From: Bacillota bacterium
Lineage (GTDB): Bacteria > Bacillota > UBA994 > UBA5500
DNA: 64,000 nt
Assembly: GCA_050949055.1 (NCBI GenBank)
Contig: JBMNFA010000009.1
Coordinates: 257,600-321,599 of the forward strand
Direction: 5' to 3'
In this document: positions 1-64,000 of the stretch, one piece after another
How the letters are laid out: each line of letters opens with the position of its first letter
How positions within the stretch are numbered: the first letter of the stretch is position 1
Made by a program: the position numbers and the translations under genes
The notes under the pieces: generated by a model
Databases searched by the model: none
Told to the model about the DNA's origin: nothing
The model's input: only the letters and a program-made list of their open reading frames with translations

Positions 1-1553
1 TTGTGACCCTTCGGGATATTCTCTGTCGGTATCAGGCCCTGTCGCTCCCACTCATCCCACTTATCAGCCAGCGTCTGCTGGGCCTTGGTAAGCGCATCAA
101 GGTCAGCCTGATTTGGCGCACGGAAGAATCTCACCTTCTCTGTCTTAATCTGACCCGCCTTCTCGCCAGTCTTGTACCGCTGCGGCTTGCCGATCTTATC
201 AAGCTTGGGTTGAAAGCGAATTGCTACTACTGTATAAAGCCGATCCCGCCACGTTCCGTATTGGGATTCACCGCAGGCCTGGGCTTTGATTTCCTCAGCC
301 GAGATGGCTTGATGGCAATGCACACAGGAACCAACGCCACGGGTTACTGTGGCCAAGTTTGGGTCTTCCCCGTTAGGTCCCTTACCCCGTTTGACGCGGT
401 AAGGCTCAAACCACACCTTGCCGTTTTGGGGCCGGCCATCGGTGACTACGCGCACTCCCCAAGGGTCACTGCCTTTGGATAGCCAGCAAGTATTCAGCAA
501 TGGTGCTTCGCCGCCGCAATGGGGGCAGGTGACTTGGCGAACGTATATCAGACCTACCTGATCATGTTCTGGACCATTGAACAAAGGAATGACTTCTGGG
601 CAGCGCTTACAATGCGCCCGTAGCGCTAGCAGTTCTTCTGTTGGTAAGGGACTAAACGGCGTCACATCCTGCATTCTTTCTGCAACCGTTGTGACTAAGC
701 CCTGACCCCATCGGCTAATCTCCTCTGCAAGCTCGAGCCCAAACTGAAACGGATACTGGAGGGTAGCATGAAGAATGACACTCGCGACTGGGTTCAAGTC
801 ATTCGCTATCACATTGTGCCCAAGGCGCAATGCCTCAAATGGAATTGACCCGCCTCCCGCGGTTGGATCTAAAATCGTCAGCGACTTCGGGCTCACAGTC
901 GGGGCATGGCTATAAGCTCTTCCATAACCGTATAAGTCTTCTGCAGACCATCTCAGTTCCCCACCAAGTATTCTCTTGACCTCCGAAGACTTGGCAAACT
1001 CGATTCGACCATTAACGTGAGCAGGATCCGCGGCTACCCGCCCCACCTCAAGCCTAGTGCCCATATGCGGCAGAGGTTCATTAAAAGCCTTTGACTCCTC
1101 CAGCCACCTCACGACTACAGGATGGTTGGCTAACGAAGTATCTGTCTGACAAAGCTTATTGATGGTTCTCCGGTTAACCGCTCTGCGTTCTTGTTCTTTC
1201 AGTAGTGCCCTATGGACGGCCGCATCAACTATCAGGAGCTCCGCTCCATCATCAGCAGCCTCCACTTTTTCTGCCACTGAACCCACCAGCACCCACGGTA
1301 CATCCCCCACCATTGCCTCCACTTTCTCGATCCCTAGCTCCCTGAGGAAGAAATCGGGATCAGTGTCGGCTGGCAACAGGGATGCGAGGATTGCCGCTCG
1401 GCTGGGGGTCAGTGGCCGACGCGCCCACCAGACGTGCAATCGGTGCGTCGGTGGAGCTTTACCCGTGTCCCGTTCTCTTTGTGTTTCCGCTCCCACCTGA
1501 TGACAGGGAAACCCGGCTTCAATCAACCGCAAGTCGTTCTGTGGTTTGGTCAA
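1..1553 (-). CDS. DUF1156-family N6-adenine DNA methyltransferase with Zn-ribbon (partial: N-terminal ~517 codons; gene runs off the left edge)
   Basis: Minus-strand translation from TTG at 1551-1553 (SD GGAGGAG at 1558-1566) gives LIEAGFPCHQVGAETQRERDTGKAPPTHRLHVWWARRPL (DUF1156 hallmark), TILDPTAGGGSIPFEALRLGHNVIANDLNPVA (SAM-binding motif-I-like) and a CPHCGG zinc ribbon. Absent from the ORF track because no stop codon lies inside the window. Confidence 0.75.
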   Translation of the reverse strand, partial: MTKPQNDLRLIEAGFPCHQVGAETQRERDTGKAPPTHRLHVWWARRPLTPSRAAILASLLPADTDPDFFLRELGIEKVEAMVGDVPWVLVGSVAEKVEAADDGAELLIVDAAVHRALLKEQERRAVNRRTINKLCQTDTSLANHPVVVRWLEESKAFNEPLPHMGTRLEVGRVAADPAHVNGRIEFAKSSEVKRILGGELRWSAEDLYGYGRAYSHAPTVSPKSLTILDPTAGGGSIPFEALRLGHNVIANDLNPVASVILHATLQYPFQFGLELAEEISRWGQGLVTTVAERMQDVTPFSPLPTEELLALRAHCKRCPEVIPLFNGPEHDQVGLIYVRQVTCPHCGGEAPLLNTCWLSKGSDPWGVRVVTDGRPQNGKVWFEPYRVKRGKGPNGEDPNLATVTRGVGSCVHCHQAISAEEIKAQACGESQYGTWRDRLYTVVAIRFQPKLDKIGKPQRYKTGEKAGQIKTEKVRFFRAPNQADLDALTKAQQTLADKWDEWERQGLIPTENIPKGH

Positions 1554-1565
1554 TAATCTCTCCTC

Positions 1566-2174
1566 CTATTTGCGGAGTTTGGTCAGCATGCGTTGTATAG
1601 TCTTATCGCCAGGCTGGCCGCCCAACATGATACGCATGCCGGACCTGGCCCAACGACTGCCGGCGTCACCAAAGAGAACTGCTCTGGTCAGCCAATAGTG
1701 GGCTTCTTCCCGACTGAAGCGCTCTACCCGCCAGGCGATCAGCTCCACCCGATCCATATCTGCCACCCGCTCCTGCAACTTGAACAGCAGGGACAGCTTG
1801 GCACCAGCCTCATCATCCAAGGGCAGGTTGCCACGGAATTCTATACGGCCATTGCCCAGGAACTGCTGCAGCTCCAGCGGGATACCATCCTCATCGATGA
1901 TTCCGGAAACCATCTGCCTGAGCACTGGCAGGCAGCGTCGCAGCGATTGGCCATAGAGCAACCCTCTGTCTCTCAGGTAAGGCTTCTTTGCCTTCGTCTC
2001 TGACTGAAGTGTCTCATTGGGATTGCAGCGTTCCTTGACCACAAATACCGGGGATGGCTTATCTTTCAAGTCCGTAATGCGCAGAACCCATGGTGAATGG
2101 CTGCATAGCGCCTGCAATCGCCGAGCTAGGTTCTGCCTGTCTGTCAGTGTCTTATTGATTCCCTGCTTGTCCAT
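1566..2174 (-). CDS. hypothetical 202-aa protein between the methyltransferase and the ATPase (possible DUF3780-type accessory subunit)
   Basis: ORF track. Spacings of 13 nt and 12 nt to the flanking genes imply one translationally coupled operon. No catalytic motif recognised. Confidence 0.5.
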   Translation of the reverse strand: MDKQGINKTLTDRQNLARRLQALCSHSPWVLRITDLKDKPSPVFVVKERCNPNETLQSETKAKKPYLRDRGLLYGQSLRRCLPVLRQMVSGIIDEDGIPLELQQFLGNGRIEFRGNLPLDDEAGAKLSLLFKLQERVADMDRVELIAWRVERFSREEAHYWLTRAVLFGDAGSRWARSGMRIMLGGQPGDKTIQRMLTKLRK

Positions 2175-2187
2175 TGCCTTACCTCAC

Positions 2188-5100
2188 TCACTTGTTGTTA
2201 AGTTCTTTGATGAATTTGCAATCTTCTGCTGGATCGTCAATGGCCAGGAAAATGTCCGACTGTTCGTCTGGTTTGGCGACATTGACAAGTACCTCCAGCA
2301 ACTCACCCAGCGCCTGGATTGACTTGGGAGTTGCGTCGCTCAAGGTCAGCCGCAATCTACCACCTGCAGGTAGACCCAAGCCAGATAACTCCAGTTCATT
2401 GATTTGGGAGGAAGCACCGCGGCTGTAGATGCTGCCAAGACGCTTGAGCAGAGGCCACACTTTTTCCATTGCCTCAGGACCGGATAAGCGAACTCCCGGC
2501 CCGCCAGGAGAAGGCTGGTCAGGAGAAGGCTGGCCAGGAGGAAGTTGGCTAGTAGTAAGCCAACCTTTCTCTGCCACCTGTGCCCTGGTAATAAGCACAT
2601 CCTCTGGCTGCACTGTATAAATAGCAGCTGCTGCTCCTCCAACTAATGACTTAGGTTTTTCAGTTTGATCTGGAGTACCTTGATAGGCAAACAAGCTACC
2701 TTGCTGTAGCAAGCCGCCGACATTGTCCTGCCAGTCCTCAGCTGGAACTTCTCCATATTGCTCGGTCACTTGGTCCCGAACGCCCTCAGACGTTGAAGGG
2801 CCGGCACTGCCTAGGGTATAAAGTACCCTTTCCTGCAGCTTGGCTGGGTCAATTTTCTCTCCTTTTGTCCACCCTCTCTGCTTGGCTCCTTGGAGTGTGA
2901 TTAGAGAGTAGCCGCTGTTTAGCAAATCGGCGGAGAATGGCACCCCTGTGTCCTTATCGAAAAACTCGGCAGGTAGCGAACTGGCGGCGTCCCCCATCTT
3001 ATAGATGGCCCAGGTCCCCTTTTCTACCCCAGCTCGTAGCAGAGTGCCCAAAATCCTCGGACTCTCCAACACCGGCCAGTTGCGCATACAGACAAAGTTG
3101 CTGGCTAGCTTCTCAACTGTAACCGTATCGCCTTGAGCGAAGAAGTAGGTCTTCAGGTTGTTTAGGGTGGATTGGCCGGTATGCTGCGCGGTGAGCAGCT
3201 CACCATCCTCCAACAAGCCGCTCTTGATCGCCTCAATGAATGCCCGGCCAGATTCGCCAGAGGCGCTGCGGATCTCTCTGTAGACAATATGACCCGTGGT
3301 CGACGGGTAGTAAAGGCGACGATACGACTGTGCCACCAGCGTTTCCAAGCCCAATCCCTGCTGAGAGAAATGTTCGTGGACCTCCGCTTCTCGTAGGCGC
3401 CCCGGCGAGACGCCGTAAGTCTGCGGCTTGCTTTGTAACATCTGGATAGCGGACACATGCCGTGCGAAATCGAATAGGCGCTGCATAACCCTATCTGCCC
3501 CATTGGCATTCATGCCAGGAAGCTGCGCCTGCCCCATCTCCCCGGTTACTCGAACAGCATCCGGGGTCAGAAGAAAGACCAAATTCTGTTGCTCACGTGG
3601 TATGTTCGGGCCCTTGGTGGTAATCATTGCTTGTACGTCAACTGCCTCTGCCACTGGGCTAACAACAGCCAGAATAGGTCTGCCTTTTCCATCGGGTATG
3701 TGTTCCGGCAATGATACATCGTGCTCTATGTGGAAAAGGTCGGAGCGTTCAGCTATTACCTTTCGGGCAACGTCTGCCAACAGAGACTTGATCTGCTTGT
3801 CATTGACTGTGCGCCGTATGTGAGCCAGCACACTGTTAATGGTCGGTTCCTCGCTGGCAAAATACCGCCCCTGATCAGCGCGCAGATAAAAGGCACTACG
3901 TTTGATCTCTTCTAATGCAACCTGAACTTGGGCCGGAGTTAAGCCGGGCATGCTTACGGCTAATAGGCAGTCAGGTTCGTTTATGCCAAACAGATTTGAT
4001 CCCAGGCCTTGGGTGCGCCCCACCAAGCTGTGTAGAAATACCGTTTGCCAAGTGAATCTATAGAATGAATACCCTTCGGGGTGTGGATTCTCTTGATCAG
4101 CTCGCTCGGCGTTGCTTTGGCCCCCTTCCAAGCTTCCAGTATCGACGCCACCGACATCTGCGTTAAGCACAAACAGCAGATCCGAGCTTCCAGTGCGATT
4201 GAGGATCTCGTTGACCACCCGTTCCGACTTCAGCTCCAGATGGCTGGCGTGAATCATGGGGACAGCATGCTGGTTCTGCCAGAGACTGCGCACTGCTAAA
4301 GCCAACACACGCAGCACACCGCGGGTGCCCTGGAAATTCTCAGCGCCGGCTAATTTGTTATTCAAGAAATCCACCAACGTGGGATGGAAGGGGTAATTGG
4401 CCTGCAAGCGTTGACGATAGTTCTCGCTGCAGGCTTCTTGTGGCAAAAGGTTCTGGTTGCGCCGATATAACTCCATATATTCTGCTGCGGTCTCTTCGGC
4501 GGCCACACGGTCTATCAGTGAGAAGAGACGTTTGGCCAAGACTGCGGAGATCTCTCTGGCCTGTACCGGAGTAACCTGCACCGCATCGCGCGCCACCACA
4601 CTGCTGACATCCCGTATGGCGCGCTCCCCTAACCCAATCGCTTCTTCTGCCGAGATATCCTCGCCTCTCACAAGGCTAATCAACTTAGCCAAGCGATTCG
4701 TCTGCCGAGAGAATGCATCGGCGGCACTAGCTAGGGTGAGTATGATGGCGATTCCGCTATGAGTGCGGGCGTATCCATTCAACGACATCAGGAAAGCAGC
4801 CAGTTGACCGGCGCCATTTGGCCGCGCTGCTTCCAGACGGGCGGCATACTGCGCCAACTCGTCCAACATGATGATCACTTTGCGCCCTGTGAAGACGCGC
4901 TCGAAATAGGTTCGGCCTGGGGCAGCATATGACGTTGCTTCGCTTTCCACTGCGCGGTAAAGCTCTTCTCCTCCTACTTGGTAAGCGATCTCCCCCCACA
5001 AAGTGTAGGGAACTAAAGCATCGCCTTGCGGGCGATGTACGGGAATTTCGTCTCCCGGAACACCTGCCACTATTACTGAGCCAGGGTGCGGCAACAACTG

Positions 5101-5469
5101 CTCTGGAAGCAACTCATCGGTATACCCGGCCAACTTAGACCCTTGATAAGCAATGTGAGTACAAGCGATCAGTGTATGGGTCTTACCGCCACCAAACGCT
5201 GTCTCTAGGCGATGGATGGCCGGAGAGCCTGGATCACCTGCAATGCGACCAAACACTTCAGTCAGCGTTGTCCGAAGGCCCTGTGTAGGATAGGTGGCAT
5301 CGCGAAAGAACAGCTCCGCATCCGTGTAAATGCTATCAATGGGGGCCTTCCCCGAACGATAATACTGCAGGACTGGACCAAGTGATGCAGTAAAGACCTC
5401 GGGGTTAAAGGTACCCCGCAGAATCTCCTCACGCGGCATGCAGCTCTCAAGAACTGACCTCAAGTACAT
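2188..5469 (-). CDS. DUF499/BrxC-like large P-loop ATPase (1093 aa)
   Basis: ORF track. N-terminal Walker-A-like AFGGGKTHTL and Walker-B-like VIIMLDELAQY. Size and architecture are typical of the DUF499 ATPases that pair with DUF1156 methylases. SD AGGAGG precedes the ATG at 5467-5469. Confidence 0.7.
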   Translation of the reverse strand: MYLRSVLESCMPREEILRGTFNPEVFTASLGPVLQYYRSGKAPIDSIYTDAELFFRDATYPTQGLRTTLTEVFGRIAGDPGSPAIHRLETAFGGGKTHTLIACTHIAYQGSKLAGYTDELLPEQLLPHPGSVIVAGVPGDEIPVHRPQGDALVPYTLWGEIAYQVGGEELYRAVESEATSYAAPGRTYFERVFTGRKVIIMLDELAQYAARLEAARPNGAGQLAAFLMSLNGYARTHSGIAIILTLASAADAFSRQTNRLAKLISLVRGEDISAEEAIGLGERAIRDVSSVVARDAVQVTPVQAREISAVLAKRLFSLIDRVAAEETAAEYMELYRRNQNLLPQEACSENYRQRLQANYPFHPTLVDFLNNKLAGAENFQGTRGVLRVLALAVRSLWQNQHAVPMIHASHLELKSERVVNEILNRTGSSDLLFVLNADVGGVDTGSLEGGQSNAERADQENPHPEGYSFYRFTWQTVFLHSLVGRTQGLGSNLFGINEPDCLLAVSMPGLTPAQVQVALEEIKRSAFYLRADQGRYFASEEPTINSVLAHIRRTVNDKQIKSLLADVARKVIAERSDLFHIEHDVSLPEHIPDGKGRPILAVVSPVAEAVDVQAMITTKGPNIPREQQNLVFLLTPDAVRVTGEMGQAQLPGMNANGADRVMQRLFDFARHVSAIQMLQSKPQTYGVSPGRLREAEVHEHFSQQGLGLETLVAQSYRRLYYPSTTGHIVYREIRSASGESGRAFIEAIKSGLLEDGELLTAQHTGQSTLNNLKTYFFAQGDTVTVEKLASNFVCMRNWPVLESPRILGTLLRAGVEKGTWAIYKMGDAASSLPAEFFDKDTGVPFSADLLNSGYSLITLQGAKQRGWTKGEKIDPAKLQERVLYTLGSAGPSTSEGVRDQVTEQYGEVPAEDWQDNVGGLLQQGSLFAYQGTPDQTEKPKSLVGGAAAAIYTVQPEDVLITRAQVAEKGWLTTSQLPPGQPSPDQPSPGGPGVRLSGPEAMEKVWPLLKRLGSIYSRGASSQINELELSGLGLPAGGRLRLTLSDATPKSIQALGELLEVLVNVAKPDEQSDIFLAIDDPAEDCKFIKELNNK

Positions 5470-5620
5470 TCCCTCCTAAGAAGCTATTGCTTCGGTTTTC
5501 TAGCCGGTTTTCGACCGTATTAGACTCAGAACGATATTTTAGCTACTGGTATATGGAATTCCTGCGTTTGGAAGCAGTTGCTGTACCCAAGAAGCGCCTC
5601 GTATTTCGAGACGCCGACAT

Positions 5621-6004
5621 TTAGTCCATATTCCAGCCTGTGTACTCCGTGATTTGCTTGTCTTTCTTCATCCGGGCATATTCATCACGAATTTCCTCAA
5701 GAAGTAACTGCTCATTCTTCTCAGTGCGCGGATCAGGAACAACTATGATTGGCCCAAACCCGCTCCTGCCAAGAAACGACATCTGCCCATGTGGCCGCTG
5801 GTAGATAGAGAGCATGGCCTTGTCGACGCTCGGTTCATTTACCCATATGGCCACATCACATTCGAAATTAAAAGCCTCTCTTCCAACTTGGAAAGCTTTG
5901 TTAGTCAGATTGGAGCTTCCAATGACAGCTGCCTTCGGAACCTGATCCGCGAAAGCAATAGCTACTTTCGCATGCCAGTTTCCCTTGGGCGCTATGTACG
6001 GCAC
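5621..6004 (-). pseudogene. PLD-superfamily HKD nuclease remnant (127 aa, N-terminally truncated)
   Basis: HKD motif HAKVAIAFAD...VIGSSNLTNKA (HxK-x4-D-x6-GSxN) starts 10 residues after a GTG start. An in-frame stop lies only 16 codons upstream, so the N-terminal half of a Nuc-like fold is missing. Surrounding DNA is AT-richer. Confidence 0.45.
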
Positions 6005-6311
6005 GAATCTTGTGCTTGGCAGGTTTCGTGCTCTAAGTGTATCGCAGTTTATCTATCCCTTCTTTGGAGTGACACTGCAGCAGAATCAGCGGGAATGGTA
6101 TTATGCGAAGCTGGATGAACGCTTCCCTGGGTTGAAGATGAAGTATGTGCGACGGTATGGGAATGCCTATGAGTGCGTTTCACCACGGGCAAAGCAACTT
6201 TGGCGATTGTTCAGTGCTGAGTGCGACCGGCTGGGGTTGCTATATAAGATGGAGGATGTTATCCAGGCGTCGCGGAGGGGTTACCAGGCCAGGCAGTTGT
6301 CGTTCTTTTAA
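5985..6311 (+). other. possible orphan gene fragment (108-aa ORF with a protein-like C-terminal segment)
   Basis: ORF track. Low-complexity-free sequence (YYAKLDERFPGLKMKYVRRYGNAYECVSPRAKQLW) in a decayed AT-richer region. No SD, no recognised family. Confidence 0.2.
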
Positions 6312-6684
6312 ACAGCTGCCACCCTCGCGAAAGTGTGTAGATAGCTCAACGGCACTCCGTCCAATATGGCTACCCCCGCACTGGCCAGTGTGCCCGCGAG
6401 GTAGTATTCAGCCAAATCCTATTCTTTGCTGATGCGATCTTAACAGGCAATAGACTTTGCAGTGACCACAAGCGCGATCGCCGAGTACGACTGTAGCAGG
6501 AACGCAGTCTTCGGATAACGGGGGGATCCAGCAGCCAGCCGCTGGCGATTCCCTGGGCTTCCTCACCCCTGGAGACGGAATTGGCACCAGAAAACCTGGT
6601 ATGTACCGGTTGGCCATGTCTATTCTTTTCTTCAGCACTCTTGGTCTACGCCGAGATGAGCGATGCATACCCTATTCGGCTTGG

Positions 6685-7317
6685 CTATTCTCTCTCCGAT
6701 TGACAAAGGCTTCTTACGTTACCGCTGCACAGGAAGTGCATGTGTTGGCGGATCTTCTCTTCCGGCCAATTCCACCATTGAATCCTAAGCAAACTGGCAA
6801 CATCTTCGTCACTAAAACGCTTGCGAATTACTTTGGCCGGATTGCCGGCCACCATGGCATAGGGCTCAACATCTTTGGTAACGACTGCCCGGGCGCCGAT
6901 TACAGCACCGTCGCCGATGTGAACGCCGGGCATGACCATCGCTTCGGCACCGATCCAGACGTCATTCCCGATGACGGTGTTGCCCTTGCTGATATACCCA
7001 TCCCGGGTGTCGCCCCAGTTGTCTTCCGGAAAACCGTGAAAAGGAAAGGTAGAGGCCCAGTCAAAGCGATGCCCCTGATTCCCTGACATGACGAAGACAG
7101 CCCCGGTACCGATGGAGCAGAAACGCCCAATAATCAGCTTATCCTCGTACTCATTCTCTGGGTTCAGGCACCAAACGTTCTCCTCGAAGTGTTTGCCGTG
7201 ATAGTAGCCCGAGTAGTAGCTGTACTCTCCCACAATGATATGGGGATTGGTGATGTGTTCGCGAGCCGGGTAGCCCTGGAACGGACTGTGAAATGGGTTC
7301 GGTCGCACGGATGTCAC
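6685..7317 (-). CDS. vat: Vat-family streptogramin A O-acetyltransferase (xenobiotic acetyltransferase, hexapeptide repeat)
   Basis: [63 protein letters not shown] and [10 protein letters not shown] match Vat(A-H)/CatB-family signatures almost position for position. Confidence 0.88.
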
Positions 7318-7396
7318 TGCCTCTCTATTTATGATCGTCCTCGTCTCAAACCGAGAGTTGCCTGCTCAAGCGTCTCCATGAAGCTACGTTGCGTTC

Positions 7397-8344
7397 CTAG
7401 AGTGTCCGCAAGGCCTCGCTAATGATCCTCAGTTCGCGGTTAGTGCGAGCGCCGTAACCATCACCGGAACGGGCGAACCAGTCCAGCTCTAGGAGAGACC
7501 GGCAAATGCGGAGAATCTGCCAGGATTCACCCAGGCAGGCATAACGCCGTCTTGAGTCATCGGAAAGACGAGCCCAATATGCCTCACGCAGCGCTGCAAC
7601 ATCACCAAGCGGCTCATTCATCCGCAGGCTGGTGTCGACGAGCCCCACCAAGTCAAGCAATCCGGGACCGATGGCGGCTGTGGCCCAGTCTACCATTTGG
7701 ATCTGACCGCCAGTGATAAAGACGTTACCGCTATGGCTGTCACCGTGCAGCAAGGTGAGCGGATAACACTCCAACACCCCATGTATCGCGGACCAGTCCC
7801 AGAGCAGGCGTTCTTCAACATCGGCCAGCAACTCGTGCTCTACCCCGGTGAAGCAGCCGGAAGTCAGCTGCGCTCTTACCTGATCCCAAACTGTCCCAAC
7901 CAGACGACCTATCTCTGCTAGGACGTTTGGCAAGCCTGACGCCTGAGCAGCTAGACCCGAGCGGCCGCTCTGCTCATGGAAGTCAGCCAACGCCTCTGCT
8001 GCCGCTTGGTATTGCGCGGGATTCCTAGTCAGATAAAGTTGCTCACCTAGTGCCTGCTGAAGCAACAGCCAGGGCTCGCCGTCGATGACGCAGCAACTGG
8101 CAGGGGGTGCCGGAAAACCGGGCACCTGAGCTGCCAGCTGATAGACGGCTAATTCGCGAGCCAGCCCCTCCCGGGCCAGCTTGGCATAAAGTGTATGGTT
8201 GGCAGCGCCCGCTTTAGCCGTGATACGCAGAACACGGGAACTGGACCAGTCCCGGATTTCCTCTATGTCAGCGATCTCCACCGGCTCATGCAGCCAGGCA
8301 GCCACCGCTGCTTGCCACTCAACAATTAGGTCCATTTTGCTCAC
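7397..8344 (-). CDS. aminoglycoside/macrolide-phosphotransferase-family kinase (APH fold)
   Basis: Catalytic-loop motif LLHGDSHSGNVF (HGDxxxxN) and VDWATAAIGPGLLDL (D-x-x-G-D). Confidence 0.7.
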   Translation of the reverse strand: MSKMDLIVEWQAAVAAWLHEPVEIADIEEIRDWSSSRVLRITAKAGAANHTLYAKLAREGLARELAVYQLAAQVPGFPAPPASCCVIDGEPWLLLQQALGEQLYLTRNPAQYQAAAEALADFHEQSGRSGLAAQASGLPNVLAEIGRLVGTVWDQVRAQLTSGCFTGVEHELLADVEERLLWDWSAIHGVLECYPLTLLHGDSHSGNVFITGGQIQMVDWATAAIGPGLLDLVGLVDTSLRMNEPLGDVAALREAYWARLSDDSRRRYACLGESWQILRICRSLLELDWFARSGDGYGARTNRELRIISEALRTL

Positions 8345-8434
8345 CTCTCTTTACATCATCTTAAGCCGACGGTAGCGCGAACAAAAAGGGGGAACGGTCA
8401 GGACAGCTATTCTTGTTGAGTTAGTTAATTTATA

Positions 8435-8980
8435 TTATTCTCCAGCCTTGACCAGTTCAACGGCTTCCTTGCCAGAGATGTGCTCTATGTCGATGGCCAC
8501 TATGTGCGAACGTGTGCATCCGGCTACTGCCTTATGCTTGGCTTCTTCCGGCTGGTCCGCCGCATACTTCTCAATTAAAGCACTAAACGCCTCTACCCAT
8601 TCATCACCCTCTGCAATTCGAGCCTTGCCAAAGGCAATCACGCTGCGGAAGTAGGTGGTGTATTGCTCACTGACGATTTTGTCTTCATCCACTACCGAAA
8701 AGGAGGCCTTGGGGTTCTTGATGATGGCGTCAATCTTGTGTCCGGCCTTGGCTGAATGAAAATAGATCCTGCCATTCAGGTAGACGTAGCTGAGGGGGAC
8801 CGCATAGGGGTAGCCATTGTCACCCAGGCAAGCCAGGGTGCCATTGGTACATCTGTCCATCACAGCTCGGGTATCGTCGGCTGACAACAACTGCTTAGCT
8901 CGTCTCATTTCTCTGAACACCGCCTTATCCTCGCTTTCATCAGTTTGCCTGCCCGGCTGTTCGCAGCCCAGCGCGGACAT
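8435..8980 (-). CDS. pyridoxamine 5'-phosphate oxidase-like / Nim-family (5-nitroimidazole resistance-like) FMN-binding protein
   Basis: 181-aa split-barrel-like sequence (YPYAVPLSYVYLNGRIYFHSAKAGHKIDAI...) resembling Nim/PNPOx family members. Confidence 0.6.
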   Translation of the reverse strand: MSALGCEQPGRQTDESEDKAVFREMRRAKQLLSADDTRAVMDRCTNGTLACLGDNGYPYAVPLSYVYLNGRIYFHSAKAGHKIDAIIKNPKASFSVVDEDKIVSEQYTTYFRSVIAFGKARIAEGDEWVEAFSALIEKYAADQPEEAKHKAVAGCTRSHIVAIDIEHISGKEAVELVKAGE

Positions 8981-9199
8981 TTGCTCAAGCTATCCGTTAG
9001 GGGATGTATACTGCCAATGAGTGGTTCGGATTTCAGACTGCGAGCGCTATTGTCATCCTACCATGCATTCCTAGCATGGGTATCTACAGCTGTCTCAAAT
9101 GTATTACTGTGCAGAAACTGGGAGTAAGTCTTATTGCTGGTGATAACCCCTAAGACGCTATGATATAATTAACTAACATCATCGTAGAGGACTGAGGAA

Positions 9200-9865
9200 A
9201 TGAAGCTTTGTCCGGAATGCAAAAGCGATAGCCTGGCTAGAACATCATCTACGGGGCTGAGGGTAATCGTCTGTGTTGTGCTGTTGTTCATTCCCTATGG
9301 ATTTTTTTTCTGCTGGATACCGTTTATCCTTCCCCATTCATTTCGCTGCAACATCTGCGGGGCAGAGTTGAAGGCTCCCGATTTGCTAGATCTGGATTGG
9401 CGAGAACGGGATGTGCTGATGGAGCAACACCGATGGCTGGAGGCAAAGCTTAACCCCATGCTGGATCAGTGGGTGGCAGACCAGCAGGCTAACCTAGGCA
9501 AGATTGTGAAGAGCAAGGGGCAGTTCATGCTGTTGCAGGTGGCAAAAAAGGATGTAAGACCATTTAGGATAGTGGACTACACTGCTTTGGAACAGGCTGC
9601 CGAACTGGTGCTGAATGAGAAAGTCTCTGCAGAGTTCAAGATCTTTGACCTTCCACCGCTCTCGTACAGCCCCTACCGGGATAGGACTGGTCAGTCAGAC
9701 CGCCAGCAAAGGCGGTTGACAGAGTTAGGACGACAGTTGCTGACCGGGCGAGAGGTGGAACTGATCAGATCCGGCGAAGACGCTTTGCATGTGGCACTGA
9801 GCCAAGAACAGGGACTGCAACAGGTTAGGGTGAAGCGGGAACAGCCCGCCAGGTCAGAAATGTAG
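9200..9865 (+). CDS. hypothetical membrane-anchored protein with a split N-terminal zinc ribbon (CPEC...CNIC)
   Basis: ORF track. CxxC, a TM hairpin (VIVCVVLLFIPYGFFFCWIPFIL), then CxxC. AGGA SD and an AT-rich promoter-like region upstream. Confidence 0.4.
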   Translation: MKLCPECKSDSLARTSSTGLRVIVCVVLLFIPYGFFFCWIPFILPHSFRCNICGAELKAPDLLDLDWRERDVLMEQHRWLEAKLNPMLDQWVADQQANLGKIVKSKGQFMLLQVAKKDVRPFRIVDYTALEQAAELVLNEKVSAEFKIFDLPPLSYSPYRDRTGQSDRQQRRLTELGRQLLTGREVELIRSGEDALHVALSQEQGLQQVRVKREQPARSEM

Positions 9866-9924
9866 GTTTGGATCATCAGCGGTGCGGGAGGGAGCTTTCG
9901 CACCGCTGGCTGTTTGCCTGCTGG

Positions 9925-10458
9925 TTATCTTTGTTGGTCGCGATACCACTCTAGCGCCTTCCGTTCCACCTCTTTCACGAAGCTGTCCTTGCCCTCCATG
10001 TAGCCATAGATATCGTCGGGGAACTGCTGGGCCAGGCGGGCCTTCAGTTCGCCATATTCCCTGGCTGTGTCCGGGTGGGCGCGCAGGTAGTCCCTAAAGG
10101 CCAGGTGACGGTCAACTGTCTCGGGGTGATCCGCCTGAAAAGCATGCACGTGGTGGGTGCGGTGCTCGTTTCCACCCTTACGGAAGTAGCGCCGGCCGGG
10201 AATGCCACATTCGCCCATGGCTTCGTAGCCCAAGGCGGCCATCTGCTCGTTAAGTTGATCTACCTGGGTGATATCCCGGACCAACGGCATCATGTCTATG
10301 ATCGGTTTGGCCTGCAGTCCAGGCACGGAAGTGCTGCCGATGTGGTGGATGTCCACCAACAAGGGGCCAAAGACAGCCCGCAGCCGCTCCGCTTCCTGCT
10401 GGAACATTTCCGGCCATCTCTCGTCATATTCTACAACCACAATATTCCTCATACTCAT
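9925..10458 (-). CDS. grpB: GrpB-family (UPF0157) protein
   Basis: IVVVEYDERWPEMF...IHHIGSTSVPGLQAKPIIDMM...HHVHAF are GrpB hallmarks. Confidence 0.8.
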   Translation of the reverse strand: MSMRNIVVVEYDERWPEMFQQEAERLRAVFGPLLVDIHHIGSTSVPGLQAKPIIDMMPLVRDITQVDQLNEQMAALGYEAMGECGIPGRRYFRKGGNEHRTHHVHAFQADHPETVDRHLAFRDYLRAHPDTAREYGELKARLAQQFPDDIYGYMEGKDSFVKEVERKALEWYRDQQR

Positions 10459-10918
10459 CGACGCCCGGCCTCCTTCAAAAGATATGGCTTTGGCGACCAG
10501 ATGTGGTCTGATCCTGCATGGTCATATGTTCCGCTCAGCTGTGACCAGCACCTGCGCGAATTCGCGCTGGCCAAAGTTTTCTTGGAGGGTTTGTGCCTAA
10601 ATTGGCACTGGGCGACCGGAGCTAAGCCTAGAGGTCAGCCCTCCATTCGGAACAAACGACCCATCGATTAAGAATGAGTACGGGAGGGATCGCGTTGACT
10701 GAGACGAAACCGCAACCGTCGCTGGGACCAGGTTGACAGCATGCTATGCACTGCGTGGCACCCATCCCTTCTATCTGCAGGGCTTAGGCGATGCCACCGT
10801 GTTATTCAGCTCCGGCGAGCAGTTTTCTATCGTCAGAATCAAGTAAAATAGAGACAACAGGATAGGCAAACCCCCGGGGCATGCTGAGGTGCCACGGGGG
10901 TTGTTGTCTACTCATCTC

Positions 10919-11683
10919 TTAAGGTGCCACCACGCGGTTGGTCAGGGTACCCAGGCCCTCTATCTCTATCCGTATTTCATCGCCTACCTGCATGGGGCCG
11001 ATGCCGGAAGGTGTGCCGGTGAGGATGACATCGCCAGGGTGCAGGGTGATCACCTGCGAGACGAAGCTGACCAGCTGGGGAATGGTGAAGATCAGGTCGG
11101 AGGTGCTGCCGTCCTGCTTTACCTGACCGTTGAGTATAGCTTTCAGGCGCAGGTTGCTGGCGTCAATGCCGGTGACGATGCTCGGCCCCAGGGGACAGAA
11201 GGTGTCGAAGGACTTGGCGCGGGTCCACTGGCCGTCTTTGCCCTGCAGATCGCGGGCAGTGACGTCGTTGGCGATGGTATAGCCAAAGACATACTGCAGC
11301 GCATCTCTTGCATTCACCTGATGGCAGCGCTGGCCGACGACAATAGCCAACTCGGCCTCGTAGTCCAGCCGCCCCACCATCGGCCAATAGACGATGTCCC
11401 CTTGGTGCGGCAGCAGCGAGGTGTGGGGTTTGAGGAAGATAATTGGTTCGTTGGGCAGGTTCATGTCCAGCTCCATGGCGTGCCGACGGTAGTTCAGTCC
11501 CACACAGACGATGCTGCTGGGTTGGCAAGGGGTAAGCAGGGTGACGCTGTTCAGCGGGACAACCCGGTCGGTCAGTTGATGTTCGGAGAAGATGTCGCCC
11601 TGGATGACGGCAATCTGGTCGCCCTGCAGCAGCCCGTAGCAGGTGCTGCCGTCGAGGGAGAAGCGCACGTATTGTTTGGACAT
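10919..11683 (-). CDS. fumarylacetoacetate hydrolase (FAH) family hydratase/isomerase
   Basis: IVCVGLNYRRHA, KPHTSLL, DYEAELAIVVG, FGYTIANDVTARD, GDVILTGTPSGIGP. Confidence 0.88.
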   Translation of the reverse strand: MSKQYVRFSLDGSTCYGLLQGDQIAVIQGDIFSEHQLTDRVVPLNSVTLLTPCQPSSIVCVGLNYRRHAMELDMNLPNEPIIFLKPHTSLLPHQGDIVYWPMVGRLDYEAELAIVVGQRCHQVNARDALQYVFGYTIANDVTARDLQGKDGQWTRAKSFDTFCPLGPSIVTGIDASNLRLKAILNGQVKQDGSTSDLIFTIPQLVSFVSQVITLHPGDVILTGTPSGIGPMQVGDEIRIEIEGLGTLTNRVVAP

Positions 11684-12213
11684 AGGGTATCACTCCTTTT
11701 TGGGCGTTGTATGTGGGTGTACTGGGAACCGGACCAGAGTTTTGTCAGGGATAGAATACGACAGCGAGCGGGCAATTCCCTTGCGAAAGAAGACCTTTCG
11801 CCGCTCATACTCCAGTTGCCCCGGCCGATCCTGGCGGCATGGCGGAGCTGGATCATCGTCGGGTCGCGCTGGAGGTAGTTCGTGCCATAGCCTGCCACAT
11901 TCGCGCCGATACTTAGCAAGACCAACAGGGGCAGCTCGCGAATGCGGAAAAACCGAAAACACCCTCTCTGCTAATTCAGCAGGAATCTTGCTCTCAGATG
12001 ACTAATTAAGTAGCGACCACAAGTATCTCCGAGTCTTCCAGTCCTAAGGATGTCATCTATGGAAGGAAGGCCGTTAGGGTGGCAGGGGAAACCCGGTCGC
12101 CTCCCGTCTGGAAAGGAGTAATCTGCGGCCGCTGACGCATGGCTTAGCTTGCGTCCGTTTGCCTTGCGCCTCCTTTTCAGAGCATGTTTGCTACTTGGAA
12201 AGGAGGTTTTTGC

Positions 12214-12735
12214 TTGCGCGGGAAATCGCCTGCTCTGGCGCGGGGCGCAATTCTGCTTTGCCTGCTGCTTGCTGTCGGCATGGCGTTAGTCTACCCCCGC
12301 CCGGGGCTGCCCTTTGAGGTGGCAGAGGGCGAAAAGGTGCGGCGGCTGAAGCAACACGAAGTTGATGATATCGTGGGGGTCTACCTGGCAGAAAGAGATG
12401 CGGGCAGTCGCCTGGTGCAAATCGTCAGCAGCCAAGGGTTTAAAGGCCTGATGCAGTTTCAGGTGGATATAGACCTGAACACCGAACAAATCAGCCAAGT
12501 ACGGGTGTTGTCCCAACAGGAGACCGAGGATTATGGCGGCTACGTCACCGAAGGCTGGTTCTTGGACAGATTTGTCGGCAAGAACGTCGGCACCAAGCTA
12601 AGATTAGTCAAGTTAGCGGCCAGCTCGCCAGAAGAAGTGGTGGCCATCACCGGAGCAACCGTCACCAGCCGGGGGGCTCTGGATGCGGTAAACAAATGCC
12701 TAGATAACTATCAGAGACTAAAACGGGAGGATTGA
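12214..12735 (+). CDS. membrane-anchored FMN-binding-domain protein (ApbE-type flavinylation motif)
   Basis: Start TTG at 12214 after SD AAAGGAGG (the ORF track starts earlier at 12184). N-terminal TM segment, then an FMN_bind domain with VVAITGATVTSRGALDAV (S/T-G-A-T/S flavinylation motif). Confidence 0.7.
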   Translation: MRGKSPALARGAILLCLLLAVGMALVYPRPGLPFEVAEGEKVRRLKQHEVDDIVGVYLAERDAGSRLVQIVSSQGFKGLMQFQVDIDLNTEQISQVRVLSQQETEDYGGYVTEGWFLDRFVGKNVGTKLRLVKLAASSPEEVVAITGATVTSRGALDAVNKCLDNYQRLKRED

Positions 12736-13850
12736 TGATCGTGAAGTTGACCAGGAAAGCGTTAGTCTATCTGTTGCTGATGGGCCTATTGGGCCTGCTG
12801 CTTACGGGCTGCTCCAGCCCGGCACCGATCGATGAGCCCAACAACCAGGAAGATGAAGGCGTAATAGCGTTCATTGGCCTGCCGGATGGCGACAAGGAGA
12901 TCGCCGTGGCTGATCTGAAGGAAATGGAGCCATATGAGACTGAGGCGTTAGGGATCAGCTCTTCGGGCGAAGAGGCCACCCATGAGGTGAAGGGCGTGCT
13001 ATTGGCCGATCTGCTGACCGACTGGGGAGTGGAGCAGCAAAGTCTGCAGAGCATCCGTGCGGTGGCCAAGGATGGCTATGCCATGGAACTGCCGGGCGAG
13101 ATTCTGCAGGGCGAAGTGATCCTGGCCTATGAATACGATGGAGAGCCCCTGTTTGAAGAAAGCGGCCCCATCCGCTTGATCGTGCCCAATCAGCGCTCCA
13201 TGTATTGGCTGAGGGGACTGGCCAGCCTGGAGATCAGCGGCGGAGGCAGCGGAGCGACTGCAGAGACCGACGCAACTAGAATTGTGTTCATCGAGACAGC
13301 TATCGGTTTGGTGCCCCATTATGACTACACCTATTACGAGAGCAATGACCAAGCAGTGAAGGTGGACGAGCTGTTTGCCAAGCTGGGCATAGAGGCCACC
13401 GAAGGCACTGCAGCCCTGTGCGCAGCCGACGGCTTCGAGAAGAACGAGCAGGTAGCCACCCTGCGGCAAGGCTATCTCAAGTTCACTGGAGAAGCAGCAC
13501 CGCTGTTCCTCTCCCCCGACCTGCCCAAGGGCATGCATGTGAAGCAGATCCTGTGGATGGCCGTGGAAGATACGGCGCTGGTTTCCTTCGTGCATGCGGG
13601 CGAGGCGTGGGAACAGAAGACGGTGGGAGACATCTCCGGCGTGCCGCTGACCGCCATTTTAGAGCAGGTTGGGGTACAGTCGGATGTGGGCTATATTCTC
13701 AAGGCGAGTGATGACTACACGGTGGAAATCGAGGCGGCCGACGCGGCCGATGGGCTGGTCTACATCAAGGATGACGTTGTGCGGGTCAGCTTCAGCCAGC
13801 TGCCCAAGAGCAGCAGCGTCAAGGGCCTGCTGAGTATCGAAGCCAAGTAG
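12732..13850 (+). CDS. lipoprotein with two tandem sulfite-oxidase-fold (YedY/MsrP-like) domains lacking the Mo-ligand Cys
   Basis: Lipobox LLTGCSS. Domain 1: VKGVLLADLL...AVAKDGYAMELP...VILAYEYDGEPLFEESGPIRLIVPNQRSMYWLRGLASLEI, parallel to the SO-family pattern WTGVxLxDLL...LAYEMNGEPL...PLRLVVPGWYG..KWL..IEV. The CAGNRR cysteine position reads GISSSG. A second weaker copy lies at residues ~200-372. Confidence 0.6.
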   Translation: MMIVKLTRKALVYLLLMGLLGLLLTGCSSPAPIDEPNNQEDEGVIAFIGLPDGDKEIAVADLKEMEPYETEALGISSSGEEATHEVKGVLLADLLTDWGVEQQSLQSIRAVAKDGYAMELPGEILQGEVILAYEYDGEPLFEESGPIRLIVPNQRSMYWLRGLASLEISGGGSGATAETDATRIVFIETAIGLVPHYDYTYYESNDQAVKVDELFAKLGIEATEGTAALCAADGFEKNEQVATLRQGYLKFTGEAAPLFLSPDLPKGMHVKQILWMAVEDTALVSFVHAGEAWEQKTVGDISGVPLTAILEQVGVQSDVGYILKASDDYTVEIEAADAADGLVYIKDDVVRVSFSQLPKSSSVKGLLSIEAK

Positions 13851-14144
13851 CGGGCTGCAGCGAGCAGCTCCTATTCCTCAAAACCTCCTGCTATTCCCAG
13901 CGAGCTAGTAGCCTAGACCCTTCGTTGCACTCAGGGTGACAGTCGCTAGGCGACTGTCTACAGCGATTGTCATTCCGAGCGCAAGCGATGAATCTGGATC
14001 CTTCCGCGAACTTTATGCTCGCCTGTCGAAGTGCTCAAGATGACTCGGCAAAGCCTGGCAGGAGAGCCTTCACCCACGATAACCGTTCACAGGCCGGGAA
14101 CATTGTTTCCGCTTTAGAGCCAAATAAGGAGGAGACATCGAATA

Positions 14145-14645
14145 ATGAAGAAGAGTATATCCATTGCGATCTTGCTGTTGGTCACCGCGTTGGTCTTCAC
14201 CGCCTGCCAGCAGCCGGCGCAGCCGACTCCCAATCCCGATGAGCAGCAGCCCGGCGATGATGTGCTGCAGTGGGCAGTCACCTTTGTTAAAGCAGACGGC
14301 AGCACTGTGGAGCTGACCCACGCAGACGACCTGGAGCTGGTGGAAATCGAGGCTACCAAGGCACGCAAGGATGGCAGCGAAGAGAAGCAGCAATGGAAAG
14401 GAGTGCCGCTGCAGGCTGCCTTGGATTATCTGGAGTTGACGGAGTTTGAGGTAATCGCCGCTGAATCGGCTGACGGATATTCGGTAGATCTGGACAAGGA
14501 AATGGTAGCCGACGAAGGGACCATCATTGGACTGGAGCTGAACGGCGAGCCGTTGGCGGAAGACGCTGGCCCAGCCCAATTGGTGGTGGCCAGCCAGCGC
14601 TCTAACTTCTGGATTAAGCAGCTGAGCAAGATCACGCTCAAGTAG
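14145..14645 (+). CDS. lipoprotein with one sulfite-oxidase-fold domain lacking the Mo-ligand Cys (paralog)
   Basis: Lipobox VFTACQQ. WKGVPLQAALDYL...AAESADGYSVDL...IIGLELNGEPLAEDAGPAQLVVASQRSNFWIKQLSKITL. SD AAGGAGGAG upstream. Confidence 0.6.
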   Translation: MKKSISIAILLLVTALVFTACQQPAQPTPNPDEQQPGDDVLQWAVTFVKADGSTVELTHADDLELVEIEATKARKDGSEEKQQWKGVPLQAALDYLELTEFEVIAAESADGYSVDLDKEMVADEGTIIGLELNGEPLAEDAGPAQLVVASQRSNFWIKQLSKITLK

Positions 14646-14656
14646 CGTGGGCAAAG

Positions 14657-15241
14657 ATGATTAGCCGCGCGCTCAGGCGTTTTTCACTATTTCAGTTGGT
14701 CATTCTGGCTTTGGTGGCCGCCCTGGGGGTGGCCTCCAAGCCAGTGGTGGTTCCGTTGGCCCATATGATCACCGGCCCGCTGATGATTCCCGGCGGGGTG
14801 TTGGCCGGTGGCTTTTATATGCTGTGGATCGTGCTGGGGGCTGGCTTAATGGATCGCCGGGGTGGGGGGACGCTGATCAGCCTGGTACAGGCTATCCTGA
14901 TCGTCTCGCTGGGCCTCTATGGCACCCACGGCATCGTCAGCTTCCTGACCTATCTGGCACCGGGTCTGGCTGTCGACCTGGTGTTCTGGCCGGGCGGCCG
15001 TTGGCGGGGCAGTTCCCTCGCCTTCTTTACCGCAGGGCTGATGGCCAACATCTGCGGCAGTTATCTGGTTAACTTAGTGTTCTTCCGCCTGCCCTGGATT
15101 CCGTTGCTGCTCAGCTTAAGCACCGCTGCTTTATCTGGAGGGCTGGGTGGTCTGATTGCTTATGCCGTGGTGCACAAGCTGCGGCAGACGGGATTGATGG
15201 GTTTAGGCGTCAGCGAGAATGACAAGTCTTCAGTTGAATGA
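14657..15241 (+). CDS. polytopic membrane protein, probable ECF-transporter S (substrate-capture) component
   Basis: 194 aa with about 6 predicted TM helices. Size, topology and position next to the EcfA1-A2-T genes fit an S component. Confidence 0.5.
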   Translation: MISRALRRFSLFQLVILALVAALGVASKPVVVPLAHMITGPLMIPGGVLAGGFYMLWIVLGAGLMDRRGGGTLISLVQAILIVSLGLYGTHGIVSFLTYLAPGLAVDLVFWPGGRWRGSSLAFFTAGLMANICGSYLVNLVFFRLPWIPLLLSLSTAALSGGLGGLIAYAVVHKLRQTGLMGLGVSENDKSSVE

Positions 15242-15337
15242 AGCGAAGCAAATAGAACCGTCTCCGTTGTTTCGTAAATGGAGCGAGACAAAAAGAACCG
15301 TCCCTTTTGTTCCGGTGGAGAGGAGGGGTAAGTGGCG

Positions 15338-16828
15338 ATGAAGAGGATAATGGCAGTTGTGGCGCTGGTGGCCATGCTGGGCATCGGCTATTGGCTGGGG
15401 CAGAGCCATGGTATTCGGAAGGGTGCAAACCTGCCTAGTACGGCGCTGACGATTGTTGGCGATGTGGCGACGACGGTGTGGGTGGAATCGCTGCAAGGCA
15501 TGCAGCGGGAGCTGGAGACGGTCACTCTGGAGAAGGGATCTATCCAGGCGATTCCTCTGCAATCGTTAGTTCAGTTGGCGGAGCCGCTAGCGGATAAGAA
15601 CAAGGTGGTCCTACGGGGAGTGGACGGGGTGGCCGCCGAGCTGAGCCAACTGGAAGGCGCATACATCACCTATTCGGCGGAGCACGGCTGGCATGCGAAA
15701 AATCCCAACCATCCGGTGAGCAGCAACATCAAACACCTGCAGGATATCATTGTGGTGGCCGAGGGATTCTCCTGGGACCGGGGCATCAACATCATGACCT
15801 CGGAGGAGAACCTGGACAACTTCACCGTAGGACAGCTGCTCAACGACGAACTATCGCTGGTGCGGATAGTGGACGGCACGGCCACGGTGGAGCATGAAGG
15901 ACAACGGATCAGCTCGTCCGCAGTGGTCTTCAAGCGGATGCTGGGGCTCGGCCAGCTGCTGGAGCGAGTTGAGCTGCCGGAGCCAGAGAACCTGGCGGTG
16001 ATGGGTGAAAACGGCGCTTTCGTCATGGTGGACATGTCCATGGGCGGTTATCTGGAGGTGGGCGAGCACTCGGTGAACTATGTGGTCCTCGGCGACTACA
16101 GCCAGACGGTGAGGGACGTGCGAGCGATGATGTTCAACGCGCCGGAACTGTCCATCATGCAGACCTTTGATGACACGGTGCGGCGGTTGGAGAACGGCGA
16201 GAAGGTGATGATCGCCTTCTTGGACGGGCTTAGCTATCGGCAGTATCGCCGGGCCGTGGAGACTGGAATGGCACCCTATCTGCAATCGCTGCCGCCGGCA
16301 GAGAAGGCGCTGAGCATATACCAGCCGGTGACCAACGCCGGGTTTGCCGCCATGATTACCGGGCAGCCTCCGGGGGTGAATGGGGTGCACTCGCGCAGCC
16401 AACGGGGATTGAACGTGCCCAGCATCTTCGGACGGGCGGTGGAGCTGGGCCAGAAGGCCATCCTGGTGGAAGGCAATATTCAGATCCTGGACACCGAGGT
16501 GGATCCCCGCCTCAATCTGGACCAGAACCAGCAGCATGGCACCGATGACGAGGTGTTTGCCTCCGGGTTGCAGGCCATTGCTGAGCAGCCGGATCTGCTG
16601 ATGGTGCATTTCCACGGCATCGACGACTGCGGGCATCAGTTCGGACCGCTGGCAGAGCAGACGCTGCAGAAGATTCAGCAGGTGGATTCCTACCTGCAGG
16701 CGCTGGCCGCAGAGTGGGACGGCACCATCATCGTGGTGGCCGACCACGGCATGCACGTCGAGGGTGACGGCGGCAGCCACGGGCAGGCCCGGGCAGAGGA
16801 TTTTGTGGTGCCATACATCGTGAGATAA
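15338..16828 (+). CDS. membrane-anchored fusion: N-terminal SO-fold-like domain + type I phosphodiesterase/nucleotide pyrophosphatase (alkaline-phosphatase superfamily)
   Basis: ATG at 15338 after SD GGAGAGGAGGGG (the track starts at GTG 15332). N-terminal TM anchor. C-terminal MIAFLDGLSYRQY...HFHGIDDCGHQFGP...VVADHGMH (NPP/AlkP metal-site motifs). Confidence 0.6.
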   Translation: MKRIMAVVALVAMLGIGYWLGQSHGIRKGANLPSTALTIVGDVATTVWVESLQGMQRELETVTLEKGSIQAIPLQSLVQLAEPLADKNKVVLRGVDGVAAELSQLEGAYITYSAEHGWHAKNPNHPVSSNIKHLQDIIVVAEGFSWDRGINIMTSEENLDNFTVGQLLNDELSLVRIVDGTATVEHEGQRISSSAVVFKRMLGLGQLLERVELPEPENLAVMGENGAFVMVDMSMGGYLEVGEHSVNYVVLGDYSQTVRDVRAMMFNAPELSIMQTFDDTVRRLENGEKVMIAFLDGLSYRQYRRAVETGMAPYLQSLPPAEKALSIYQPVTNAGFAAMITGQPPGVNGVHSRSQRGLNVPSIFGRAVELGQKAILVEGNIQILDTEVDPRLNLDQNQQHGTDDEVFASGLQAIAEQPDLLMVHFHGIDDCGHQFGPLAEQTLQKIQQVDSYLQALAAEWDGTIIVVADHGMHVEGDGGSHGQARAEDFVVPYIVR

Positions 16829-16877
16829 TGCAAAAACGGGGACAGTCCCCATTTTTGCATTAGAGGAGGATGAGCGG

Positions 16878-17390
16878 ATGAAGAAGGTTCTAATCGGCGT
16901 GGTGGGTCTGTTGGTGGTGGTGATCGCCATCACTGGATATGTGAACTGGCGGCAGAGCGCCGCCCTGCGGGAAGCTCAGGCCAACGCTACGCTGGCAGTG
17001 ACTTGGGGCGATGACAACTCGGCCACTTTGAGCATGCAGCAGGTGCAGGCACTGCCGGCGGAAGAATTCGCGGTGGTGCAGCGGAGCAGCGACGCGCCGG
17101 ATAGCGATCAGGTGTTTAAGGGCGTGGCGCTAAAGGTGGCGCTCTCGGAACAAGGGGTGCCCTTGGACGATAGCAGCCTGGTGACGGTGAAAGCGGCAGA
17201 TGGTTATGCGGTTGCCCTCACCGGCAGCGAAGTGCTGCAGGATGAAAACGTCTATTTGGTCTACCAACGGGGAGGCGAGCCTCTGGGCACCAAGGCATCG
17301 GGTGGAACCGGCCCCTTCCAGCTGGTCATTCGCCAGGATACCTACGCCCAGCGTTGGTGCAAGTTTGTGAGCGAGATTCAGGTAAAATGA
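16878..17390 (+). CDS. membrane-anchored sulfite-oxidase-fold domain protein lacking the Mo-ligand Cys (paralog)
   Basis: N-terminal TM anchor. VFKGVALKVALSEQGV...KAADGYAVAL...YLVYQRGGEPLGTKASGGTGPFQLVIRQDTYAQRWCKFVSEIQV. Confidence 0.55.
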   Translation: MKKVLIGVVGLLVVVIAITGYVNWRQSAALREAQANATLAVTWGDDNSATLSMQQVQALPAEEFAVVQRSSDAPDSDQVFKGVALKVALSEQGVPLDDSSLVTVKAADGYAVALTGSEVLQDENVYLVYQRGGEPLGTKASGGTGPFQLVIRQDTYAQRWCKFVSEIQVK

Positions 17391-18073
17391 AGCCGCTAAT
17401 CGAGGTCAAGCAGTTATCCTTTAGCTACAGTAAGCAGTCCCCTCCCCTGTTTGAGCAGGTCGATCTGGAAATCTTCCCAGGGGAAGTGGTGGCGTTGCTG
17501 GGCAAGAGCGGGGCCGGCAAGAGCACCCTTTGTCATTGCCTGGCCGGCATCATTCCCCACCTGATCAAGGGGCAGATCAGCGGCCAGGTGCGGGTGGACG
17601 ATCTGCTCACCACGGACAGCAATCCTCCCACCCTGGCCCAAAGGGTGGGGGTTGTGTTTCAGGATCCGGATATGCAGCTGTTCATGCCCACGGTGGAGGA
17701 CGAACTGGCTTTTGGACTGGAGAATCTTTGCCTGCCGCCCCAGGAAATTGGGGAACGGATTGAGCAATGCCTACAGTTGGTGGGCATGAGCGCCAAGCGT
17801 CTGTGTCACCCCCATCAGCTCTCGGGGGGAGAGAAGCAGCGGGTGGCGCTGGCTGCTGTGTTGGCCATGAACCCCCAGGCGTTGATTTTGGACGAGGCCT
17901 TCTCCCAGCTGGACCGCGCCGGTCGCGGCGCCTTGAAGCAGATTATGCTACAGCTTAAGGACGCAGGCAAGGCGATAGTGATGGTGGAGCACGATTGGTC
18001 CAATCTGGACATCGCAGATCGGGTGCTGGTGCTGAAGGAGCGGCAACTGCAGCCTTTTCGGGGTGAACTATGA
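17387..18073 (+). CDS. ecfA: ECF-transporter ATPase component EcfA1 (ABC ATP-binding protein)
   Basis: ATG at 17387 overlaps the upstream stop (ATGA). Walker A GKSGAGKST, signature LSGGEKQRVALA, Walker B LILDEA. Confidence 0.85.
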   Translation: MKPLIEVKQLSFSYSKQSPPLFEQVDLEIFPGEVVALLGKSGAGKSTLCHCLAGIIPHLIKGQISGQVRVDDLLTTDSNPPTLAQRVGVVFQDPDMQLFMPTVEDELAFGLENLCLPPQEIGERIEQCLQLVGMSAKRLCHPHQLSGGEKQRVALAAVLAMNPQALILDEAFSQLDRAGRGALKQIMLQLKDAGKAIVMVEHDWSNLDIADRVLVLKERQLQPFRGEL

Positions 18074-18753
18074 GCGAGTGCAAATCGGTGATTGTTGCTC
18101 GGGACGTTAGTTTCAGCTATCCCAAGGGCCCCCCGCTGTTCGAACGGCTCAACTTGACGCTGTATCAGGGCGAGTTTACGGCCATCGTGGGCGAAAACGG
18201 CAGCGGCAAGACGACACTGGGCAAGTTGCTTTGTGGCATCCTGCGCCCCGCCGGGGGCAGCGTGAGCATTTTGGGGGAGGAGAGCCATAACCTCAGCCTG
18301 GGGAGCATCGGGCAGAAGATCGGCTATCTGTTTCAGAACCCGGATCAGCAGCTGTTTGCGCTGACGGTGCGGGAGGAGCTCTGCTGGCCGCTGCAGCTGC
18401 GGGGCGAAGATGCGGAGTCGGTGCGGCGGAAGGTGGGGCAGGTGCTGGGAAGGTTCCAGCTTGCGGGCTTGGAGGACAAGCTGCCCTTCCGCTTGAGCCG
18501 TGGGGAGAAACAACGGTTGGTGCTGGCGGCGATTATGCTGCAGCGGCCCAGCTACCTGATTTTGGACGAGCCCACCAGCAGCCTGGATCAGGAGCGGCGG
18601 GCAGGATTGTCCCAAGTGCTGCAGGAGTTGCAGGCAGAGGGCATCGGCATGGCTGTGATCACCCATGATTCAGATTTTCTGCAGCAGCATGCACAGCGGG
18701 TGATCCAACTGCGGGAAGGGAGGGTGGTGGCCGATGAACGGGTCTCGCCTTGA
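18070..18753 (+). CDS. ecfA: ECF-transporter ATPase component EcfA2
   Basis: GENGSGKTTL, LSRGEKQRLVLA, LILDEPTSSLD. Start overlaps the EcfA1 stop. Confidence 0.85.
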   Translation: MSECKSVIVARDVSFSYPKGPPLFERLNLTLYQGEFTAIVGENGSGKTTLGKLLCGILRPAGGSVSILGEESHNLSLGSIGQKIGYLFQNPDQQLFALTVREELCWPLQLRGEDAESVRRKVGQVLGRFQLAGLEDKLPFRLSRGEKQRLVLAAIMLQRPSYLILDEPTSSLDQERRAGLSQVLQELQAEGIGMAVITHDSDFLQQHAQRVIQLREGRVVADERVSP

Positions 18754-19465
18754 CCCCAGAACCAAGCTGGTGATCGTGCTGTCCATCTCTTCCCTGGGTG
18801 TGTTCATCGGCGACCCCTGGGTGCTGCTGGGTGTAGCCGGCGTATCCTGGCTGCTGGCCACCCTGCTGGGCGGCAACCCTGGGGGCGCCGCCCGGCGCTG
18901 GCGCCGGATGCTGTGGCTGTTTCTGCCCATCGTCTTGATGCAGAGTGTGTTTGCGCCTGGGGGCATGCGGTTATTAGGCATCGGCTCGCTGACCCTGCTC
19001 AGCAGCGGCGGACTGCTGAAGGGGTTGGCCATGCTCTGCCGGCTGCTGATTGTGGTGGTGGCCGCCAGCATCATGACCACGTCCAACTCGCGCGATGTGG
19101 TGCAGGGACTGATCCAGTGGAAGTTGCCTTATGAGATCGCCTTTATGGTCTCGCTGGCGGCGCGCTTCTTGCCCATGCTGGGCGAGGAAGTGCGTGACTC
19201 GCTGACGGCGCTGCAGCTAAGAGGCATCGAGCCAGAGGCTCTGCCGCTACGGAAACGCCTGCAGCTCTATTCGTACCTGCTGATGCCGGTGATGGTCAGC
19301 ACGGTGATTCGGGCGGAGCAGCTTTCATTGGCCATGGAGATGCGTGCCTTTCGCGCCTTCCCCACCCGTACCAGCCACCGCAGCTTGCAGCTTAGGGGAG
19401 CGGATTATGCCTGGATGCTAGGCAGCGCGGCGGTGACGGTGGCGGCCTTGGTTGCCCTGCGCTAG
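18734..19465 (+). CDS. ecfT: ECF-transporter transmembrane T component (EcfT/CbiQ family)
   Basis: 243-aa polytopic protein with conserved arginine-containing coupling helices (ARFLPML...RGIE). Overlaps the ecfA2 end. Confidence 0.75.
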   Translation: MNGSRLDPRTKLVIVLSISSLGVFIGDPWVLLGVAGVSWLLATLLGGNPGGAARRWRRMLWLFLPIVLMQSVFAPGGMRLLGIGSLTLLSSGGLLKGLAMLCRLLIVVVAASIMTTSNSRDVVQGLIQWKLPYEIAFMVSLAARFLPMLGEEVRDSLTALQLRGIEPEALPLRKRLQLYSYLLMPVMVSTVIRAEQLSLAMEMRAFRAFPTRTSHRSLQLRGADYAWMLGSAAVTVAALVALR

Positions 19466-19565
19466 AGCGGGTGTGAGAAAATAATCCGTAAGCGCTGGCG
19501 CTCAGGGTGTCCGCATCGTGTCATTCCGAGCGCAGCGAGGAATCTATACGGAGGTGAACAACAAG

Positions 19566-20321
19566 ATGCGTATCTTTTCGGTTTCCGGCATCAGCAAGTC
19601 CGGAAAGACGACTACCATAGAAGAGATCATCAAAGAACTACGGCGGCGGCGATACACCGTGGGCAGCATCAAGGACATCCACTTCGAGGCCTTTGCCATC
19701 GATGGCCCGTCCACCAACACCGCCCGCCACCGCCGGGCGGGATCAGAGCTGGTCACCGCCTGGGGGCTGGCCGAGACAGATGTTCTCTTCCCCACCCGGC
19801 TGCCCCTGGAGCAACTGCTCCGCTTCTATAGCCAGGACTTTGTGATCATCGAAGGTTTTGCCGAAGGGCCCATCCCCAAAATCGTCACGGGGCATTCGCT
19901 GGAACGGGTGGATGAGCGGTTGGACGACCTGACCTTCGCTATTTCCGGACGCATTGCCGCCGGTATGGATGAGTACCGGGGGCTGCCGGCGCTGAGCGCA
20001 CTCACCCAGGTGGCCGAACTCTGCGACCTGATTGAAGAAAAAGTGTTTGAACGGCTACCCCACTTTCCTGGAGAGTGTTGCGCCGCCTGCGGGCAGGATT
20101 GTGTGCAGCTGGCCGCTCGCATCCTCAAGGGGGAAGCCCAGCGCAGTGACTGCCGCCTGGTGGCCGAGCGGCAGAAGGTGGAGCTGTGCATCGACGGCGA
20201 GCCGATCAAGATGGTGCCCTTTGTGCAGAGCATCCTCTATAACGCGGTGCGGGGCGTGGTGACGGAGTTGGACGGTTACCAGCCGGGCAAGAAAGTGGAG
20301 ATCAAGATTGGCTCCATTTGA
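19566..20321 (+). CDS. mobB: MobB-like P-loop protein (molybdopterin-guanine dinucleotide biosynthesis protein B) with a Cys-rich C-terminal extension
   Basis: ATG 19566 after SD GGAGG (the track starts earlier). MRIFSVSGISKSGKTTTIEEII...VGSIKDIHFEAFAIDGPSTNTARHRRAGS parallels the MobB P-loop and GxDSxRHRxAG block. The C-terminal about 100 aa carry GECCAACGQDC. Confidence 0.7.
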   Translation: MRIFSVSGISKSGKTTTIEEIIKELRRRRYTVGSIKDIHFEAFAIDGPSTNTARHRRAGSELVTAWGLAETDVLFPTRLPLEQLLRFYSQDFVIIEGFAEGPIPKIVTGHSLERVDERLDDLTFAISGRIAAGMDEYRGLPALSALTQVAELCDLIEEKVFERLPHFPGECCAACGQDCVQLAARILKGEAQRSDCRLVAERQKVELCIDGEPIKMVPFVQSILYNAVRGVVTELDGYQPGKKVEIKIGSI

Positions 20322-21018
20322 AGACCTGCTGGACCCGGCTGATTGGGAGCAACTGGAGGTCTGCCGCTATCAAGTGGTGCGGCAGTTCCGCAGCAAGAGA
20401 AACCAGGTCTGTCTGGTACGGGTAAGCCGAACAGACGGGACCGCAGGGGAGCTGGTGGTGAAGCGGGCGGGAGAGCAGGTTGTGGATTTGAGTCGCGAGG
20501 CAAGTCTGCAGGCGCTGCTTCATCAACGGGGGCTAGCGGTTCCCCGGGTGCTGCTGGCAAAACCCCGCTGCCTGGTGATGCAATACATCACCGGAGAGAC
20601 CCTGGTAGACTATCTGGAGCAGGTGGAACGGGAATACCCCCTCTGCCCAGAAACGCTGCAGAGCGCAGTACGCCCGCTAGCTCAGCAACTAGCCGCCTGG
20701 TTGCAGCTGTTTTATCGGATCACCGCGGACAGCTTTGGCCGCGCCATGATCAGGGGCGACGTCAACCTGCGCAACTTCCTCGTCCGCGATGATAAAATCT
20801 TTGGAGTGGATTTTGAGGATGCCCGGCCGGGTGACATGGCCGAGGATGCAGGCCGCATCCTGGCCTTTGCCCTCACCTACGACCCGGCTTTCACCCCCTG
20901 GAAGCGAGCGATCGTAGAGGAGCTGTCCCTGGCTTTTCGGGAGGTGCTGCAGCTGGCGGCAAAGCCCCTGCAGCGCGCGATGGAGGCTGAACTGCAGGCA
21001 ATTCGCGAACGAAGATAG
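20308..21018 (+). CDS. protein-kinase-like / phosphotransferase-fold protein
   Basis: GDVNLRNFLVRDDKIFGVDFEDA (catalytic-loop-like D-x-N...N and DFE/DFG-like). Start overlaps the mobB end. Confidence 0.5.
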   Translation: MAPFEDLLDPADWEQLEVCRYQVVRQFRSKRNQVCLVRVSRTDGTAGELVVKRAGEQVVDLSREASLQALLHQRGLAVPRVLLAKPRCLVMQYITGETLVDYLEQVEREYPLCPETLQSAVRPLAQQLAAWLQLFYRITADSFGRAMIRGDVNLRNFLVRDDKIFGVDFEDARPGDMAEDAGRILAFALTYDPAFTPWKRAIVEELSLAFREVLQLAAKPLQRAMEAELQAIRERR

Positions 21019-21022
21019 CAAG

Positions 21023-21080
21023 TTACAGCGGGACGTGTACCTTGTAACCCGAGTGTTACGAGGTACACGTCCCGCTGTAA
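21023..21080. repeat. perfect 20-bp inverted repeat (TTACAGCGGGACGTGTACCT / AGGTACACGTCCCGCTGTAA) around an inner palindromic loop, between convergent genes
   Basis: Read directly. The arm is the same 19-mer family found at 55657-55716. Confidence 0.8.
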
Positions 21081-21091
21081 CATTCATTCTC

Positions 21092-22876
21092 TTAAGGGAT
21101 GGAGACCAGGATGAACATGTTATAGTCAATACCGTCGTCCTGGTTGCTGCCATGGATGGCGTGGATGCTCTGGAAGATGATGCGCAGCTGAGCGTCTCTG
21201 CCGGATGCATCCAGGGTCATCTGCTCAGGGCCCAGGAGTCTCTCGGATAAGTCCCCAGCGGCCATCAGGTTGGTAACGAAGTCATTCAGGCCGGTGGCCA
21301 CCAATTCTGTCCCCGCACTATCCTGTATGGACACCCGCGCTTCTTGTGGCGACTGGCGCTCCACTACCAGTCGGTAGGTGCTGCCCCGCACCGTGAAGCT
21401 TTGGGTGATGGTCCGTGTTTGCTGATAGCGATAGGCCGTGGCCTCCAGCAAGACGTCGTAGCCGCTGATCGGCAGCGGGCCTTGTCGATTGAGGTTGGCA
21501 TAGAAGCGAGTGATATTCTCCGCCATGTAGCTATAGGTAGGCTCAAAACCCAAGGCCTGCTCCATGTCCCGATAGGGCTCGAAGTCCTGGGGCAGCCAAG
21601 ATACTTGCGGCAGGTAGCCGCGGTGATTCAGGTAGTTGAGGATATTGGTGGTCTCCCGGCGCACGTCCAGGTCCACATCACTTTGGGGGTGCAGCTCTCC
21701 GTCCACCAGGATTCCCGCCGCTTGCAGCATCCCTTCCAGCCGCGACACCTGGCTGAGGCGCGAGACAGTGAAAGCGTCCACCGGAGGAACGATGGAGGCG
21801 ATGGCCAGGCTGGCGGCCAAAACGGCGATGATGCCGTTCCTGGTCACCGGGCGCAATGAGAGCGCGATGCCGACGATCAAGGAGAAGATGCCAAACAGAG
21901 TCAGGTAGTAGCGGGACTCGGTGATGCCATAGGCCCGCAAACGAATGGATACCGAAACCAGCTGCATGATCACCACCGGAATCAGCACCTTGGGAAAGAG
22001 GTGCTGATAGAGCACGGCCGAGCGGTTGTTCAGGCGGCTGGCCAGAACATAGACCAGCAGGCCAGCGGCGGCGTAACCCAGGATCATCGGCCCCAACTGG
22101 CCGATAGGCCATTCCCTGGTGACGCCGATCTTGACGAAATAGGCCAGCAGCACCAGGGTGTAGGCACTGATCAGCGGGATAGCGATCTGGGCCACCAGAA
22201 TCTCCAAGATACGAGGATACTGGCTGGACTCCTGGGCGGCAATCCGGTCGGCCATTTGGTCCGAGTTGAACCGGGGCAGCAGCGACAGGTAGTGGATGGT
22301 GGCGAACAGCATCCAGACGATGGCCAGCATGTAGCCAAAGGTGTCGCTGTCCACGTCGAACAACAGGATATCGATGGCCACAATCAGCGCCGCTAGTCCG
22401 GCGGAGAGCACCCCGGCGTAGAGGATGGACGTCATCGCTGACTTGAAATGGACCAAAGCCACGCTGTTGAAATCGAACCTGCCCCCAAGCGACGGCAGCC
22501 AGATGAACGCACAGAACATGGCAAAGACGGCCACTGCTGTTCTGGCACCGACCTCGTAGTCTATCGCCGGTGCCCCGGCAATGATCAGGTAGTAGCCCAG
22601 AGTGAACAACACAGACACAATGTAGACGGCGGAGCGGCGCCCGGCCAAGCTGGGAAAGCGCTCGCAGGCAAATTGCGCAGTGATTCCCAGGAAGGCTGCA
22701 AACAGGCAGACGAACATCAGCTTCTGGATCAGCAGGCTGGGGGTACTATGCAAGGAGATCATGTAACAGGTCAAAGCTGTGCTGCCAACCAGGCTAAGCA
22801 CGGTCAGCGGGAACCGCCAGATCGCCTGGCCCAACCCCCGCAGGGTGCGGGCAACTGTCTCAATCAACCTTCCCAT
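21092..22876 (-). CDS. DUF4153-like polytopic membrane protein (594 aa)
   Basis: ORF track. At least 10 hydrophobic helices then a soluble C-terminal domain. Family assignment from memory. Confidence 0.5.
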   Translation of the reverse strand: MGRLIETVARTLRGLGQAIWRFPLTVLSLVGSTALTCYMISLHSTPSLLIQKLMFVCLFAAFLGITAQFACERFPSLAGRRSAVYIVSVLFTLGYYLIIAGAPAIDYEVGARTAVAVFAMFCAFIWLPSLGGRFDFNSVALVHFKSAMTSILYAGVLSAGLAALIVAIDILLFDVDSDTFGYMLAIVWMLFATIHYLSLLPRFNSDQMADRIAAQESSQYPRILEILVAQIAIPLISAYTLVLLAYFVKIGVTREWPIGQLGPMILGYAAAGLLVYVLASRLNNRSAVLYQHLFPKVLIPVVIMQLVSVSIRLRAYGITESRYYLTLFGIFSLIVGIALSLRPVTRNGIIAVLAASLAIASIVPPVDAFTVSRLSQVSRLEGMLQAAGILVDGELHPQSDVDLDVRRETTNILNYLNHRGYLPQVSWLPQDFEPYRDMEQALGFEPTYSYMAENITRFYANLNRQGPLPISGYDVLLEATAYRYQQTRTITQSFTVRGSTYRLVVERQSPQEARVSIQDSAGTELVATGLNDFVTNLMAAGDLSERLLGPEQMTLDASGRDAQLRIIFQSIHAIHGSNQDDGIDYNMFILVSIP

Positions 22877-23188
22877 ATCTTCTGTCCCCTCTCTTTCTTC
22901 TGGGCGGAGCGGAAAACGAGAGCCAACTATATCTAGTTAGTGAATTGTGCCAGGGCGCTCGGTCATTTATGACGGCGACCTGTGCTGAGAGAATATATAC
23001 CCATTTAATTAGACGTAATGCACAATCAAAAGATGCGCCTGGGGGAAAATACCTGGCCGCGAGGACTGCGCGGCGGTACTGGGCGGACGACACCGCCGGG
23101 TTGCTTGCGAAAGCGTAGACGCTTTGGTTACAGGGCTGGCCGGTAAGTGATAAAATGGCGTTACAATGTGATCAGTGGAGGTGTGGCC

Positions 23189-24373
23189 ATGAAAAGGCTT
23201 GTTCGGGCCATCTTACTTATTCTAGCCGTTGGTCTGCTCTGGTCGCAGCCAGCCGTGGCACATGCTGCCCCCCGCCTGGCACCTCAAATTCGCCCGGAAA
23301 TGGAGTTGCTGGCCGGGGTTTTGACTCAGACAACCTGGATCGACCGGCATGGTCCCCAATCGGAGGGGAACGAGTACTATCGCGCTTTGCGAGACTTCTT
23401 CTCCGATTATCAATCGCATGAGGCAATCAAGCTGGCGCAGGAATTGACCAACCTGGGCTATACCTATGATGCGCCTATTGCCTTTATCTGTCACTTGGGC
23501 CCGTTGCCGGACTTGGAGCTGCAACACGAGTACTCGGAATACATTGTGGGCAGGGCGCACGGCAGGGAACGGCTGGAGCGGTTCCGGTCGGCCCTAAAGG
23601 ACCTGGCAGCGGAATCGAATTTCATGGAATTCTATCGGTCGTGGCAGCCCCGCTACCAGCAGTGGGTGGAGGCAGCCAACATGGACGGGGAGATGGTGGT
23701 CAACTGGTTGGAGCAATTCTTTGGCCAGGAAGCCTCAGAATTCCAGATCATTCTGGCGCCAGCCATGTTCCCGGGTGGTGGATATGGTGCCACCGTAACC
23801 ACCGCCGAGGGCGAGAAGATATCCTTTCAGGTGGTACGCGAACGGGGAGAAAGCACCGCTGAGCCGAGCTTTCCCAGCGGATTGGGTTTGGAATACCTGT
23901 CTCTGCATGAGTGGGGCCACTCGTTCGTCAATCCGGCTTTGGAGGCCCGTTCCGACCTGGTGGGCCGGCTGGTCAGGTTCTTCCGACCGGTATCCCGAGA
24001 AATGAAAGCCCAAGCCTATGGCAGCGTACATGTATTCATGAACGAGCAGGTGCTGCGGGCGGTGACCACACTGGCCGCAGAGGAGCTATATGGTCAGGAG
24101 AGATACGAGCAGTTCCTGGCCAATGAAATGGACGCTTCCTTCTACTTGACTGAGGGCATCGTGAACATTTTGCGGGACTACCAGAACAATCGTGACACTT
24201 ATCCCAACTTCGACGCCTTCGTCCCGGTGCTGCTGGAGCGGATAGGAGAATTGGCTCCCGGTCCCTGGTGGAAAGGGCTTGGCCTCTACTGGCAAGTGGC
24301 AGCCATCGTTGTCGGCATCATCCTGTTGCGCTGGTCAATGGCCAGACGTGGTCAGCAACGACACCGATCCTAA
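23189..24373 (+). CDS. secreted putative Zn-metallopeptidase-like protein (HEWGH motif; DUF4932-like) with a C-terminal TM anchor
   Basis: ATG 23189 after SD GGAGG. Signal peptide MKRLVRAILLILAVGLLWSQPAVAHA, HExxH (LHEWGHSF), C-terminal hydrophobic anchor. Confidence 0.5.
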   Translation: MKRLVRAILLILAVGLLWSQPAVAHAAPRLAPQIRPEMELLAGVLTQTTWIDRHGPQSEGNEYYRALRDFFSDYQSHEAIKLAQELTNLGYTYDAPIAFICHLGPLPDLELQHEYSEYIVGRAHGRERLERFRSALKDLAAESNFMEFYRSWQPRYQQWVEAANMDGEMVVNWLEQFFGQEASEFQIILAPAMFPGGGYGATVTTAEGEKISFQVVRERGESTAEPSFPSGLGLEYLSLHEWGHSFVNPALEARSDLVGRLVRFFRPVSREMKAQAYGSVHVFMNEQVLRAVTTLAAEELYGQERYEQFLANEMDASFYLTEGIVNILRDYQNNRDTYPNFDAFVPVLLERIGELAPGPWWKGLGLYWQVAAIVVGIILLRWSMARRGQQRHRS

Positions 24374-24448
24374 TGATTAGCAAGGGATTGCCCTGGGAAC
24401 CTCACCACAAGTTGGTGCGAGGCCTCGGCAATCCCTGTTTCTTCGCCC

Positions 24449-25327
24449 TTATGCCTGGCACATGGTAGGGAACATGAATCGCTCCGGGAATTTGAAGTCT
24501 GCAGGCAGGAAGAAGAGACCGTCCGACGACTGCCAATCCTCGCACGCGAGCGGCAGGCTAGTCTGATCCGGGGTAAAATGGAACTGCAGCCGCTTGACTC
24601 CCGCCGGGACGATGGCGGCAACGATCTGATCCAGATTGAACGGCCGGGCACTGATCACGTCGTAGAGCTGCAGCAGCTCTCCTTCCACCCGATGGATGGT
24701 GACGGCGTCCAATTCCGGCAAGTAGTAGACATCCTGACCACATAGATGCAGGCAGTAGAACATCAGCAGCCAGGCAACGTTGACTACACCCAAGGTCTGT
24801 GAAACCGGTTGGCGCTGGCGGCTGAGACGTAGCAGCGTCTGCAAGTCTGCCGGCAGCGACAGGTCCAGGCGGCGCGGGGCTTGCGGCGCTGATGCCAGTT
24901 GCCCCAGCGAGACGGAAAACTGCTGCTGCTCTAGGCGCTGGAAACCGAACCGGGGATAGAAGTCCAGCACCGAACGGTTGGCAAACAGGAAAGCCAGGTC
25001 ATAGGAGTTGGCATATTGCGAAAGGGCGAAGCGCATCAGCTTCCCCGCCAACCCCTGCCCCCGATGATCCGGGTGGGTCATCACCGTCCCCACCTGGATG
25101 GCCTTGATTGGCTTACCATGACAAACCATGTCCATGCGGCTGATGGATACGTTAGCTATCACTTGCTCATGGTACAGATAGGAGAAGCAGACATACGCGT
25201 CGCCCCAATAGCCCAAGTTGTACCAGTGCTCAAAATCGATGCTGAATATCTGTTTGGCCAGCAGCCCGAAGCTTTGACGATAATCAGCGTGATGTTTGTA
25301 GTCATGGATCAACCGGTATTCCTGCAC
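24449..25327 (-). CDS. GNAT-family N-acetyltransferase
   Basis: AIQVGTVMTHPDHRGQGLAGKLM (acetyl-CoA-binding motif A). Confidence 0.8.
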   Translation of the reverse strand: MQEYRLIHDYKHHADYRQSFGLLAKQIFSIDFEHWYNLGYWGDAYVCFSYLYHEQVIANVSISRMDMVCHGKPIKAIQVGTVMTHPDHRGQGLAGKLMRFALSQYANSYDLAFLFANRSVLDFYPRFGFQRLEQQQFSVSLGQLASAPQAPRRLDLSLPADLQTLLRLSRQRQPVSQTLGVVNVAWLLMFYCLHLCGQDVYYLPELDAVTIHRVEGELLQLYDVISARPFNLDQIVAAIVPAGVKRLQFHFTPDQTSLPLACEDWQSSDGLFFLPADFKFPERFMFPTMCQA

Positions 25328-25456
25328 TGACCATACCTCCCGGTGCGCTACAGATTGCAGTCCTTATCCTCTATGTTCTTCATCCAAGTGCCAAACGCCT
25401 GCCAGAAGCTTGCTTGGTTATTCTAATATTCGGGACACTTGGAACGGTAATCATTA

Positions 25457-25485
25457 TTGATAAATCAGCTAAACAATTATATAAT
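25457..25485 (+). promoter_or_regulatory. sigma-A-type promoter TTGATA-17-TATAAT for the peroxiredoxin gene, overlapped by a Fur/PerR-like AT-rich palindrome (AATCATTATTGATAA)
   Basis: Consensus hexamers with 17-nt spacing, 120 nt upstream of the start codon. Confidence 0.55.
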
Positions 25486-25606
25486 TAAGGACAAACACAG
25501 GGCTTGCCAGGCGTTGCCTGGGGGCTACTGTTGCGCCGTTGGCACCTCTGGCGTTTGGCCCGTTCTTGAGGGCAGGCCGACCGGCGACGAAAAGGGAGGG
25601 GATCCG

Positions 25607-26203
25607 ATGACAGTAATGGTTGGGAAACCGGCACCAAACTTCAAAGCCAGCGCCTTTCACCAAGGCAAGTTCACCAAGATTGAGCTGGAGCAGTTGCGCG
25701 GCAAGTGGGTAGTCCTTTGCTTCTACCCCGGCGACTTCACCTTTGTCTGACCGACCGAGTTGACATCGATAGCGGTTCGCTATCCTGAATTGCAGGCGTT
25801 GGACGTGGAAGTGTTGAGCTGCAGCGTGGACAGCATCCATTCGCACAAAGTCTGGCAGGAGACCGAGCTCTCCAAGATGGTAGAGGGCGGCGTGCCTTAC
25901 CCGATGCTCTCTGACCAGGGCGGCAAGTTGGGCCGGCTGTACGGGGTGTACGATGAGGATGCAGGCGTGAATGTACGTGGCCGCTTCCTGATCGATCCCG
26001 ATGGCATCATCCAGGCGATGGAAGTGCTTACCCCGCCGGTGGGCCGCAATGACGCCGAGTTGCTGCGGCAAGTGAAAGCTTACCAACATCAGCGGGCGAC
26101 CAAAGAAGTGATTCCGGCTGGCTGGCAGCCTGGCAAACCCACCCTGAAACCCTCGACCGCTTTGACTGGGCGGGTGTGGGAAGTATGGAAACCGGAGGCC
26201 TAA
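25607..26203 (+). CDS. prxU: selenocysteine-containing peroxiredoxin (AhpC/Prx1 subfamily; in-frame TGA at 25748-25750 at the peroxidatic position)
   Basis: The ORF track splits it at a TGA, but both halves share one frame. They read ...WVVLCFYPGDFTFV-[TGA]-PTELTSIAVRYPEL..., i.e. the universal FTFVCPTE motif with Sec for the peroxidatic Cys. SD GGGAGGGG before ATG 25607. Confidence 0.8.
25768..25784 (+). promoter_or_regulatory. candidate bacterial SECIS hairpin (GAUAGCG-GUU-CGCUAUC) 18 nt downstream of the UGA
   Basis: Perfect 7-bp stem with a G/U-containing apical loop at the distance expected for SelB-dependent recoding. Confidence 0.45.
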
Positions 26204-26236
26204 CCGGTCTACCGCACCCTGTCACACATACATAAA

Positions 26237-26269
26237 CCCCTGGGACGGCGCTGTCCCAGGGGTTTTTGT
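26237..26269 (+). terminator. rho-independent terminator (CCCCTGGGAC-loop-GTCCCAGGGG + TTTTTGT)
   Basis: 10-bp GC stem followed by a T-run, between convergent prx and the DASS transporter gene. Confidence 0.8.
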
Positions 26270-26327
26270 CCAGTTCGCCTAATTCGCCGCCGACTTGGCT
26301 GATTGGCCCTGCCTTCTGCAGGCCTAG

Positions 26328-27791
26328 TTACCTCACGATGCCAAACAGGTGCCACAAGGGTACACTGAGGCAGATGGCCACGGCAATAGCCGTGATAAAG
26401 ATCAGCGAAGCCCGGGCGGTATCCCCGGGAGTGATCACATCCTGGCCGGAGGAACCGACGGCCACGATGTAGGTGGCACTCTGATAAGGCAAGAAGAAAA
26501 CCAGATGTCCGATATATTGCACGGCAAAACCCAGCACCCAAACATTCAGTCCCGCCCTCCCGGCCACCGCCGCCAACACCAGAATGCAGATGGTCAGCAG
26601 CGCATTGACGGAAACAACCAGAAAGCGCAGGCCGATGGTGATGGCCATCAAGGCGGCAATGAATAACAGGCTGTTGCCACTGAGCGGAGACAGCAACAGC
26701 GAGACCTGTTGACCGAGAAAGCCGTCGATGCCCAATTCGGGGATGATTACACCCAGGTTAAGAATCACGCCCAGGAAAATTAGGGTTGCCCACCCGAGTT
26801 CGGATTGCAGCGACTTTTTGTCGACCACTCCCGTGGCCAACAGCGCTGACAGGCCAGCCAGCGCTACGATGACAGCATGGATGCCGTGCATCGCCTCTGT
26901 TACCCAGAGGGCAATAGCGACGACCAAGACGACCAGAGTGATCTTCTCTTTCCGGGAGAAGGGCCCCAACTCCTGCAGCTGCCGCTTGACCGCTGTCAGA
27001 TCGGCGGCCACCTTCTGTTTCGGGGCCATGAACAGCATGATCAACAGGAATGCCCCCAGCAGCGTCAGTACGCCGGGAACCAAGGCTGCTTTCAGCCATC
27101 CCATCCAGCTCATGGCCGCCTGCTCGCTTGCAGGCAGCATGTCCAACATCAGCAGGTTGGTACTGCTGCCGGTGAGGAAGATGGGCGCGGTGGCCACAAA
27201 GCCCAAATACATGGCCATGAACAGGCCCGCGCTGGCCTTGCTCTTCATCGGCAGCCCCATGCCCCGCACCAGCTCGGGCACAAACTTAGCCGCAATACTC
27301 ACCTTGGCCACAATGCTGGGGATAGCGGGTGCAGCGATGAGGCCGGTGATCAACAGCGCCAGCGATTGTCCCAGGTAGGTGGGGGGCATCGTCTTCAGCA
27401 TCAACAGGGTAGAACGCCGCAGCAAGCCGGATTTGGCCACCCCTAAGCCCAAGCCCATCGCCCCCAGCATCAACCACCAGGTCTTGCTATGGAAGGTGGC
27501 AAAGGCAGTCTCGAAGGGAACGATTTTCAGGGCCACCCAGCCGACGCCCATGATCAGGGCCACCACGTAGTCATCGAAGACCCGGCCGATCCAAAAACAG
27601 ATGGCCGCCGCCAGCAAGCCCAGGGTGTACATCGCCTGCGGTGACAGGTCTGCCCAAGGGGGCTGCAGAGCGATGAACAGGCCCATGGCGATTCCGACAA
27701 CGGCCATGGTCAGTTTGAGTTTGTCCAGTTGGAGCCTTTGTTTGGTTGGCTTGGAGGCAACAACAGGGTTGGTAGCAGGAATAGTGTGCAT
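26328..27791 (-). CDS. DASS/SLC13-family anion (di/tricarboxylate or sulfate):Na+ symporter-type permease
   Basis: 487 aa, about 12-14 TM, two-repeat architecture with GSSTNLLMLDML-type hairpin motifs. Confidence 0.65.
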   Translation of the reverse strand: MHTIPATNPVVASKPTKQRLQLDKLKLTMAVVGIAMGLFIALQPPWADLSPQAMYTLGLLAAAICFWIGRVFDDYVVALIMGVGWVALKIVPFETAFATFHSKTWWLMLGAMGLGLGVAKSGLLRRSTLLMLKTMPPTYLGQSLALLITGLIAAPAIPSIVAKVSIAAKFVPELVRGMGLPMKSKASAGLFMAMYLGFVATAPIFLTGSSTNLLMLDMLPASEQAAMSWMGWLKAALVPGVLTLLGAFLLIMLFMAPKQKVAADLTAVKRQLQELGPFSRKEKITLVVLVVAIALWVTEAMHGIHAVIVALAGLSALLATGVVDKKSLQSELGWATLIFLGVILNLGVIIPELGIDGFLGQQVSLLLSPLSGNSLLFIAALMAITIGLRFLVVSVNALLTICILVLAAVAGRAGLNVWVLGFAVQYIGHLVFFLPYQSATYIVAVGSSGQDVITPGDTARASLIFITAIAVAICLSVPLWHLFGIVR

Positions 27792-27940
27792 GTCAGTCTC
27801 CCCCAGGAATGCATTTAGTGCTTTGTATACATCATATCACTTCGCAGAGAAACTGAGCCCACTAATTCCGTTGACTAAATGTTTGCCTACCGCTCTTTGG
27901 ACTTTTCTAGTCCCTCACATCCCCTGCTTCATCCTCTCAA

Positions 27941-28417
27941 CTACCGATTGCGGCCGTTTCCGAAATTGACTCCGCCGTGTCTCAGTGCCCGCATTCCGCG
28001 ACCGAATCCCATGCCCTGGCCGTAGCCACCACACCCAAGTCCGGCTCCAAACTGCTTGCCAAGCCCGGCTCCGCCTACGCCGAAGCCGGGGCAGTTGGCC
28101 AGGTTTGCTTGCAGGGCTTGATAGATCTGGTCTGCTTCTTCCTGCGTCAGCTGGCCCGCGGCCACCTTCCGATCTAAAATCTCTTTCTTCAGCTCCAGCA
28201 TTTTCTGCTGGAACTCCTCCAGCAAGTCGGCCTCAGCAGCCATGGCGCCATAGCTATCGCCGCTACCGCGTTGCTCTATGATCGATTCCAGCGGCTGACC
28301 TGTCAGTTCGGCCACTACTTCTGCTGGTGTACCAGCGCCTGCAGCATAAGCGACAGCACCGGCGCCGAGAACGCCTACTAGCAGCAGGGTAATACCTACT
28401 AGCTTCTTCACATTCAT
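27941..28417 (-). CDS. secreted Gly-rich hypothetical protein (signal peptide)
   Basis: ORF track. Signal peptide, helical middle, Gly-rich tail. Sits downstream of the two-component system. Confidence 0.4.
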   Translation of the reverse strand: MNVKKLVGITLLLVGVLGAGAVAYAAGAGTPAEVVAELTGQPLESIIEQRGSGDSYGAMAAEADLLEEFQQKMLELKKEILDRKVAAGQLTQEEADQIYQALQANLANCPGFGVGGAGLGKQFGAGLGCGGYGQGMGFGRGMRALRHGGVNFGNGRNR

Positions 28418-28520
28418 GCGTTTTCACCTCGCATTTTGGGATTGTGGGCTGCGCCCCACTTTTGTTATATCGCACGAATGTGAGCAAACTGTGATCAAAT
28501 GCACGCGAAAATGAAAAAAC

Positions 28521-29912
28521 TCAACCTCGATAGCGATCCAAATCAAACCAAACGGTGGTGCCTATGCCCTCCTGGCTGTCGATGTGATGTTCCGCCTGGT
28601 GAGCATCCAAAATACCTTTCACTATAGCGAGGCCCAATCCACTGCCGTCGGAGGCCCTCCCGTCGCTGGCCTGCCCCTGGTAATACTTTTCCCAGATGTG
28701 TGGCAGGTCCGAGGGTGAAATCCCCGACCCCGTATCGCTGACGCTGACCCGCACCTTATCGCCCTCCGCAGCCGCTTTCAGCGCAATGCTTCCACCCGAG
28801 CCGGTGTGCTGCAGACTGTTCTGCAACAGGTTCTGGATCACCTGTGCGATCTTCGCCTCGTCTGCCATGGCCGCCAGGTCGCCATGCGCCTGTACCTGCA
28901 GGCCAATTCCCTGCTGCTGGGCGATGACAGCATACTTGTCAGCGAGATCCTGCAGCAAGTCAGCGACTGAAAAGGCCCGCCGGTTGACCTCTGCGTTTCC
29001 CGATTGCAGCAGCGCCAGCTGCAGATTATGGTCCACCAAGTTGGTCAGGCGTTCCGTTTCCTCAATGATCACTTGCAGCTCTGCCTCCCGCCGGCTGCGG
29101 TCATCTCCACTGATATCCCGAATGGTTTCAGCGTACCCGCGGATCACACTGAGCGGGGTGCGCAAGTCATGAGAGACATTGGCCACCAGATCCCGGCGCA
29201 GCTGTTCTATCTTGGCCAGTCGTTCCCCCAGATGGTTGATGGAGGCCGCCAGCGCACCGATCTCATCCTGGCCGGTGTACTCCACTCGGGCCGAGAAGTC
29301 ACCTTTCGCCATGCTGGCTGCCGCGCGCCGCATCTGCAGTATAGGCAGGCTAAAGCCCCTTGCCAACCACAAGGAAAGGGCTGCCGTTAACGCCAGCAGC
29401 AGAACGGTGACATACCCCAGCTGCCGCTTAAGGATGGTTGCTGTTTCTGCTACAGCGGCCATGGGCACGGTAACGATGAAAGCGCCACGACCCTCTGGCA
29501 GAGGCAGTCCCAGAAGGGTGTACTCGCTGCCGAAGCGGGGATGGGCAGCAGTCAGCTGTACCGCCTGTCCAGATAAGGCGCCCTCATACAGACTGCGGGT
29601 GACGTGCCGCATCATCGGCATGTGCCAGCCCTGGTCGCCGGAACTCAAATGCAGAGAACGACCCTGCTCGTCCAGCCACTCGATGGTCAGGTTCTGGACG
29701 CTGGCCAGGCGATCCAGCTCGAACTCCACGTCCGACCGGCTGCCCTGTCCGCTCATCTCGCCGATGGTGGTCAGTTGGCGTTTGATATCCGCGATGCGCA
29801 TATTGGCATAGAAACTCTCCAAGAAGACTATCTGCAACAGCCATAGAGCCAGCAGGATGGTGGTCACCAAGGCCATCATACCCAGCCACAGCTTGCCTCG
29901 GATACTCCTCAT
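28521..29912 (-). CDS. sensor histidine kinase (two TM, HAMP, HisKA, HATPase_c)
   Basis: H-box VSHDLRTPLSVIRGYAE and N/G1/G2 boxes (NLLQNSLQHT, DTGSGI, GSGLGLAIV). Confidence 0.9.
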   Translation of the reverse strand: MRSIRGKLWLGMMALVTTILLALWLLQIVFLESFYANMRIADIKRQLTTIGEMSGQGSRSDVEFELDRLASVQNLTIEWLDEQGRSLHLSSGDQGWHMPMMRHVTRSLYEGALSGQAVQLTAAHPRFGSEYTLLGLPLPEGRGAFIVTVPMAAVAETATILKRQLGYVTVLLLALTAALSLWLARGFSLPILQMRRAAASMAKGDFSARVEYTGQDEIGALAASINHLGERLAKIEQLRRDLVANVSHDLRTPLSVIRGYAETIRDISGDDRSRREAELQVIIEETERLTNLVDHNLQLALLQSGNAEVNRRAFSVADLLQDLADKYAVIAQQQGIGLQVQAHGDLAAMADEAKIAQVIQNLLQNSLQHTGSGGSIALKAAAEGDKVRVSVSDTGSGISPSDLPHIWEKYYQGQASDGRASDGSGLGLAIVKGILDAHQAEHHIDSQEGIGTTVWFDLDRYRG

Positions 29913-30595
29913 GGCTGTGGCACCGCCTGAAACTTATAGCCGACTCCCCATACGGTGATCAGAAACCGCCGGTACTGCCCGAGATGGTCGCGCAGCATCT
30001 TCACGTGGGTGTCCACCGTGCGGCTGTCACCGACAAAGTCGTAACCCCAAACGGAGTTGAGCAGCTGCTCTCGGGAGAAAACCTGATTCTGATGCTGCGC
30101 CAGGAAGCTGAGCAGGTCAAACTCTCGCGGAGTGAGCGTCAGCGTCTGTCCGTCGGCGGTCACCGTGCGCGATTTCAACTCTATCTGCAGACCATCCAGC
30201 ACGATCTCTGTTGATGGCGTGCTGTTCTGTTCGGTCCTGCGGATGATCGCCTTCATCCTGGCCAACAACTCCTTGGGACTGAAGGGCTTCACCAAATAGT
30301 CGTCCACGCCCAAGTCAAAGCCGAACAGGCGGTCATACTCCTCGCCACGGGCAGTGAGCATGATCACCGGCACATTGGAGGTGCTGCGAATCTCGCGGCA
30401 AACCGTCCATCCGTCCACGTTGGGCATCATCACGTCCAGGATCACCAGTGAAAACTGCTGCTCCGAGAACAACCGCAGTGCCTCGGCACCGTCCACCGCC
30501 TCCACCACCTGATACCCCTCGTGCTCGATATATCCCCTGAGCATCTGGCGCAACCGTTGCTCATCATCCACCAGCAGTATTCGCTTGCCGTTCAT
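29909..30595 (-). CDS. OmpR-family response regulator
   Basis: ILLVDDE...D...LDVMMP receiver and winged-helix C-terminus (VWGYDFVGDSRTVDTHV). Overlaps the HK start by 4 nt. Confidence 0.9.
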   Translation of the reverse strand: MNGKRILLVDDEQRLRQMLRGYIEHEGYQVVEAVDGAEALRLFSEQQFSLVILDVMMPNVDGWTVCREIRSTSNVPVIMLTARGEEYDRLFGFDLGVDDYLVKPFSPKELLARMKAIIRRTEQNSTPSTEIVLDGLQIELKSRTVTADGQTLTLTPREFDLLSFLAQHQNQVFSREQLLNSVWGYDFVGDSRTVDTHVKMLRDHLGQYRRFLITVWGVGYKFQAVPQP

Positions 30596-30651
30596 ACTAT
30601 CACCTCTCTACCCGTGACAGGCGTGCCCTCTTTCCTGTCCCTTTCGTTTCA

Positions 30652-31527
30652 CTAGATGTGTAATTCCATCCCCTCGGCAGCTACATGAAACCCGCGACGC
30701 AGTACTTCGTGCACTTCGTCGCTGTCTCTCTGGAGCAGGGGGTTGGTGTGATTGAAGTGGAAGAAGTAGACCCCGGTATGTCCAGCGTCGACCACTGGCT
30801 GTAGCAGGTCCATGGTATCTCTCACCAGGGGATGCGGGACCTGCGCATAGTCCCTACCGCGAGCGGCCAGTTCATCTGCGGCGAAGAAAGTGCCGTCCAA
30901 GAAGAGATAATCCACCTGGCGGGCAATGTCCGGCAGCGAGCGTTCCCACTGCTCCCAGCAGTCCAGGTCAGGCAGGAACAGCAGGCGGCGGCGTGGGCCG
31001 CTGACCAGAAAGGCAAAGGTCTCAGCAAACTCGTTGCGATGTGGGACCGCCCAGGGAGTGATGCTTAATCCGGCGGGCAGCGACACTGGTTGTTCGGGCT
31101 GCAGTGGCTGCAGCATGATATTCTCAGTCTGCACCAATTGGCTCCAGGGCGCAGAGTGACGCAGCAAGGCCTGCAGCCCTTGGCCTGCCCAAACAGGAAT
31201 GCCCTCGGATGCGATCGCCTCCTTGCCCAGATACATGAGGCCGGTGTAGTGTCCAATGTGGGCATGGGTAAGAAACACGCCCCGCATCAAGCCCAACTCC
31301 GGACGGGCGGCATGCAGTATGGCCAGTTGTTCCGGCAAGTGGGGCGTGGCCTCCAGCAGATACCATCCCCAGTTACACGGCAATATCAGCGCCAGGGCAG
31401 CAGCGAACCGCCGCTGGGCGGGATTTTCCCTGGCCGTTTGGCAGTATTCGCAGTAGCAGTTGGCCTGCGGAACACCAGCATCCTGTGCGGTGCCCAAGAC
31501 TTTGACGGTGATCGATTGGCTAGTCAT
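30652..31527 (-). CDS. MBL-fold metallo-hydrolase, PqqB-like
   Basis: ATG 31525-31527 (MTSQSITVKVLGTAQDAGVPQ). HxHxDH-type motif LTHAHIGHYTG. Confidence 0.7.
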   Translation of the reverse strand: MTSQSITVKVLGTAQDAGVPQANCYCEYCQTARENPAQRRFAAALALILPCNWGWYLLEATPHLPEQLAILHAARPELGLMRGVFLTHAHIGHYTGLMYLGKEAIASEGIPVWAGQGLQALLRHSAPWSQLVQTENIMLQPLQPEQPVSLPAGLSITPWAVPHRNEFAETFAFLVSGPRRRLLFLPDLDCWEQWERSLPDIARQVDYLFLDGTFFAADELAARGRDYAQVPHPLVRDTMDLLQPVVDAGHTGVYFFHFNHTNPLLQRDSDEVHEVLRRGFHVAAEGMELHI

Positions 31528-31681
31528 ACAGTTCCCCCCAAAGAATCGACGCAAGGCCACAAACGGCAAAGGGCGATCCGCTTGCGGTGCGGCCTCTATT
31601 CTATAGTCAGTGTAGCGGAAGCGCCGATCGATTCCTAGGCTAGAGGCGGCAAAAACAATGCTCGCCCACCTCTCATTTCCA

Positions 31682-31710
31682 TTGACGGCCCCCGGTGCAG
31701 CTGCTAAACT
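31682..31710 (+). promoter_or_regulatory. promoter TTGACG-17-TAAACT for the NSS transporter leader
   Basis: Hexamers with 17-nt spacing, about 210 nt upstream of the start codon. Confidence 0.45.
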
Positions 31711-31812
31711 ATTGCCTAATATACCTTGGAAGTGTACCTAGGGTTCCGCAGCCGTTGGGCTGGACAGGACCGAGCGGTACAGGCGTTTAACGCTACACCG
31801 TGGGGATAAAAG

Positions 31813-31870
31813 ACCCAAGCGGCAAGTTCCAACCGATAGGATTGGATTGTCCGCTTGGGTTTACCTTTTT
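31813..31870 (+). promoter_or_regulatory. leader terminator-like hairpin (ACCCAAGCGG...CCGCTTGGGT + TTACCTTTTT) inside the 5' UTR of the NSS transporter gene: candidate attenuator/riboswitch expression platform
   Basis: 10-bp stem, structured 28-nt loop, T-rich tail. No plus-strand gene upstream to terminate. Confidence 0.4.
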
Positions 31871-31922
31871 GGAGGCCCTTGCTTCAGTCCAATGGTAGCC
31901 CAATTGGAAAGGAGCAAGCGGA

Positions 31923-33302
31923 ATGTCAAACAAAGGTCAAGCATCTTCATCCAAGTCAACAGGGGGCAGGGACGCATTTGTCACCAGTCTGGGAGCGTTA
32001 GTTGTGACTCTGGGCTCAGCAGTCGGCCTGGGCAACATTTGGAAGTTCCCGGCACTTGCAGGCCAAAATGGAGGTGCGGCCTTCGTGCTGCTCTACCTGC
32101 TTTGCGTAGCTGGCGTAGGATTGCCGGTGTTGATTGCTGAGTTGCTGTTGGGTCGCCGCGCTCGCGCCAACGCGGTGTCCGCATTCCGCAAGCTGGCCCC
32201 AGGGAAGGCTTGGTATCTGATTGGGATCAGTGGCGTAATCGCAGCCGTGATGATCATGGCCTTCTACACGGATGTGGCCGGCTGGGTCTATTCCTACGCT
32301 TTCAAGGCTTTGACAGGAGGACTATCCGCAGACCAGAGCGGGGCAGTTTTCGATCAGACCATCGGTTCGCCAGTCAGCTCCTTGATGTGGCAGTGGTTGG
32401 CTCTGGCTGTGACCACTGGAGTGGTGGTGATGGGTGTGGGCAAAGGGATCGAGCGCGTAATCAAGCGACTGATGCCGTTGCTGCTGGTCCTGTTGATCAT
32501 TTGCGACATTCGGGCGTTGTCGTTACCAGGAGCCAGTGAGGGATTGGATTTCCTATTCCGGCCGGACTTCAGCAAACTGTCTGCGGCAGCCGTGCTGACC
32601 GCACTGGGTCTGGCCTTTTTCAAACTCTCGCTGGGCATGGGTACGATGCTGACCTACGGTAGCTACATGAATGACTCACAGAGTATCCCTGGGACGGCCG
32701 CTAAAGTCGCGCTCGCTGACACGATGGTCTCATTATTGGCGGGTATCGCCATCTTTCCAGCTGTCTTTGCCTTTGGCTTTGAGCCGACTGCCGGTCCAGG
32801 GCTGCTGTTTGTCACCATTCCCTCGGTGTTCGCAGCCATGCCCTTCGGTGGGTTCTTCACCTTCCTGTTCTTTGTGCTGACGGCTGTCGCCGCCACCGGG
32901 GCGATGATTTCGTTGGTGGAGGTTCCCGTTGCCTTTGTGCATGAGACCCTGGGCTGGTCCCGGCGCAAGGCAGGCTTGTTGACTGCCGGGGTAATGGCAC
33001 TATTAGGAGTGCCAGCCACCCTTTCCACCAACTTATGGAGTTCTGTCAAGGTGTTTGACTTGACCTTCTTTGACCTGTTTGACTTCATATCCTCCAACAT
33101 CCTCTTGCCTGTTGGCGGCATCACTATCGCTCTGTTTGTTGGCTGGGTTTGGAGCAAAGGGTTGTTTGTCAAGCTGGCCAGCAACCAGGATGCTCTGCGC
33201 AACCAGAGCCTGATGTCAGCAGTGCATGGCCTGTTGCGCTTTGTCACCCCGGTGGCTGTAACCATCGTGTTGCTGAATGGGTTGGGATTGATCAAAATAT
33301 AG
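31923..33302 (+). CDS. neurotransmitter:sodium symporter (NSS/SNF) family amino-acid transporter
   Basis: GLGNIWKFPALAGQNGGAAFVLLYL (NSS TM1 signature). SD AAAGGAG. Confidence 0.88.
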   Translation: MSNKGQASSSKSTGGRDAFVTSLGALVVTLGSAVGLGNIWKFPALAGQNGGAAFVLLYLLCVAGVGLPVLIAELLLGRRARANAVSAFRKLAPGKAWYLIGISGVIAAVMIMAFYTDVAGWVYSYAFKALTGGLSADQSGAVFDQTIGSPVSSLMWQWLALAVTTGVVVMGVGKGIERVIKRLMPLLLVLLIICDIRALSLPGASEGLDFLFRPDFSKLSAAAVLTALGLAFFKLSLGMGTMLTYGSYMNDSQSIPGTAAKVALADTMVSLLAGIAIFPAVFAFGFEPTAGPGLLFVTIPSVFAAMPFGGFFTFLFFVLTAVAATGAMISLVEVPVAFVHETLGWSRRKAGLLTAGVMALLGVPATLSTNLWSSVKVFDLTFFDLFDFISSNILLPVGGITIALFVGWVWSKGLFVKLASNQDALRNQSLMSAVHGLLRFVTPVAVTIVLLNGLGLIKI

Positions 33303-33424
33303 CTGCTTTCCCGGCGTGTTGGCTAACGCTGGCGTACATCTCTTCTAAGCTTCTGAATCTTCACCTCCCCTTTTACCCAAGAAGGCGGCCGCATCCCGCG
33401 GCCGCCTTCGCATGTTCACCCACA

Positions 33425-33982
33425 TTATAGTCTGTCTTGCCAATCCTGCCTAAGAATAGCATATTGTTTCAGGTCGTGATACTCACCTTTCACGAACATC
33501 TTCTGGCGAGCTACGCCCTCCAGCTGCATGCCCACCTTCTGCATTACCCGTTCTGATCCAATGTTCTGCAACTTGCAGTAGGCTTCGATGCGGTTCAGGT
33601 CCAGGTGCTGAAATCCAAACTGAATCACTTTGGCGGCAGCCTCTGTAGTAATTCCCTGCCCCCAATGCGCTCGCCCCAAGGCATAGCCTAACTCAGCCAG
33701 ATGGTGAATCTTCGTCCACCGGACAAAACCACACGTACCAATTACTCGATTGGTCCGCTTGAGCACGATTCCCCAGTCAAAGTGATCACCGTCGGCATAC
33801 GCCTGCTCCACAAAACGCAGGAAGCCAAGCGAATCCTGGACGTTGCGATGGGTCGGCCAAGTGACATATCTGGCTACGGCCGGGTCAGATGCATAGGCGA
33901 AGACGTCCTCAGCGTCAGCCACGTTCAACGCTCTCAGCACCAGCCGTTCCGTTTCCAGCACGGGTGGTCTCCATGGGTCCAT
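33425..33982 (-). CDS. GNAT-family N-acetyltransferase (RimJ/RimL-like)
   Basis: LETERLVLRAL...WGIV...GTCGF...HWGQGITTEAA. Confidence 0.85.
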   Translation of the reverse strand: MDPWRPPVLETERLVLRALNVADAEDVFAYASDPAVARYVTWPTHRNVQDSLGFLRFVEQAYADGDHFDWGIVLKRTNRVIGTCGFVRWTKIHHLAELGYALGRAHWGQGITTEAAAKVIQFGFQHLDLNRIEAYCKLQNIGSERVMQKVGMQLEGVARQKMFVKGEYHDLKQYAILRQDWQDRL

Positions 33983-34069
33983 TCTAGTGCCTCCTTCAGC
34001 CCCGGTTATCCATTGTCCAGGTTCCTACCGTCATCAAGCTGCTGGCCTCCAATTGAGCCATCAGCGCGG

Positions 34070-34870
34070 CTATACGTGCAAGTCGCGGCGATTGAAGTAG
34101 GCGACGCCGGCGCTGTACAGCGCAATCGCTATCGCAGCCAACACCGCCATGCCCACATAGGCAAAGCTCGAGCCCTCCAGCAGCTTATTGGGATCAAACA
34201 GTGCATAGAGCGATAAATTCCCCACCCAGCTGAACTTCTCGCCCACATCGCCTAACATCTGCAGCGCCAGAAAGGCCACCGGCAAGCCAACTCCTATACC
34301 CAAACTGTGTTTGCTTTCGTTGGCAATGCAGGAGGCAAAGAAGCCGATGCCACCGATGGCGTAATACGTGACCAGTGCATAGAGGTTGAGCTGAATGAAC
34401 TTGCCAATGTCCAAAGCGCCAGGGAAGGCAGCTTGGCATACCAATGTTCCGACGATGGTGATCAGGACAAAAAAGAGGGTGATGGATGCCAGGCTGAACG
34501 AGAGCTGGGTCTTGGCTATCTTCAGACGGGAGTTGGGAGTGGCCAGCAAGTAGGCCATGCTGCCTTTGTCTATGTGGGCAGCCAGCAACTTGTGGTTGAC
34601 CACAATGGAGATGACCATGGGAAACAGGAAGACCAGAAAACCATACATGTAATTGGCGATGAAACTGGTCAAACTGGCCCCCATGTCTGAGAATCCGAAA
34701 GCATTGATCAGCGCCTCGGGCAACATCTGCAGCATCTCCTGTAAAGTCTCGGCCCCTTCGGGGTCGTACATCCAAGTGACCATCACAAAGTAGAGGCAGA
34801 AGATGGCGGTCATGATTATCCAGATGGCGCGAGTGTTGCGGATGTTGGCCTTGAATAGGGTCCAGGACAT
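34070..34870 (-). CDS. ABC-2-type transporter permease
   Basis: 266 aa, 6 TM. Coupled to the upstream ATPase gene. Confidence 0.7.
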   Translation of the reverse strand: MSWTLFKANIRNTRAIWIIMTAIFCLYFVMVTWMYDPEGAETLQEMLQMLPEALINAFGFSDMGASLTSFIANYMYGFLVFLFPMVISIVVNHKLLAAHIDKGSMAYLLATPNSRLKIAKTQLSFSLASITLFFVLITIVGTLVCQAAFPGALDIGKFIQLNLYALVTYYAIGGIGFFASCIANESKHSLGIGVGLPVAFLALQMLGDVGEKFSWVGNLSLYALFDPNKLLEGSSFAYVGMAVLAAIAIALYSAGVAYFNRRDLHV

Positions 34871-34871
34871 A

Positions 34872-35753
34872 CTAGCTCACCCCCTTGCCGTAGAAGCGAA
34901 TGAAGGTCTGCTCCAGAGCCTGCGCCGGTGCGTCCAGACTGGTCACCTGACAACCGGCTAGGGTGGTCAGCATCTTGTGGTAGTCGTTGCTGATGAATAT
35001 CTCCACCCGATGCTCATCCAATTGCTGATGCTCCAGGCCGCTGGACTTGATCTTTTCCACGTCTAATGCGTCTGCTACCGTAACCAAATAGCTCTTGCGC
35101 AGTGACGACTTGAGAGAGGCGATGTCCTCCACCGCCACAATCCTGCCTTCGCGGATAATGGCAGCCCGCTCACAGGTGCGGTCGACCTCGTCAAACATAT
35201 GTGAAGACATCAGCACAGTCTTGCCCCGGCCTCGCTCTTCCCTGATCAGCTCCACGAACCGCCTCTGCATCAAGGGATCAAGCCCGCTAGTGGGCTCGTC
35301 CAGGATCAGCACCGCTGGATCATGCATGAAGGCGGTGATCAACCCCACCTTCTGCTTCATCCCCTTGGACATCTTGCGGATCTTGCGATCACTCTCCAAT
35401 TCAAACCGTTCAATCAAGCGATCCCTGAGGGTGATATCCGTGGTACCGCGCATGTCCGCCATAAACTGCATAAACTGCATCCCGGTCATGTTCTCAAAGA
35501 AAGCTATCTCTCCCGGAACATAGCCCAGCTGCCGCTGGATGACCTCGGTCTGGGCTCTGCAGTCAAGCCCGTTGATCCGGCAGCTGCCCTGGGTGGGGTT
35601 GGTGAACCCCAGCAGCACACGAATGGTCGTGGTCTTCCCAGCACCGTTGGGGCCAAGGAAGCCGAACACCTCGCCCTCATGCACCCGGAAGCCGACATCA
35701 AAGATTCCCTTACCATTGGAGTAAATCTTGCTTAGCTGCTTTACCTCAATCAT
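34872..35753 (-). CDS. ABC transporter ATP-binding protein (exporter type)
   Basis: ATG 35751-35753 after SD GGAGGGG (the track starts upstream). GPNGAGKTT, LSKGMKQKVGL, LILDEPTSGLD. Confidence 0.85.
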   Translation of the reverse strand: MIEVKQLSKIYSNGKGIFDVGFRVHEGEVFGFLGPNGAGKTTTIRVLLGFTNPTQGSCRINGLDCRAQTEVIQRQLGYVPGEIAFFENMTGMQFMQFMADMRGTTDITLRDRLIERFELESDRKIRKMSKGMKQKVGLITAFMHDPAVLILDEPTSGLDPLMQRRFVELIREERGRGKTVLMSSHMFDEVDRTCERAAIIREGRIVAVEDIASLKSSLRKSYLVTVADALDVEKIKSSGLEHQQLDEHRVEIFISNDYHKMLTTLAGCQVTSLDAPAQALEQTFIRFYGKGVS

Positions 35754-35838
35754 ACTGCCCCTCCTATCGATAGGGATTCCAGACCCGTGCTGATGGTAGT
35801 TGTATTCATCGAGGACACTGGCAAATCTGCAAGGGCAC

Positions 35839-36522
35839 TTAAAGGTTTTTTCCGTATTCGGGGTCGTCCTGGATGTCAAAAAGGCAACCCTCGTCGCCAC
35901 GCAACACGTGTTTGGCGTGGCGACAAAGGGCACCGTTATAAGCGCGGTATTTTGCCTCGTCTACCAAGCAATAGATCTGGCCCCAACGCTCGGAACCTTT
36001 CTCCTGCCATACCTTAGCAAAGGGGCAGTAGGTGACGCAGGTGCGTTCCTCCCCAGCTTCCCTGCGCTGCTCCGATTCCCAGCCGTATTTGGGCAAATCC
36101 GATCCCAAACCGAAGTTTCCTATGGTTAAGGTCAAGCCCATCGCCTGCACCTTGCGGCGCGCGGTAAGACCGCTTTCCGTGCCATAACGCCAGATGATCT
36201 TGCGTAGCAAAGCCTCTGCCTGTTCGTCTCCGAGCTCCTCGGCCAACACTTCCGCCGTATAGTGATAGAGCACCGCCAGGCGGCGGGCCATCACGCGCAC
36301 CTGCTCTGTCGCTTCCTCTACTGAAACAAAGCTTGCCTGGTTTTCTACCAACTTCCTTACCTCCCCGCGTTCTCTGTAGCATTGTTCGTCGAGAGAGGCA
36401 GGAGCTCCTGCCAAGCAACTGGGCCAGCACCATTGCTGCGGCCCAAGCGACGAGCGACGTGACCAGGCGATGAGGCGCAAAAAGAGCTTTCCGGGAACCC
36501 GGAAAGCCTTTGGCTCATTCAT
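35839..36522 (-). CDS. L-2-amino-thiazoline-4-carboxylate hydrolase-family-like protein (start uncertain; alternative ATG at 36291)
   Basis: C-terminal about 150 aa with the Cys pattern TCVTYCPF...IYCLVDEAKY...ALCRHAKH...GCLFD resembling the ATC-hydrolase family. The N-terminal 77 codons look non-coding. Confidence 0.45.
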   Translation of the reverse strand: MNEPKAFRVPGKLFLRLIAWSRRSSLGPQQWCWPSCLAGAPASLDEQCYRERGEVRKLVENQASFVSVEEATEQVRVMARRLAVLYHYTAEVLAEELGDEQAEALLRKIIWRYGTESGLTARRKVQAMGLTLTIGNFGLGSDLPKYGWESEQRREAGEERTCVTYCPFAKVWQEKGSERWGQIYCLVDEAKYRAYNGALCRHAKHVLRGDEGCLFDIQDDPEYGKNL

Positions 36523-36524
36523 TT

Positions 36525-37982
36525 CTAGTTCAACAGCCGGCAGAACAGTACATGATCAATGTCCATCATGGCTGCGCTGCCTGCATCATTGGTATGGGCG
36601 AATTGCAGCCTGGCGGCGACAGCACCGCGGGGCGCGCTTTCGGTAACCCCAGCATAGACCAACCACTTGAAAGGGTCTCCTTCGCTGTCGAGCGTTTGGG
36701 CGACTAGACTGAGCCCTAAGCCGATTTCGTTGCCGGTCTGGTCCAGCCAAATCACCTTTGCCAGTCCGTTAAGGTAATCGCTGCGAGCCCTCAGTGCGAA
36801 GCTAAACAGGAAGCAATGACCGGGGGCTTTCTTCAACAAGGCATCCTGATAGATGAATTCTCCCGCTTCCAGAGCTGCATATCGTACTCCCTCGTAAGCA
36901 TCGTTCGTCGAAGGCACATCAACATTGCTGGATGTCCAGAAATCTAGCCCACTTTCAAAACCCGAATTGCTGATCAGATTGCTGGTGGCAACCCTGATCA
37001 GCCAGACCTGGTCGATGTTCAGAGGTTCCACAGCATTGAACAGGACCCGGGCTCTCACGGCACCCGCCGGAGCCGGCGTCGTCAAGCCTAAGTAGGTCAA
37101 ATAACCCCCTTGATTCTGCAGTGTGTTTTCAGGGACGGCTAAAATGAAACCTGGCGGACCAATGATCGCATCATTTCGGTTCAGCCAGAGAATCTGGACA
37201 TTAGTCTCTATTCGTTCGGTCGTGCGCAGACTAAAGCCCACCAAATAGGAAGAACCTCTCGGTTGACTGGTGATGGACACATCCTGGAAAAGCGTCGAAT
37301 TGGGCTCATCTGCTTGGGCAGCCAGAGCCCCCTCCAGGGGGAACCCGAATTCTGTGTCAAAGGTCTCCGTCGTCCAGTGATTCAAGCCAATTTCAAAACC
37401 GGAGTTTTTCAACAGGTTGGGAGTGAGAACGGGGGCCAAGATCACCTGGTCTAGCTGAATGAAACTGGCCTCGTTTCCTTCCCGCTTGCTGAACAACACC
37501 CTGGCCAAAGCGGCCTGCTCTGGCGGGCGGTCCGTGATCTCGAAATAGGTCACCCGTTCGTTTTCATTGCCTGTTGCCGAACCCGGCTCAAGATACATCC
37601 GGGTGCCATAACCGATAATCCGCCCGGTGATGTCCAACCAGGCGACCTCGACGAGCAAGTGCGGGGGCGGCACATTGCTGGTTACCTCGGAGCCACGCAG
37701 GTTGAAACTAAGAAGCAATGGATAGCCCTTTACTCCATCCAGTGAAACGTCCTGCCAGAGGCTGCCTGGGTTGGGGGACATTTTGATCATCTGGGCCCCT
37801 TCAAAAGCAAGAAAGCCGACAAGGGCGATATCCCCAAAATACTCCCAGCTGTCGAACCCCTGCTCGAAACTGGGGTTTTGCACCAGGTTGAGACAGGGCA
37901 GAGGTAGCTTACGTTTCGAACTGGCCCGTTTACTCTTCGCCATGCATTTCCCTCCTCCTCGGAGCAGTTCTCTCACGATCAC
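36525..37982 (-). CDS. protein with three tandem CBM4/9-like beta-sandwich repeats and no catalytic domain
   Basis: Each repeat opens NL(V/L)xNxxFExG...W (NLVQNPSFEQGFDSW, NLLKNSGFEIGLNHW, NLISNSGFESGLDFW). Basic N-terminus, no signal peptide. Confidence 0.5.
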   Translation of the reverse strand: MIVRELLRGGGKCMAKSKRASSKRKLPLPCLNLVQNPSFEQGFDSWEYFGDIALVGFLAFEGAQMIKMSPNPGSLWQDVSLDGVKGYPLLLSFNLRGSEVTSNVPPPHLLVEVAWLDITGRIIGYGTRMYLEPGSATGNENERVTYFEITDRPPEQAALARVLFSKREGNEASFIQLDQVILAPVLTPNLLKNSGFEIGLNHWTTETFDTEFGFPLEGALAAQADEPNSTLFQDVSITSQPRGSSYLVGFSLRTTERIETNVQILWLNRNDAIIGPPGFILAVPENTLQNQGGYLTYLGLTTPAPAGAVRARVLFNAVEPLNIDQVWLIRVATSNLISNSGFESGLDFWTSSNVDVPSTNDAYEGVRYAALEAGEFIYQDALLKKAPGHCFLFSFALRARSDYLNGLAKVIWLDQTGNEIGLGLSLVAQTLDSEGDPFKWLVYAGVTESAPRGAVAARLQFAHTNDAGSAAMMDIDHVLFCRLLN

Positions 37983-38407
37983 TGTATGCGTGTTATATCA
38001 GGAGAGTGTATCGATTGTTATAGACGAACGTGCCGTGCTGGGCAGCAGGAACGACGGCCTGCGGCGGTTTACAGCACTCCCGGACAATCTCCCCAGTCAC
38101 CTCGCCGCTTGTGCCAGCCGATAAACAAGGGCACAAAAAGGCTCTCCAGGACATACCTGGAAAGCCTTTGCTGTCGATATGAAAGCGCGAGCTAGGTTAT
38201 AGACATACTCTTGAAGCGTTTTCCCCGGCAATCACAGATCCCGCCGCGGCGGCCCATTCCTTGACCTTTCAATGGAAGGATAATCGTGGTAGCCGCCCTG
38301 GTGAGCATATTCCCCTGCAACCACAGGGAACCCCATCTGCAACCCTTCCTGGAAAGCATGCTCTAGCTAGTCTTGGCTAAGTGTAGAGCGGCACGATGCT
38401 TTTTTGG

Positions 38408-39046
38408 TCACTGCGGTTTACGGGCCAACACCCAAAGGTGCTGTTCAGCGCTGCCCGCCTGTGATTCGTCAGCCACGTGGAGCAGCGTGAATCCGCATTC
38501 GCGCAACATGCACAAATTGGTTTCTGCATCATAATGGCTCCAGGCCATCTGCGCTCCTCCACACCAACCGTCTTCTGTGTCCATCTCGCCGCTGGAACGG
38601 ACCCCGACGGTGACCAGCAACATCCCTTCCGGCTTGAGCAGCCGGTAAGCCTGCTGCAACAAGCCTGCATGTTCGCTGCGGGGAAGGTGAAAGATGGCGT
38701 AAAGCGACAGCAGGCCATGGTAGGCATCCTGGCCAAAATCCAGGCGGGAGAAATCGCCCAGTATGAACTTGCCCGCTGGAACATTCAACCTGGCCAAGGC
38801 TACGTGTTTCTCCGCAATATCCACTCCGGTAACGGAGAAGCCCAGCTGTACCAACCAGCGGTCGTAAGGAACCCCCGTACCTGCCCCCCAGTCCAGGACG
38901 CGTCCACCAGCGGGCAAAGCCGCTGCAAAGCTCTGCATAAACGGCTCTGCCCACGGGTCGATGCTCGCTTCTTTGCGATAATAAGCGGCGTAGTCCCCAG
39001 TTTCATAACCCACACGCACGATGCTTCGCATATCCTGCTTAGTCAA
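38408..39046 (-). CDS. class I SAM-dependent methyltransferase
   Basis: Motif I VLDWGAGTGV, motif post-I VTGVDIAE, LLKPEGMLL. Confidence 0.85.
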   Translation of the reverse strand: MTKQDMRSIVRVGYETGDYAAYYRKEASIDPWAEPFMQSFAAALPAGGRVLDWGAGTGVPYDRWLVQLGFSVTGVDIAEKHVALARLNVPAGKFILGDFSRLDFGQDAYHGLLSLYAIFHLPRSEHAGLLQQAYRLLKPEGMLLVTVGVRSSGEMDTEDGWCGGAQMAWSHYDAETNLCMLRECGFTLLHVADESQAGSAEQHLWVLARKPQ

Positions 39047-39392
39047 GTCTTATACCTCCCTTAAGCGGTATCTTGTGGTCGCACGCGCAGCGATGTTCCT
39101 GTTCAGCTGTCGCAATATCCTGCCGAAATCCCTGGGTCGCATGGAAGCGGAACTGCGACATCGGTCCAAACGATCCACGGAATGTCTCCCTGTTGCTGAA
39201 TATAAACGGTGGTCAGAAGCAGTTGCTTCGCATGCAATGTCATCTGCTTCTCTCTTGTCTCGCACATTCCACATGAAACGTAAAGACTCCTGTTTGCGCT
39301 CAGTCAAATGTGACTCGTTCGCATCCCTTGCATAATTTCGCCGTCAAATCGTTGGCGTGGTGCCACAGCCGCGCCCGTTTTGTCTTAGAACA

Positions 39393-39427
39393 TGAAAAAA
39401 GGCCCTTCGGGAAATGCCCGAAAAGCC
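39393..39427 (-). terminator. rho-independent terminator following tRNA-Ser(GGA)
   Basis: Minus-strand GGCUUUUCGGGCAUUUCCCGAAGGGCC followed by UUUUUU. Confidence 0.7.
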
Positions 39428-39434
39428 TTCTAGT

Positions 39435-39527
39435 TCGATATAAATGGCGGAGAGGGCGGGATTCGAACCCGCGATGCAACTTTCGCCGCATACTCGATTT
39501 CCAGTCGAGCGCCTTCGACCAGCTCAG
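39435..39527 (-). tRNA. tRNA-Ser (anticodon GGA), CCA encoded
   Basis: Folded by hand: 7-bp acceptor GGAGAGG/CCUCUCC, anticodon loop CUGGAAA, long variable arm, T-loop GGUUCGAAUCC, 3' GCCA. Confidence 0.85.
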
Positions 39528-39791
39528 CCACCTCTCCGTGTTTACGGGGTTGTTATGAGGCATTGGTCTCTCCTCAGAACCGTCACAAATCCATTCGATT
39601 TGGCACTTGCACGCTCAAACAGTATACCGCACAGGCACTGTCATGTCAATGTCCACTGTCTTCCACCAGGCGCGTTGCTTTATCAAACAGACAGCGTCTG
39701 CTGTTGTAGCTGCAGCTTCAGCGGTTTATAACTTGTGTCTTTAGTGTAAGTCCCATTTACGGGAGTATTCAAGTTTTTTTGGAAGCAGCTT

Positions 39792-41462
39792 TTGCGTTGG
39801 GCTCGTAAACTGGTGAATATTTCCATGCAGGAAGTTTTGTCTCGTAAAATCGGTCTCTTGCTCATGGTCACTCTCATCGTGCTGACTCTTGTGCTAAGCG
39901 GCTGCAGCCAAAGCACCAGCACTGAGGATGAACCAAAGGACAAAATCGTACGCATCGCGCAGTGGAACCCGCCTACCGGTCTGTTCCATCCGGAGCTCCT
40001 GACATCAGATTACGACAGCTCAGTAGCCTCCCTGATTTATGAGTCTCTGGTAGAGATGAGCCCCAGCCTCGAGTTCATTCCTGCTTTGGCAGACGAGTGG
40101 ATCGTTTCAGAGGATAACCTGAGCGTTACCTTCAAGATCAATCCGGATGCCAAGTGGCATGATGGCCAGCCAGTGACCGCTGAGGATGTCAAGTTCTCTC
40201 TGATGTTTGTCGGACATAAGGATTACACCGGCCCCCGCTATTCTAACGTGGAGCCCATCCTCGGCATGCCGGAATACCATGCTGGCACAGCTGATGATGT
40301 TGCCGGTATCGAGATTATTGACGAGAAGACCGTCAAAATCACTACCGCTAAGCCCTTCGGCCCCTTCCTGCTTAATATCGGTGGACGTTATGTCATGCCG
40401 AAGCATATCTGGGGTGAGGTGGCCGTGGCCACCGCTGACCAGGAGCGCGGACTGATGGAGAACCCCGTCGGCAGCGGCCCCTTCGTCTTCAAGGAATTCG
40501 CCAAAGACCAATATGTTGCCTTGGAAGCCAATAAGGATTACTATCGCGGCGCTCCCAAGATTGACGGCATCGTCATTCAGGCCGTTTCTCAAGACACCGC
40601 TCAGGCCCAGTTGCTGAAGGGTGAGATCGACATTATGTCGGTCAGTGACTTCAACCCGGATGGATTGAAGGCTCTCACCGACGCGGGCGTGCAAATCAAG
40701 ACGGCTGGCCTGGTGGCGGTTCAGTACATGGGCGTCAACCACAGGAACCCTGACTTCCAGAACAAGCTGGTTCGCCAAGCTATGGCCCACGCCATCAACC
40801 GCCAGAGCATCGTCGACGACCTGCTCTACGGTAAGGGCAACGTTGCTGACAATCCGTTCCCAAAGACGATCTGGGCTTACCCGGGCGACGACGCCATCAA
40901 GCATTACGAATATAATCCTGAGCGTGCCATCGAGCTGTTCCAGGAAGCCAGTTACGAGTACAAGGATGGCACGATGACCAAAGACGGCAAGCCGGTCAAG
41001 TGGACCTTGAAGTACCCGGTCGGCAACAAGGTGCGCGAGCGCGCCGCCGAGCTGATTCAGCAAAACATGAAGGATATCGGCGTTGAGATCGAGCTGATGT
41101 TGCTGGAGTTCCAGGCGCTCTCGGATGCCGCCGCAGCCGGCGATTTCGATCTCTTCCTGATGGGCATGGGTACCAGCTTTGACGCCGACCAGCTGTACAT
41201 CTGGGGCCCTGGTGCTACTTTCAACTATTGTGGATTCCGGAGCGAAGAAGGCGACGCGCTGCTACAGCAGGGTGCCAGCATCGTTGACATCGAAGAACGC
41301 AAACCGATCTACAAGGAATGGGCTCTCTACATGAACGACCAGATTCCAAACGTCTGGCTGTACAACTGGGATGGCGGCCTCGCCGTTAGCCCGCGCCTGC
41401 AGGGTGTCGAATACTTTGCCGGTGGCAGCTACCACGACATCATCAACTGGGAGATCAAGTAG
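39792..41462 (+). CDS. oppA: ABC transporter substrate-binding lipoprotein, family 5 (oligopeptide/nickel, OppA-like)
   Basis: Lipobox LVLSGCSQ. Family-5 SBP length and motifs. Start could be the internal ATG at 39825. Confidence 0.8.
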   Translation: MRWARKLVNISMQEVLSRKIGLLLMVTLIVLTLVLSGCSQSTSTEDEPKDKIVRIAQWNPPTGLFHPELLTSDYDSSVASLIYESLVEMSPSLEFIPALADEWIVSEDNLSVTFKINPDAKWHDGQPVTAEDVKFSLMFVGHKDYTGPRYSNVEPILGMPEYHAGTADDVAGIEIIDEKTVKITTAKPFGPFLLNIGGRYVMPKHIWGEVAVATADQERGLMENPVGSGPFVFKEFAKDQYVALEANKDYYRGAPKIDGIVIQAVSQDTAQAQLLKGEIDIMSVSDFNPDGLKALTDAGVQIKTAGLVAVQYMGVNHRNPDFQNKLVRQAMAHAINRQSIVDDLLYGKGNVADNPFPKTIWAYPGDDAIKHYEYNPERAIELFQEASYEYKDGTMTKDGKPVKWTLKYPVGNKVRERAAELIQQNMKDIGVEIELMLLEFQALSDAAAAGDFDLFLMGMGTSFDADQLYIWGPGATFNYCGFRSEEGDALLQQGASIVDIEERKPIYKEWALYMNDQIPNVWLYNWDGGLAVSPRLQGVEYFAGGSYHDIINWEIK

Positions 41463-41642
41463 GATAGCCACCCAGCTAAGTTTTTCGCGAGTGAATAAGG
41501 AATGCGCCAGAAAGCCCTCTGCCGAGGGCTTTCTGGCTAACGCGAAGAAACAAGACTAGCCCTATTCTCTGCCAGGGTTTTTGCGGGTAAGGACTCCTTC
41601 CCTTTGTCTCACCTGTTTTATCAATCCCACGATCGCGAGGTG

Positions 41643-42617
41643 ATGCATTTGCGCACTTACCTGATTCGCCGGCTACTCTTGATGATTCCGGTGATCGTCG
41701 GCATCTCGATCATCATCTTCACCTTGATCAATATCGCCCCAGGCGACCCGTACCGCAGCATGCTGGAGACGAACCCGAACATCTCAGCCGAGGATTACGA
41801 GAACATGCTGCGGCATATTGGCTATTACGACCCGCTGCCGGTGAAGTACTTCAAGTGGGTGGGGCAGCTATTAACCGGCAACCTGGGCTACTCCATCAGC
41901 AGCAAGGAACCTATTGCCGACCTGTTGCCGCGCCGCCTTTTCAACACGCTGCTGCTCTCGCTGCCGGCGCTGATCCTCAGCACCCTGATTGCCGTGCCGC
42001 TGGGCGTGCTTTCGGCTACCCGGCAATACTCGCGCCTGGACTATTTCTTGTCTATTCTAGCGTTCATAGGGATCTCGATACCGGCCTTTTTCTTAGCACT
42101 GCTGTTCATCAAGTTTATCGCCTTTGACCTGGGACTGTTCCCTATCCAGGGCATCTCCACCGTCGCCTCCGGCTTCACCGGTTTCCGCCTGCTGCTCGAC
42201 CGCCTCTACCACATGGTGCTGCCGGTGGCCGTCCTCACTGGGGTGCAGGTGGCCTCTCGCATGCGCTATACTCGGTCGGCCATGCTGGAGGTAATCGGAC
42301 AAGACTTTATCCGTACCGCCCGCGCCAAGGGCCTGTCCGAGCGGAAGGTGATTTACAAACACGCGCTGCGCAACGCCCTCATTCCGGTGATTACCGTGCT
42401 CAGCATGTCGCTCGGCACGATTCTCTCCGGGGCCGTGCTTACTGAAACCGTGTTTATGTGGCCGGGGATGGGGACCATGGTTTACACAGCCATCTCCAAC
42501 CGCGACTATCCCGTGGTCATGGCCGGGGCGATGGTGCTGGCCGTCGTCATGCTGTTCGCCAACCTATTGGCCGACGTGATGTACGCCGTGGTCGACCCTC
42601 GCATTCGCTATGACTAA
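41643..42617 (+). CDS. oppB: ABC oligopeptide-type permease (OppB/DppB family)
   Basis: MHLRTYLIRRLLLMIPV N-terminus and an EAA-like loop. ATG 41643 chosen over the upstream TTG. Confidence 0.85.
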   Translation: MHLRTYLIRRLLLMIPVIVGISIIIFTLINIAPGDPYRSMLETNPNISAEDYENMLRHIGYYDPLPVKYFKWVGQLLTGNLGYSISSKEPIADLLPRRLFNTLLLSLPALILSTLIAVPLGVLSATRQYSRLDYFLSILAFIGISIPAFFLALLFIKFIAFDLGLFPIQGISTVASGFTGFRLLLDRLYHMVLPVAVLTGVQVASRMRYTRSAMLEVIGQDFIRTARAKGLSERKVIYKHALRNALIPVITVLSMSLGTILSGAVLTETVFMWPGMGTMVYTAISNRDYPVVMAGAMVLAVVMLFANLLADVMYAVVDPRIRYD

Positions 42618-42632
42618 GAAGGAGGTGGCCCC

Positions 42633-43541
42633 ATGACTAATCCGATCATTCCTAAACCAGCAGCTGCTAAATCGGCGGCCACAGCCAACCGCGGGCTATC
42701 TCCCTTTGCCATCGCCTGGGCCCGATTCAAAAAGAACCGCTTGGCCAAGGTGATGGCCTGCGTGGTCCTCTTCTTGGTGTTCCTGGCTCTGGCTGCGCCC
42801 CTGATATCGCCTTATGACCGCGATACACCTGACCTGAAGCAGCGCTATAAGCCGCCATCGGCCGAGCATTGGCTGGGCACCGATGAGATGGGCCGCGACG
42901 TGCTTACCCGGTTGATTTATGGTGCCCAGGCATCCCTGTCGGTCGGCCTGGTCTCCACCGGCATCTCCATCGTCATCGGCGTCACGTTGGGCGCTATCTC
43001 CGGCTACTTCGGCGGCTGGATTGACAACATCATCATGCGCCTAGTGGATATCTTCATGTGTTTCCCGTTCTTCCTGATGGCCGTGGTGATGGCAGCTGTG
43101 CTTGGCCCGGGCATCAGCACCGTGATGATTGTCTCTGGCGTGCTCAGCTGGCCGGGGCTAGCCCGCATCGTGCGTGCCGAGGTGCTGTCCATCAAACAGC
43201 GCGAGTTCGTGGAAGCAGCCCACGCCCTGGGCATCTCCAATTGGGCGATTATTACGCGCCACGTACTGCCAAATAGTTTCGCGGTGCTGGTGGTCTACGC
43301 CACCCTGGGCATCGCCGGTGGTATCCTGGGCGAAGCTGGCTTGAGCTACCTCGGGCTGGGAGTGAAGATGCCCATGCCCAGCTGGGGCAACATGCTGCAG
43401 TCGGCGCAGAACTTCACTTCACTGGTCAATTATCCTTGGCTCTGGATTCCCCCCGGCATCATGATTCTGGTCACGGTGCTATCCATCAATATCCTGGGCG
43501 ACGGCTTGCGGGATGCCCTCGACCCAAAACTGAAGAAGTAG
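42633..43541 (+). CDS. oppC: ABC oligopeptide-type permease (OppC/DppC family)
   Basis: ORF track. Typical OppC topology and EAA loop. Confidence 0.85.
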   Translation: MTNPIIPKPAAAKSAATANRGLSPFAIAWARFKKNRLAKVMACVVLFLVFLALAAPLISPYDRDTPDLKQRYKPPSAEHWLGTDEMGRDVLTRLIYGAQASLSVGLVSTGISIVIGVTLGAISGYFGGWIDNIIMRLVDIFMCFPFFLMAVVMAAVLGPGISTVMIVSGVLSWPGLARIVRAEVLSIKQREFVEAAHALGISNWAIITRHVLPNSFAVLVVYATLGIAGGILGEAGLSYLGLGVKMPMPSWGNMLQSAQNFTSLVNYPWLWIPPGIMILVTVLSINILGDGLRDALDPKLKK

Positions 43542-43554
43542 GGAGGGCTCACCG

Positions 43555-44541
43555 ATGGCACTATTGGAAATCCGCGACCTGCACGTGGGCTTTCGCTCTG
43601 AAGATGGCATTGTGCCCGCGCTGCGCGGTGTAGATATTACCCTGGAAAAAGGCCAAGTGCTCGGCCTGGTGGGCGAATCAGGCTGCGGCAAGAGCGTCAC
43701 CAGTCTGGCCATCATGGGCTTGCTGCCTCAACCAAATGGCCTGGTCACTGGCGGTGAGATTATTTTCAACGGCAGAAACCTGCTAGAATACACCCATGAC
43801 GAAATGCGGAGGGTACGCGGCAACGAGATCTCGATGATCTTCCAGGAACCGATGACCGCCCTGAACCCGGTGTTTCGCATCGGCGAGCAGATCGGCGAAG
43901 TACTGGAAGAACACCAACGGCTGCCACTAAAGAGCGCCCAGAATCGCCACCGCTGCATCGAACTGCTGGAAATGGTGCGCATCCCGCGGGCAGATAAGTT
44001 GGTGGACGAATACCCGCATCAACTTTCCGGTGGCATGCGCCAAAGGGTGATGATTGCCATGGCCCTGGCCTGCAATCCGCGGCTGTTGATTGCGGACGAG
44101 CCGACCACCGCCCTGGATGTGACCATTCAGGCCCAAGTGCTGGATCTGATGCGCGGCCTGAAATCCGAACTCGACACCGCCGTGCTGTTTGTCACCCACG
44201 ACTTGGGTGTTATCTCCGAGATGGCCGATATGGTGGCTGTGATGTATGCTGGCAAGATTGTGGAACAGGCTGAGGTGCACACCCTGCTGACCAAACCACA
44301 GCACCCCTACACCATCGGTCTGATTAAGTCGCGCCCAGCCACCCTGCAGCGTGGCGAAGCGCTGTATTGCATCCCCGGTATGGTTCCAGCTGCCAATGCC
44401 ATGCCCCCCGGCTGCGCCTTTGCGCCTCGCTGTTCCTACGCCACCGCCGCCTGCAGCCAGAACGACAACATTCCGCTGCGGCAGGTGGAAGAGGGGCATC
44501 AGGTGCGCTGCATCCATTTGGAAAGGGGGCTATGTTCATGA
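43555..44541 (+). CDS. oppD: ABC oligopeptide-type ATPase (OppD)
   Basis: [21 protein letters not shown]-terminal oligopeptide-ABC extension. Confidence 0.9.
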
Positions 44542-45527
44542 CTACCCCGTTGATCACCGTACAAAATCTGAAAAAGTGGTTTCCCATCACCGGCGGTATC
44601 TTTTCCCGCCATGTGGGTGACGTCAAGGCAGTGGATGGCGTCAGCTTCCACATCAACCGCGGTGAGATCTTTGGCCTGGTGGGCGAATCCGGCTGCGGCA
44701 AATCCACCATTGGGCGCAGCATCCTGCGCCTGACCCAGCCCACAGCTGGCCGCGTCACCTATGAGGAGAAGGTCATCTTCGACGTGGAGCAGCGCCAATA
44801 CCTGCCTGGCGCAGAGATGCGCCTCTTGCGCCGCAACATGCAGATCATCTTCCAGGACCCCTTTGCCTCGCTCGACCCGCGCATGAATGTGGGTGCCATC
44901 GTGGCCGAGGGGTTGATCTCCCATGGCATTGCTAAAGGCAAAGCCGCCTTTGAGCAGGCCCAGGAGCTGCTGCAGTTGTGCGGCCTGCCGGCTGAATCAG
45001 TCTACAAATATCCGCACGAGTTCAGTGGCGGTCAGCGCCAGCGCATTTCCATCGCTCGCTCTCTGGCTTTCCACCCGGCTTTCGTCGTCGCGGACGAGCC
45101 GATTGCCGCCCTGGACGTTTCCATTCAGGCGCAGATTTTGACTCTGATGCAGGAACTGAAGCAGCAGCTGGGGCTGACCTATCTCTTCATTTCGCACGAC
45201 CTGGGGGTGGTACGCTATTTCTGCGATCGCATCGCTGTCATGTACCTCGGCACCTTCGTGGAGACTGGCAGCAGCGACCAGCTCTTTGATAACCCACTGC
45301 ACCCCTATACGAGGGCGCTGCTTTCCGCCATGCCGGACATCGACCAAGGTAGACGCAAGGAGCGTATCATCCTGCAGGGCAACGTTCCCAGCCCCGCCAA
45401 CCCGCCCAGGGGCTGCAAGTTCCACACCCGCTGCCCGGTGGCCCGGCCCGAATGCTCCCAGGAAGTGCCGCAGTTGCGCGAGCTCGACGCTGGGCACTCA
45501 GTTGCGTGCCTGTTCGCGGGCCGATGA
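44532..45527 (+). CDS. oppF: ABC oligopeptide-type ATPase (OppF)
   Basis: ATG 44532 ([15 protein letters not shown]) after a [28 protein letters not shown]. Confidence 0.9.
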
Positions 45528-45739
45528 GAGACCCTGAAGCAATGAGGTCGCTTCCTAAGGCTCCACGTGCCCGCGACTCGCATTGTAACCCCACTCCCGC
45601 GGATGATTACCGCCGCATTACCTGGCGCGAGTTCATCCAGCTCTGCCTGGCTATGTATCGTCAGGTGATTCCTGGCGTGCTGGTGCTCAGCGGTCTGCTG
45701 GTCGCCGTGATGTTGCTGCTTTGCTGGCTGATGAAATGA
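45524..45739 (+). CDS. possible 71-aa small membrane protein translationally coupled to oppF (ATGA overlap)
   Basis: Its ATG overlaps the oppF stop. C-terminal hydrophobic helix VIPGVLVLSGLLVAVMLLLCWLM. No homology support. Confidence 0.25.
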   Translation: MRDPEAMRSLPKAPRARDSHCNPTPADDYRRITWREFIQLCLAMYRQVIPGVLVLSGLLVAVMLLLCWLMK

Positions 45740-45772
45740 CGTTCCGCGACCGATTGGATAAAAACAAATAAA

Positions 45773-45810
45773 GGATCCGAAGTCTTGCCACTTCGGATCC
45801 TTTTGTTTTG
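45773..45810. terminator. bidirectional rho-independent terminator (GGATCCGAAG-loop-CTTCGGATCC, T-run on one side, A-run on the other)
   Basis: Closes the opp operon on the plus strand and the tRNA-Ser(CGA)/tadA transcript on the minus strand. Confidence 0.8.
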
Positions 45811-45841
45811 TGCTAAAACTTGAAAGCAATGTTAAATTATC

Positions 45842-45932
45842 TGGCGGAGAGAGAGAGATTCGAACTCTCGGAGCAGGGTCACTGCTCACCCGCTTTCGAG
45901 GCGGGCGCCTTAAACCACTCAGCCATCTCTCC
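45842..45932 (-). tRNA. tRNA-Ser (anticodon CGA), CCA encoded
   Basis: Acceptor GGAGAGA/UCUCUCC, anticodon loop CUCGAAA, long variable arm, GCCA end. Confidence 0.8.
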
Positions 45933-45933
45933 G

Positions 45934-46398
45934 CTAAGTGTTTTGACGCAGTTCCAGGAAAAACTTGCGCAGGAGCTGGCTGCTGGCATCCGCCAATACG
46001 TCAGGAATCACTTCCACCTGGTGGTTCAACCGTTGGTGTTGCACCAGGTTCAGCACACTGCCGCAAGCGCCTGCCTTGGGATCGGCTGCCGCATAAACCA
46101 AGGTAGGAATGCGGGCCAAAACGATGGCACCGGCGCACATGGCGCAGGGCTCCAGCGTGACGTAGAGGGTGCAACGGGTTAAGCGCCACCCACCCAGATG
46201 CTGATTGGCCAATCGAATGGCTAGCAACTCGGCGTGGGCCGTGGCATCGTGGGTCGTCTCGCGCAGGTTATGCGCTCTGGAGATGATCTCACCGTCGCGC
46301 ACGATCACCGCACCGATAGGCGTTTCACCAAGGGCGTAGGCTAACTTGGCCTCGTTCAGTGCCTCGCGCATGAAAAGCTTGTGTTGCTCCACGCGCAA
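45934..46398 (-). CDS. tadA: tRNA-specific adenosine(34) deaminase TadA
   Basis: HAELLAI...LYVTLEPCAMCAGAI (CDA zinc motif HAE...PCxxC), 154 aa. TTG start with AGAGGG SD. Confidence 0.88.
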   Translation of the reverse strand: MRVEQHKLFMREALNEAKLAYALGETPIGAVIVRDGEIISRAHNLRETTHDATAHAELLAIRLANQHLGGWRLTRCTLYVTLEPCAMCAGAIVLARIPTLVYAAADPKAGACGSVLNLVQHQRLNHQVEVIPDVLADASSQLLRKFFLELRQNT

Positions 46399-46498
46399 AA
46401 CCCCTCTTTCGCTGCCGAAATTCGTGCGCTACGCACAGACAGCTCTAATTCAAGTTGCAGAAGTGCCTATATGCAGACCATTGAAGGTTAACTGCCAG

Positions 46499-46574
46499 TG
46501 GTGCACCCGGAGGGAATCGAACCCCCGACACGCGGTTTAGGAAACCGCTGCTCTATCCCCTGAGCTACGGATGC
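46499..46574 (-). tRNA. tRNA-Arg (anticodon CCU)
   Basis: 76-nt cloverleaf, anticodon loop UUCCUAA, CCA encoded. Confidence 0.85.
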
Positions 46575-46661
46575 AAGCCATCAAAGAAAACAAAAAACAT
46601 TTGCCGCCCAGAAAAAGAAAAGCGAAACAAAAAGAACCGTCCCTTTTGTTTCAGTAAGGAG

Positions 46662-46738
46662 TGGCGCGCCCGGCAGGATTCGAACCTGCGACCACCGGAT
46701 TCGTAGTCCGTTACTCTATCCAGCTGAGCTACGAGCGC
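46662..46738 (-). tRNA. tRNA-Arg (anticodon ACG; the TadA substrate)
   Basis: 77-nt cloverleaf, anticodon loop CUACGAA, CCA encoded. Confidence 0.85.
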
Positions 46739-46746
46739 ATGAGAAA

Positions 46747-46841
46747 TGGCGGAGAGGGCGGGATTCGAACCCGCGACACAGGTTTAAGCCCGTGTAATCG
46801 CTTAGCAGGCGACCGCCTTCGACCTACTCGGCCACCTCTCC
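46747..46841 (-). tRNA. tRNA-Ser (anticodon GCU)
   Basis: 95 nt, long variable arm, anticodon loop CUGCUAA, GCCA end. Confidence 0.85.
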
Positions 46842-46910
46842 GCATCGCCTAACTATCATAGCACAGAATGGGGTTGCCTTCAACTGCAACCTTCTGGCAG
46901 CAGATAGTAA

Positions 46911-46999
46911 TGGCGGAGAGAGAGGGATTCGAACCCCCGGTCCCTTGCGGGATCACTAGTTTTCAAGACTAGCGCCATAAACCGCTCGGCCATCTCTCC
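46911..46999 (-). tRNA. tRNA-Ser (anticodon UGA)
   Basis: 89 nt, anticodon loop CUUGAAA, 7/5 acceptor/T arms so not tRNA-Sec, GCCA end. Confidence 0.85.
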
Positions 47000-47069
47000 G
47001 CATTTGCGAGTATCGCAAAAAACAGTTTACCACAGAACGATGAAAAGTGTCAATTTTGGCGGTCTGCCA

Positions 47070-48347
47070 TCATCTGGCCGGATCGATTTTATCTATGCCC
47101 AAATAGGGCCGCAGCACTTCTGGCACAATTACGCAGCCAGCGGCAGTCTGATAGTTTTCCAATATGGCCGCCACGGTGCGATCGATGGCCAGACCGGAAC
47201 CGTTCAATGTGTGCACGTATTCCGGCTTGGCTTTCGGCTCCGGCCGGAAACGGATGTTGGCCCGCCGCGCCTGGAAGTCTTCGAAATTGCTCACCGATGA
47301 GATCTCCACGTAGCGATCGTAGCTGGGCATCCATACCTCGGGATCATACTTCTTGCTGGCGGTGAAACCGAGATCGCCGGTGCACATCTGCATGATGCGA
47401 TAAGGCAGGCCCAGCAGCTGCAGGATGTGTTCGGCATCGCCCAGCAGCTTCTCCATCTCTGCATAGGAAGTTTCGGGGTGAACAAACTTGACCAGCTCCA
47501 CCTTATGGAATTGGTGCATGCGGATCACTCCCCGCGTGTCGCGCCCCGCCGAGCCGACCTCTGAACGGAATGAGGGACAGTAGGCCACGTGATAGATGGG
47601 CAGGCGGCTTCCATCCAAAATCTCGTCCCGATAGAGATTGGTCACCGGAACCTCTGCCGTCGGGTTGAGGAACCAGTCTTCGTTGGCCAGCTTAAAAGCA
47701 TCTTCTTCAAACTTGGGCAGTTGACCGGTGCCAGTCATGCTGGTGCGGTTGACGATGTAAGGTGGGGCCACCTCGGTATATCCGTGTTGGTTGATGTGTA
47801 CATCCAGCATGAAGTTGATCACCGCCCGATGCAGGCGCGCGCCCCAGCCTTTGTAGACCACGAAGCGGGCACCGGTCACCTTTACCCCGCGCTCCCAGTC
47901 GATGATATCCAAATCGGTGCCAATTTCCCAATGGGGTTTGGGCACAAAGTCGAAGGTGGGCGGAGTACCCCAATCACGCAAGAAAACGTTCTCCTTGTCG
48001 TCTGCGCCTACCGGCACGCTGGCATGGGGCAAGTTGGGGATGGTGAGCAGCTGGTATTCCAACTCTTCCTCCACTGTCTTTAGCTCGCCATCCAACTCCT
48101 TGATGCGTTGGCCCACCTGTTTGGTCTCTTCGATCAGCTCGCTGGCATCTTCTTTGGTACGCTTGCGGCGGGCAACTTCTTTGGAGGCTAGGTTGCGTTG
48201 ATTCTTCAGCTGTTCCACTTCCACCAAGATATCGCGGCGGCGGGCATCCAGTTGCAGGAACTGATCCAGGCTAGCCTGCTCCCCTTTGCTCTCGATCGCC
48301 TGTTTCACAGTGTCCACGTTGGCTCGAATGAATTTGGCATCTAACAT
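47070..48347 (-). CDS. serS: seryl-tRNA synthetase
   Basis: ATG 48345-48347 ([12 protein letters not shown]...). Class II motifs [27 protein letters not shown]. Confidence 0.95.
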
Positions 48348-48399
48348 GCTTCTACCGTCTCCTTTCAAAAAACAATCTAGGCATTGCATCACGCTATCA

Positions 48400-48727
48400 T
48401 ATCGCCTGCATCCCGTGGCGTGGCCACCATGCAGAACCATCAAGTCCCTTCTCTGCGACCGGAACGACAGTTGGGCCGGGGGTTCCGCAAACTATGTAGC
48501 CAGAAAAAACAACGTCCCTCACATCTCTGTGAGGGACGAGCAAAACCCGCGGTACCACCCTGTTTGGCCACACTGCGGTGTGACCCCCTTGCTGCAGATA
48601 ACCGCTGCTGCGGAGCCAGGATTAGGCTGGCTAGCTCGGAAGTGGACTTGCCTGCGCCAGTCGCGATTTGCACCAACCATCGCGTCTCTATATCTGGCCG
48701 TCAAACAAACGTCTTCGTCATGGCTTT
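48400..48727 (-). promoter_or_regulatory. T-box riboswitch leader of serS (T-box AGGGUGGUACCGCGGG; terminator CGUCCCUCACA-GAGA-UGUGAGGGACG + UUGUUUUUU)
   Basis: Canonical T-box sequence seen as its reverse complement at 48547-48560. Intrinsic terminator at 48507-48546. About 380-nt leader between promoter and start codon. Specifier not resolved (UCC in ACUUCCGAG is a candidate). Confidence 0.8.
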
Positions 48728-48734
48728 GGTTTGT

Positions 48735-48773
48735 AGTATACCACCGCTTCGGATAAGATACAACTGAATTGCC
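48735..48773 (-). promoter_or_regulatory. promoter TTGTAT-17-(TG)TATACT driving the serS T-box leader
   Basis: Minus-strand hexamers with an extended -10 TG. Confidence 0.5.
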
Positions 48774-48880
48774 CCACGCGCAAGGGATTCCTGCCCGAAT
48801 GGTGGTTTACTTGCTCTGTTCGGTGGTATACACTTGGGGTGGGATATTGAATACAATACAACAAAAAGGAGTGAATTACT

Positions 48881-50074
48881 GTGAAAGAACGTCTGTCTTC
48901 TCGGGCACAACAGATTAGCCCATCGGTGACGCTAGCCATCGATTCCAAAGCTAAGCAGATGGTCAGCCAGGGTGTCGACGTGATCAGTTTCGGCGTTGGC
49001 GAACCGGATTTTGACACTCCGAAACATATTCGCGACGCGGGCATTGAAGCCATTGAGACCGGCTTTACCCGCTACACGGCGGCAGCCGGCATCAACGATT
49101 TGAAGGCCGCCATTTGCGCCAAGTTGGAGCGCGACAATGGCCTCACCTACACCCCGGATCAGATCGTGGTCAGCAACGGTGCCAAGCACTCGCTGTATAA
49201 CGCCTTGATGGTCCTGGCACAAGAAGGCGATGAGGTGATCATCCCCACACCTTATTGGGTCAGCTATTCCGAGATGGTGAAGATGACGGGCGCTACCCCG
49301 GTCTTCATTGAGACCAAAGAAGAAGAGGACTTCAAACTGCAGGTGGCAGATCTGGAAGCTGCCATCAACGACAAAACCAAGGTCTTGATGCTGAACAGCC
49401 CCAGCAACCCCACCGGCATGGTGTACACCAAAGAAGAGTTGACCGCTATCGGTCAGGTCTGTTTGAAGCACAACCTGTTTGTGGTCACCGACGAGATTTA
49501 TGAGAAGCTGGTCTATGATGGAACCGAGCATCACAGCATTGCCAAACTGGTGCCGGAGCTGAAGGATCAGGTGGTGTTGATCAACGGTATGTCCAAGGCA
49601 TACGCCATGACTGGATGGCGTATTGGCTATACCGCCTCGCACGCAGCCGTCGCCAAGGCGATGGGCAGCATGCAGAGCCACGCCACCTCCAACCCTAACT
49701 CCATCGCCCAGAAGGCCAGCGTAGCTGGTTTGAACGGCCCAGAAGAGCCGATCAAGGCGATGGTAGCCGAGTTCTCCAAGCGGCGTGATTTCATGGTGGA
49801 GCGGGTAAACCAGATCAAGGGTCTCTCCTGCCGCAAGCCGCAAGGCGCCTTCTACGTGATGGCCAACGTGCAACAGCTGTACGGCAAGACCATCGGCGGC
49901 GAAGTGATCAAGGACGATCTGCAGTTTGCCGGCCTGGTTCTGGAGAAAGCCCATGTGGCAATCGTTCCTGGCGCAGCCTTTGGCTCTCCTGGCTTTGTGC
50001 GGTTGTCCTACGCCACATCCATGGAGAAGATCAAAGAGGGGCTCGACCGCCTCGATCAGTTCATCAACGGCTAA
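48881..50074 (+). CDS. aspB: aspartate/aromatic-family PLP aminotransferase (class I)
   Basis: GTG start after SD AGGAG. SPSNPTGMVYT, NGMSKAYAMTGWRIGY (PLP lysine motif). Confidence 0.88.
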   Translation: MKERLSSRAQQISPSVTLAIDSKAKQMVSQGVDVISFGVGEPDFDTPKHIRDAGIEAIETGFTRYTAAAGINDLKAAICAKLERDNGLTYTPDQIVVSNGAKHSLYNALMVLAQEGDEVIIPTPYWVSYSEMVKMTGATPVFIETKEEEDFKLQVADLEAAINDKTKVLMLNSPSNPTGMVYTKEELTAIGQVCLKHNLFVVTDEIYEKLVYDGTEHHSIAKLVPELKDQVVLINGMSKAYAMTGWRIGYTASHAAVAKAMGSMQSHATSNPNSIAQKASVAGLNGPEEPIKAMVAEFSKRRDFMVERVNQIKGLSCRKPQGAFYVMANVQQLYGKTIGGEVIKDDLQFAGLVLEKAHVAIVPGAAFGSPGFVRLSYATSMEKIKEGLDRLDQFING

Positions 50075-50131
50075 GCAAGCAGAAACAGAGAGTGTCAGGG
50101 GGAGAGCGTTTGCTCTCCCCCTTTGTCGACC

Positions 50132-50722
50132 CTATACTGACTCGGCCGCCAGCAGCTTTCGCATCTCCAAGCGGGCGCGATAGAGCCGACAGCGCACCGA
50201 CTCGATGGAACACCCAAAAGCCTGCGCCAATTCCTCGTAGGAGAATTGCTTCACGTATTTTAGAACCAAGAGCCGCTGGTAAGGTTTTGGCAGCCCAGCC
50301 AAGGCAGCTGTTATGGAGCGCCGCAAATCCTGCAATTCCAGGCGGCGGGCGATGTCCTCTCCTTGGGCCAGTCGCTCAACCTGGCGGGATTCGCCAAAGT
50401 CGCCGTCCATGGAGATGAAGCGCAGGCGAGAACTCTTCTTCAGGCGGTCCTTATGGACATTGGCCATGATCCGACGGACCCAGGTGGCGAAGGAGGCTTC
50501 TCCGCGAAAGTTGGGCCAGGCACTGTAAGCCTTAGCCAGGGCTTCTTGCACCAGGTCTTCAGCCTCCTGCAGACTGCCAGTCCAACGGCGCGCCTGCGCC
50601 CGCAGCGCCTCCCAGCAGGAATAGAGTGCTTGCTCGAATGCAGTTGCCGAGAAATCGGTGTTCACACCCAGCCCTCCCTTGCATGAATCAGTAGTGATAG
50701 GCAATAATAGAAAATGGTCCAA
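50132..50722 (-). CDS. ECF-type RNA polymerase sigma-70 family factor (start uncertain)
   Basis: Region 2 (DLVQEALAKAYSAW) and region 4 HTH (SYEELAQAFGCSIESVRCRLYRAR). Confidence 0.8.
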   Translation of the reverse strand: MDHFLLLPITTDSCKGGLGVNTDFSATAFEQALYSCWEALRAQARRWTGSLQEAEDLVQEALAKAYSAWPNFRGEASFATWVRRIMANVHKDRLKKSSRLRFISMDGDFGESRQVERLAQGEDIARRLELQDLRRSITAALAGLPKPYQRLLVLKYVKQFSYEELAQAFGCSIESVRCRLYRARLEMRKLLAAESV

Positions 50723-50747
50723 TTTACCAAAGGGATTTGATGTACAT

Positions 50748-52859
50748 ATGGCTATTGCTAAATCTGATCGTCAATCTAAGAGGCCGCGACTGCTGAAATG
50801 GCTGAGCAGAATCGCTTTGGCTGGTGCCTCATTGGCCGTTATATTAGTTATTCTGCTGATCAGCTACGTTACCTTCTGGCCGTTTGAAGTTGTTCCCCAA
50901 CGGTTAACCACCAATGTGTTGGCAGACGACGGAGAATTGTTGACCAGCATCTACGTAGAGAATCGACGGCCGGTTACATTGGATGAAATCTCACCGCATT
51001 TCTTGCAGGCGGTGATTGCGGTGGAAGACGCCCGCTTCTATCGACATCATGGCATCGATTTCATCCGCCTGGGCAGGGTGGCGCTGAATTTCCTGCAGAC
51101 CGGATCAAGGGCGCAGGGCGCCAGCACCTTAACTCAGCAGTTGGCCCGGTTGCTCTATCTATCGCTGGACAAGAGCTTCGTACGCAAGGCCCAGGAGGCG
51201 GTAATCGCCCTGCAGCTGGAGCAGCACTTGAGCAAGGACGAAATCCTGGAGATGTATGTAAACCAGAATTATATGGGGCACGGGTTGTATGGCATCCAGA
51301 ACATTTCCCAGTTCTATTTCGGGAAGGATGCCAAGGACCTCAGTTTGCCCCAGGCAGCCATGTTGGCCGGGGTGATTCAAAACCCGGAAGGCTATTCGCT
51401 GATCCGCAACTTCTCCGCTGCCCGCAACCGACAGCGCATAGTGCTCAACCGGATGGTGGCCGTGGGTGCTATCACCCAGGAGCAAGCGGAAGCAGCCTAC
51501 GCCGATGAAGCTGCGGTCACCCCCATCCGGCAGCAGGGGAGCCAGGTTTCAGCCGGCTATGTCAAGGAAGCCATCGTCAGACATCTGAACAACAACTACT
51601 TGAACGGCACCCAGTATGCCTATCGCGGCGGGTTGACGGTGCAAACCACCATCAACCGCAAGTTGCAGGCGGCAGCAGAGAAAGCAGTGAAGGACGGGTT
51701 TGCTTATCTGGACAGCGCCGGGATATTGAGGAAGGACCAGGATGGCAATCTGTTAGCCAATGTCGCCCTGGTGGCCATCGACCCGCGTAGCGGAGAGATC
51801 AAGGCGATGGTCGGCGGCAAGAGCTACAGCGAGAGCACCTATAACCGGGTCTATGCCGAGAGGCCGCCCGGCTCAGCCTTTAAGCCATTGATTTACGCGG
51901 AGGCCTTGCGCCTGGGTAAGACGACGTTAGCCACCCCAGTGCTGAGCGCACCGACCACCTTCGAGATTCCAGGGCAAGAACCCTGGCAGCCCAGCAATTT
52001 CGGCGGCAAGTTCGCCGATGAAGAGCTGAGCGTGCGGGAAGCCATCGTCCGCTCGGACAACGTGATCGCCGCCAAAGTGATGGAAGAACTGGGCCCCATC
52101 CACGTGGTGGAGTTGGCGCAGGCGTTAGGTATCGACCTCAAGCCCAGCGACGCGGTGCTGTCGCTCAGCTTGGGAACCAAAGATGTCTCGCCGCTGGAGT
52201 TGGCGGTAGCTTTTGCGGCCTTCGCCAACGGGGGGATGAAGGTGGAGCCGGTGATGATTCAGCAGGTAAACGGCCCCAGGGGAGAAGCCTGGGAAACGGC
52301 CAAGGTGTCATCCCCTACCCGGGTGCTGGACGAGCGCATCGCTTGGCTGATCACCGACACGCTGCGGGACGTGCTCACAGACGGGACGGGACAGCCGGTG
52401 CTGCAATGGTACAGTGACTCACGAGCGGCAGCCAAGACTGGCACCACCGATGCCAACGGGCGAGTGAACAGCGCGTGGATTGCAGGATACACACCGGACC
52501 TGGTGGCTGTGGTCTACATCGGAGCGGATGACTATAACCAACCGATCGCCGCCAATAACCGCGTGGGCGGGGGCAGCATTGCCGGACCGGTCTGGGGCAA
52601 GTTCATGGCCGAAGCGGCGAAGATTTTGCCCAAGTCCCCATTGTTGGAGCAACCGGAGGGAATAGTGCAGGCAGAGGTATGTGCCAGTTCCGGACAGAAA
52701 GCCACTTTCCTCTGCCCGCGCGAGGAACGGTATGAAGAGTACTTCCTGACAGAGTACGCACCCACCGGGGGCTGCCCAGAGCATGGCGGCATCCCGCTGC
52801 CCGACGACGGGCTTTCCTGGTGGCAGCGACTGTTCCCAGGGCTGTTCGGAAATCCCTAG
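50748..52859 (+). CDS. class A penicillin-binding protein (PBP1A: glycosyltransferase + transpeptidase)
   Basis: ATG 50748. GT51 motifs EDARFYRHHGID, GASTLTQQLAR. Transpeptidase SAFKP, SDN, KTG(T). Confidence 0.92.
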   Translation: MAIAKSDRQSKRPRLLKWLSRIALAGASLAVILVILLISYVTFWPFEVVPQRLTTNVLADDGELLTSIYVENRRPVTLDEISPHFLQAVIAVEDARFYRHHGIDFIRLGRVALNFLQTGSRAQGASTLTQQLARLLYLSLDKSFVRKAQEAVIALQLEQHLSKDEILEMYVNQNYMGHGLYGIQNISQFYFGKDAKDLSLPQAAMLAGVIQNPEGYSLIRNFSAARNRQRIVLNRMVAVGAITQEQAEAAYADEAAVTPIRQQGSQVSAGYVKEAIVRHLNNNYLNGTQYAYRGGLTVQTTINRKLQAAAEKAVKDGFAYLDSAGILRKDQDGNLLANVALVAIDPRSGEIKAMVGGKSYSESTYNRVYAERPPGSAFKPLIYAEALRLGKTTLATPVLSAPTTFEIPGQEPWQPSNFGGKFADEELSVREAIVRSDNVIAAKVMEELGPIHVVELAQALGIDLKPSDAVLSLSLGTKDVSPLELAVAFAAFANGGMKVEPVMIQQVNGPRGEAWETAKVSSPTRVLDERIAWLITDTLRDVLTDGTGQPVLQWYSDSRAAAKTGTTDANGRVNSAWIAGYTPDLVAVVYIGADDYNQPIAANNRVGGGSIAGPVWGKFMAEAAKILPKSPLLEQPEGIVQAEVCASSGQKATFLCPREERYEEYFLTEYAPTGGCPEHGGIPLPDDGLSWWQRLFPGLFGNP

Positions 52860-53572
52860 GGCTGCCAGGGGACCAACTTGCCTTCGAGGTAATGCGGGAC
52901 TAGCCGGCTGACGTTGTGCTCGGCAGCGTAGCGGACGTCGGCTCCCATGCCCAACTTGGTGAGTCCCTGCCCGCTGGCGGTTCGAAGCAGCGCTGAGGGC
53001 AGGTCGCAAGCTACCTGCAAGTAAGAGAATAGCGCAATCTGAGCCGCGTCTGTCACCTCGATGGCGACGCGGCTTTGCATTTCCTTGATTAACGCTCCGG
53101 CACAGAACACATCCTCCGCTGCCACCTGCCCCCTGGTGCCAGAACAGACCAGCAATACCGGTTGTGCCTCCTGACAAAGGACGGCTGCCAGCGCGGCAGC
53201 GTTGCGCAAGCTGCCCACCAGCACCCGGCGACCTGCCTGCACCTGCTTCAGCGCGCGGGTGCCATTGCTGGTGGTGTAGACCACGGGTAACGGCTGCTCA
53301 ATCCGACGGTATTCCAGTGGCGAATTGCCGAAATCGAAACCTTGTGGGCGAACTCGATGGCGTTCGCCACCCAGATAACATTGGCCCCGCAGGCTCTGGT
53401 GCAGGGACTGCGCTTCTTCCAGCGTGGCTACTGGGATAAGCCAGGGAATGTGGCATTCCAGAGCGGCCAGAATGGTGGTGCTGGCCCGCAGCACGTCGAT
53501 CACCACCACGTTTACATCGGTGAGAGGGGCCGCTGGCAGACCCTCCAGCGTAAGACAAGCATCGACCCGCAT
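52856..53572 (-). CDS. 2-phosphosulfolactate phosphatase (ComB) family protein
   Basis: ATG 53570-53572 after SD GGGAGGAG. ComB-like VIDVLRASTTI, GGERHR, DFGNSP. Confidence 0.65.
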   Translation of the reverse strand: MRVDACLTLEGLPAAPLTDVNVVVIDVLRASTTILAALECHIPWLIPVATLEEAQSLHQSLRGQCYLGGERHRVRPQGFDFGNSPLEYRRIEQPLPVVYTTSNGTRALKQVQAGRRVLVGSLRNAAALAAVLCQEAQPVLLVCSGTRGQVAAEDVFCAGALIKEMQSRVAIEVTDAAQIALFSYLQVACDLPSALLRTASGQGLTKLGMGADVRYAAEHNVSRLVPHYLEGKLVPWQP

Positions 53573-54033
53573 CTTTATCACTCCTCCCGGGACTAGGGGA
53601 TGGCCCCTGCTCCCGCTCTTTTCATCTGTCCTGGTTGCAGCGCACTGCAGGCGGCGGCCAGGGGGCTGGTTCAGGCGCGGCTTATCCGCAAGAGGTGGGC
53701 CTTTCAGCACATGGGCCGACTTACCCAGGCACGCGCATGACCCACGTAACTCTTCTATTCCACCAAACGGCGGCCATTCCTGTCTGGGAATGGCCGCTGC
53801 AAGCTCTACTTTCTACTGATCCTCACCTTCCCCTCTTTGTCGGGCCCCTGCTGCACGTATTGCGATAAGGTTGGCCGAGGCGCTCAGCGTGCTGCTGGTA
53901 ATTGAGGGGCAACGGGTCATGATCGCTGATCAGCATCGGGGGCTCCCCTCCCCCGCCTGTGGCACGTCCGGGTTGTCAAACTCAGAAACCCCTTCATACG
54001 ATAAAGGGATCAAGAACACGGAGGTGCAATCAG

Positions 54034-54948
54034 ATGCAGGCAATCAAGAAGACCCGGGTAGCAGTGGTTGGGTTGGGCAATGTGGGTAAAGGCGCATTGG
54101 ATGCTATAGAGACCGCACCGGATATGGAATTGGCGGGAATTGTGGTTAGGGAACATAGGATCAGCGGCCTGCGCAAGACCTATCCTGCGGTGGCAGTGGT
54201 CAGCGACATCAGGCAGCTGGAAGAGGTGGATGTGACAATTCTGGCCGCACCCAGCCGCAGCGTCCCGGAGTTGGCCCAAGAGGTGCTGGCTCTAGGGATT
54301 TGTACGGTGGACAGCTTTGACATTCACGGGCAGGAGCTGTGGCAGTTACGCCAGGACTTGGAGGAGGTGGCCAGGGCGGCGGGAGCGGTGGCAATTTCGG
54401 CGGCGGGATGGGATCCGGGAACTGATTCCATGATTCGCGCCATCTTTGCCATGCAGGCGCCGCGGGGCATCAGCTACACCAACTTCGGGCCGGGCATGAG
54501 CATGGGCCATACGGTCGCAGCGAAGCAGATCCCCGGAGTGAAGAATGCTCTCTCCATGACGTTGCCCCAGGGTTTGGGCCAGCACAAGCGGGCAGTCTAT
54601 GTGGAGTTGGAGCCAGAAGCAGAGTTGGCCGCCGTTAAGGAGGCCGTTTTGCGTGACCCCTATTTCAGCCATGACGAAACGCAGGTGTTGGCCGTGGCGG
54701 ACGTGGAGGAGCTGATGGACTTTGGTCATGGGGTGCTGCTGGAGCGGCGGGGCGTAGCTGGGAAGACGGGCAACCAGGTCTTCCGCTACGAAAGCCGGAT
54801 GACTAATCCGGCGGTCACCGGCCAGGTACTCGTCTCAGCTGCCCGGGCTACACAGCGCTTGCCTGCCGGCGCATATACCATGCTGGAGGTACCGTTGGCC
54901 TGTTTCTTGCCGGGGGAATTGCAGGATATTGTGGAGAGACTGGTTTAG
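54034..54948 (+). CDS. ddh: meso-diaminopimelate D-dehydrogenase
   Basis: ATG 54034 after SD GGAGG. RVAVVGLGNVGK, GWDPG, GPGMSMGHT, IPGVKNA, AGAYTMLEV parallel Corynebacterium Ddh. Confidence 0.85.
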   Translation: MQAIKKTRVAVVGLGNVGKGALDAIETAPDMELAGIVVREHRISGLRKTYPAVAVVSDIRQLEEVDVTILAAPSRSVPELAQEVLALGICTVDSFDIHGQELWQLRQDLEEVARAAGAVAISAAGWDPGTDSMIRAIFAMQAPRGISYTNFGPGMSMGHTVAAKQIPGVKNALSMTLPQGLGQHKRAVYVELEPEAELAAVKEAVLRDPYFSHDETQVLAVADVEELMDFGHGVLLERRGVAGKTGNQVFRYESRMTNPAVTGQVLVSAARATQRLPAGAYTMLEVPLACFLPGELQDIVERLV

Positions 54949-54962
54949 AGCGTGGGGCGTGC

Positions 54963-55604
54963 TCAATCGGCATCGGTGACGATGACCAGCAGGATGCCGT
55001 CGGCTAGTTGAATGGATACCTCATCCTGCAGTGGGATGTTGCTGATGCCGATGGAATCCCCCCAGCGCAAAGTACGGTTGGAAAGTGAATAGTAAAATCC
55101 GGTGAGGGTAACGCCCTTCACCTGCTCGGTCAGGGGCAGCAGGGAGACTAGGCGATCCCGGCTGCCTCGCAACGTCAACTGGTCTTGCACCAGATAGACA
55201 TCGGTCCGCCCATCGGTGAGACCGATGTTTACGCCTTGACGCACATAGGGCGGCAGGATGAACAGATTGGCCAGGGCATGGTCCAGCCGCCCGCCAAACG
55301 CCCCCACCAGCAGAATCTCGCGAAACCCAGCCGCTATAGCTTCCTGCAGCGCCAAGTCGGTATCTGTATGGTCCTTTTCGGCAGGCAAAGTGAGGCGCCT
55401 GATGCCCAGCTGATCCGCTTGCTGCAAGTAGCTTGGGGGCAGCGAGTCGAAGTCTCCCACCATCAGGTCCGGAACCAAATCCATACTCAAGACCTTGGCA
55501 AAAGCTCCATCGGCAGCAACTAACCAGTCCCCCGGCTGCAGCCTGGCCTTAACGCCGGCCAGATCGCTATATTCCCCATTGCTGAACACCACGGCACGGG
55601 CCAT
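54963..55604 (-). CDS. thiN: thiamine diphosphokinase
   Basis: VGDFDSL, EKDHTDTDLAL, GAFGGRLDH. Confidence 0.8.
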   Translation of the reverse strand: MARAVVFSNGEYSDLAGVKARLQPGDWLVAADGAFAKVLSMDLVPDLMVGDFDSLPPSYLQQADQLGIRRLTLPAEKDHTDTDLALQEAIAAGFREILLVGAFGGRLDHALANLFILPPYVRQGVNIGLTDGRTDVYLVQDQLTLRGSRDRLVSLLPLTEQVKGVTLTGFYYSLSNRTLRWGDSIGISNIPLQDEVSIQLADGILLVIVTDAD

Positions 55605-55645
55605 CGGTGCCTACCTCCTTCAAATCGGGTGATGTTTCGGGTGTG

Positions 55646-55716
55646 GAAGGTTACAAGGTACGCGTCCCGCTGTATCCTTCGGGTGGCGAAGGATACCGGG
55701 TACGCGTCCCGCTGTA
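55646..55716. repeat. two direct copies of the 19-mer GGTACGCGTCCCGCTGTAT flanking a CCTTCG...CGAAGG hairpin (same repeat family as 21023-21080)
   Basis: Read directly. Intergenic between thiN and the ABC-2 permease gene. Confidence 0.8.
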
Positions 55717-55720
55717 TCGT

Positions 55721-56785
55721 TTATTCTTCGCGGCCTAGCAGGGAAGCGGCCAACTGCAGGCTGACAACGCCGGTGATCAGCAGGTATCCGACGGAGAAGG
55801 CGCTGGGGTCGACCCCATGAATCAGATACTCGCGCACAACCTGGGCGCTGATCAGCGTGGGCACGGTGCTGGTCAGGCGCTCCAACCAGACCGGCAGGGT
55901 TACAGGCAGGGAAGCCAAGAACATGGCCGGCAGCGTGAGCACAAAGCGCCAGCCGTTGCCCTCGTTGGCCCCGCGTACGTAAGTGCCTACCAATAGACCG
56001 AGCGAAACTGAGTTAAAAGTAACCAGCAGCATGGTCAGATAGAATACCGGGTCGGCCAGAAAGGCTGCCGGCATCAAGAGCCAGATCAACAGCACGATCA
56101 GGGTTAGCGGCAACAGGCTGCTGAACAGGGCGGCACCCAACTTGGCCCAGATGATCCCCTGGTCTGACAGCGGCGACTTGCGCAGGGAAACCAGCGTCTT
56201 CTTGTCCCGTTCCATGCTGATGCTCTGCTGTCCTAGGCTGAGGGCAGTCATTACCCCCATGATCACAAACAGTGATGAAAAGACTAGCTGTGCCGCCGAG
56301 CTCACCTGTTCCCCCGTATCATGGGCTTCCCAGCGAATTGACGCCAGCACTTCCCCGGGGTCAGGCATCATCTGGGAAAGCTTCTGCTCGGCCAAGCGAA
56401 GATTCAGCTGCTGCACAAACTCTGCAAACAGTGCTTCTGCCACTGCCCCGGCGGTGTTGGCTGTATTGGCGTACATCCGTGCCGAGTCCGGCTGCAGCAG
56501 GATGTAGGCATGCAGTACTCCGGCTTGCAGCCTGCGCTCCGCCTCCTCTGCCCCTAGGCGGTAGGTGGTCAAGTGTATCTGCTCGTTGTCCTGTTTGGCC
56601 GCCTGCTCCAAGTAGGTGATCAGTTGCACATCGCCCACCAGACCGACAGCCACTTCCATTGCCTGCCCCTGCAGGTAAATGTTCACCGCCAACAGGATTA
56701 TGGGCAGCATAATCATCCACAGCAGTTCCCGCCGATTGCGCAGCACCGTACGAATATCCTTACGCAACAGAACCAGCGCTCTCAT
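55721..56785 (-). CDS. ABC-2-family transporter permease
   Basis: 354 aa, 6 TM. Confidence 0.7.
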   Translation of the reverse strand: MRALVLLRKDIRTVLRNRRELLWMIMLPIILLAVNIYLQGQAMEVAVGLVGDVQLITYLEQAAKQDNEQIHLTTYRLGAEEAERRLQAGVLHAYILLQPDSARMYANTANTAGAVAEALFAEFVQQLNLRLAEQKLSQMMPDPGEVLASIRWEAHDTGEQVSSAAQLVFSSLFVIMGVMTALSLGQQSISMERDKKTLVSLRKSPLSDQGIIWAKLGAALFSSLLPLTLIVLLIWLLMPAAFLADPVFYLTMLLVTFNSVSLGLLVGTYVRGANEGNGWRFVLTLPAMFLASLPVTLPVWLERLTSTVPTLISAQVVREYLIHGVDPSAFSVGYLLITGVVSLQLAASLLGREE

Positions 56786-57684
56786 CGACCGCCCTCCTGA
56801 TAGACCCGCTGATAGATCTCCTCCAATGCAGCCGTTTGCTTGCTGATATCCAATACATCTATGCCCTGTTCCACCAGCGTGCGCAGCACCGGATTCAACC
56901 GCTCCGGCTGGTCTGGCACTGCCAGCGTCTGCGGCAGCTGGTCGCTGGCCAAATTGCTTAGGCTATCGGGCACCTGCTCCACTCTGATCAGCAGGCGGTC
57001 CTGAAAGCCGTAGCGTCGCTTGATCTCGGTCATGGTACCTGACGTGACCAAACGCCCCTCTTTCATGATGCCAATTCGATGGCAGAGACCAGCCAGCTCT
57101 TTCAGGTTGTGCGAGGAGATGATCACCGTCAGGTCGCCCTCGGTGAGCAGATAGGCGATAAAGTCACGCAACCCCTGCATAGCCACCGGGTCCAACCCGG
57201 AAAATGGTTCGTCCAGAAACAGCAGCTTCGGCCGATGAATGCAGGCGGAGAGAATGGAGACCTTCTTGCGCATGCCAGTGGACAGTTTGCCCACCAACTG
57301 GTGGCGCCACTCTTCCATCTCAAATCGCTGCAGCAACTCCCGCACAGGCGCTTTCACGCTGTAGAGGTCTGCAAAGAAACGCAGCGTCTCCTCGACGGTC
57401 AATTCATGATAAAGACGCAGATCTTCGGTCAGCAGGCCGGTGATGGTACGGATTTTGGACCTTTGCTTGACCAAGTCGTGTCCCAGGATGAGAGCGCTGC
57501 CATCGGTGGGAGTGAGCAACGTATTCAGTAGCATGAAAGTGGTGGTCTTTCCGGCACCGTTATGGCCGATCAGACCAAAGATGGTGTTCTCCGGAATGGT
57601 GATGGATAGGTTCTTGACAGCTACTGTGCTGCCCAAGCGGCTGATGAAGGCCTTGGTCAAGCTGTCGGTGGTCACTGCGTTCAA
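56782..57684 (-). CDS. ABC transporter ATP-binding protein
   Basis: GHNGAGKTT, LSTGMRKKVSI, LFLDEP. Confidence 0.85.
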   Translation of the reverse strand: MNAVTTDSLTKAFISRLGSTVAVKNLSITIPENTIFGLIGHNGAGKTTTFMLLNTLLTPTDGSALILGHDLVKQRSKIRTITGLLTEDLRLYHELTVEETLRFFADLYSVKAPVRELLQRFEMEEWRHQLVGKLSTGMRKKVSILSACIHRPKLLFLDEPFSGLDPVAMQGLRDFIAYLLTEGDLTVIISSHNLKELAGLCHRIGIMKEGRLVTSGTMTEIKRRYGFQDRLLIRVEQVPDSLSNLASDQLPQTLAVPDQPERLNPVLRTLVEQGIDVLDISKQTAALEEIYQRVYQEGGR

Positions 57685-57690
57685 TGATGT

Positions 57691-58179
57691 CTAGCCTCCC
57701 TGATGCTGCTGGTCCCGCCAGAAGGCAGCGATCGCTTGCTGATAGATCCACTTCACCGGGCGACCGCTGGTTTTGGCCAGGCGTCGGCAATCCTCATATT
57801 CGGGAGCCACGTTGTGCAACTTCTCTCCCAGGTAGCCCAGCTTTATCCGTACGCTTCCACCCGGCACCTGCACAGCTACCTGCCTGCGCTCCAACATCCG
57901 TCGCCAAGCCAGGCTGTGGCGGACACCCAGGCTACTACTTTGCTCCAGGATGACGGCTGAGAGCTGCTCCGCCCGCTCCGGTCGGCAGATAACGGTGAGC
58001 AGGATGCTCGGGCGCTGCTTCTTCATCTGTACCGGCTGCAGCAGCACATCCAGTGCTCCCGCCGAGAATAGCGATTCCATGATATCCTGATACAGTTCCG
58101 GGTTCTGGTCGTCCAAGTTGGTTTCCAGCACGACCACCTGATCCGCTAAGTAAGCCGACTGCCAGCCAGCAACTGCCGG
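57691..58179 (-). CDS. larC: LarC C-terminal domain segment (nickel-pincer cofactor nickel insertase), in the same frame as and directly after the in-frame TGA of the N-terminal segment
   Basis: VVLETNLDDQNPELYQDIMESLFSAGALDVLLQPVQMKKQRPSILLTVICRP matches the LarC C-domain. Frame is open from 58179. First in-frame GTG at 58137. Confidence 0.75.
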   Translation of the reverse strand, partial: PAVAGWQSAYLADQVVVLETNLDDQNPELYQDIMESLFSAGALDVLLQPVQMKKQRPSILLTVICRPERAEQLSAVILEQSSSLGVRHSLAWRRMLERRQVAVQVPGGSVRIKLGYLGEKLHNVAPEYEDCRRLAKTSGRPVKWIYQQAIAAFWRDQQHQGG

Positions 58180-59148
58180 TCAGTAGTTGCTCTCTGGCCT
58201 GGTCTCGGGTTCAGCCTGGTGTTCCCCATTCCCGCAGGGGCAGCTCTGCGTGTGGCCGCTTTCCGCTTGCTCTGGACCATGGCAGCTGTGAGGATGAGTA
58301 TGATCATGGTGATCACTGTGGGGGTGAGCATGATCATGGTGGTGATCACTGTGGGGGTGAGCATGATCATGGACATGAGCGTGCACTCCCCCATGGCTAT
58401 GCTGCGGAGACGCGGCTACGCCGACGCTACTCTCGCCGATGACAACCCGCAACACGTTGGCTACCGGCAGATCTTTCTGACCAGCTCCATAACCCACCAT
58501 CTGGGGCTTGAGCTGAGGGAAAACGCCAAAGTCCTCTGCCAAAGCAACCATCAGGGCGGCACCAGTCGGCGTCACCAGCTCCGCGCGTTGGCCGTTATCG
58601 TAGAGGGGAACGTTGCGCAGGGCCAGCAAGGCCAGCGTGGCCGGGGCGGGTACAGGAATGATGCCATGGGCAGAGCGCACCTGGCCGCCACCGGTGGGCA
58701 GGGCGGAGCAGAACACCTGCTCTATTTCCAGGGCATGCAGTCCGATGCAGGCACCGACGATGTCCACGATGGCATCAACCGCCCCCACCTCGTGGAAGTG
58801 CACCTCTTCCGGGGTGCTGCCATGAATCCTGGCCTCCGCCTGGGCCAAAACCGTGAACACCTGCAGGCTCCGTTCCTTGACGGCGGCGGGCAGGCCGCTC
58901 TGTTCGATGATCTGGCTGATCTCCGGCAGCCCACGGTGTACGTGGCCCTCTTCCGCGTTCACTTGCACCGAGGTGGCCGCCAGGCCGCATTTCTGCACCT
59001 TGCTCACCGACAGGCTGAACTCCGGCAGATGCAGCTGGTTTAGTCCGTCCTCCAACACCTCCAGGGGCAGCCCCGCATCCAGCAGCGCCCCCAACGTCAT
59101 ATCCCCGCTGATCCCAGAGAAGCAATCAAAATAAGCTACTTTCATCAT
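58180..59148 (-). CDS. larC: LarC N-terminal domain segment (DUF111) with a His-rich linker, ending at TGA 58180-58182
   Basis: MMKVAYFDCFSGISGDMTLGALLDAGLP, HFHEVGAVDAIVDIVG. The His-rich tail is encoded by tandem repeats. Confidence 0.8.
   Translation of the reverse strand: MMKVAYFDCFSGISGDMTLGALLDAGLPLEVLEDGLNQLHLPEFSLSVSKVQKCGLAATSVQVNAEEGHVHRGLPEISQIIEQSGLPAAVKERSLQVFTVLAQAEARIHGSTPEEVHFHEVGAVDAIVDIVGACIGLHALEIEQVFCSALPTGGGQVRSAHGIIPVPAPATLALLALRNVPLYDNGQRAELVTPTGAALMVALAEDFGVFPQLKPQMVGYGAGQKDLPVANVLRVVIGESSVGVAASPQHSHGGVHAHVHDHAHPHSDHHHDHAHPHSDHHDHTHPHSCHGPEQAESGHTQSCPCGNGEHQAEPETRPESNY
58301..58372. repeat. tandem direct repeat (period 30/33 nt, about 2.3 copies) encoding the HAHPHSDHH His-rich linker of larC
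   Basis: TGATCATGGT(G)GTGATCACTGTGGGGGTGAGCA repeated. Coding, not CRISPR. Confidence 0.85.
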
Positions 59149-59985
59149 CTAGACACCTCGCTTGCGATTGATCAGGCTGGCAGCATAGCCAGCCCCGAAA
59201 CCATTATCGATGTTTACCACAGTGACGCCGGCAGCACAGCTAGTCAGCATGCCCAACAGCGCCGACAGGCCCTGGAAGTTGGCACCATACCCTACGCTGG
59301 TGGGCACTGCGATCACCGGCACATCCACCAGACCGCCTACCACACTGGCCAGCGCCCCTTCCATCCCGGCTACCACCACCACAACCCGCGCCTGTTGCAG
59401 GCGGTCCCGCTTGTCCAGCAAGCGGTGGATACCGGCTACGCCCACATCGTATATGCGCTCCACCGCGTTGCCCATGATGGCAGCGGTGAGGGCAGCCTCT
59501 TCCGCCACCGCCATATCTGCCGTGCCGGCTGAGACGACCAGCACCAGTCCTTCGCCATAGGCAGTGCTGCGATCCCGCCAAACGGTGATCGCCTTCGCTT
59601 CTGGATGGTACTCCGCCAGTGGCAGCACCTCAGCCACAGCCTGATAAGTGGCGCTGCTGGCGCGGGTGGCCAGCACGTTCTGGGAGCGGTCAGCCAACCG
59701 CTTCATGATGGCGACAATCTGTTCTGTGGTCTTGTTGGGACAGTAAACCACCTCTGGAAACCCAGACCGGATACCACGATGATGATCCAGCTTGGCAAAG
59801 CCCAGGTCTTCGTAGGGAAGATCTTTCAGTCGCCGGAACGCTGCCTCCGCCTCCACTTCGCCGGAAGCCACCTGTTGCAGCAGTTGTCTTAAAGTTGCCT
59901 GATCCAATAGTCCGTCCTCCCAAAGGTTATTGCGTTGCTGAAGCTGTGGGTGCAGGAATAGTCTCATCCTGTCCCGAAGTCTCAT
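59149..59985 (-). CDS. larB: LarB (nickel-pincer cofactor biosynthesis carboxylase/hydrolase, PurE-like)
   Basis: PurE-like fold block VVSAGTADMAVAEEAALTA...VAGMEGALASVVGGLVDVPVIAVPTSVGYG. Position immediately upstream of larC. Confidence 0.75.
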   Translation of the reverse strand: MRLRDRMRLFLHPQLQQRNNLWEDGLLDQATLRQLLQQVASGEVEAEAAFRRLKDLPYEDLGFAKLDHHRGIRSGFPEVVYCPNKTTEQIVAIMKRLADRSQNVLATRASSATYQAVAEVLPLAEYHPEAKAITVWRDRSTAYGEGLVLVVSAGTADMAVAEEAALTAAIMGNAVERIYDVGVAGIHRLLDKRDRLQQARVVVVVAGMEGALASVVGGLVDVPVIAVPTSVGYGANFQGLSALLGMLTSCAAGVTVVNIDNGFGAGYAASLINRKRGV

Positions 59986-60014
59986 ATCACAATTATAGCG
60001 AAAAGGAGTTGAGA

Positions 60015-61994
60015 ATGTTGCGAAAAACCCTGGAAATGGTCCAGCGAGAGTTCTCCGGCCAGAGAGCATTTAACCATGTGGCCGAGGTCTGCCAGCATCA
60101 TCGCATCCAAGCTAGCCCCGGCTTCCGGCAAGCGGCCATCTATTGTCGACAGGTGCTGGAGGATTGTGGCCTGGACGCCGAGATTATCACTTTCCCGGCT
60201 GATGGCAAAACCATGTATTGGACCCAACAGATGTTTGAAGAGTGGGATTGCCAGCAGGCCCGGTTGGATTTGCTTTTCCCCCAGGCGGAATGCCTGGCTG
60301 ACTTTTCTGCCGAGCCGATGTCCTTGATCCAGCGCAGCGTCAGCACACCGCCAGAGGGTATTGAGGCAGACATCGTCTGGCTAAATCAAGGTGACGACCC
60401 AGAACCCTACCAGGGTTGGGACCTGAACGGCAAGCTGGTGTTCACCGACGGTGACTGGAATAAGGTGCGGGCCTGGGCGGTGGAAAAGCAGGGCGCTTTG
60501 GGCATCATCAGCGACCGCCTGATGGAGTTCCCGCCGGTTCGCCACCGTTTTGATATTCCCGATGCCCTGATGTACACCTCCTTCTGGTGGACAGGCCATG
60601 AGCAGCGCTGCTTCGGCTTTGTGCTCTCACCCAAGGCTGGCGACAAGCTGCGCCGCCAGTGTCAGGAGATGTGGCAGGCCCATCAGCAGGATGGAAGCCG
60701 CCCCGCTTATCCGCGGGCGAAGGCTGTGGTACAGGCCTCCTGCTACAGCGGTTCACTGGAGGATGTAACGGCGCTGATCCCTGGGGAAAGCGATGAGGAA
60801 GTGATCATCGCCGCCCATCTCTGCCATCCGCGGGCGTCTGCCAACGACAACGCCTCCGGGGTAGGCACGGCACTGGAAGCTGCCCGCGCCCTGCAGAGCC
60901 TGATCCAAAAGGGGTGCTTGCCCAAGCCTAAACGGGGCATACGCATTCTCCTGATCCCCGAGATGACCGGCACCTATGCCTACCTGGCTACGCGGGAAGA
61001 TCAGATTGGCAAGATTAAGGCGGCGATCAATCTGGACATGGTGGGCGAAAATCAGGCATTGTGTCAAGGTCCGCTGGTGGCGGAATATCCGCCCCAAGCC
61101 GCCACATCCTTCGTGGGCGATGTCCTGGCTGCCATCATGGGGCTGGTGGCCGAGGAGAGCACCAACCTGGGCGGCAGCTCTGCCTATGCGCTGTTCAAGC
61201 ACACTACGGCGCCGTTTTCTGGAGGCAGCGATCATTACATCTTCTCCGACCCGACGGTGGGGGTGCCTTGCCCGATGCTGATCCAATGGCCGGACAAGTA
61301 TTATCATACCAGCGAAGATACATTGGACAAAGTTGACCCGGAGATGCTCTACCGGGTGGGCTGCATGACCGCCACCTACGCCTACTACCTGGCTAATTTG
61401 GGGTGGTCGGAACTGCCCTGGTTGCTCGCTGAGTGTCGAGGCCGCTATCTGAATCAGGTGCAACGGCTGCTCACCCCGCAGGGCGACCCGCGGCCTGCCT
61501 GTGAACTGAAGGAGCAGCTGGACTACCTGCTGCAGCAACGGGTTGACCAGCTGTCCGATCTCCGCCGCTTCGTGCCAGCGGATCAAAAGACCGCACTGAA
61601 GCAGGAACTAGAGCGAGAGCAGCAATTGCTGACCAGCGTCACCGAGCAGCTGTGGCAGAGATACGTCGGCGATCAACAGGTCACGGCCGCCGGGAGGGAA
61701 GTCCCTGCTGAGTACCAGGTTATACCCAAACGGCTGTTCAAGGGCCCGGTCAGCATGCGCGGCAAGCTGGAGCTGTTGAGCGAGGCGGAGCGGGCGGAAT
61801 ATGCCGCGTATGCCAAACAGCATGCGGCGGCAGCCAAGATAATGCCCACCTATTTGGTCTATTGGGCGGACGGCCAACGCACGGTGGCCGAGGTGGATCA
61901 TCTGGTGAAGATGGAGACGGGCATCAGTGACCCGGCGTTTGCCTTACGCTACTTCCAACTGTTGGAGCGTTTGGGTTTAGTGACCTGGGCATAG
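60015..61994 (+). CDS. M28-peptidase-like / DUF4910-type aminopeptidase-like hypothetical protein
   Basis: ATG 60015 after SD AAAGGAG. His/Asp/Glu-rich central block (AAHLCHPRASANDNASGVG...DMVGEN) reminiscent of M28 metal ligands. Family from memory. Confidence 0.4.
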   Translation: MLRKTLEMVQREFSGQRAFNHVAEVCQHHRIQASPGFRQAAIYCRQVLEDCGLDAEIITFPADGKTMYWTQQMFEEWDCQQARLDLLFPQAECLADFSAEPMSLIQRSVSTPPEGIEADIVWLNQGDDPEPYQGWDLNGKLVFTDGDWNKVRAWAVEKQGALGIISDRLMEFPPVRHRFDIPDALMYTSFWWTGHEQRCFGFVLSPKAGDKLRRQCQEMWQAHQQDGSRPAYPRAKAVVQASCYSGSLEDVTALIPGESDEEVIIAAHLCHPRASANDNASGVGTALEAARALQSLIQKGCLPKPKRGIRILLIPEMTGTYAYLATREDQIGKIKAAINLDMVGENQALCQGPLVAEYPPQAATSFVGDVLAAIMGLVAEESTNLGGSSAYALFKHTTAPFSGGSDHYIFSDPTVGVPCPMLIQWPDKYYHTSEDTLDKVDPEMLYRVGCMTATYAYYLANLGWSELPWLLAECRGRYLNQVQRLLTPQGDPRPACELKEQLDYLLQQRVDQLSDLRRFVPADQKTALKQELEREQQLLTSVTEQLWQRYVGDQQVTAAGREVPAEYQVIPKRLFKGPVSMRGKLELLSEAERAEYAAYAKQHAAAAKIMPTYLVYWADGQRTVAEVDHLVKMETGISDPAFALRYFQLLERLGLVTWA

Positions 61995-62070
61995 TATAAC
62001 CGTGGCGAAATGCCGCAGGCCTAGCGACGGGCAGGCCTGCGGCCATGGCCAAGGTGTGAGGAGGAATGAC

Positions 62071-63009
62071 ATGCACATACTGATCACTCAAAAGCCAACC
62101 GAGGAACAGCTATCTGCAATTCGGGAACTGCTTCCCGAGGCAACGATCACGGTCACCCGGGAAGAAGAAGAGATCAGGCAAGCGATGCGCACTGCGGAAG
62201 TGATCTGGGGAAGTCACTATTTGCCCGAGATGCTGCCGGAGGCAAAGAGCCTGCGCCTAATTCAGGTAGCCTTTGCCGGAGTGGATCGACTGATGGTGCC
62301 GCAGCTGCTGGCCCATAAAGCCGTGCTGGCCAACGCCCGGGGCATTCACGGAACAACCATTGCCGAGCACGTGTTCATGTTGATGCTGGCTCTTGCCCGT
62401 CAGCTGCCTGCCACCATGCGAGCAGCTGACCGCAAGGAGTGGACAAGGACCGGAGCCGCGGTACTGGAAGGCAGTACTATGGGAATAGTCGGTTACGGCA
62501 GCATCGGACAAGCCATCGCCAGACGGGCTAAAGCCTTTGGCATGCAGGTATTGGCCACCCGTCGCCATGCCCAGCCCGATCAGTGGGCTGATCAGGTGTG
62601 GGATAATAGCGGCCTGCCCGACCTGCTAAGGCAGTCGGATTACGTGATCTTGGCAACTCCACTCACCACGGAGACCTATCATCTGATTGGCTCCGAGGAG
62701 TTGGCCATGATGAAGGACTCGGCGGTGTTGGTGAATATCGCCCGCGGCGCTGTGGTAGACGAGAAAGCGTTAATCGCCTGTCTACAAGCAGGAGGAATCA
62801 GGGGTGCCGGATTGGACGTATTTGAAACGGAGCCGCTGCCTGCGGACAGTCCTCTCTGGTCGATGCCCAATGTGGTGATCACTCCGCATCAGGCAGGCAG
62901 CATGCCAGACTATGACCAACGGGCCTTCGCCGTCTTCATGGACAACCTGAAGCGCTTGCAGGCTGGCGAACCACTGCTAAACGTGGTTGATAAGCAAGCG
63001 GGCTACTAA
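62071..63009 (+). CDS. D-isomer-specific 2-hydroxyacid dehydrogenase (NAD-binding)
   Basis: ATG 62071 after SD GAGGAGG. GIVGYGSIGQAIARRA (Rossmann), catalytic R/E/H triad context ARGAVVDE...TPHQAG. Confidence 0.85.
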   Translation: MHILITQKPTEEQLSAIRELLPEATITVTREEEEIRQAMRTAEVIWGSHYLPEMLPEAKSLRLIQVAFAGVDRLMVPQLLAHKAVLANARGIHGTTIAEHVFMLMLALARQLPATMRAADRKEWTRTGAAVLEGSTMGIVGYGSIGQAIARRAKAFGMQVLATRRHAQPDQWADQVWDNSGLPDLLRQSDYVILATPLTTETYHLIGSEELAMMKDSAVLVNIARGAVVDEKALIACLQAGGIRGAGLDVFETEPLPADSPLWSMPNVVITPHQAGSMPDYDQRAFAVFMDNLKRLQAGEPLLNVVDKQAGY

Positions 63010-63200
63010 CATAGTGCAGGGGCTGTCGGTGGACAGCCCCTTTGAACTCCCCCAGTCACTGCGTCTGAGTGGGGGCCAAGACTCCCCAATCGCTTCGCGA
63101 CAGCCCCCTTCACAAGGGGGCCGAGACTCCCCCAGTCACTGCGTGACAGCCCCCTCCGAGAGGGGCCAAGACTTGCCTCCCTCTGATGAGGGAGGTGGCA
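63010..63200. repeat. cluster of four GC-rich hairpins with internally repeated segments (ACTCCCCCAGTCACTGCGT x2, GGGGCCAAGACT x2, GACAGCCCC x3) between convergent genes
   Basis: Read directly. Likely terminator or REP-like region. Confidence 0.6.
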
Positions 63201-63236
63201 CGACGTAGCCGTGACGGAAGGAGAGAATGCCCGGCG

Positions 63237-64000
63237 TCAGGTTGGACCTACCCAAGCCTGCCCTACCCGCAGGCGCTCCATCCGCTCAACCACCTGCTTC
63301 CACTGGTCTCCGCCCAACTGATGCAACAGCTGATCGCAGACGACCCAAGCGGCCATGGCCTCACCGACGATGCTGGCTGCCGGCACGGCACAAGCATCTG
63401 CCCGCTCCCGCGCAGCGATTGCCGGTTGTCTGGTATGCCAACGGAAGCTCTGCAGGGGTTTGACTATAGAGGGGATCGGCTTCATGAAGCAGGTAAGCAG
63501 AATAGGGGCACCGTTGCTCATGCCCCCTTCGATGCCGCCAGCATGATTGCTGGGACGAGCGACTGCCCCGTTGGACACTGAGAACTCATCGTGCGCTTGG
63601 GAGCCGGGCACCCGGCTTTGCCGGACGCCCGCGCCTATTTCCACCGCCTTAATGGCCGGAATGCTGATCATGGCCTGGGCTAGCAGCCCATCCAGACGGC
63701 GGTCCCAATGCATGGGACTACCCACCCCGGCGGGGAGGCCCCTGACAGCGACCTGGAAAGCCCCTCCTACCGAATCCCCGGTTTGCATTGCCCGGTCGAC
63801 CTCCCCCGACATTTCCCGGGAAATATCGCGGTCAGGACAGCGCAGCGGGGATTGCTCAGCCTGTTCATCCTCCCAAGGAAGATCGGGTGGGGCGCTGACG
63901 GTCCCAATGGCGATTACCCGGCTATGTACGCTCACCCCCAAGGCAGCGAGCAGCTGCCGGGCCACTCCCCCTACCGCCACTCGGGCGGCAGTCTCCCGAG
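63237..64000 (-). CDS. aroC: chorismate synthase (partial; N-terminus beyond right edge)
   Basis: NHAGGIEGGMSNG and KPIPS motifs. The reading frame continues to the window end. Confidence 0.85.
   Translation of the reverse strand, partial: RETAARVAVGGVARQLLAALGVSVHSRVIAIGTVSAPPDLPWEDEQAEQSPLRCPDRDISREMSGEVDRAMQTGDSVGGAFQVAVRGLPAGVGSPMHWDRRLDGLLAQAMISIPAIKAVEIGAGVRQSRVPGSQAHDEFSVSNGAVARPSNHAGGIEGGMSNGAPILLTCFMKPIPSIVKPLQSFRWHTRQPAIAARERADACAVPAASIVGEAMAAWVVCDQLLHQLGGDQWKQVVERMERLRVGQAWVGPT

Follow-up and report, generated by a model that had tools for sequence, protein, structure and literature searches.

A four-gene DUF499/DUF7680/DUF1156/PLD-helicase operon from a Bacillota bacterium, likely related to the MANTIS (Gao_RL) anti-phage systems

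Which type of system is encoded by the three minus-strand genes found at the left edge of the window, a 64,000-nucleotide stretch of DNA from a Bacillota bacterium? The initial annotation took them for a BREX-related defence operon, truncated by the edge, with a DUF1156 methylase, a small ORF and a DUF499 ATPase. The three ORFs are present where it placed them and as it described them, and its core reading is supported. The operon is real and intact and is a variant of a known sort of system. By analogy, it is likely a restriction-like anti-phage system related to MANTIS (Gao_RL) and working in a MANTIS-like way, DUF7680 replacing MtsB/DUF3780. MANTIS/Gao_RL (Gao_29) is BREX-related (BR) type 2: MtsA, DUF499; MtsB, DUF3780; MtsC, DUF1156 methylase; MtsD, PLD-helicase. 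The DUF1156/DUF499 pairing was previously given as far less characterised; this no longer holds, since the sister clade has now been classified as BREX-related type 2 (PMC12839542) and mechanistically dissected as MANTIS (bioRxiv 10.64898/2026.09.23.753747).

The window includes three of the four genes of the operon, all on the minus strand: an MtsA-like DUF499 AAA+ ATPase (2188..5469, 1093 aa, assigned from Pfam and motifs), a small basic protein assigned by Pfam to the DUF7680 family (1566..2174, 202 aa, pI 9.9) and an MtsC-like N6-adenine DNA methyltransferase (1..1553, first 517 of 1082 codons, the rest being cut by the window edge). The intergenic spacings are 13 nt and 12 nt. The 5' leader of the ATPase gene (5470..5620, minus strand) contains a GGAGG ribosome-binding site; on the operon strand, a consensus scan of this leader detected nothing like a sigma-70 promoter. 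The GC content of the operon is lower than that of the adjacent chromosome. The leftward extension called for by the initial annotation is provided by a metagenome contig, L001, which matches the window sequence with 1 mismatch in 7380 bp. It supplies the full 1082-aa methylase and the fourth, off-window gene, which encodes a 1283-aa PLD(HKD)-nuclease/SNF2-helicase fusion (L001 9100-12951); the four genes together span L001 1912-12951. Helicase, kinase or nuclease partners had been suggested as possible on the missing side: helicase and nuclease are found as this fusion, and the kinase is absent.

The ATPase, previously described as a 1093-aa DUF499-type P-loop ATPase, matches Pfam DUF499 (3.9e-28) and ends in a DUF7744 domain (1.2e-34; aa 994-1091, 2197-2490). 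Walker A (GGGKT, aa 93-97, 5179-5193) and Walker B (IIMLDE, aa 199-204, 4858-4875) are both intact, as in a DUF499 ATPase of the ORC/Cdc6-type AAA+ class, and were found to align with those of all BR ATPases. A GGAGG Shine-Dalgarno sequence lies ahead of the start ATG; public gene calls place the start 10 codons downstream of that of the 1093-aa protein. More than 100 full-length homologues share 53-62% identity with it. The PADLOC match is HmaC (4.6e-78, spanning 3-818), and the score with NCBIfam DUF499_antiphage is 158 bits for a cut-off of 1200. The PDB sequence search gave nothing meaningful: a match to an enoyl-CoA hydratase (E 0.006) is at chance level.

The methylase starts at TTG 1553, 8 nt downstream of a GGAGG, and its frame runs off base 1. 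It had been annotated as a Zn-ribbon adenine methylase carrying HVWWARRPL and truncated at the edge, which is borne out: HVWWARRPL is found at aa 40-48, including the DUF1156 motif WWARRP (aa 42-47, 1413-1430), and the windowed part matches Pfam DUF1156 (2.7e-16). This part contains three CxxC pairs. The Zn ribbon corresponds to four cysteines (C343/C346/C410/C413) inside the TRD (315-527). AdoMet motif I (DPTAGGG, aa 229-235, 849-869) precedes the TRD, and the catalytic DPPY (aa 678-681) lies off-window, on L001. The protein thus has the features of an N6-adenine methylase (DUF1156 N-terminus, TRD inserted after motif I, DPPY), and the order motif I, TRD, DPPY is that of the alpha group, which MtsC also shows (bioRxiv 10.64898/2026.09.23.753747). 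PADLOC HmaB matches the windowed part at 1.6e-22 and the full L001 protein at 2e-69. The full protein scores 218 bits with NCBIfam DUF1156_antiphage (cut-off, 1000). No meaningful match was found in the PDB by sequence search.

The fourth protein carries the Pfam domains SNF2-rel_dom and Helicase_C, i.e. a Swi2/Snf2 helicase is encoded in the locus, and its helicase motifs are intact (GLGKT, DEAH, QRIGRIDRIGQ). Its alignment with the NCBIfam model phospholipD_antiphage, the equivalog for MtsD, runs end to end (1.4e-97; 33-921 versus 13-828 of 895), with 328 bits for a cut-off of 1100; the control L035 helicase obtains 1179 for the same cut-off. The PADLOC match is PLD_Helicase (4.1e-66). Pfam PLDc_2 matches below threshold (0.0095). 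H162-x-K164...GSGTLNES aligns with the HxK...GSxN PLD motif that is common to canonical MtsD-like proteins and missing in Hma helicases. The N-terminal 290 aa match type-2 N-termini (E 7e-8 to 8e-6) and no type-1 protein; an N-terminal HKD/PLD endonuclease replaces the TUDOR domain, as in type 2. The 340-aa C-terminal extension has no relatives detectable outside its own subclade, and nothing in Pfam matches the C-terminal 333 aa. For residues 940-1283, no similarity to type-1 helicases and no PD-(D/E)xK domain were detectable at the sequence level.

The locus resembles MANTIS in having four tightly coupled genes in the order ATPase, small protein, methylase, helicase-nuclease, which is that of three canonical MANTIS loci (L035-L037) annotated as anti-phage by NCBI. 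It also shares with MANTIS a DUF499 AAA+ ATPase with both Walker motifs, an alpha-group DUF1156 methylase with a central TRD and DPPY, an SF2/SNF2 helicase with an N-terminal single-HKD PLD nuclease that aligns over the whole MtsD equivalog model, and a small basic alpha+beta protein with an EE..WW/YW motif between ATPase and methylase. However, the components are only 18-23% identical to the canonical proteins, and the scores fall short of all three NCBIfam equivalog cut-offs by 3- to 8-fold. The stand-alone DUF3780 MtsB found in 98% of type-2 taxa is absent, DUF7680 being in its place. The methylase carries the four-cysteine Zn ribbon and WWARRP, whereas canonical MtsC lacks the ribbon and shows YWKGRKP instead. 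The helicase C-terminal region (340 aa) is extra, the ATPase ends in DUF7744, and there is no MtsR (Arc/CopG) gene upstream.

Seven other Bacillota/Deltaproteobacteria loci carry all four genes as a module conserved at 55-73% identity. Comparison of the flanks showed no shared ORF for 27 of the 28 locus pairs, so the module behaves as a mobile cassette; its sites differ, are non-syntenic and include plasmids. A non-defence role at a position conserved in related genomes, given by the initial annotation as what would count against its reading, was not seen, and a housekeeping role at a conserved position was rejected because the flanks differ. The four genes are always co-inherited in the Bacillota clade. 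In each of the three protein trees, DUF7680-bearing systems branch as a clade of their own; they are found in Bacillota, cyanobacteria, Actinomycetota, Alphaproteobacteria and Bacteroidota; the family includes about 700 clusters at 90% identity from five phyla and plasmids. The relatives include Moorella, Desulfofundulus and Kyrpidia, genera that contain thermophiles. The accession numbers and genus names of the PMC12839542 supplement gave no classification of the DUF7680 lineage.

The neighbours on the window side are a hexapeptide acyltransferase, an APH-family kinase, a PNPOx-like protein and GrpB. They had been called resistance-like, which stands in so far as they are metabolic or resistance-like, but none is a defence gene. 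The 'nuclease remnant' reported beside the operon is present but weak: a 127-aa ORF (6004..5621) with HxK...GSSN and sub-threshold PLD matches beginning mid-profile. On L001, the helicase gene is followed by two unannotated ORFs without Pfam or PADLOC match and then by an ORF with an SLH domain. No defence-associated Pfam domain was found in the flanking genes, and the PLD-nuclease fragment alone adjoins the operon. The defence island proposed earlier is rejected, the neighbours being metabolic or resistance-like.

The 202-aa protein matches Pfam DUF7680 (9.9e-35) and not DUF3780, the family previously suggested for it, even at E<=10; the positive controls L035-L037 match DUF3780 at 1e-54 to 1e-80. 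EExxYW, invariant across the DUF7680 family, is found at aa 156-161 (1692-1709), and the gene directly follows the ATPase gene in every one of 20+ loci. The AF2 model (pLDDT 86.7) consists of a four-stranded sheet and five helices. When the DUF7680 and DUF3780 profiles were compared by hhalign (E=0.016), the score exceeded those of all 120 block shuffles and was reached by 4 of 120 column shuffles. The alignment pairs invariant residues of the two families (DUF7680/DUF3780: G124/G124, EE/EE, YW/WW, R/R, G/G). DUF7680 and MtsB/DUF3780 have a common operon position, a similar size and a common order of secondary-structure elements; only this order was used, the AF2 model of DUF3780 being poor (pLDDT 56.8). 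In MtsB, the W159-E156 pair is a contact at the dimer interface (bioRxiv 10.64898/2026.09.23.753747). An ASCH-DUF7680 fusion exists, in parallel with the known ASCH/RAMA-DUF3780 fusions (PMC12839542). No DUF3780 protein was found among the checked matches of a profile search of 1.84 billion representatives. PDB sequence searches gave matches at E>0.5 only for the DUF7680 protein and none for MtsB-type and MtsD-type sequences. No paper mentioning DUF7680, DUF7744, PF24728 or PF24897 was found in a literature search. As judged from sequence, homology between DUF7680 and DUF3780 is marginal; DUF7680 is probably homologous to MtsB, but very remotely.

DUF7680 could instead be unrelated to MtsB, e.g. 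a regulator that binds DNA or a reader of modifications, independently recruited to the same operon position. This appears unlikely; were it the case, the self-marking logic would differ from that of MANTIS. Another reading would be an Hma-like system (BREX-related type 1), in which the helicase-nuclease would be the sole effector, without methylase-directed targeting, and the three other proteins would be accessory or independent. The best PADLOC models for the ATPase and the methylase are indeed HmaC and HmaB, which score above the type-2 models, both proteins group nearer type-1 proteins in NJ trees, and the methylase Zn ribbon and WWARRP are shared with type 1, which belongs to the same superfamily of DUF499-centred systems. 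Moreover, in Halomonas, protection against T4 was obtained with HmaA alone, and 15-20% of loci lacked HmaB/HmaC (PMC11232893). However, Hma loci have three genes in the reverse order (hmaABC, helicase first; L030, L031, L041) and no small subunit. Their helicase lacks the N-terminal PLD and has a C-terminal PD-(D/E)xK nuclease; here, the PLD replaces the type-1 N-terminus and no such C-terminal domain was detectable. Many HmaC have an N-terminal HEPN domain (L038, L041), which is lacking in this ATPase. The tight coupling and constant co-inheritance of the four genes also argue against independent components. Hma sensu stricto is rejected (wrong helicase architecture, wrong gene order, one extra gene), and an Hma-like working is rather improbable.

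Still less expected is a BREX-like exclusion that would block phage replication without DNA cutting, or a non-defence epigenetic or chromatin-remodelling module; either is very improbable. The DUF499 ATPase is a BrxC relative, the initial annotation linked the locus to BREX, and RapA and other non-nucleolytic remodellers belong to the SNF2 proteins. The likeness extends to BREX type 3/BR type 3, whose PglXI/BrxXI and BrxHII are resembled by the methylase and the SNF2 helicase, respectively. However, the 15-kb locus lacks PglZ, BrxA/B, BrxL and BrxF; neither PglZ nor BrxA/BrxB (iSTAND) was found in the 15.2-kb L001 locus or at 5.5-14 kb of the window. The effector is a nuclease fusion whose PLD domain retains an intact catalytic HxK motif, and the non-syntenic sites and plasmids argue against housekeeping. 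BREX proper is rejected (no kinase or PglZ, BrxA or BrxB). The combination of a PLD nuclease and an SF2 motor in the effector recalls SauUSI, a likeness taken from the structural comparison of the preprint (bioRxiv 10.64898/2026.09.23.753747). SauUSI, however, is autonomous and targets modified DNA, whereas the effector encoded here is predicted to depend on the methylase/ATPase complex and to target unmodified DNA.

A relative of MANTIS thus remains the preferred reading, and the MANTIS/Gao_RL gene order and domain content make a MANTIS-like mechanism likely. In MANTIS, asymmetric 6-bp sites are hemimethylated, which needs MtsA, MtsB and MtsC, and restriction depends on the full set of four proteins, with inverted sites favouring it (bioRxiv 10.64898/2026.09.23.753747); MtsD cleavage is still without in vitro reconstitution. 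Genes, gene order, intact catalytic motifs, family relationships and mobility are observed directly for the present locus, and we infer all biochemical steps by analogy. The AAA+ ATPase would load a monomeric alpha-group methylase on short asymmetric recognition sites. The DUF7680 protein, probably a dimer formed through the EExxYW helix, would stimulate methyl transfer. ATP hydrolysis would recycle the complex, leaving host sites N6-adenine hemimethylated and self DNA marked. Where incoming phage or plasmid DNA carries such sites unmethylated, the same recognition complex would bind them and recruit a dimeric helicase-nuclease, in which two single-HKD domains would form one PLD active site. 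This effector would then translocate with ATP and cut the foreign DNA. Since the Zn ribbon is kept and Hma models score better than type-2 models, loading and recognition could differ from those of MANTIS.

Understanding of two-ATPase methylation defences (BREX, its relatives and MANTIS) is only now emerging, and the role of MtsB is explicitly unresolved. The DUF7680 lineage is a widespread, unnamed sister lineage with the MANTIS architecture, another small-subunit family and a more Hma-like methylase. Automated annotation labels such loci Hma or leaves the small gene without label. Residues apparently common to both small-subunit families (EE..[YW]W, G, R..LG) suggest themselves for mutagenesis. 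The thermophilic Bacillota members could yield sturdier proteins with which to capture the transient loading complex, and stable complexes of the kind so far unobtained with MANTIS. DUF7680 operons might even constitute a fourth, undescribed DUF499-centred BREX-related subtype with a self/non-self logic unlike that of MANTIS, a tentative proposal that we hold somewhat less probable than its opposite. Such a subtype would join a type-1-like ATPase and Zn-ribbon methylase to a type-2-like PLD-helicase; its small subunit would be non-homologous to MtsB or diverged past profile detection, and its site recognition, loading or reader function (at which the ASCH fusions hint) would differ from MANTIS. 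For the host genome, the operon is an ordinary accessory defence cassette.

Three closely spaced genes are found on the minus strand between positions 1 and 5469 of the window: a DUF499 ATPase gene (5469..2188, 1093 aa), a small-protein gene (2174..1566, 202 aa) and a DUF1156 methylase gene, which starts with TTG at 1553 and runs off base 1 after its first 517 codons. They are separated by 13 and 12 nt; the ATPase ATG lies 5-6 nt 3′ of a GGAGG Shine-Dalgarno sequence, and GGAGG is found 8 nt upstream of the methylase TTG. Pfam matches are DUF499 (3.9e-28) and a C-terminal DUF7744 (1.2e-34) for the ATPase, DUF1156 (2.7e-16) for the methylase portion in the window and DUF7680 (9.9e-35) for the 202-aa protein. 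The PADLOC models HmaC (4.6e-78) and HmaB (1.6e-22) match the window proteins; none matches the 202-aa protein. As the ORFs are present and the Pfam and PADLOC assignments are as given, the operon described in the initial annotation is confirmed. The DUF3780 profile proposed there as a check gives no match to the small protein even at E<=10: its family is DUF7680.

The initial annotation had taken the operon to be cut by the window edge, with possible helicase, kinase or nuclease partners beyond it; the missing part is supplied by the JGI metagenome contig Ga0591959_0004380 (L001). This contig carries a 100% identical ATPase homologue; its overlap with the window spans 7380 bp (1 mismatch), and it reaches 7813 bp further left. 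It encodes the complete methylase (1082 aa) and, after a 23-nt gap, a 1283-aa protein with SNF2 and Helicase_C domains. The top NCBIfam match of this fourth protein is phospholipD_antiphage, the NCBI model for the Gao_RL/MANTIS nuclease-helicase (E=1.4e-97; 33-921 aligned end to end with 13-828 of 895); its top PADLOC match is PLD_Helicase (4.1e-66). Residues 940-1283 (L001 11917-12951) form a 340-aa C-terminal extension restricted to a Bacillota/Deltaproteobacteria subclade, with no Pfam match and no similarity to helicases of BREX-related (BR) types 1 or 2. Beyond the fourth gene are found opposite-strand genes or genes without detectable relatives, then an SLH-domain protein; two unannotated ORFs of this region have no PADLOC match.

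All catalytic motifs checked in the ATPase, methylase and helicase-nuclease are intact. The ATPase has GGGKT as Walker A (aa 93-97) and IIMLDE as Walker B (aa 199-204). The methylase combines HVWWARRPL with DPTAGGG as motif I (aa 229-235) and DPPY (aa 678-681), in the alpha-group order, and has a 4-Cys Zn ribbon (C343, C346, C410, C413) in the central TRD. Helicase-nuclease: a single PLD motif, H162-E-K164...GSGTLNES, together with GLGKT, DEAH and QRIGRIDRIGQ. One HKD motif per chain would imply that two chains together make one nuclease active site, according to what is known of the PLD family and to the MtsD dimer structure (bioRxiv 10.64898/2026.09.23.753747). Among Bacillota orthologues, the N-terminal AAA+ half of the ATPase is conserved (mean pairwise identity 0.65-0.85) and its C-terminal half varies (0.27-0.6); in the methylase, variation is greatest at aa 81-200 and 281-320. 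This pattern is compatible with fast-evolving recognition modules, seven sequences being too few to assign specificity.

BR type 1 (Hma) comprises three genes, with a C-terminal PD-(D/E)xK nuclease on the helicase; type 2 comprises four, with an HKD nuclease at the helicase N-terminus and, in 98% of taxa, a stand-alone DUF3780 protein; type 3 has PglZ and iSTAND and no nuclease fusion (PMC12839542). HmaA alone protects against T4 (PMC11232893). Type 2, Gao_RL, has been renamed MANTIS: the AAA+ protein MtsA loads the methylase MtsC onto asymmetric 6-bp sites, with MtsB stimulating methylation and ATP hydrolysis driving turnover; restriction requires all four proteins and both ATPases and peaks on inverted site pairs (bioRxiv 10.64898/2026.09.23.753747).

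Membership of canonical MANTIS was considered for the locus and rejected. The comparison included three canonical references annotated by NCBI as anti-phage DUF499/DUF3780/DUF1156/PLD-helicase (L035-L037), type-1 references (L030, L031, L038, L041) and DUF7680-type loci from Bacillota (L002, L007-L012), cyanobacteria (L016-L026), a Sphingobacterium MAG (L032) and plasmids of Sinorhizobium, Nostoc and Rhodococcus (L033, L034, L040). In each neighbour-joining tree (ATPase, methylase, helicase; distance trees, indicative and without support values), DUF7680-bearing systems form one clade, separate from type 1 and canonical type 2. For the proteins of the present locus, identities to canonical type 2 and to type 1 are respectively 18-19% and 20-22% (ATPase), 21-22% and 25-28% (methylase), and 22-23% and 24-26% (helicase). 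The lineage is mosaic in its features: the genes follow one another as in type 2 (ATPase, small protein, methylase, helicase) and the N-terminal PLD domain of the helicase is type-2-like, whereas the methylase WWARRP and 4-Cys Zn ribbon, changed or absent in canonical MtsC-like proteins, are type-1-like. The ATPase and methylase score higher on Hma HMMs, and the scores fall far short of all three NCBIfam equivalog cut-offs. The mosaic features and the missed cut-offs argue for a distinct BR-family variant rather than canonical MANTIS, most likely one that functions like it.

DUF7680 includes 694 clusters at 90% identity (E<=0.001); a set of 1.84 billion proteins contains 177 of its representatives at 50% identity. 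Bacillota members (~200 aa) have an extra N-terminal helix and an insertion; cyanobacterial and proteobacterial ones (142-168 aa) have the core only. Over this whole range, invariance is limited to L31, G75, L119, F131, E156, E157, Y160 and W161. Speaking against homology with DUF3780, HMMER profile searches never link the two families: among 31 weak or long matches checked in the DUF7680 search, 30 belong to DUF7680 and not one to DUF3780. An hhalign comparison of DUF7680 (A3) with DUF3780 (A2) gives a single alignment of 75 columns (E=0.016). None of the 120 block-shuffled controls (mean 14.4, sd 2.5, max 21.7) reaches its score of 22.45, nor does the reversed control (17.2); 4 of 120 single-column shuffles do. 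In this alignment the invariant residues of the two families coincide: G124 with G124, E156-E157 with E155-E156, Y160-W161 with W158-W159, R181 with R183 and G185 with G187. In MtsB, a dimer without structural homologues whose role is unclear, W159-E156 is one of three reciprocal hydrogen-bond pairs at the interface (bioRxiv 10.64898/2026.09.23.753747). The AF2 model of DUF7680, a confident one (pLDDT 86.7, pTM 0.84), packs a four-stranded sheet against five main helices, as described for the DUF3780 fold (PMC12839542); the AF2 model of DUF3780 is poor (pLDDT 56.8) and has the same element order, EEE-H-loop-HHHH. DUF7680 is rather likely to be remotely homologous and functionally equivalent to MtsB. 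One protein from the representative search (P0506, 340 aa) has an ASCH domain fused to DUF7680; ASCH fusions, of the modified-base 'reader' type, are reported for DUF3780 (PMC12839542).

Seven other complete loci have the four-gene module, conserved at 55-73% identity; in 27 of 28 locus pairs, the flanks have no ORF in common. In Moorella thermoacetica it lies between arginase and truD; here, one flank carries a PLD-nuclease fragment and accessory enzyme genes, the other unannotated ORFs and the SLH-domain ORF. DUF7680-type systems are also found on conjugative plasmids. For the operon and the genes next to it, GC content is 50-57%, vs 58-63% deeper in the window. The module shows the pattern of a horizontally mobile defence cassette, and so departs from a gene set kept at one position in all relatives as part of a non-defence pathway.

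The defence-island surroundings proposed initially are not borne out: Pfam gives no defence-related domain in any neighbour, the window-side ones having been scanned with Pfam and the two unannotated ORFs beyond the helicase gene with PADLOC as well. A 127-aa ORF (5621-6004, minus strand) directly upstream of the ATPase gene on the same strand carries the PLD signature WHAKVAIAFAD...IGSSNLT; its sub-threshold Pfam matches (RE_NgoFVII, 0.0011; PLDc_2, 0.0031) start at profile position ~81-86, and it is probably a 5′-truncated PLD-family restriction nuclease fragment. A 108-aa ORF (5985-6311, plus strand), without Pfam match, overlaps the start of this fragment; it seems to be a further gene remnant within the decayed 1.2 kb that separate the operon from the hexapeptide transferase gene. 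The genes at 6685-10458 (hexapeptide acyltransferase, APH-family phosphotransferase, PNPOx-like flavoprotein, GrpB) are resistance-like, not defence genes. Five minus-strand tRNA genes are clustered at 45842-46999 (Ser-CGA, Arg-CCT, Arg-ACG, Ser-GCT, Ser-TGA), and a separate one is found at 39445-39537 (Ser-GGA).

Several loci vary in organisation. In a Limnochordia MAG (L009 12418-15647), two overlapping ORFs take the place of the orthologous methylase gene, owing either to a frameshift that makes it a pseudogene or to an assembly error; a real split would leave the nuclease-helicase without its methylase. In cyanobacterial DUF7680-type loci (L016-L024, L034), inserts of ~0.5-4.5 kb separate core genes. 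In L016-L024 they lie between the genes for DUF7680, the methylase and the helicase; in L034 (Nostoc plasmid, 11001-11644) the insert is a VapBC toxin-antitoxin pair. These inserts recall Hma, which is reported to behave as an 'insertion hotspot'. The methylase and helicase genes are inverted in L020 and L025. A different BR-like order is found on the Klebsiella pneumoniae IncF plasmid pZZ40-KPC (L039 1437-14000), with similar matches on ~28 Klebsiella plasmids: short DUF499 (705 aa), hypothetical, SIR2, ATP-binding protein, DUF1156, 166-aa hypothetical, SNF2. It falls outside all other clades in the neighbour-joining trees.

The initial interpretation, a BREX-related defence operon, is essentially right. 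The locus is predicted to encode a methylation-dependent restriction system of the BREX-related family, intact, mobile and made of four components, with the MANTIS architecture and apparently of a separate, undescribed DUF7680 lineage; a MANTIS-like mechanism is quite probable by analogy. Its interest is only moderate, because this kind of system is already known and a sister clade, MANTIS, has recently been dissected. Some relatives belong to genera that contain thermophiles. Together with the divergent DUF7680 subunit, these relatives provide a useful handle on the unsettled role of MtsB.

Follow-up and report, generated by a model that had tools for sequence, protein, structure and literature searches.

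Organisation of the locus

The window analysed here is a stretch of 64,000 nt from a Bacillota bacterium (UBA994; UBA5500; assembly GCA_050949055.1, contig JBMNFA010000009.1, forward-strand positions 257,600–321,599). It contains a cluster of genes, g1–g11, with a riboswitch directly upstream at the head of the operon (Table 1). An earlier sequence-only note had described an 11-gene cluster here; all 11 genes are confirmed, and its family assignments stand. The stop codon of g6 overlaps the likely ATG of g7 (17387), and g10 and g11 overlap by 14 nt. The likely start of g1 is the TTG at 12214, an in-frame ATG at 12184 having no Shine-Dalgarno sequence, while that of g10 is the ATG at 19566, the NF011064 alignment beginning at residue 17.

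Table 1. Features of the operon and its leader
Feature	Positions	Strand	Assignment	Evidence
Riboswitch	12015-12134	+	Moco/Tuco (Wco) aptamer without P3 stem	Rfam RF01055, 73 bits (gathering score 36), E 1e-15, full length
Hairpin	12168-12207	+	expression-platform hairpin, 3' of aptamer	TTTTTG next
g1	12214-12735	+	membrane-anchored extracytoplasmic FMN-binding protein, RnfG/NqrC-like	FMN_bind PF04205, E 2.6e-13
g2	12732-13850	+	lipoprotein, N-terminal half a Cys-less SUOX-like domain	Oxidored_molyb PF00174, E 1e-14, residues 81-169
g3	14145-14645	+	lipoprotein, one Cys-less SUOX-like domain	PF00174, E 1e-9
g4	14657-15241	+	ECF substrate-specific (S) component, YkoE-like family	PF09819, 35.3 bits (cut-off 25.2)
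g5	15332-16828	+	membrane anchor, degenerate SUOX-like domain and NPP/alkaline-phosphatase-type phosphodiesterase	type I phosphodiesterase PF01663, E 9.6e-15
g6	16878-17390	+	single-pass membrane-anchored Cys-less SUOX/PruR-like domain	PF00174, E 3.4e-7
g7	17354-18073	+	EcfA-type ABC ATPase	PF00005, E 1.7e-28; best NCBIfam match TIGR04520 ECF_ATPase_1, E 2.3e-63
g8	18070-18753	+	second EcfA-type ABC ATPase	PF00005, E 4.6e-32; best NCBIfam match TIGR04520, E 3.5e-51
g9	18734-19465	+	EcfT transmembrane coupling component	PF02361 CbiQ, E 1.6e-27; TIGR02454
g10	19518-20321	+	cytoplasmic MobB P-loop protein with FeS-type Cys motif and C-terminal domain	PF03205, E 2.1e-18
g11	20308-21018	+	cytoplasmic kinase, APH/RIO/Bud32 fold	PF01636, E 7.2e-12

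A Moco/Tuco riboswitch heads the operon

The strongest clue to the operon is its Moco/Tuco riboswitch, which was absent from the earlier note. In the window aptamer the P3 columns of RF01055 are deleted, and a purpose-built model, R1, recovers the same element with 102 bits. P3 is absent from 61 of 62 aptamers, and an RF01055 element lies upstream of the homologous clusters in all loci checked with Rfam. Searched with R1, 43 of the 56 loci with upstream DNA have the riboswitch at the operon head, and it was not found in the other 13. The P3-less class has been linked to tungsten-cofactor metabolism by Regulski et al., a ligand assignment based on correlation (PMC2408646).

The 5' arm of the expression-platform hairpin, CTCCTTTT (12170–12177), has two alternative partners, the Shine-Dalgarno sequence GGAAAGGAGG (12197–12206) or GGAAAGGAG at the 3' side of the aptamer (12110–12118). 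Folding of 12100–12225 gives −49.8 kcal/mol (z −2.9) with the hairpin in both the MFE and centroid structures; switching is not visible in the thermodynamic fold alone. The three-part layout, with the hairpin 5' arm complementary to aptamer GGAAAGGAG, recurs in 18 of 62 related leaders, compared with 0.6% of shuffles. The design is terminator-style and agrees with the leader of the C. aceticum tungstate transporter operon tupABC, and this likeness suggests that the cofactor represses the operon, its binding probably shutting down expression. The aptamer family is the one found in Moco/Tuco-riboswitch regulons (moaABCDE, modABC, tupABC; Regulski et al. 2008), here as the P3-less variant, but in contrast to those regulons the genes of this operon correspond to no biosynthetic step or oxyanion transporter known so far.

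A SUOX-like domain resembling PruR

The repeated domain, which the earlier note had assigned to the sulfite-oxidase (SUOX) fold, does adopt it in the AlphaFold model of g6 (pLDDT 94.3). The top Foldseek matches of this model are PruR structures (7kom, E 1.5e-8; 7kp2; 7kou), followed by SUOX enzymes, and at E ≤ 1e-4 only PruR and SUOX-family structures are matched, in place of the transcobalamin-like DUF4430 fold raised as an alternative. Five copies had been claimed, four of which are firm: g2 (N-terminal half), g3 and g6 exceed Pfam's own threshold, and the g5 N-terminus matches the g6 profile with an hhalign probability of 95.6% (E 1.2e-8). The fifth, the C-terminal half of g2, is weak, with a partial motif repeat, a 40-column hhalign match (probability 59%) and a Pfam E of 0.052. 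Loss of the molybdenum-ligand cysteine, also proposed earlier, holds on realignment, the loop being deleted: when the domain is aligned to SorA by profile, some 21 residues are missing precisely where SorA has its 'CSGNSRG...' segment, and the C.GN.R motif occurs in none of 185 homologous SUOX-like proteins from 64 loci. The lipoproteins g2 and g3 have lipoboxes LTGC and FTAC, as read from their sequences, mature g3 contains no cysteine, and the SUOX-like proteins in general carry signals of the Sec or lipoprotein type, not Tat signals. The copy retained in essentially every locus is g6, with orthologues in 65 loci, nearly all of them 168–174 aa long.

PruR, known from Agrobacterium, Vibrio and Klebsiella (7kou, 7kom, 7kp2, 7rkb), is like the g6-type proteins small, exported, nearly all SUOX fold and truncated at the cysteine hairpin. 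It is the top match of g6 in sequence profile as well as in structure (g6-family profile to 7kom, E 3.1e-5), and the position of its pterin-stacking Tyr is conserved, D-G-Y of g6 aligning with N-D-Y of PruR. In Proteobacteria PruR binds tetrahydromonapterin, held by N102 and Y104, and takes part in signalling together with DcpA-type diguanylate cyclases; its truncated pocket probably could not accommodate whole Moco (PMC11194511). By analogy with this small pocket, the domains described here may bind a smaller pterin. Unlike PruR, they are found in Bacillota in multiple copies, under Moco/Tuco riboswitch control and genetically tied, sometimes fused, to an ECF transporter.

The ECF transporter and accessory enzymes

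The model of g4 (pLDDT 87.7) has 5edl, ThiT, RibU and BioY as its top PDB folds, and both ATPases, g7 and g8, have ECF ATPases as best NCBIfam matches. The closest solved S component, 5edl, we take to be the thiamine-binding YkoE and hence a binder of small heterocycles. A word-index search gave 860 homologues of g4, and a search of 1.84 billion proteins gave 274 cluster representatives; fusions join the S component to a g6-type domain (seven representative clusters) or to the phosphodiesterase (three). Import by the g4/g7/g8/g9 module is supported at the family level only. The arrangement is shared with dedicated (group I) ECF vitamin transporters such as YkoEDC (5edl): the S component has their Pfam family and fold, and one operon controlled by a cofactor riboswitch encodes it with two EcfA and one EcfT. 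Classical ECF systems are not known to use an extracytoplasmic binding protein, whereas here a membrane-anchored binding-domain protein is always present. MobB, a kinase, lipoproteins and a phosphodiesterase at the cell surface accompany it. The literature searched yielded no ECF system for a Mo/W cofactor.

The metal-ligand and nucleophile motifs of the phosphodiesterase g5 can be read from its sequence (FLDG, PVTNAG, DDCGH, ADHGMH, SHG), and g5 is predicted to be outward-facing throughout. The MobB protein g10 matches TIGR00176 (79.8 bits, cut-off 76.2) and NF011064 MobB/FeS (E 2.1e-40). For the kinase g11 NCBIfam gives weak Bud32 matches only; it is closest to Bud32/RIO-like proteins, and it may not act on small molecules.

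Conservation and genomic context

That the cluster genes are conserved together, as had been claimed, is shown by a core order that recurs across some 64 loci from anaerobic Bacillota and runs S component, (phosphodiesterase), sulfite-oxidase-like protein, EcfA, EcfA', EcfT, MobB, kinase. Unbiased ORF clustering of 64 loci retained only these families, namely SUOX-like proteins (185 copies), the S component (64 loci), EcfA (62), EcfT (60), MobB and the phosphodiesterase (49 each) and the kinase (47). Kinase and phosphodiesterase do not co-occur constantly; in one locus (L059) the NPP enzyme is missing and a calcineurin-type surface phosphoesterase is present. Neighbours in related loci include the tungsten enzyme AOR, TupABC, MoeA and FdhD. 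In C. aceticum, which presumably has the full de novo cofactor pathway, moeA lies near the cluster. Importers of the FecCD/Peripla_BP_2 class, which takes up B12, haem and siderophores, stand under the same Moco/Tuco riboswitch in related loci.

In related species SUOX-like domains are also found on S-layer-anchored giant proteins and on surface proteins with SLH domains, propellers or a Shr-like haem-receptor domain. In the haem relay of Gram-positive bacteria, Isd/Shr NEAT receptors feed an ABC importer, and the present system may be analogous in placing many copies of one domain at different depths (S-layer and cell-wall proteins, lipoproteins, transporter), the Shr-like domain on one related protein adding to the likeness. 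Unlike that relay, the fold here is SUOX-like rather than NEAT and the transporter is of another class, and transfer of cargo would be by analogy only.

A putative system for pterin cofactor acquisition

From fold, regulation and context, we consider it moderately probable that the operon serves to acquire a molybdopterin-type cofactor or a precursor. Points that weigh against this reading are the small pocket of PruR, the cofactor genes of C. aceticum, the Bud32/RIO-like affinity of the kinase, the inconstant pairing of kinase and phosphodiesterase, a TupA-like protein in the Pelotomaculum operon, an off-switch polarity derived solely from sequence complementarity, and the 13 loci in which no riboswitch was found. 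The earlier note had offered cofactor uptake or salvage as one hypothesis, and this is now favoured: the link to a Mo/W cofactor is independently supported because a Moco/Tuco riboswitch heads the operon here and in 43 related loci.

The tungsten context suggests another cargo. In Pelotomaculum a TupA-like tungstate-binding protein lies in the same operon, immediately before the ECF genes; in locus L016 the gene of a TupA-like binding protein follows the riboswitch and precedes those of S, A, A' and T. With a riboswitch and leader designed as in tupABC, and the tungsten tie of the P3-less class (PMC2408646), this would fit an ECF importer of the metal itself (tungstate or molybdate, or a thio or mineral form of it), with surface proteins and a flavin chain acting outside the cell to mobilise or condition it. 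We regard this as unlikely: the S component falls with the YkoE/ThiT-like class for organic vitamins rather than with the CbiM/NikM class for metals, the partner conserved throughout adopts a pterin-binding fold, and Tup is already encoded next door in the same genomes. Oxyanion uptake would also leave the extracellular nucleotide phosphodiesterase, the cytoplasmic kinase and MobB without a role.

The flavin-binding parts raise the question of redox chemistry. The g1 protein, with RnfG and NqrC as best NCBIfam matches, carries a flavinylation-type motif (TGATVTS), and FMN_bind is fused to a SUOX-like domain in 10 related loci. An extracytoplasmic SUOX-fold protein paired with a membrane electron donor (FMN_bind/NapH-like, 24 of 64 loci) recalls YedY/MsrP-MsrQ and NapH-like flavinylated systems, and in Listeria FAD is exported through an ECF module. 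It is improbable in our judgement, but the operon could encode an extracytoplasmic redox module resembling MsrPQ or flavin-EET systems, the ECF module exporting cofactor to load redox-active SUOX-like proteins; having Sec or lipoprotein rather than Tat signals, these would have to be loaded outside the cytoplasm. Most NapH-like flavinylated systems have no known function (PMC8238504). Yet the catalytic Cys hairpin is deleted in 185 of 185 copies, there is no Mo-ligand cysteine, Tat signal or MsrQ as in YedY/MsrP-MsrQ, and the flavin parts are optional, FMN_bind and NapH-like proteins together being missing from about 60% of loci. ApbE, Ndh2 and EetAB are not among the conserved neighbours in the 64 clustered loci, and no ApbE gene was found among the window ORFs tested, as noted earlier. 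The leader is built like that of an uptake operon, and the cofactor repression it indicates would not suit genes that use the cofactor; phosphodiesterase and kinase are also left unaccounted for. The same scarcity of flavin parts, the absence of ApbE, Ndh2 and EetAB among the conserved neighbours, and a regulator that senses Moco/Tuco rather than flavin, speak against a stand-alone flavin electron-transfer module, the other hypothesis of the earlier note, as the main function.

Uptake or sensing of a non-molybdopterin pterin or heterocycle (e.g. of the neopterin/monapterin type), with the riboswitch responding to a ligand other than Tuco/Moco, would suit the truncated pocket of the nearest structures, PruR, which bind small non-Moco pterins, and an aptamer ligand assigned by correlation, but is very improbable in a context that is consistently one of W/Mo cofactor (MobB in the module; AOR, Tup, MoeA and FdhD nearby), and among the families conserved in the 64 clustered loci none belongs to folate, biopterin or diguanylate-cyclase genes.

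In the favoured cofactor-acquisition scheme, the cargo could be molybdopterin, Moco/Tuco, a dinucleotide form, or a precursor such as cPMP. The operon would be turned on when the cellular cofactor pool is low, the cofactor-bound P3-less riboswitch probably stopping expression otherwise. Outside the membrane, the SUOX-derived domains lacking the Cys hairpin would bind cargo in the manner of PruR and hand it inward, as in a haem relay, by way of S-layer giants, the lipoproteins g2 and g3 and the anchored g6. The outward-facing phosphodiesterase g5, with its own SUOX-like copy, would trim nucleotide or phosphate groups, and flavinylated FMN-binding proteins, where present (g1; elsewhere NapH-like partners), may keep the pterin/dithiolene reduced or re-reduce it, as the gene fusions suggest. 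The trimmed compound would be taken up by the ECF module g4/g7/g8/g9, in keeping with its families, after which the kinase g11 and MobB g10 might re-phosphorylate it and pass it to cofactor-finishing enzymes. No description of a system of this kind, or of such cofactor scavenging by bacteria, was found in the literature searched.

Gene content of the operon

The 11 closely spaced genes of the cluster fall into the families given in the table, and the assignments made in the earlier note from the sequence by eye are upheld by Pfam and NCBIfam. By family and motif, g1 is predicted to be a flavinylated FMN-binding surface protein. The motifs FLDG, PVTNAG, DDCGH, ADHGMH and SHG, read off the g5 sequence, correspond to intact metal ligands and the Thr nucleophile, and together with the family match mark g5 as a predicted phosphodiesterase of the NPP/alkaline-phosphatase superfamily. 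The top NCBIfam matches of g7 and g8 are ECF ATPase models, with scores under the equivalog cut-offs. Foldseek comparison of the g4 model (pLDDT 87.7) with the PDB gave S components as nine of the ten best matches, the closest fold being 5edl (TM 0.71), then ThiT, RibU and BioY. The operon thus resembles a dedicated ECF module, in which an S component of six-helix fold, two EcfA-type ATPases and one EcfT are encoded together.

The g2-g3 gap has no Rfam match; within it, TTGTCATTCCGAGCGCAAGCGATGAATC resembles TGTCATTCCGAGCGCAGCGAGGAATC, immediately upstream of g10, and the pair may represent a small intergenic repeat. Terminator-like sites inside the operon are no commoner than in shuffles. Elsewhere, the window carries a gene pair encoding DUF499/DUF7744 and DUF7680 proteins, LarC-like and LarB-like genes, and a cluster of five tRNA genes.

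Features of the cluster, its leader and related loci (window positions unless a related locus, L, is named)
Feature	Position	Strand	Description	Evidence
Riboswitch RF01055 (Moco/Tuco)	12015-12134		full-length, ~80 nt upstream of g1	Rfam, 73 bits against gathering score 36; model positions 1-135
Leader hairpin	12168-12207		precedes likely TTG start at 12214
Cluster	12184-21018	+	11 closely spaced genes	ORFs, Pfam, NCBIfam
g1		+	FMN-binding protein	PF04205; motif TGATVTS
g2, g3		+	lipoproteins	PF00174 molybdopterin-binding domain, above Pfam threshold
g2-g3 gap	13851-14144		295 nt, untranslated
g4		+	ECF S component	PF09819, 35.3 bits against cut-off 25.2
g5		+	type I phosphodiesterase, N-terminal anchor	PF01663, 55.4 bits against 23
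g6	16878-17390	+	membrane-anchored protein, uncleaved N-terminal helix	PF00174, above Pfam threshold
g7, g8		+	ECF-type ATPases	PF00005 in each
g9		+	EcfT	PF02361
TGTCATTCCGAGCGCAGCGAGGAATC	19519-19544
g10		+	MobB/FeS protein	PF03205, E 2.1e-18; TIGR00176, 79.8 bits against equivalog cut-off 76.2
g11		+	APH/RIO-fold kinase	affinities Bud32/RIO-like
DUF499/DUF7744 protein (1093 aa) beside DUF7680 protein	1566-5469	-
Five-tRNA gene cluster	45845-46999	-
LarC-like (Ni_insertion) and LarB-like (AIRC) genes	58180-60069	-
Riboswitches before FecCD/Peripla_BP_2 importers	L001 (C. aceticum) 19017-19136; L012 3441-3559, 3605-3716; L014 6957-7076, 7127-7240
Aptamer with P3 hairpin	L066 8653-8791
Second riboswitch, Geosporobacter ferrireducens	L058 15551-15673		directly after cluster
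NAD-type aldehyde dehydrogenase	L058 15790-17415			PF00171
Riboswitch-like elements	L021 17412-17523; L064 15537-15634		before ferredoxin and AOR genes
Giant surface proteins	L019 14599-19137; L047 14670-19799; L049 14732-20395; L025, L056; L016 6455-9913

The repeated domain has the fold of PruR and sulfite oxidase

Foldseek comparison of the AlphaFold model of g6 (pLDDT 94.3) with the PDB placed the pterin-binding PruR proteins first (7kom, E 1.5e-8, then 7kp2, 7kou and 7kos), ahead of sulfite oxidase, YedY, SoxC and SorT, the matches 3hbg, 1xdq, 2xts and 6y0k having E-values of 1e-6 to 1e-5. This result settles the predicted fold of the repeated domain as that of sulfite oxidase (SUOX), as the earlier note had proposed. 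Its named alternative, the transcobalamin-like DUF4430 fold, is rejected, since every Foldseek match with E<=1e-4 is a PruR or SUOX-family protein. Remote relatives of g6 were reached by profile searches rather than from the single sequence, with which phmmer against the PDB gave nothing meaningful and a first word-index homologue search returned only 4 proteins. The five copies of the domain originally counted reduce to four, in the N-terminal half of g2, g3, g6 and, in degenerate form, the N-terminus of g5 (hhalign probability 95.6%); the second half of g2 matches only partially, and a full fifth copy there is not established.

With a g6-only profile the top PDB sequence match is PruR 7kom, and the conserved D108-G-Y110 of g6 falls opposite N-D-Y in that structure. 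These positions are those of N102 and Y104 in A. tumefaciens PruR, which hold the pterin (PMC11194511) and, with W160, make up the pterin sandwich. The g6-PruR alignment ends short of R159-W160 of g6, a pair nearly invariant in alignment A4, and the tryptophan beside C161 is probably the counterpart of the pterin-stacking W160 of PruR. C161 itself, in the motif QRWCK, is kept in most g6 orthologues and is not universal.

The SUOX molybdoenzymes (sulfite oxidase, YedY/MsrP and SorA) share this fold, but possess a Mo-ligating Cys hairpin and, in the periplasmic members, Tat export, neither of which is found here. Relative to SorA the family profile has a ~21-residue deletion exactly at the CSGNSRG cysteine hairpin, the C.GN.R motif occurs in none of the 185 SUOX-like copies from 64 loci, and 29 single-domain copies lack Cys altogether after residue 35. 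The earlier note had already remarked the loss of the Mo ligand in the cluster's own copies. As for export, lipoboxes are present in g2 and g3 while a twin-arginine motif is absent from both, a loose RR pattern occurs in only 6/185 copies, and the SUOX-like proteins carry lipoprotein or Sec-type signals. Periplasmic SUOX enzymes are exported by Tat with the cofactor loaded in the cytoplasm; with signals of the lipoprotein or Sec type, the SUOX-like proteins cannot be loaded in this way. PruR is likewise a small exported protein of SUOX fold whose Cys hairpin is truncated, although the DcpA-type GGDEF/EAL regulator that partners PruR is absent from the conserved neighbours here.

In g2, g6 and a giant surface protein of Pelotomaculum (L016), the SUOX-like domain has in its N-terminal half a further match, to NF041762, a 'GEGP motif-containing diheme protein'; this is a hint that other bacteria pair haem electron carriers with Cys-less SUOX-like domains.

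A riboswitch of the proposed tungsten-cofactor type heads the operon

The Moco/Tuco riboswitch upstream of g1 was overlooked in the earlier note. Its P3 stem is missing (the P3 columns are deleted), and 61 of 62 related aptamers have only 0-1 nt at the P3 position. Such P3-less variants track tungsten-cofactor metabolism and are the proposed tungsten-cofactor subclass (Regulski et al., PMC2408646). The sole aptamer with an 18-nt hairpin at the P3 position (AGCTAAATTTATTTTAGC, L066) is, because of that hairpin, classed by its predicted structure as Moco-type and not Tuco-type; it heads a reduced cluster without MobB and without the phosphodiesterase.

In the hairpin downstream of the window aptamer, CTCCTTTT is paired with the Shine-Dalgarno of the likely start codon, and the arm CTCCTTT has an alternative partner in the aptamer 3' end, GGAAAGGAG. 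The hairpin looks like a control element that would sequester the Shine-Dalgarno, and also resembles a terminator; a promoter/terminator consensus scan of the leader found nothing. With a covariance model built by us from six aptamers, most loci gave a riboswitch match on the same strand as the cluster; of the 56 loci with upstream DNA, 43 have it at the head of the operon. Many leaders have, downstream of the aptamer, a hairpin in which the 5' arm is complementary to GGAAAGGAG and the 3' arm is a repeat of that sequence; a U-run is often present. By a strict exact-match test, which is conservative, this layout was caught in 18/62 leaders against 0.6% of shuffles. Since the leader of C. aceticum tupABC has the same construction, we infer an off-switch, by which the operon, like the tungstate importer, would be on when cofactor is scarce.

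Conservation and neighbourhood of the module

A word-index search found hundreds of S-component homologues in Clostridia, and an exhaustive search only 274 matches among 1.84 billion representatives, marking the family as compact. Comparison of the contexts of three homologues and 63 genome loci gave a shared order, [SUOX-like lipoproteins]-S-[phosphodiesterase]-SUOX-like(g6)-A-A'-T-MobB-kinase, where S, A, A' and T are the S component, the two EcfA ATPases and EcfT. Among the carriers are Clostridiaceae, Natronincolaceae, Tissierellales, Lutispora, Sedimentibacter, Geosporobacter, Halothermothrix, Pelotomaculum, Christensenellaceae, Oscillospiraceae, Lachnospiraceae and Holdemania. When every ORF from the 64 loci entered an unbiased clustering, the module families alone came out as conserved, with A-A'-T order kept in at least 60 loci. 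ECF transporters usually have no extracytoplasmic solute-binding protein. Here, in contrast, the S component goes together with the membrane-anchored, binding-fold g6-type protein at essentially every locus, and the two are fused in seven representative clusters; three clusters have the S component fused to the phosphodiesterase.

FMN_bind and SUOX-like domains are fused in ten loci, a group with an adjacent NapH-like Fe-S/FMN_bind protein, and FMN_bind adjoins g2 in thirteen. The FMN-binding surface protein is a likeness to Listeria-type flavin extracellular electron transfer (EET), but ApbE (whose absence from the window had been noted earlier) or FmnB, Ndh2, EetA/EetB and quinone genes were found neither among the window ORFs tested nor among the conserved neighbours of the 64 loci. 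The flavin-based electron-transfer function once entertained for the cluster is therefore rejected as its core, the flavin parts being optional and the remaining EET genes missing.

Neighbours of related loci include aldehyde:ferredoxin oxidoreductase (AOR, a tungsten enzyme), a Tup-like operon and MoeA, while the Pelotomaculum operon has FdhD and a TupA-like protein inside. P3-less riboswitches also head FecCD/Peripla_BP_2 type-II ABC importers. At L012 and L014 two tandem aptamers stand ahead of a longer operon, which at L012 runs kinase, FecCD, ATPase, binding protein, then the ECF module. In Geosporobacter ferrireducens, a second riboswitch precedes an aldehyde dehydrogenase gene whose product may be expressed at cofactor scarcity and replace AOR without requiring tungsten. 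The riboswitch-like elements before ferredoxin and AOR genes at L021 and L064 have no obvious terminator of the uptake-operon type, for which reason these genes may be regulated differently.

In related species there are also giant surface proteins (~1150-1890 aa), in which the SUOX-like domain occurs together with SLH anchors, Reg_prop/SGL propellers, Fn3-associated domains or a Shr-like haem-receptor domain; the majority have a riboswitch of their own.

A proposed model for pterin cofactor acquisition

Acquisition of a molybdopterin-type pterin is the simplest account in which each of the conserved parts has a role. The Cys-less SUOX domains would capture and relay the pterin, the surface phosphodiesterase would trim the cargo, flavin-driven reduction of the pterin could be an optional step, and ECF import would be followed by handling by the kinase and MobB. 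No kinase is known to be required in de novo Moco synthesis, where GTP supplies the phosphate. The conserved kinase is thus in keeping with salvage of a form that has lost its phosphate, a role that is uncertain given its Bud32/RIO-like affinities. The module could instead take up or sense a pterin other than Moco, or serve a redox enzyme on the extracytoplasmic side that is loaded through export of the cofactor, but either reading accounts for fewer of the parts than does pterin cofactor acquisition; the same is true of metal oxyanion uptake.

To our knowledge no bacterial Moco/Tuco transporter has been described, and the cofactor is treated as one that each bacterium has to produce itself, being too labile to share. 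In the literature searched we came across no system, ECF or other, by which bacteria take up Moco/Tuco; according to a review of pterin signalling no system for pterin transport is known, and a survey of flavinylation (PMC8238504) does not mention the module. We consider it possible, at slightly less than even likelihood, that this is the first pathway for uptake and salvage of the W/Mo pterin cofactor in bacteria, an ECF importer dependent on extracytoplasmic cargo binders derived from sulfite oxidase, fed by cell-wall receptors in some species, with a flavin reductase on the outer face repairing the oxidation-prone pterin before import.

The proteins are candidates for handling and stabilising Moco, of relevance to Moco-deficiency therapy and to tungstoenzyme expression in foreign hosts. 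If the riboswitch-controlled uptake system, which is conserved across many anaerobic Bacillota, is real, it would run counter to the rule that ECF transport proceeds without binding proteins, would give a function to Cys-less SUOX domains annotated 'molybdopterin-dependent oxidoreductase', and would imply cross-feeding of W/Mo pterins in anoxic communities.

What the first reader, a model, noticed from the sequence alone, without database searches (positions are those of the whole stretch)
15338..16828. Exported type I phosphodiesterase/nucleotide pyrophosphatase fused to a copy of the degenerate SO-fold domain
The 498-aa protein has an N-terminal TM anchor and a divergent copy of the cluster's repeated beta-domain. 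Its C-terminal alkaline-phosphatase-superfamily NPP catalytic domain carries the metal-site motifs DGLSYRQY, HFHGIDDCGH and ADHGMH. An NPP active site tethered to a ligand-capture domain outside the cell suggests processing of a dinucleotide cofactor (MGD to Mo-MPT + GMP, or FAD to FMN + AMP) before transport. This architecture is unusual.
Basis: inference. Interest (0 to 1): 0.6.

Follow-up and report, generated by a model that had tools for sequence, protein, structure and literature searches.

The report
Surface phosphoesterase of Moco-regulated transporter
This gene encodes a cell-surface, metal-dependent phosphate-ester-cleaving enzyme that belongs to a transporter operon switched off by the molybdenum/tungsten cofactor, so it may mark an undescribed bacterial route for scavenging that cofactor or a related compound.

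Summary
ORF 15332/15338..16828 (+) is a real gene (100% match to a Bacillota MAG protein). It has an N-terminal membrane anchor, a degenerate sulfite-oxidase-fold (SUOX/PruR-like) domain, and a second beta domain of unclear origin. Its C-terminal 222-aa alkaline-phosphatase-superfamily core keeps all seven catalytic residues invariant.

- The operon starts with a P3-less Moco/Tuco riboswitch (12015..12134, 73 bits).
- The gene sits in a conserved cluster: ECF S component, AP protein, SUOX-like protein, EcfA/A'/T, MobB and a small kinase. The cluster recurs in about 50 loci of Clostridia, Tissierellia, Halanaerobiales and Chloroflexota, and 24 of 41 assessable loci carry the riboswitch.
- In at least four proteins the ECF S component is fused to the AP module.

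One diderm locus adds a TonB-dependent receptor. The predicted switch is OFF with ligand.

Best reading: this is the ecto-processing subunit of a cofactor-repressed ECF importer. It cleaves a phosphate ester or pyrophosphate on a pterin-type (molybdopterin/tungstopterin-related) ligand before uptake. The substrate is inferred, not shown. The "nucleotide pyrophosphatase" label is only superfamily-level, and the FAD alternative has no support. I found no paper describing this system.

The parts
12015..12134 (+). Moco/Tuco riboswitch aptamer, P3-less class
   Evidence: Rfam RF01055, 73 bits against a gathering score of 36, E 1e-15. The alignment shows the P3 stem deleted.
12135..12213 (+). Expression platform. 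An RBS sequestor (12167-12181 pairs with 12193-12209) competes with an anti-sequestor that pairs with the aptamer 3' strand. Predicted translational OFF switch.
   Evidence: Sequence. RNAfold gives -36.9 and -33.4 kcal/mol for the two alternatives, z-scores -3.2 and -2.8. The switching logic is inferred.
12184..12735 (+). Exported FMN_bind (RnfG/NqrC-like) protein with a TGAT flavinylation motif. The likely true start is TTG at 12214.
   Evidence: Pfam PF04205, E 2.6e-13. NCBIfam RnfG-like. An SD precedes 12214.
12732..13850 (+). Lipoprotein with three SUOX-like modules: one canonical (d1) and two degenerate (d2, d3).
   Evidence: Pfam PF00174, E 1e-14, on residues 81-169. Lipobox LTGC. Module alignment.
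14145..14645 (+). Lipoprotein with one SUOX/PruR-like domain
   Evidence: Pfam PF00174, E 1e-9. Profile A4 hits SorA at 3.5e-10 and PruR 7kom at 1.7e-6.
14657..15241 (+). ECF transporter S component (PF09819 family)
   Evidence: Pfam PF09819, 35.3 bits against a cut-off of 25.2. Fused to the AP module in P0092, P0163, P0240 and P0255.
15332..16828 (+). The finding: a membrane-anchored SUOX-like + beta domain + AP-superfamily phosphoesterase (498 aa from GTG; 496 aa from ATG at 15338).
15335..15406 (+). N-terminal signal-anchor helix (residues 2-25)
   Evidence: Hydropathy. AF2 helix. Lipobox in orthologues.
15446..15760 (+). N1: degenerate SUOX-fold domain (residues 39-143). Invariant G43, D44, D98, G99, W120; no conserved Cys.
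   Evidence: hhalign. Foldseek to SorA, YedY and PruR. Invariant residues.
15785..16135 (+). N2: second beta-rich domain (residues 152-268) of unresolved affinity
   Evidence: AF2 secondary structure, pLDDT >90. hhalign is only marginal.
16160..16825 (+). Minimal alkaline-phosphatase-superfamily catalytic core (residues 277-498). Key residues: D298 (16223-16225), T334 nucleophile (16331-16333), D431/H435 (16622-16636), D471/H472 (16742-16747), H483 (16778-16780).
   Evidence: Invariant columns. HMMER alignments to NPP and PhnA. Foldseek to 2gsn, 7n1s, 1ei6, ENPP1/3 and PorX, E about 4e-8.
16878..17390 (+). TM-anchored SUOX/PruR-like protein. It lies immediately downstream of the AP gene and overlaps it in other loci.
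   Evidence: Pfam PF00174, E 3.4e-7. Adjacency.
17354..19465 (+). Dedicated ECF energizing module: EcfA (17354-18073), EcfA' (18070-18753), EcfT (18734-19465).
   Evidence: NCBIfam ECF_ATPase_1 at 2.3e-63 and 3.5e-51. CbiQ PF02361 at 1.6e-27.
19518..20321 (+). MobB / Fe-S domain protein (cytosolic Moco-handling GTPase family)
   Evidence: Pfam MobB, 2.1e-18. NCBIfam PRK14494 type, 2.1e-40.
20308..21018 (+). Small protein-kinase-like (APH/RIO/Bud32-type) phosphotransferase, the last gene of the conserved operon
   Evidence: Pfam APH, 7.2e-12. NCBIfam Bud32-like. Conserved in most Bacillota-type loci.

Best explanation
The protein is an extracytoplasmic, membrane-tethered, two-metal phosphoesterase of the alkaline-phosphatase superfamily. 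It works as a dedicated accessory subunit of an ECF-type importer.

The whole operon is translationally repressed when the cell has enough tungsten/molybdenum cofactor (P3-less Moco/Tuco riboswitch).

Proposed mechanism:
1. Exported SUOX/PruR-like domains capture a scarce pterin-type, cofactor-related ligand. These are lipoprotein, TM-anchored, S-layer-anchored or fused to the enzyme. Candidate ligands are molybdopterin/tungstopterin, a dinucleotide form such as MGD/MCD, or a phosphorylated derivative.
2. The AP domain sits next to, and sometimes fused to, the S component. Using its Thr334 nucleophile and bimetal site, it removes a phosphate or a nucleotide-pyrophosphate group.
3. The S component and EcfAA'T import the product.
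4. In the cytosol the small kinase and MobB return it to the cofactor pathway.

Shown: gene, outward topology, fold, intact catalytic site, conserved operon, fusions, riboswitch.
Inferred: transport direction, ligand identity, the bond cleaved, and the roles of the kinase and MobB.
For: - Catalytic residues are invariant and align to NPP and PhnA ligands. The fold matches NPP, PhnA and PorX (model pLDDT 92.6).
- Outward orientation: single anchor. Lipoboxes occur in P0004, P0008, P0014, P0063, P0065, P0068, P0073, P0084 and P0117. In the P0092 fusion an extra TM helix (residues 196-214) follows the S component.
- The order S-comp / AP / SUOX-like / EcfA / A' / T (+MobB, +kinase) is conserved in L001-L035. 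An AP + SUOX-like + ECF core is conserved in Chloroflexota L036-L053.
- The AP gene overlaps the downstream SUOX-like gene by 4-14 nt in L001, L003 and L004.
- Four S-component::AP fusions of different lengths exist.
- A riboswitch lies upstream in the window and in 24 of 41 assessable loci. It sits directly before the AP gene in L017, L025, L028, L031 and L033.
- P3 is absent, which is the proposed Tuco class (PMC2408646, PMC11725836). Sequestor/anti-sequestor folds predict OFF with ligand, which is the logic of an acquisition system.
- In L009 a TonB-dependent-receptor-like gene lies between the riboswitch and the operon. This points to import of a scarce, complex ligand.
- The stand-alone SUOX-like domains match PruR, a periplasmic protein with a degenerate SUOX fold that binds pterins without Mo (PMC11194511). 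They keep the DGY Tyr and a C-terminal Trp.
- The S component is of the small-organic-ligand type (PF09819, 194 aa), not CbiM/NikM-like.
Against: - No substrate was tested, and nothing in the sequence identifies the bond cleaved.
- The NPP nucleotide-slot and oxyanion positions are not conserved (F91 -> N335, N111 -> R355). This weakens a classical nucleotide-pyrophosphatase reading.
- N1 has lost the Tyr and Trp that hold the pterin in PruR, and it is missing from the short orthologues.
- The FMN_bind / NapH-like electron-transfer partners are not explained by simple salvage.
- MobB and the kinase are absent from the Chloroflexota loci.
- 17 of 41 assessable loci show no riboswitch at E<=0.01.
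- No bacterial Moco or molybdopterin importer is known, so there is no precedent.
- ECF systems can also export cofactors (PMC9973259).
Confidence: 0.45

Rival explanations
1. The system acquires tungsten/molybdenum in a non-pterin form, such as an oxyanion, a thio-/poly-metalate or a metal-chelate ('tungstophore'). The AP domain would bind or release the metal species, since AP active sites bind tungstate/molybdate/vanadate as phosphate mimics (general knowledge). The flavoprotein would supply reducing power for release.
For: - Moco/Tuco riboswitches classically control molybdate/tungstate transporters (PMC2408646, PMC11725836).
- A tupABC-like operon and a Peripla_BP_2/FecCD ABC transporter, each with its own riboswitch, lie next to the ECF operon in C. 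formicaceticum.
- FMN_bind and NapH-like partners fit reductive release. Flavinylated systems are linked to iron reduction and assimilation (PMC8238504).
- The TonB-receptor neighbour also fits a chelate.
Against: - The S component is of the organic-ligand type, with none of the N-terminal metal-binding features of CbiM/NikM.
- The capture domains resemble pterin-binding PruR and the Moco domains of SUOX enzymes, not Mop/TOBE or TupA/ModA.
- A nucleophile Thr and a full catalytic set conserved across phyla argue for catalysis on a phosphoester.
- Dedicated tungstate transporters are already present beside the operon.
Confidence: 0.2
2. The ECF module exports the cofactor. The operon would then assemble an extracytosolic Mo/W redox enzyme from Sec-exported SUOX-like apoproteins, by analogy with EetB/FmnA FAD export and ApbE flavinylation. 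The AP domain would act as the outside cofactor-processing or cofactor-transferring enzyme, for example MGD -> protein-bound MPT + GMP.
For: - An ECF exporter precedent exists (PMC9973259).
- FMN_bind-SUOX-like fusions and a NapH-like Fer4_5/FMN_bind protein occur in L004 (sequence). This is the layout of an extracytosolic redox enzyme with its electron supply.
- MobB could hand the cofactor to the transporter.
- Moco RNAs also precede cofactor-using enzymes (PMC2408646). An AOR gene lies behind a second riboswitch in L012.
Against: - The SUOX-like domains are truncated to about 130 aa and have no conserved Cys (or other obvious Mo ligand), as in PruR (PMC11194511).
- The predicted switch is OFF with ligand, which suits acquisition rather than a cofactor-consuming enzyme.
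- The TonB-dependent receptor in L009 implies inward traffic.
- The S component belongs to PF09819, not the EetB family PF07456.
Confidence: 0.1
3. This is a generic ecto-nucleotide pyrophosphatase/phosphatase for phosphate or nucleotide scavenging, or for FAD -> FMN processing for flavin uptake. It would be only loosely associated with its neighbours.
For: - Pfam and NCBI label it only as a phosphodiesterase/alkaline phosphatase family protein.
- A flavoprotein is encoded in the operon.
Against: - Synteny is conserved over about 50 loci in several phyla.
- The gene overlaps its neighbour, and gene fusions with the S component exist.
- Control is by a Moco riboswitch, not an FMN riboswitch or a Pho system.
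Confidence: 0.05
4. The AP domain is a catalytically dead scaffold or ligand-binding lid for the S component.
For: - The domain is unusually small (222 aa) and is fused to binding-type domains.
Against: - All seven catalytic positions are invariant at 32-42% pairwise identity. Additional invariant residues H426, H475, N350 and D490 line the same motifs.
Confidence: 0.03

Closest known systems
Nucleotide pyrophosphatase/phosphodiesterases (Xanthomonas NPP 2GSN/7N1S; ENPP1/3/5)
   Same: - Alkaline-phosphatase-superfamily alpha/beta core.
- Thr nucleophile and the D / D..H / DH / H bimetal ligands.
- Extracellular location.
- Best Foldseek and HMMER matches among solved structures.
   Different: - Only 16-20% identity over about 225 aligned columns.
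- The domain is 222 aa against about 380 aa, with an 11-residue DH-to-His spacing as in the iPGM/phosphopentomutase-type cores (spacing recalled from memory).
- The position aligned to NPP F91 is Asn, and the position aligned to N111 is Arg.
- It has SUOX-like N-terminal domains, ECF operon membership and riboswitch control.
Phosphonoacetate hydrolase PhnA (1EI6, 3SZY)
   Same: - Shares the 'TN' nucleophile motif and both halves of the metal site.
- Best single-sequence PDB hit, E 9.5e-5.
   Different: - PhnA is cytosolic, about 400 aa, and cleaves a C-P bond.
- The NCBIfam PhnA model scores 26 bits against a cut-off of 408.
PglZ-type AP domains (PorX of the type IX secretion system; BREX PglZ)
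   Same: - A minimal AP core used as a module fused to other domains.
- 23 of 30 family members hit Pfam PglZ (best E 2e-7).
- Foldseek to PorX gives E about 5e-7.
   Different: - PglZ/PorX are cytosolic signalling or defence proteins.
- The window protein itself does not reach the PglZ threshold.
PruR periplasmic pterin-binding proteins (7KOU, 7KOM, 7KP2, 7RKB)
   Same: - Exported, roughly 130-150-aa degenerate SUOX fold without the Mo-ligating Cys.
- Both N1 and the neighbouring stand-alone domains match it structurally or by profile.
   Different: - PruR signals to a c-di-GMP enzyme in Proteobacteria (PMC11194511). Here the domains are in Bacillota/Chloroflexota transporter operons.
- N1 lacks the Tyr/Trp pterin sandwich, while the neighbouring domains keep DGY and Trp.
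ECF cofactor transporters with extracytosolic partners (RibU/EcfAA'T flavin import; EetB/FmnA FAD export to ApbE in Listeria)
   Same: - An ECF module linked to extracytosolic cofactor handling and to FMN_bind lipoproteins (PMC9973259).
   Different: - Different S-component family (PF09819 against PF07456 for EetB; RibU's family was not checked here).
- Different regulator (Moco riboswitch).
- Neither an AP-type enzyme nor a SUOX-like domain is described in those systems.

Membership tests
Alkaline phosphatase superfamily | Alpha/beta core fold shared by AP, NPP, PhnA and iPGM | tested here: met
   AF2 model pLDDT 92.6. Foldseek prob 1.0, E about 4e-8, to 2gsn, 7n1s, 1ei6, ENPP1/3 and PorX.
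Alkaline phosphatase superfamily | Bimetal ligand set (Asp; Asp..His; Asp-His; His) plus a Ser/Thr nucleophile | tested here: met
   D298, T334, D431, H435, D471, H472 and H483 are invariant in 30 sequences. All but H483 are aligned by HMMER to the NPP and PhnA motifs. H483 is assigned from its invariance and position.
Alkaline phosphatase superfamily | Metal-dependent phosphoryl/phosphodiester transfer activity | not testable with these tools
   Needs an enzyme assay of the ectodomain.
NPP / type I phosphodiesterase family (PF01663) | Pfam model above the gathering score over the domain | tested here: inconclusive
   55.4 bits against a cut-off of 23, but only profile positions 131-222 of 342 are matched. 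Metalloenzyme (30.8 bits) also matches, and PglZ matches in 23 of 30 relatives.
NPP / type I phosphodiesterase family (PF01663) | Substrate-contact residues next to the nucleophile (F91) and the oxyanion Asn (N111) of Xac NPP. Residue roles are recalled from the NPP literature. | tested here: not met
   The HMMER alignment to 2gsn places N335 opposite F91 and R355 opposite N111.
SUOX fold / PruR-like pterin-binding domain (for N1) | SUOX Moco-domain fold | tested here: met
   The N-region model (pLDDT 93.8) hits SorA, nitrate reductase, YedY and PruR at prob 1.0. TM-score normalised to the target is about 0.55 for PruR. hhalign to operon modules gives 72-95%.
SUOX fold / PruR-like pterin-binding domain (for N1) | Pfam PF00174 match | tested here: not met
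   No hit for the window protein. Only 2 of 30 relatives hit, best E 0.031.
SUOX enzymes | Conserved Mo-coordinating cysteine | tested here: not met
   No invariant Cys in N1 or in the stand-alone domains.
PruR-like pterin binders | Aromatic Tyr/Trp sandwich for the pterin ring (PMC11194511) | tested here: not met
   N1 has DG[L/V/F] and 'SSNIK' where the operon's canonical modules have DGY and Trp. The residue correspondence to PruR was not aligned directly.
ECF transporter accessory component | Conserved adjacency, coupling or fusion with the S component and the EcfAA'T genes | tested here: met
   Synteny in L001-L053. Overlapping genes. Fusions P0092, P0163, P0240 and P0255.
Moco/Tuco riboswitch regulon | RF01055 aptamer upstream on the same strand | tested here: met
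   Window, 73 bits. 24 of 41 assessable related loci.

The most novel reading that the evidence does not exclude
The operon is the first bacterial salvage importer for the molybdenum/tungsten cofactor or its pterin moiety. It would work as an Isd-like relay of PruR-type SUOX domains that hands a molybdopterin/tungstopterin derivative to an ECF S component. This protein would be the surface enzyme that strips the nucleotide or phosphate before uptake, and a cytosolic kinase and MobB would re-activate the imported product.
Probability: 0.3. Interest if true: 0.85.

Novelty: new variant of a known kind. Interest (0 to 1): 0.68.

Why it matters
How the labile Mo/W cofactor moves between cells is poorly understood. 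Nematodes take it from dietary bacteria (PMC7849362, PMC9793310), but I know of no bacterial importer and my literature searches found none.

This operon is conserved and repressed by the cofactor riboswitch. It combines an ECF transporter, pterin-binding-type domains and a surface phosphoesterase, which makes it a concrete, testable candidate for such a route in anaerobes that rely on tungsten enzymes.

Even if the ligand turns out to be something else, the family defines three things:
- a new accessory-subunit type for ECF transporters,
- a new output of the Moco/Tuco riboswitch,
- a second biological context, after PruR, for cofactor-less SUOX domains.

Tried and rejected
- N2 (residues 152-268) could not be assigned. 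hhalign to the operon modules is at or near noise (E 0.03-0.05; best 27%, E 7e-4), and the Foldseek hits beyond the SUOX proteins were low-probability.
- The S component has no detectable relative among solved structures, so its ligand could not be inferred.
- The small kinase matches only generic Bud32/RIO/APH models.
- Literature searches found nothing describing this operon. Queries covered Moco riboswitch + ECF, molybdopterin salvage, and tungsten + ECF. The flavinylation surveys PMC8238504 and PMC11334425 were also checked. Subscription-only papers were not searchable.
- I rejected the FAD/FMN reading (no FMN riboswitch).
- I rejected the inactive-scaffold reading (catalytic residues invariant).
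- I rejected the chance-neighbour reading (synteny and fusions).
- I could not test whether genomes carrying the operon lack moaA/moaC.
Full report
**1. The observation**

The ORF listing gives one long ORF at 15332..16828 on the + strand, 498 aa from a GTG start. An in-frame ATG at 15338 gives 496 aa. That version is identical to P0001, an 'alkaline phosphatase family protein' of a Bacillota MAG. A strong SD (GGAGAGGAGG, 15318-15327) precedes both starts.

The gene is real and conserved. The word-index search found 174 homologues. The exhaustive HMM search found 321 cluster-50 representatives at E<=1e-30 among 1.84 billion. This is a small family, annotated nowhere more precisely than 'alkaline phosphatase family'.

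**2. Anatomy**

An AlphaFold model built on 30 homologues is confident (pLDDT 92.6, pTM 0.85). It shows:
- a helix at residues 2-25,
- a low-confidence linker,
- a beta/alpha domain at 39-143 (N1),
- a beta domain at 152-268 (N2),
- an alpha/beta domain at 277-498.

Hydropathy finds only the N-terminal segment.

*The C-terminal domain.* It matches Pfam Phosphodiest (55 bits, but only residues 395-475) and Metalloenzyme. Across the family, 23 of 30 members also hit PglZ. Foldseek against PDB puts Xanthomonas NPP, PhnA, ENPP1/3/6/7 and PorX on top (E about 4e-8, about 225 columns, 16-20% identity).

In the 30-sequence alignment (32-42% identity to the query), D298, T334, D431, H435, D471, H472 and H483 are invariant. 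HMMER aligns DGLSY, PVTNAG, HGIDDCGH and ADHGM to the corresponding NPP and PhnA motifs.

The domain is a minimal core of 222 aa. The residues opposite NPP F91 and N111 are N335 and R355. Family-specific invariants (N350, H426, H475, D490) and a conserved acidic loop (consensus LNxDxNxNGxTDDEV) are present. It belongs to the AP superfamily, but calling it a nucleotide pyrophosphatase goes beyond the evidence.

*N1.* Profile-profile comparison with the operon's SUOX-like modules gives:

| Module | Probability | E-value |
|---|---|---|
| Pfam-detectable d1 | 72% | 3e-5 |
| Degenerate d2 of the 372-aa lipoprotein | 94% | 1.5e-7 |
| Degenerate d3 of the 372-aa lipoprotein | 95% | 1.8e-8 |
| AP domain (control) | 1.5% | 0.03 |

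A separate model of residues 36-275 (pLDDT 93.8) hits sulfite dehydrogenase SorA, nitrate reductase, YedY and the PruR pterin-binding proteins. For PruR the probability is 1.0, the target-normalised TM-score is about 0.55 and the rmsd is 3.4-3.8 A.

So the 'degenerate SO-fold copy' is confirmed. N1 has no conserved Cys. It carries DG[L/V/F] and SSNIK where the canonical modules have DGY and Trp. N2 remains unassigned.

**3. Topology**

Many orthologues replace the anchor with a lipobox:
- LLGCS, MMGCS, FSGC, LTGCQ, LSGCQ and MTGCV,
- IPSCG and LAGCG.

In the fusion protein P0092 the S component is followed by a basic stretch and a strong extra TM helix (196-214) before the ectodomain. With the usual in/in termini of S components (general knowledge), this places the enzyme outside.

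**4. Context: the decisive new evidence**

*Riboswitch.* Rfam finds a Moco/Tuco riboswitch at 12015..12134 (73 bits, E 1e-15), just upstream of the first gene of the operon. It lacks the P3 stem. That is the class proposed to sense the tungsten cofactor (PMC2408646), and it is also the class described in Eubacterium limosum (PMC11725836).

Downstream, CCUCCUUUUCAGAGC can pair with either of two partners:
- the aptamer's 3' strand,
- the SD of the first gene (probable start TTG at 12214).

This is a sequestor/anti-sequestor arrangement that predicts translation OFF when ligand is bound.

*Operon (12184..21018).* The genes, in order:
1. exported FMN_bind protein,
2. three-module SUOX-like lipoprotein,
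3. one-module SUOX-like lipoprotein,
4. ECF S component (PF09819),
5. the AP protein,
6. TM-anchored SUOX-like protein,
7. EcfA, EcfA' and EcfT,
8. MobB/Fe-S protein,
9. small protein-kinase-like protein.

*Conservation.* The same order recurs in Clostridium formicaceticum, Tepidimicrobium, Sedimentibacter, Geosporobacter and Halanaerobiales. It also recurs in MAGs labelled Actinomycetota, Sumerlaeota and UBP11. A reduced AP + SUOX-like + ECF core occurs in Chloroflexota. The AP gene overlaps the downstream SUOX-like gene by 4-14 nt in three loci.

*Fusions.* Four proteins fuse the S component to the AP module: P0092, P0163, P0240 and P0255.

*Riboswitch association.* A covariance model built from nine hits finds the riboswitch upstream on the same strand in 24 of 41 assessable loci. 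In five of them it lies directly before the AP gene.

*Neighbouring genes.*
- In L009 the riboswitch is followed by a lipoprotein gene and a TonB-dependent-receptor-like gene (Plug domain) before the SUOX-like, S-component and AP genes.
- In L012 a second riboswitch precedes a tungsten-type aldehyde:ferredoxin oxidoreductase with MoaD- and MoeB-like genes.
- In C. formicaceticum, separate riboswitches control a tupABC-like operon and a FecCD-type ABC transporter next door.

**5. Mechanism**

What is shown:
- an outward-facing, catalytically equipped AP-superfamily enzyme,
- a tight genetic coupling, sometimes a physical fusion, to an ECF S component and to SUOX/PruR-like domains,
- control by the Mo/W-cofactor riboswitch.

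What is inferred:
- *Import.* This follows from the OFF-switch logic, the TonB receptor and the general behaviour of ECF systems.
- *A pterin-type ligand.* The capture domains match PruR, a degenerate SUOX fold that binds pterins in the periplasm (PMC11194511). The S component is of the organic-ligand type.
- *Removal of a phosphate or nucleotide group before uptake, with re-activation inside by the kinase and MobB.*

The layout of surface esterase, then ECF import, then cytosolic kinase parallels vitamin salvage in general (general knowledge). I put this composite at 0.45.

Rivals and their weights:

| Rival | Weight |
|---|---|
| W/Mo uptake in a non-pterin form | 0.2 |
| Cofactor export to assemble an extracytosolic SUOX-like enzyme, by analogy with EetB/FmnA (PMC9973259) | 0.1 |
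| Generic NPP or FAD processing | 0.05 |
| Inactive scaffold | 0.03 |

The FMN_bind and NapH-like partners remain the least explained feature. They might keep a redox-labile ligand reduced, or they might point to the rival models.

**6. Comparison and novelty**

The enzyme works like an ecto-NPP or phosphatase, but it fails NPP-specific residue tests. It is best filed only at superfamily level. N1 is a SUOX-fold relative that fails the Cys and aromatic-sandwich tests.

I found no paper describing a Moco-riboswitch-controlled ECF system or this AP family. The two flavinylation surveys do not mention it either.

I rate it a new variant of a known kind of enzyme, embedded in what may be a new kind of cofactor-acquisition system.

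Noticed in passing
window 12015-12213 (+): A P3-less Moco/Tuco riboswitch with a sequestor/anti-sequestor expression platform. The FMN_bind gene probably starts at TTG 12214, behind the SD GGAAAGGAGG, rather than at ATG 12184.
   Followed up: yes
window 16830-16860 (+): A GC-cored hairpin (GCAAAAACGGGGAC...GTCCCCATTTTTGC) fills the 49-nt gap between the AP gene and the next SUOX-like gene. In other loci these two genes overlap. It may be an intra-operon attenuator or an mRNA-stability element.
   Followed up: no
window 15251-15314 (+): Two imperfect 24-nt direct repeats (AGAACCGTC[T/C]CC..TTGTT[T/C]CG) lie in the intergenic region between the S-component and AP genes. They are unexplained.
   Followed up: no
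L009 5425-9368: In a UBP11 MAG the riboswitch is followed by a lipoprotein gene and a TonB-dependent-receptor-like gene (Plug domain) before the SUOX-like, S-component and AP genes. This outer-membrane leg of the same system resembles B12 uptake.
   Followed up: partly
L001 (Clostridium formicaceticum) 7940-8062, 18083-18204(-), 18422-18539: Three Moco riboswitches lie within 11 kb. They control the ECF/AP operon, a tupABC-like operon, and a Peripla_BP_2/FecCD ABC transporter followed by DUF4213/DUF364. The last type is called an iron transporter in E. limosum (PMC11725836), but it might carry a W/Mo-related ligand.
   Followed up: partly
L012 16886-19801: A second riboswitch downstream of the operon precedes an aldehyde:ferredoxin oxidoreductase (tungsten enzyme family) with MoaD-like and ThiF/MoeB-like genes.
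   Followed up: partly
L004 1178-8906: The Tepidimicrobium-type operon is extended upstream. It adds an SLH-anchored SUOX-like protein, a 970-aa SLH protein, an FMN_bind protein with SUOX-like modules (multi-module by inspection of its sequence), and a NapH-like Fer4_5 + FMN_bind membrane protein. Together these form an extracytosolic electron-transfer chain attached to the system.
   Followed up: partly
window 12732-13850 (+): The 372-aa lipoprotein holds one canonical and two degenerate SUOX-like modules. The AP protein's N1 domain is closest to the degenerate ones (hhalign 94-95%).
   Followed up: yes
window 21092-24373: A 594-aa DUF4153 membrane protein (- strand) and a DUF4932 protein with a signal peptide and a C-terminal anchor flank the operon. 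They were not seen in the related loci I read.
   Followed up: no
window 2188-5469 (-): A 1093-aa protein with DUF499 and DUF7744 domains. As I recall, DUF499 is the BrxC/PglY-type ATPase of phage-defence systems. Its neighbours were not examined.
   Followed up: no
window 45845-46999 (-) and 39448-39537 (-): A cluster of five tRNA genes plus one isolated tRNA gene, next to seryl-tRNA synthetase (47070-48443).
   Followed up: no
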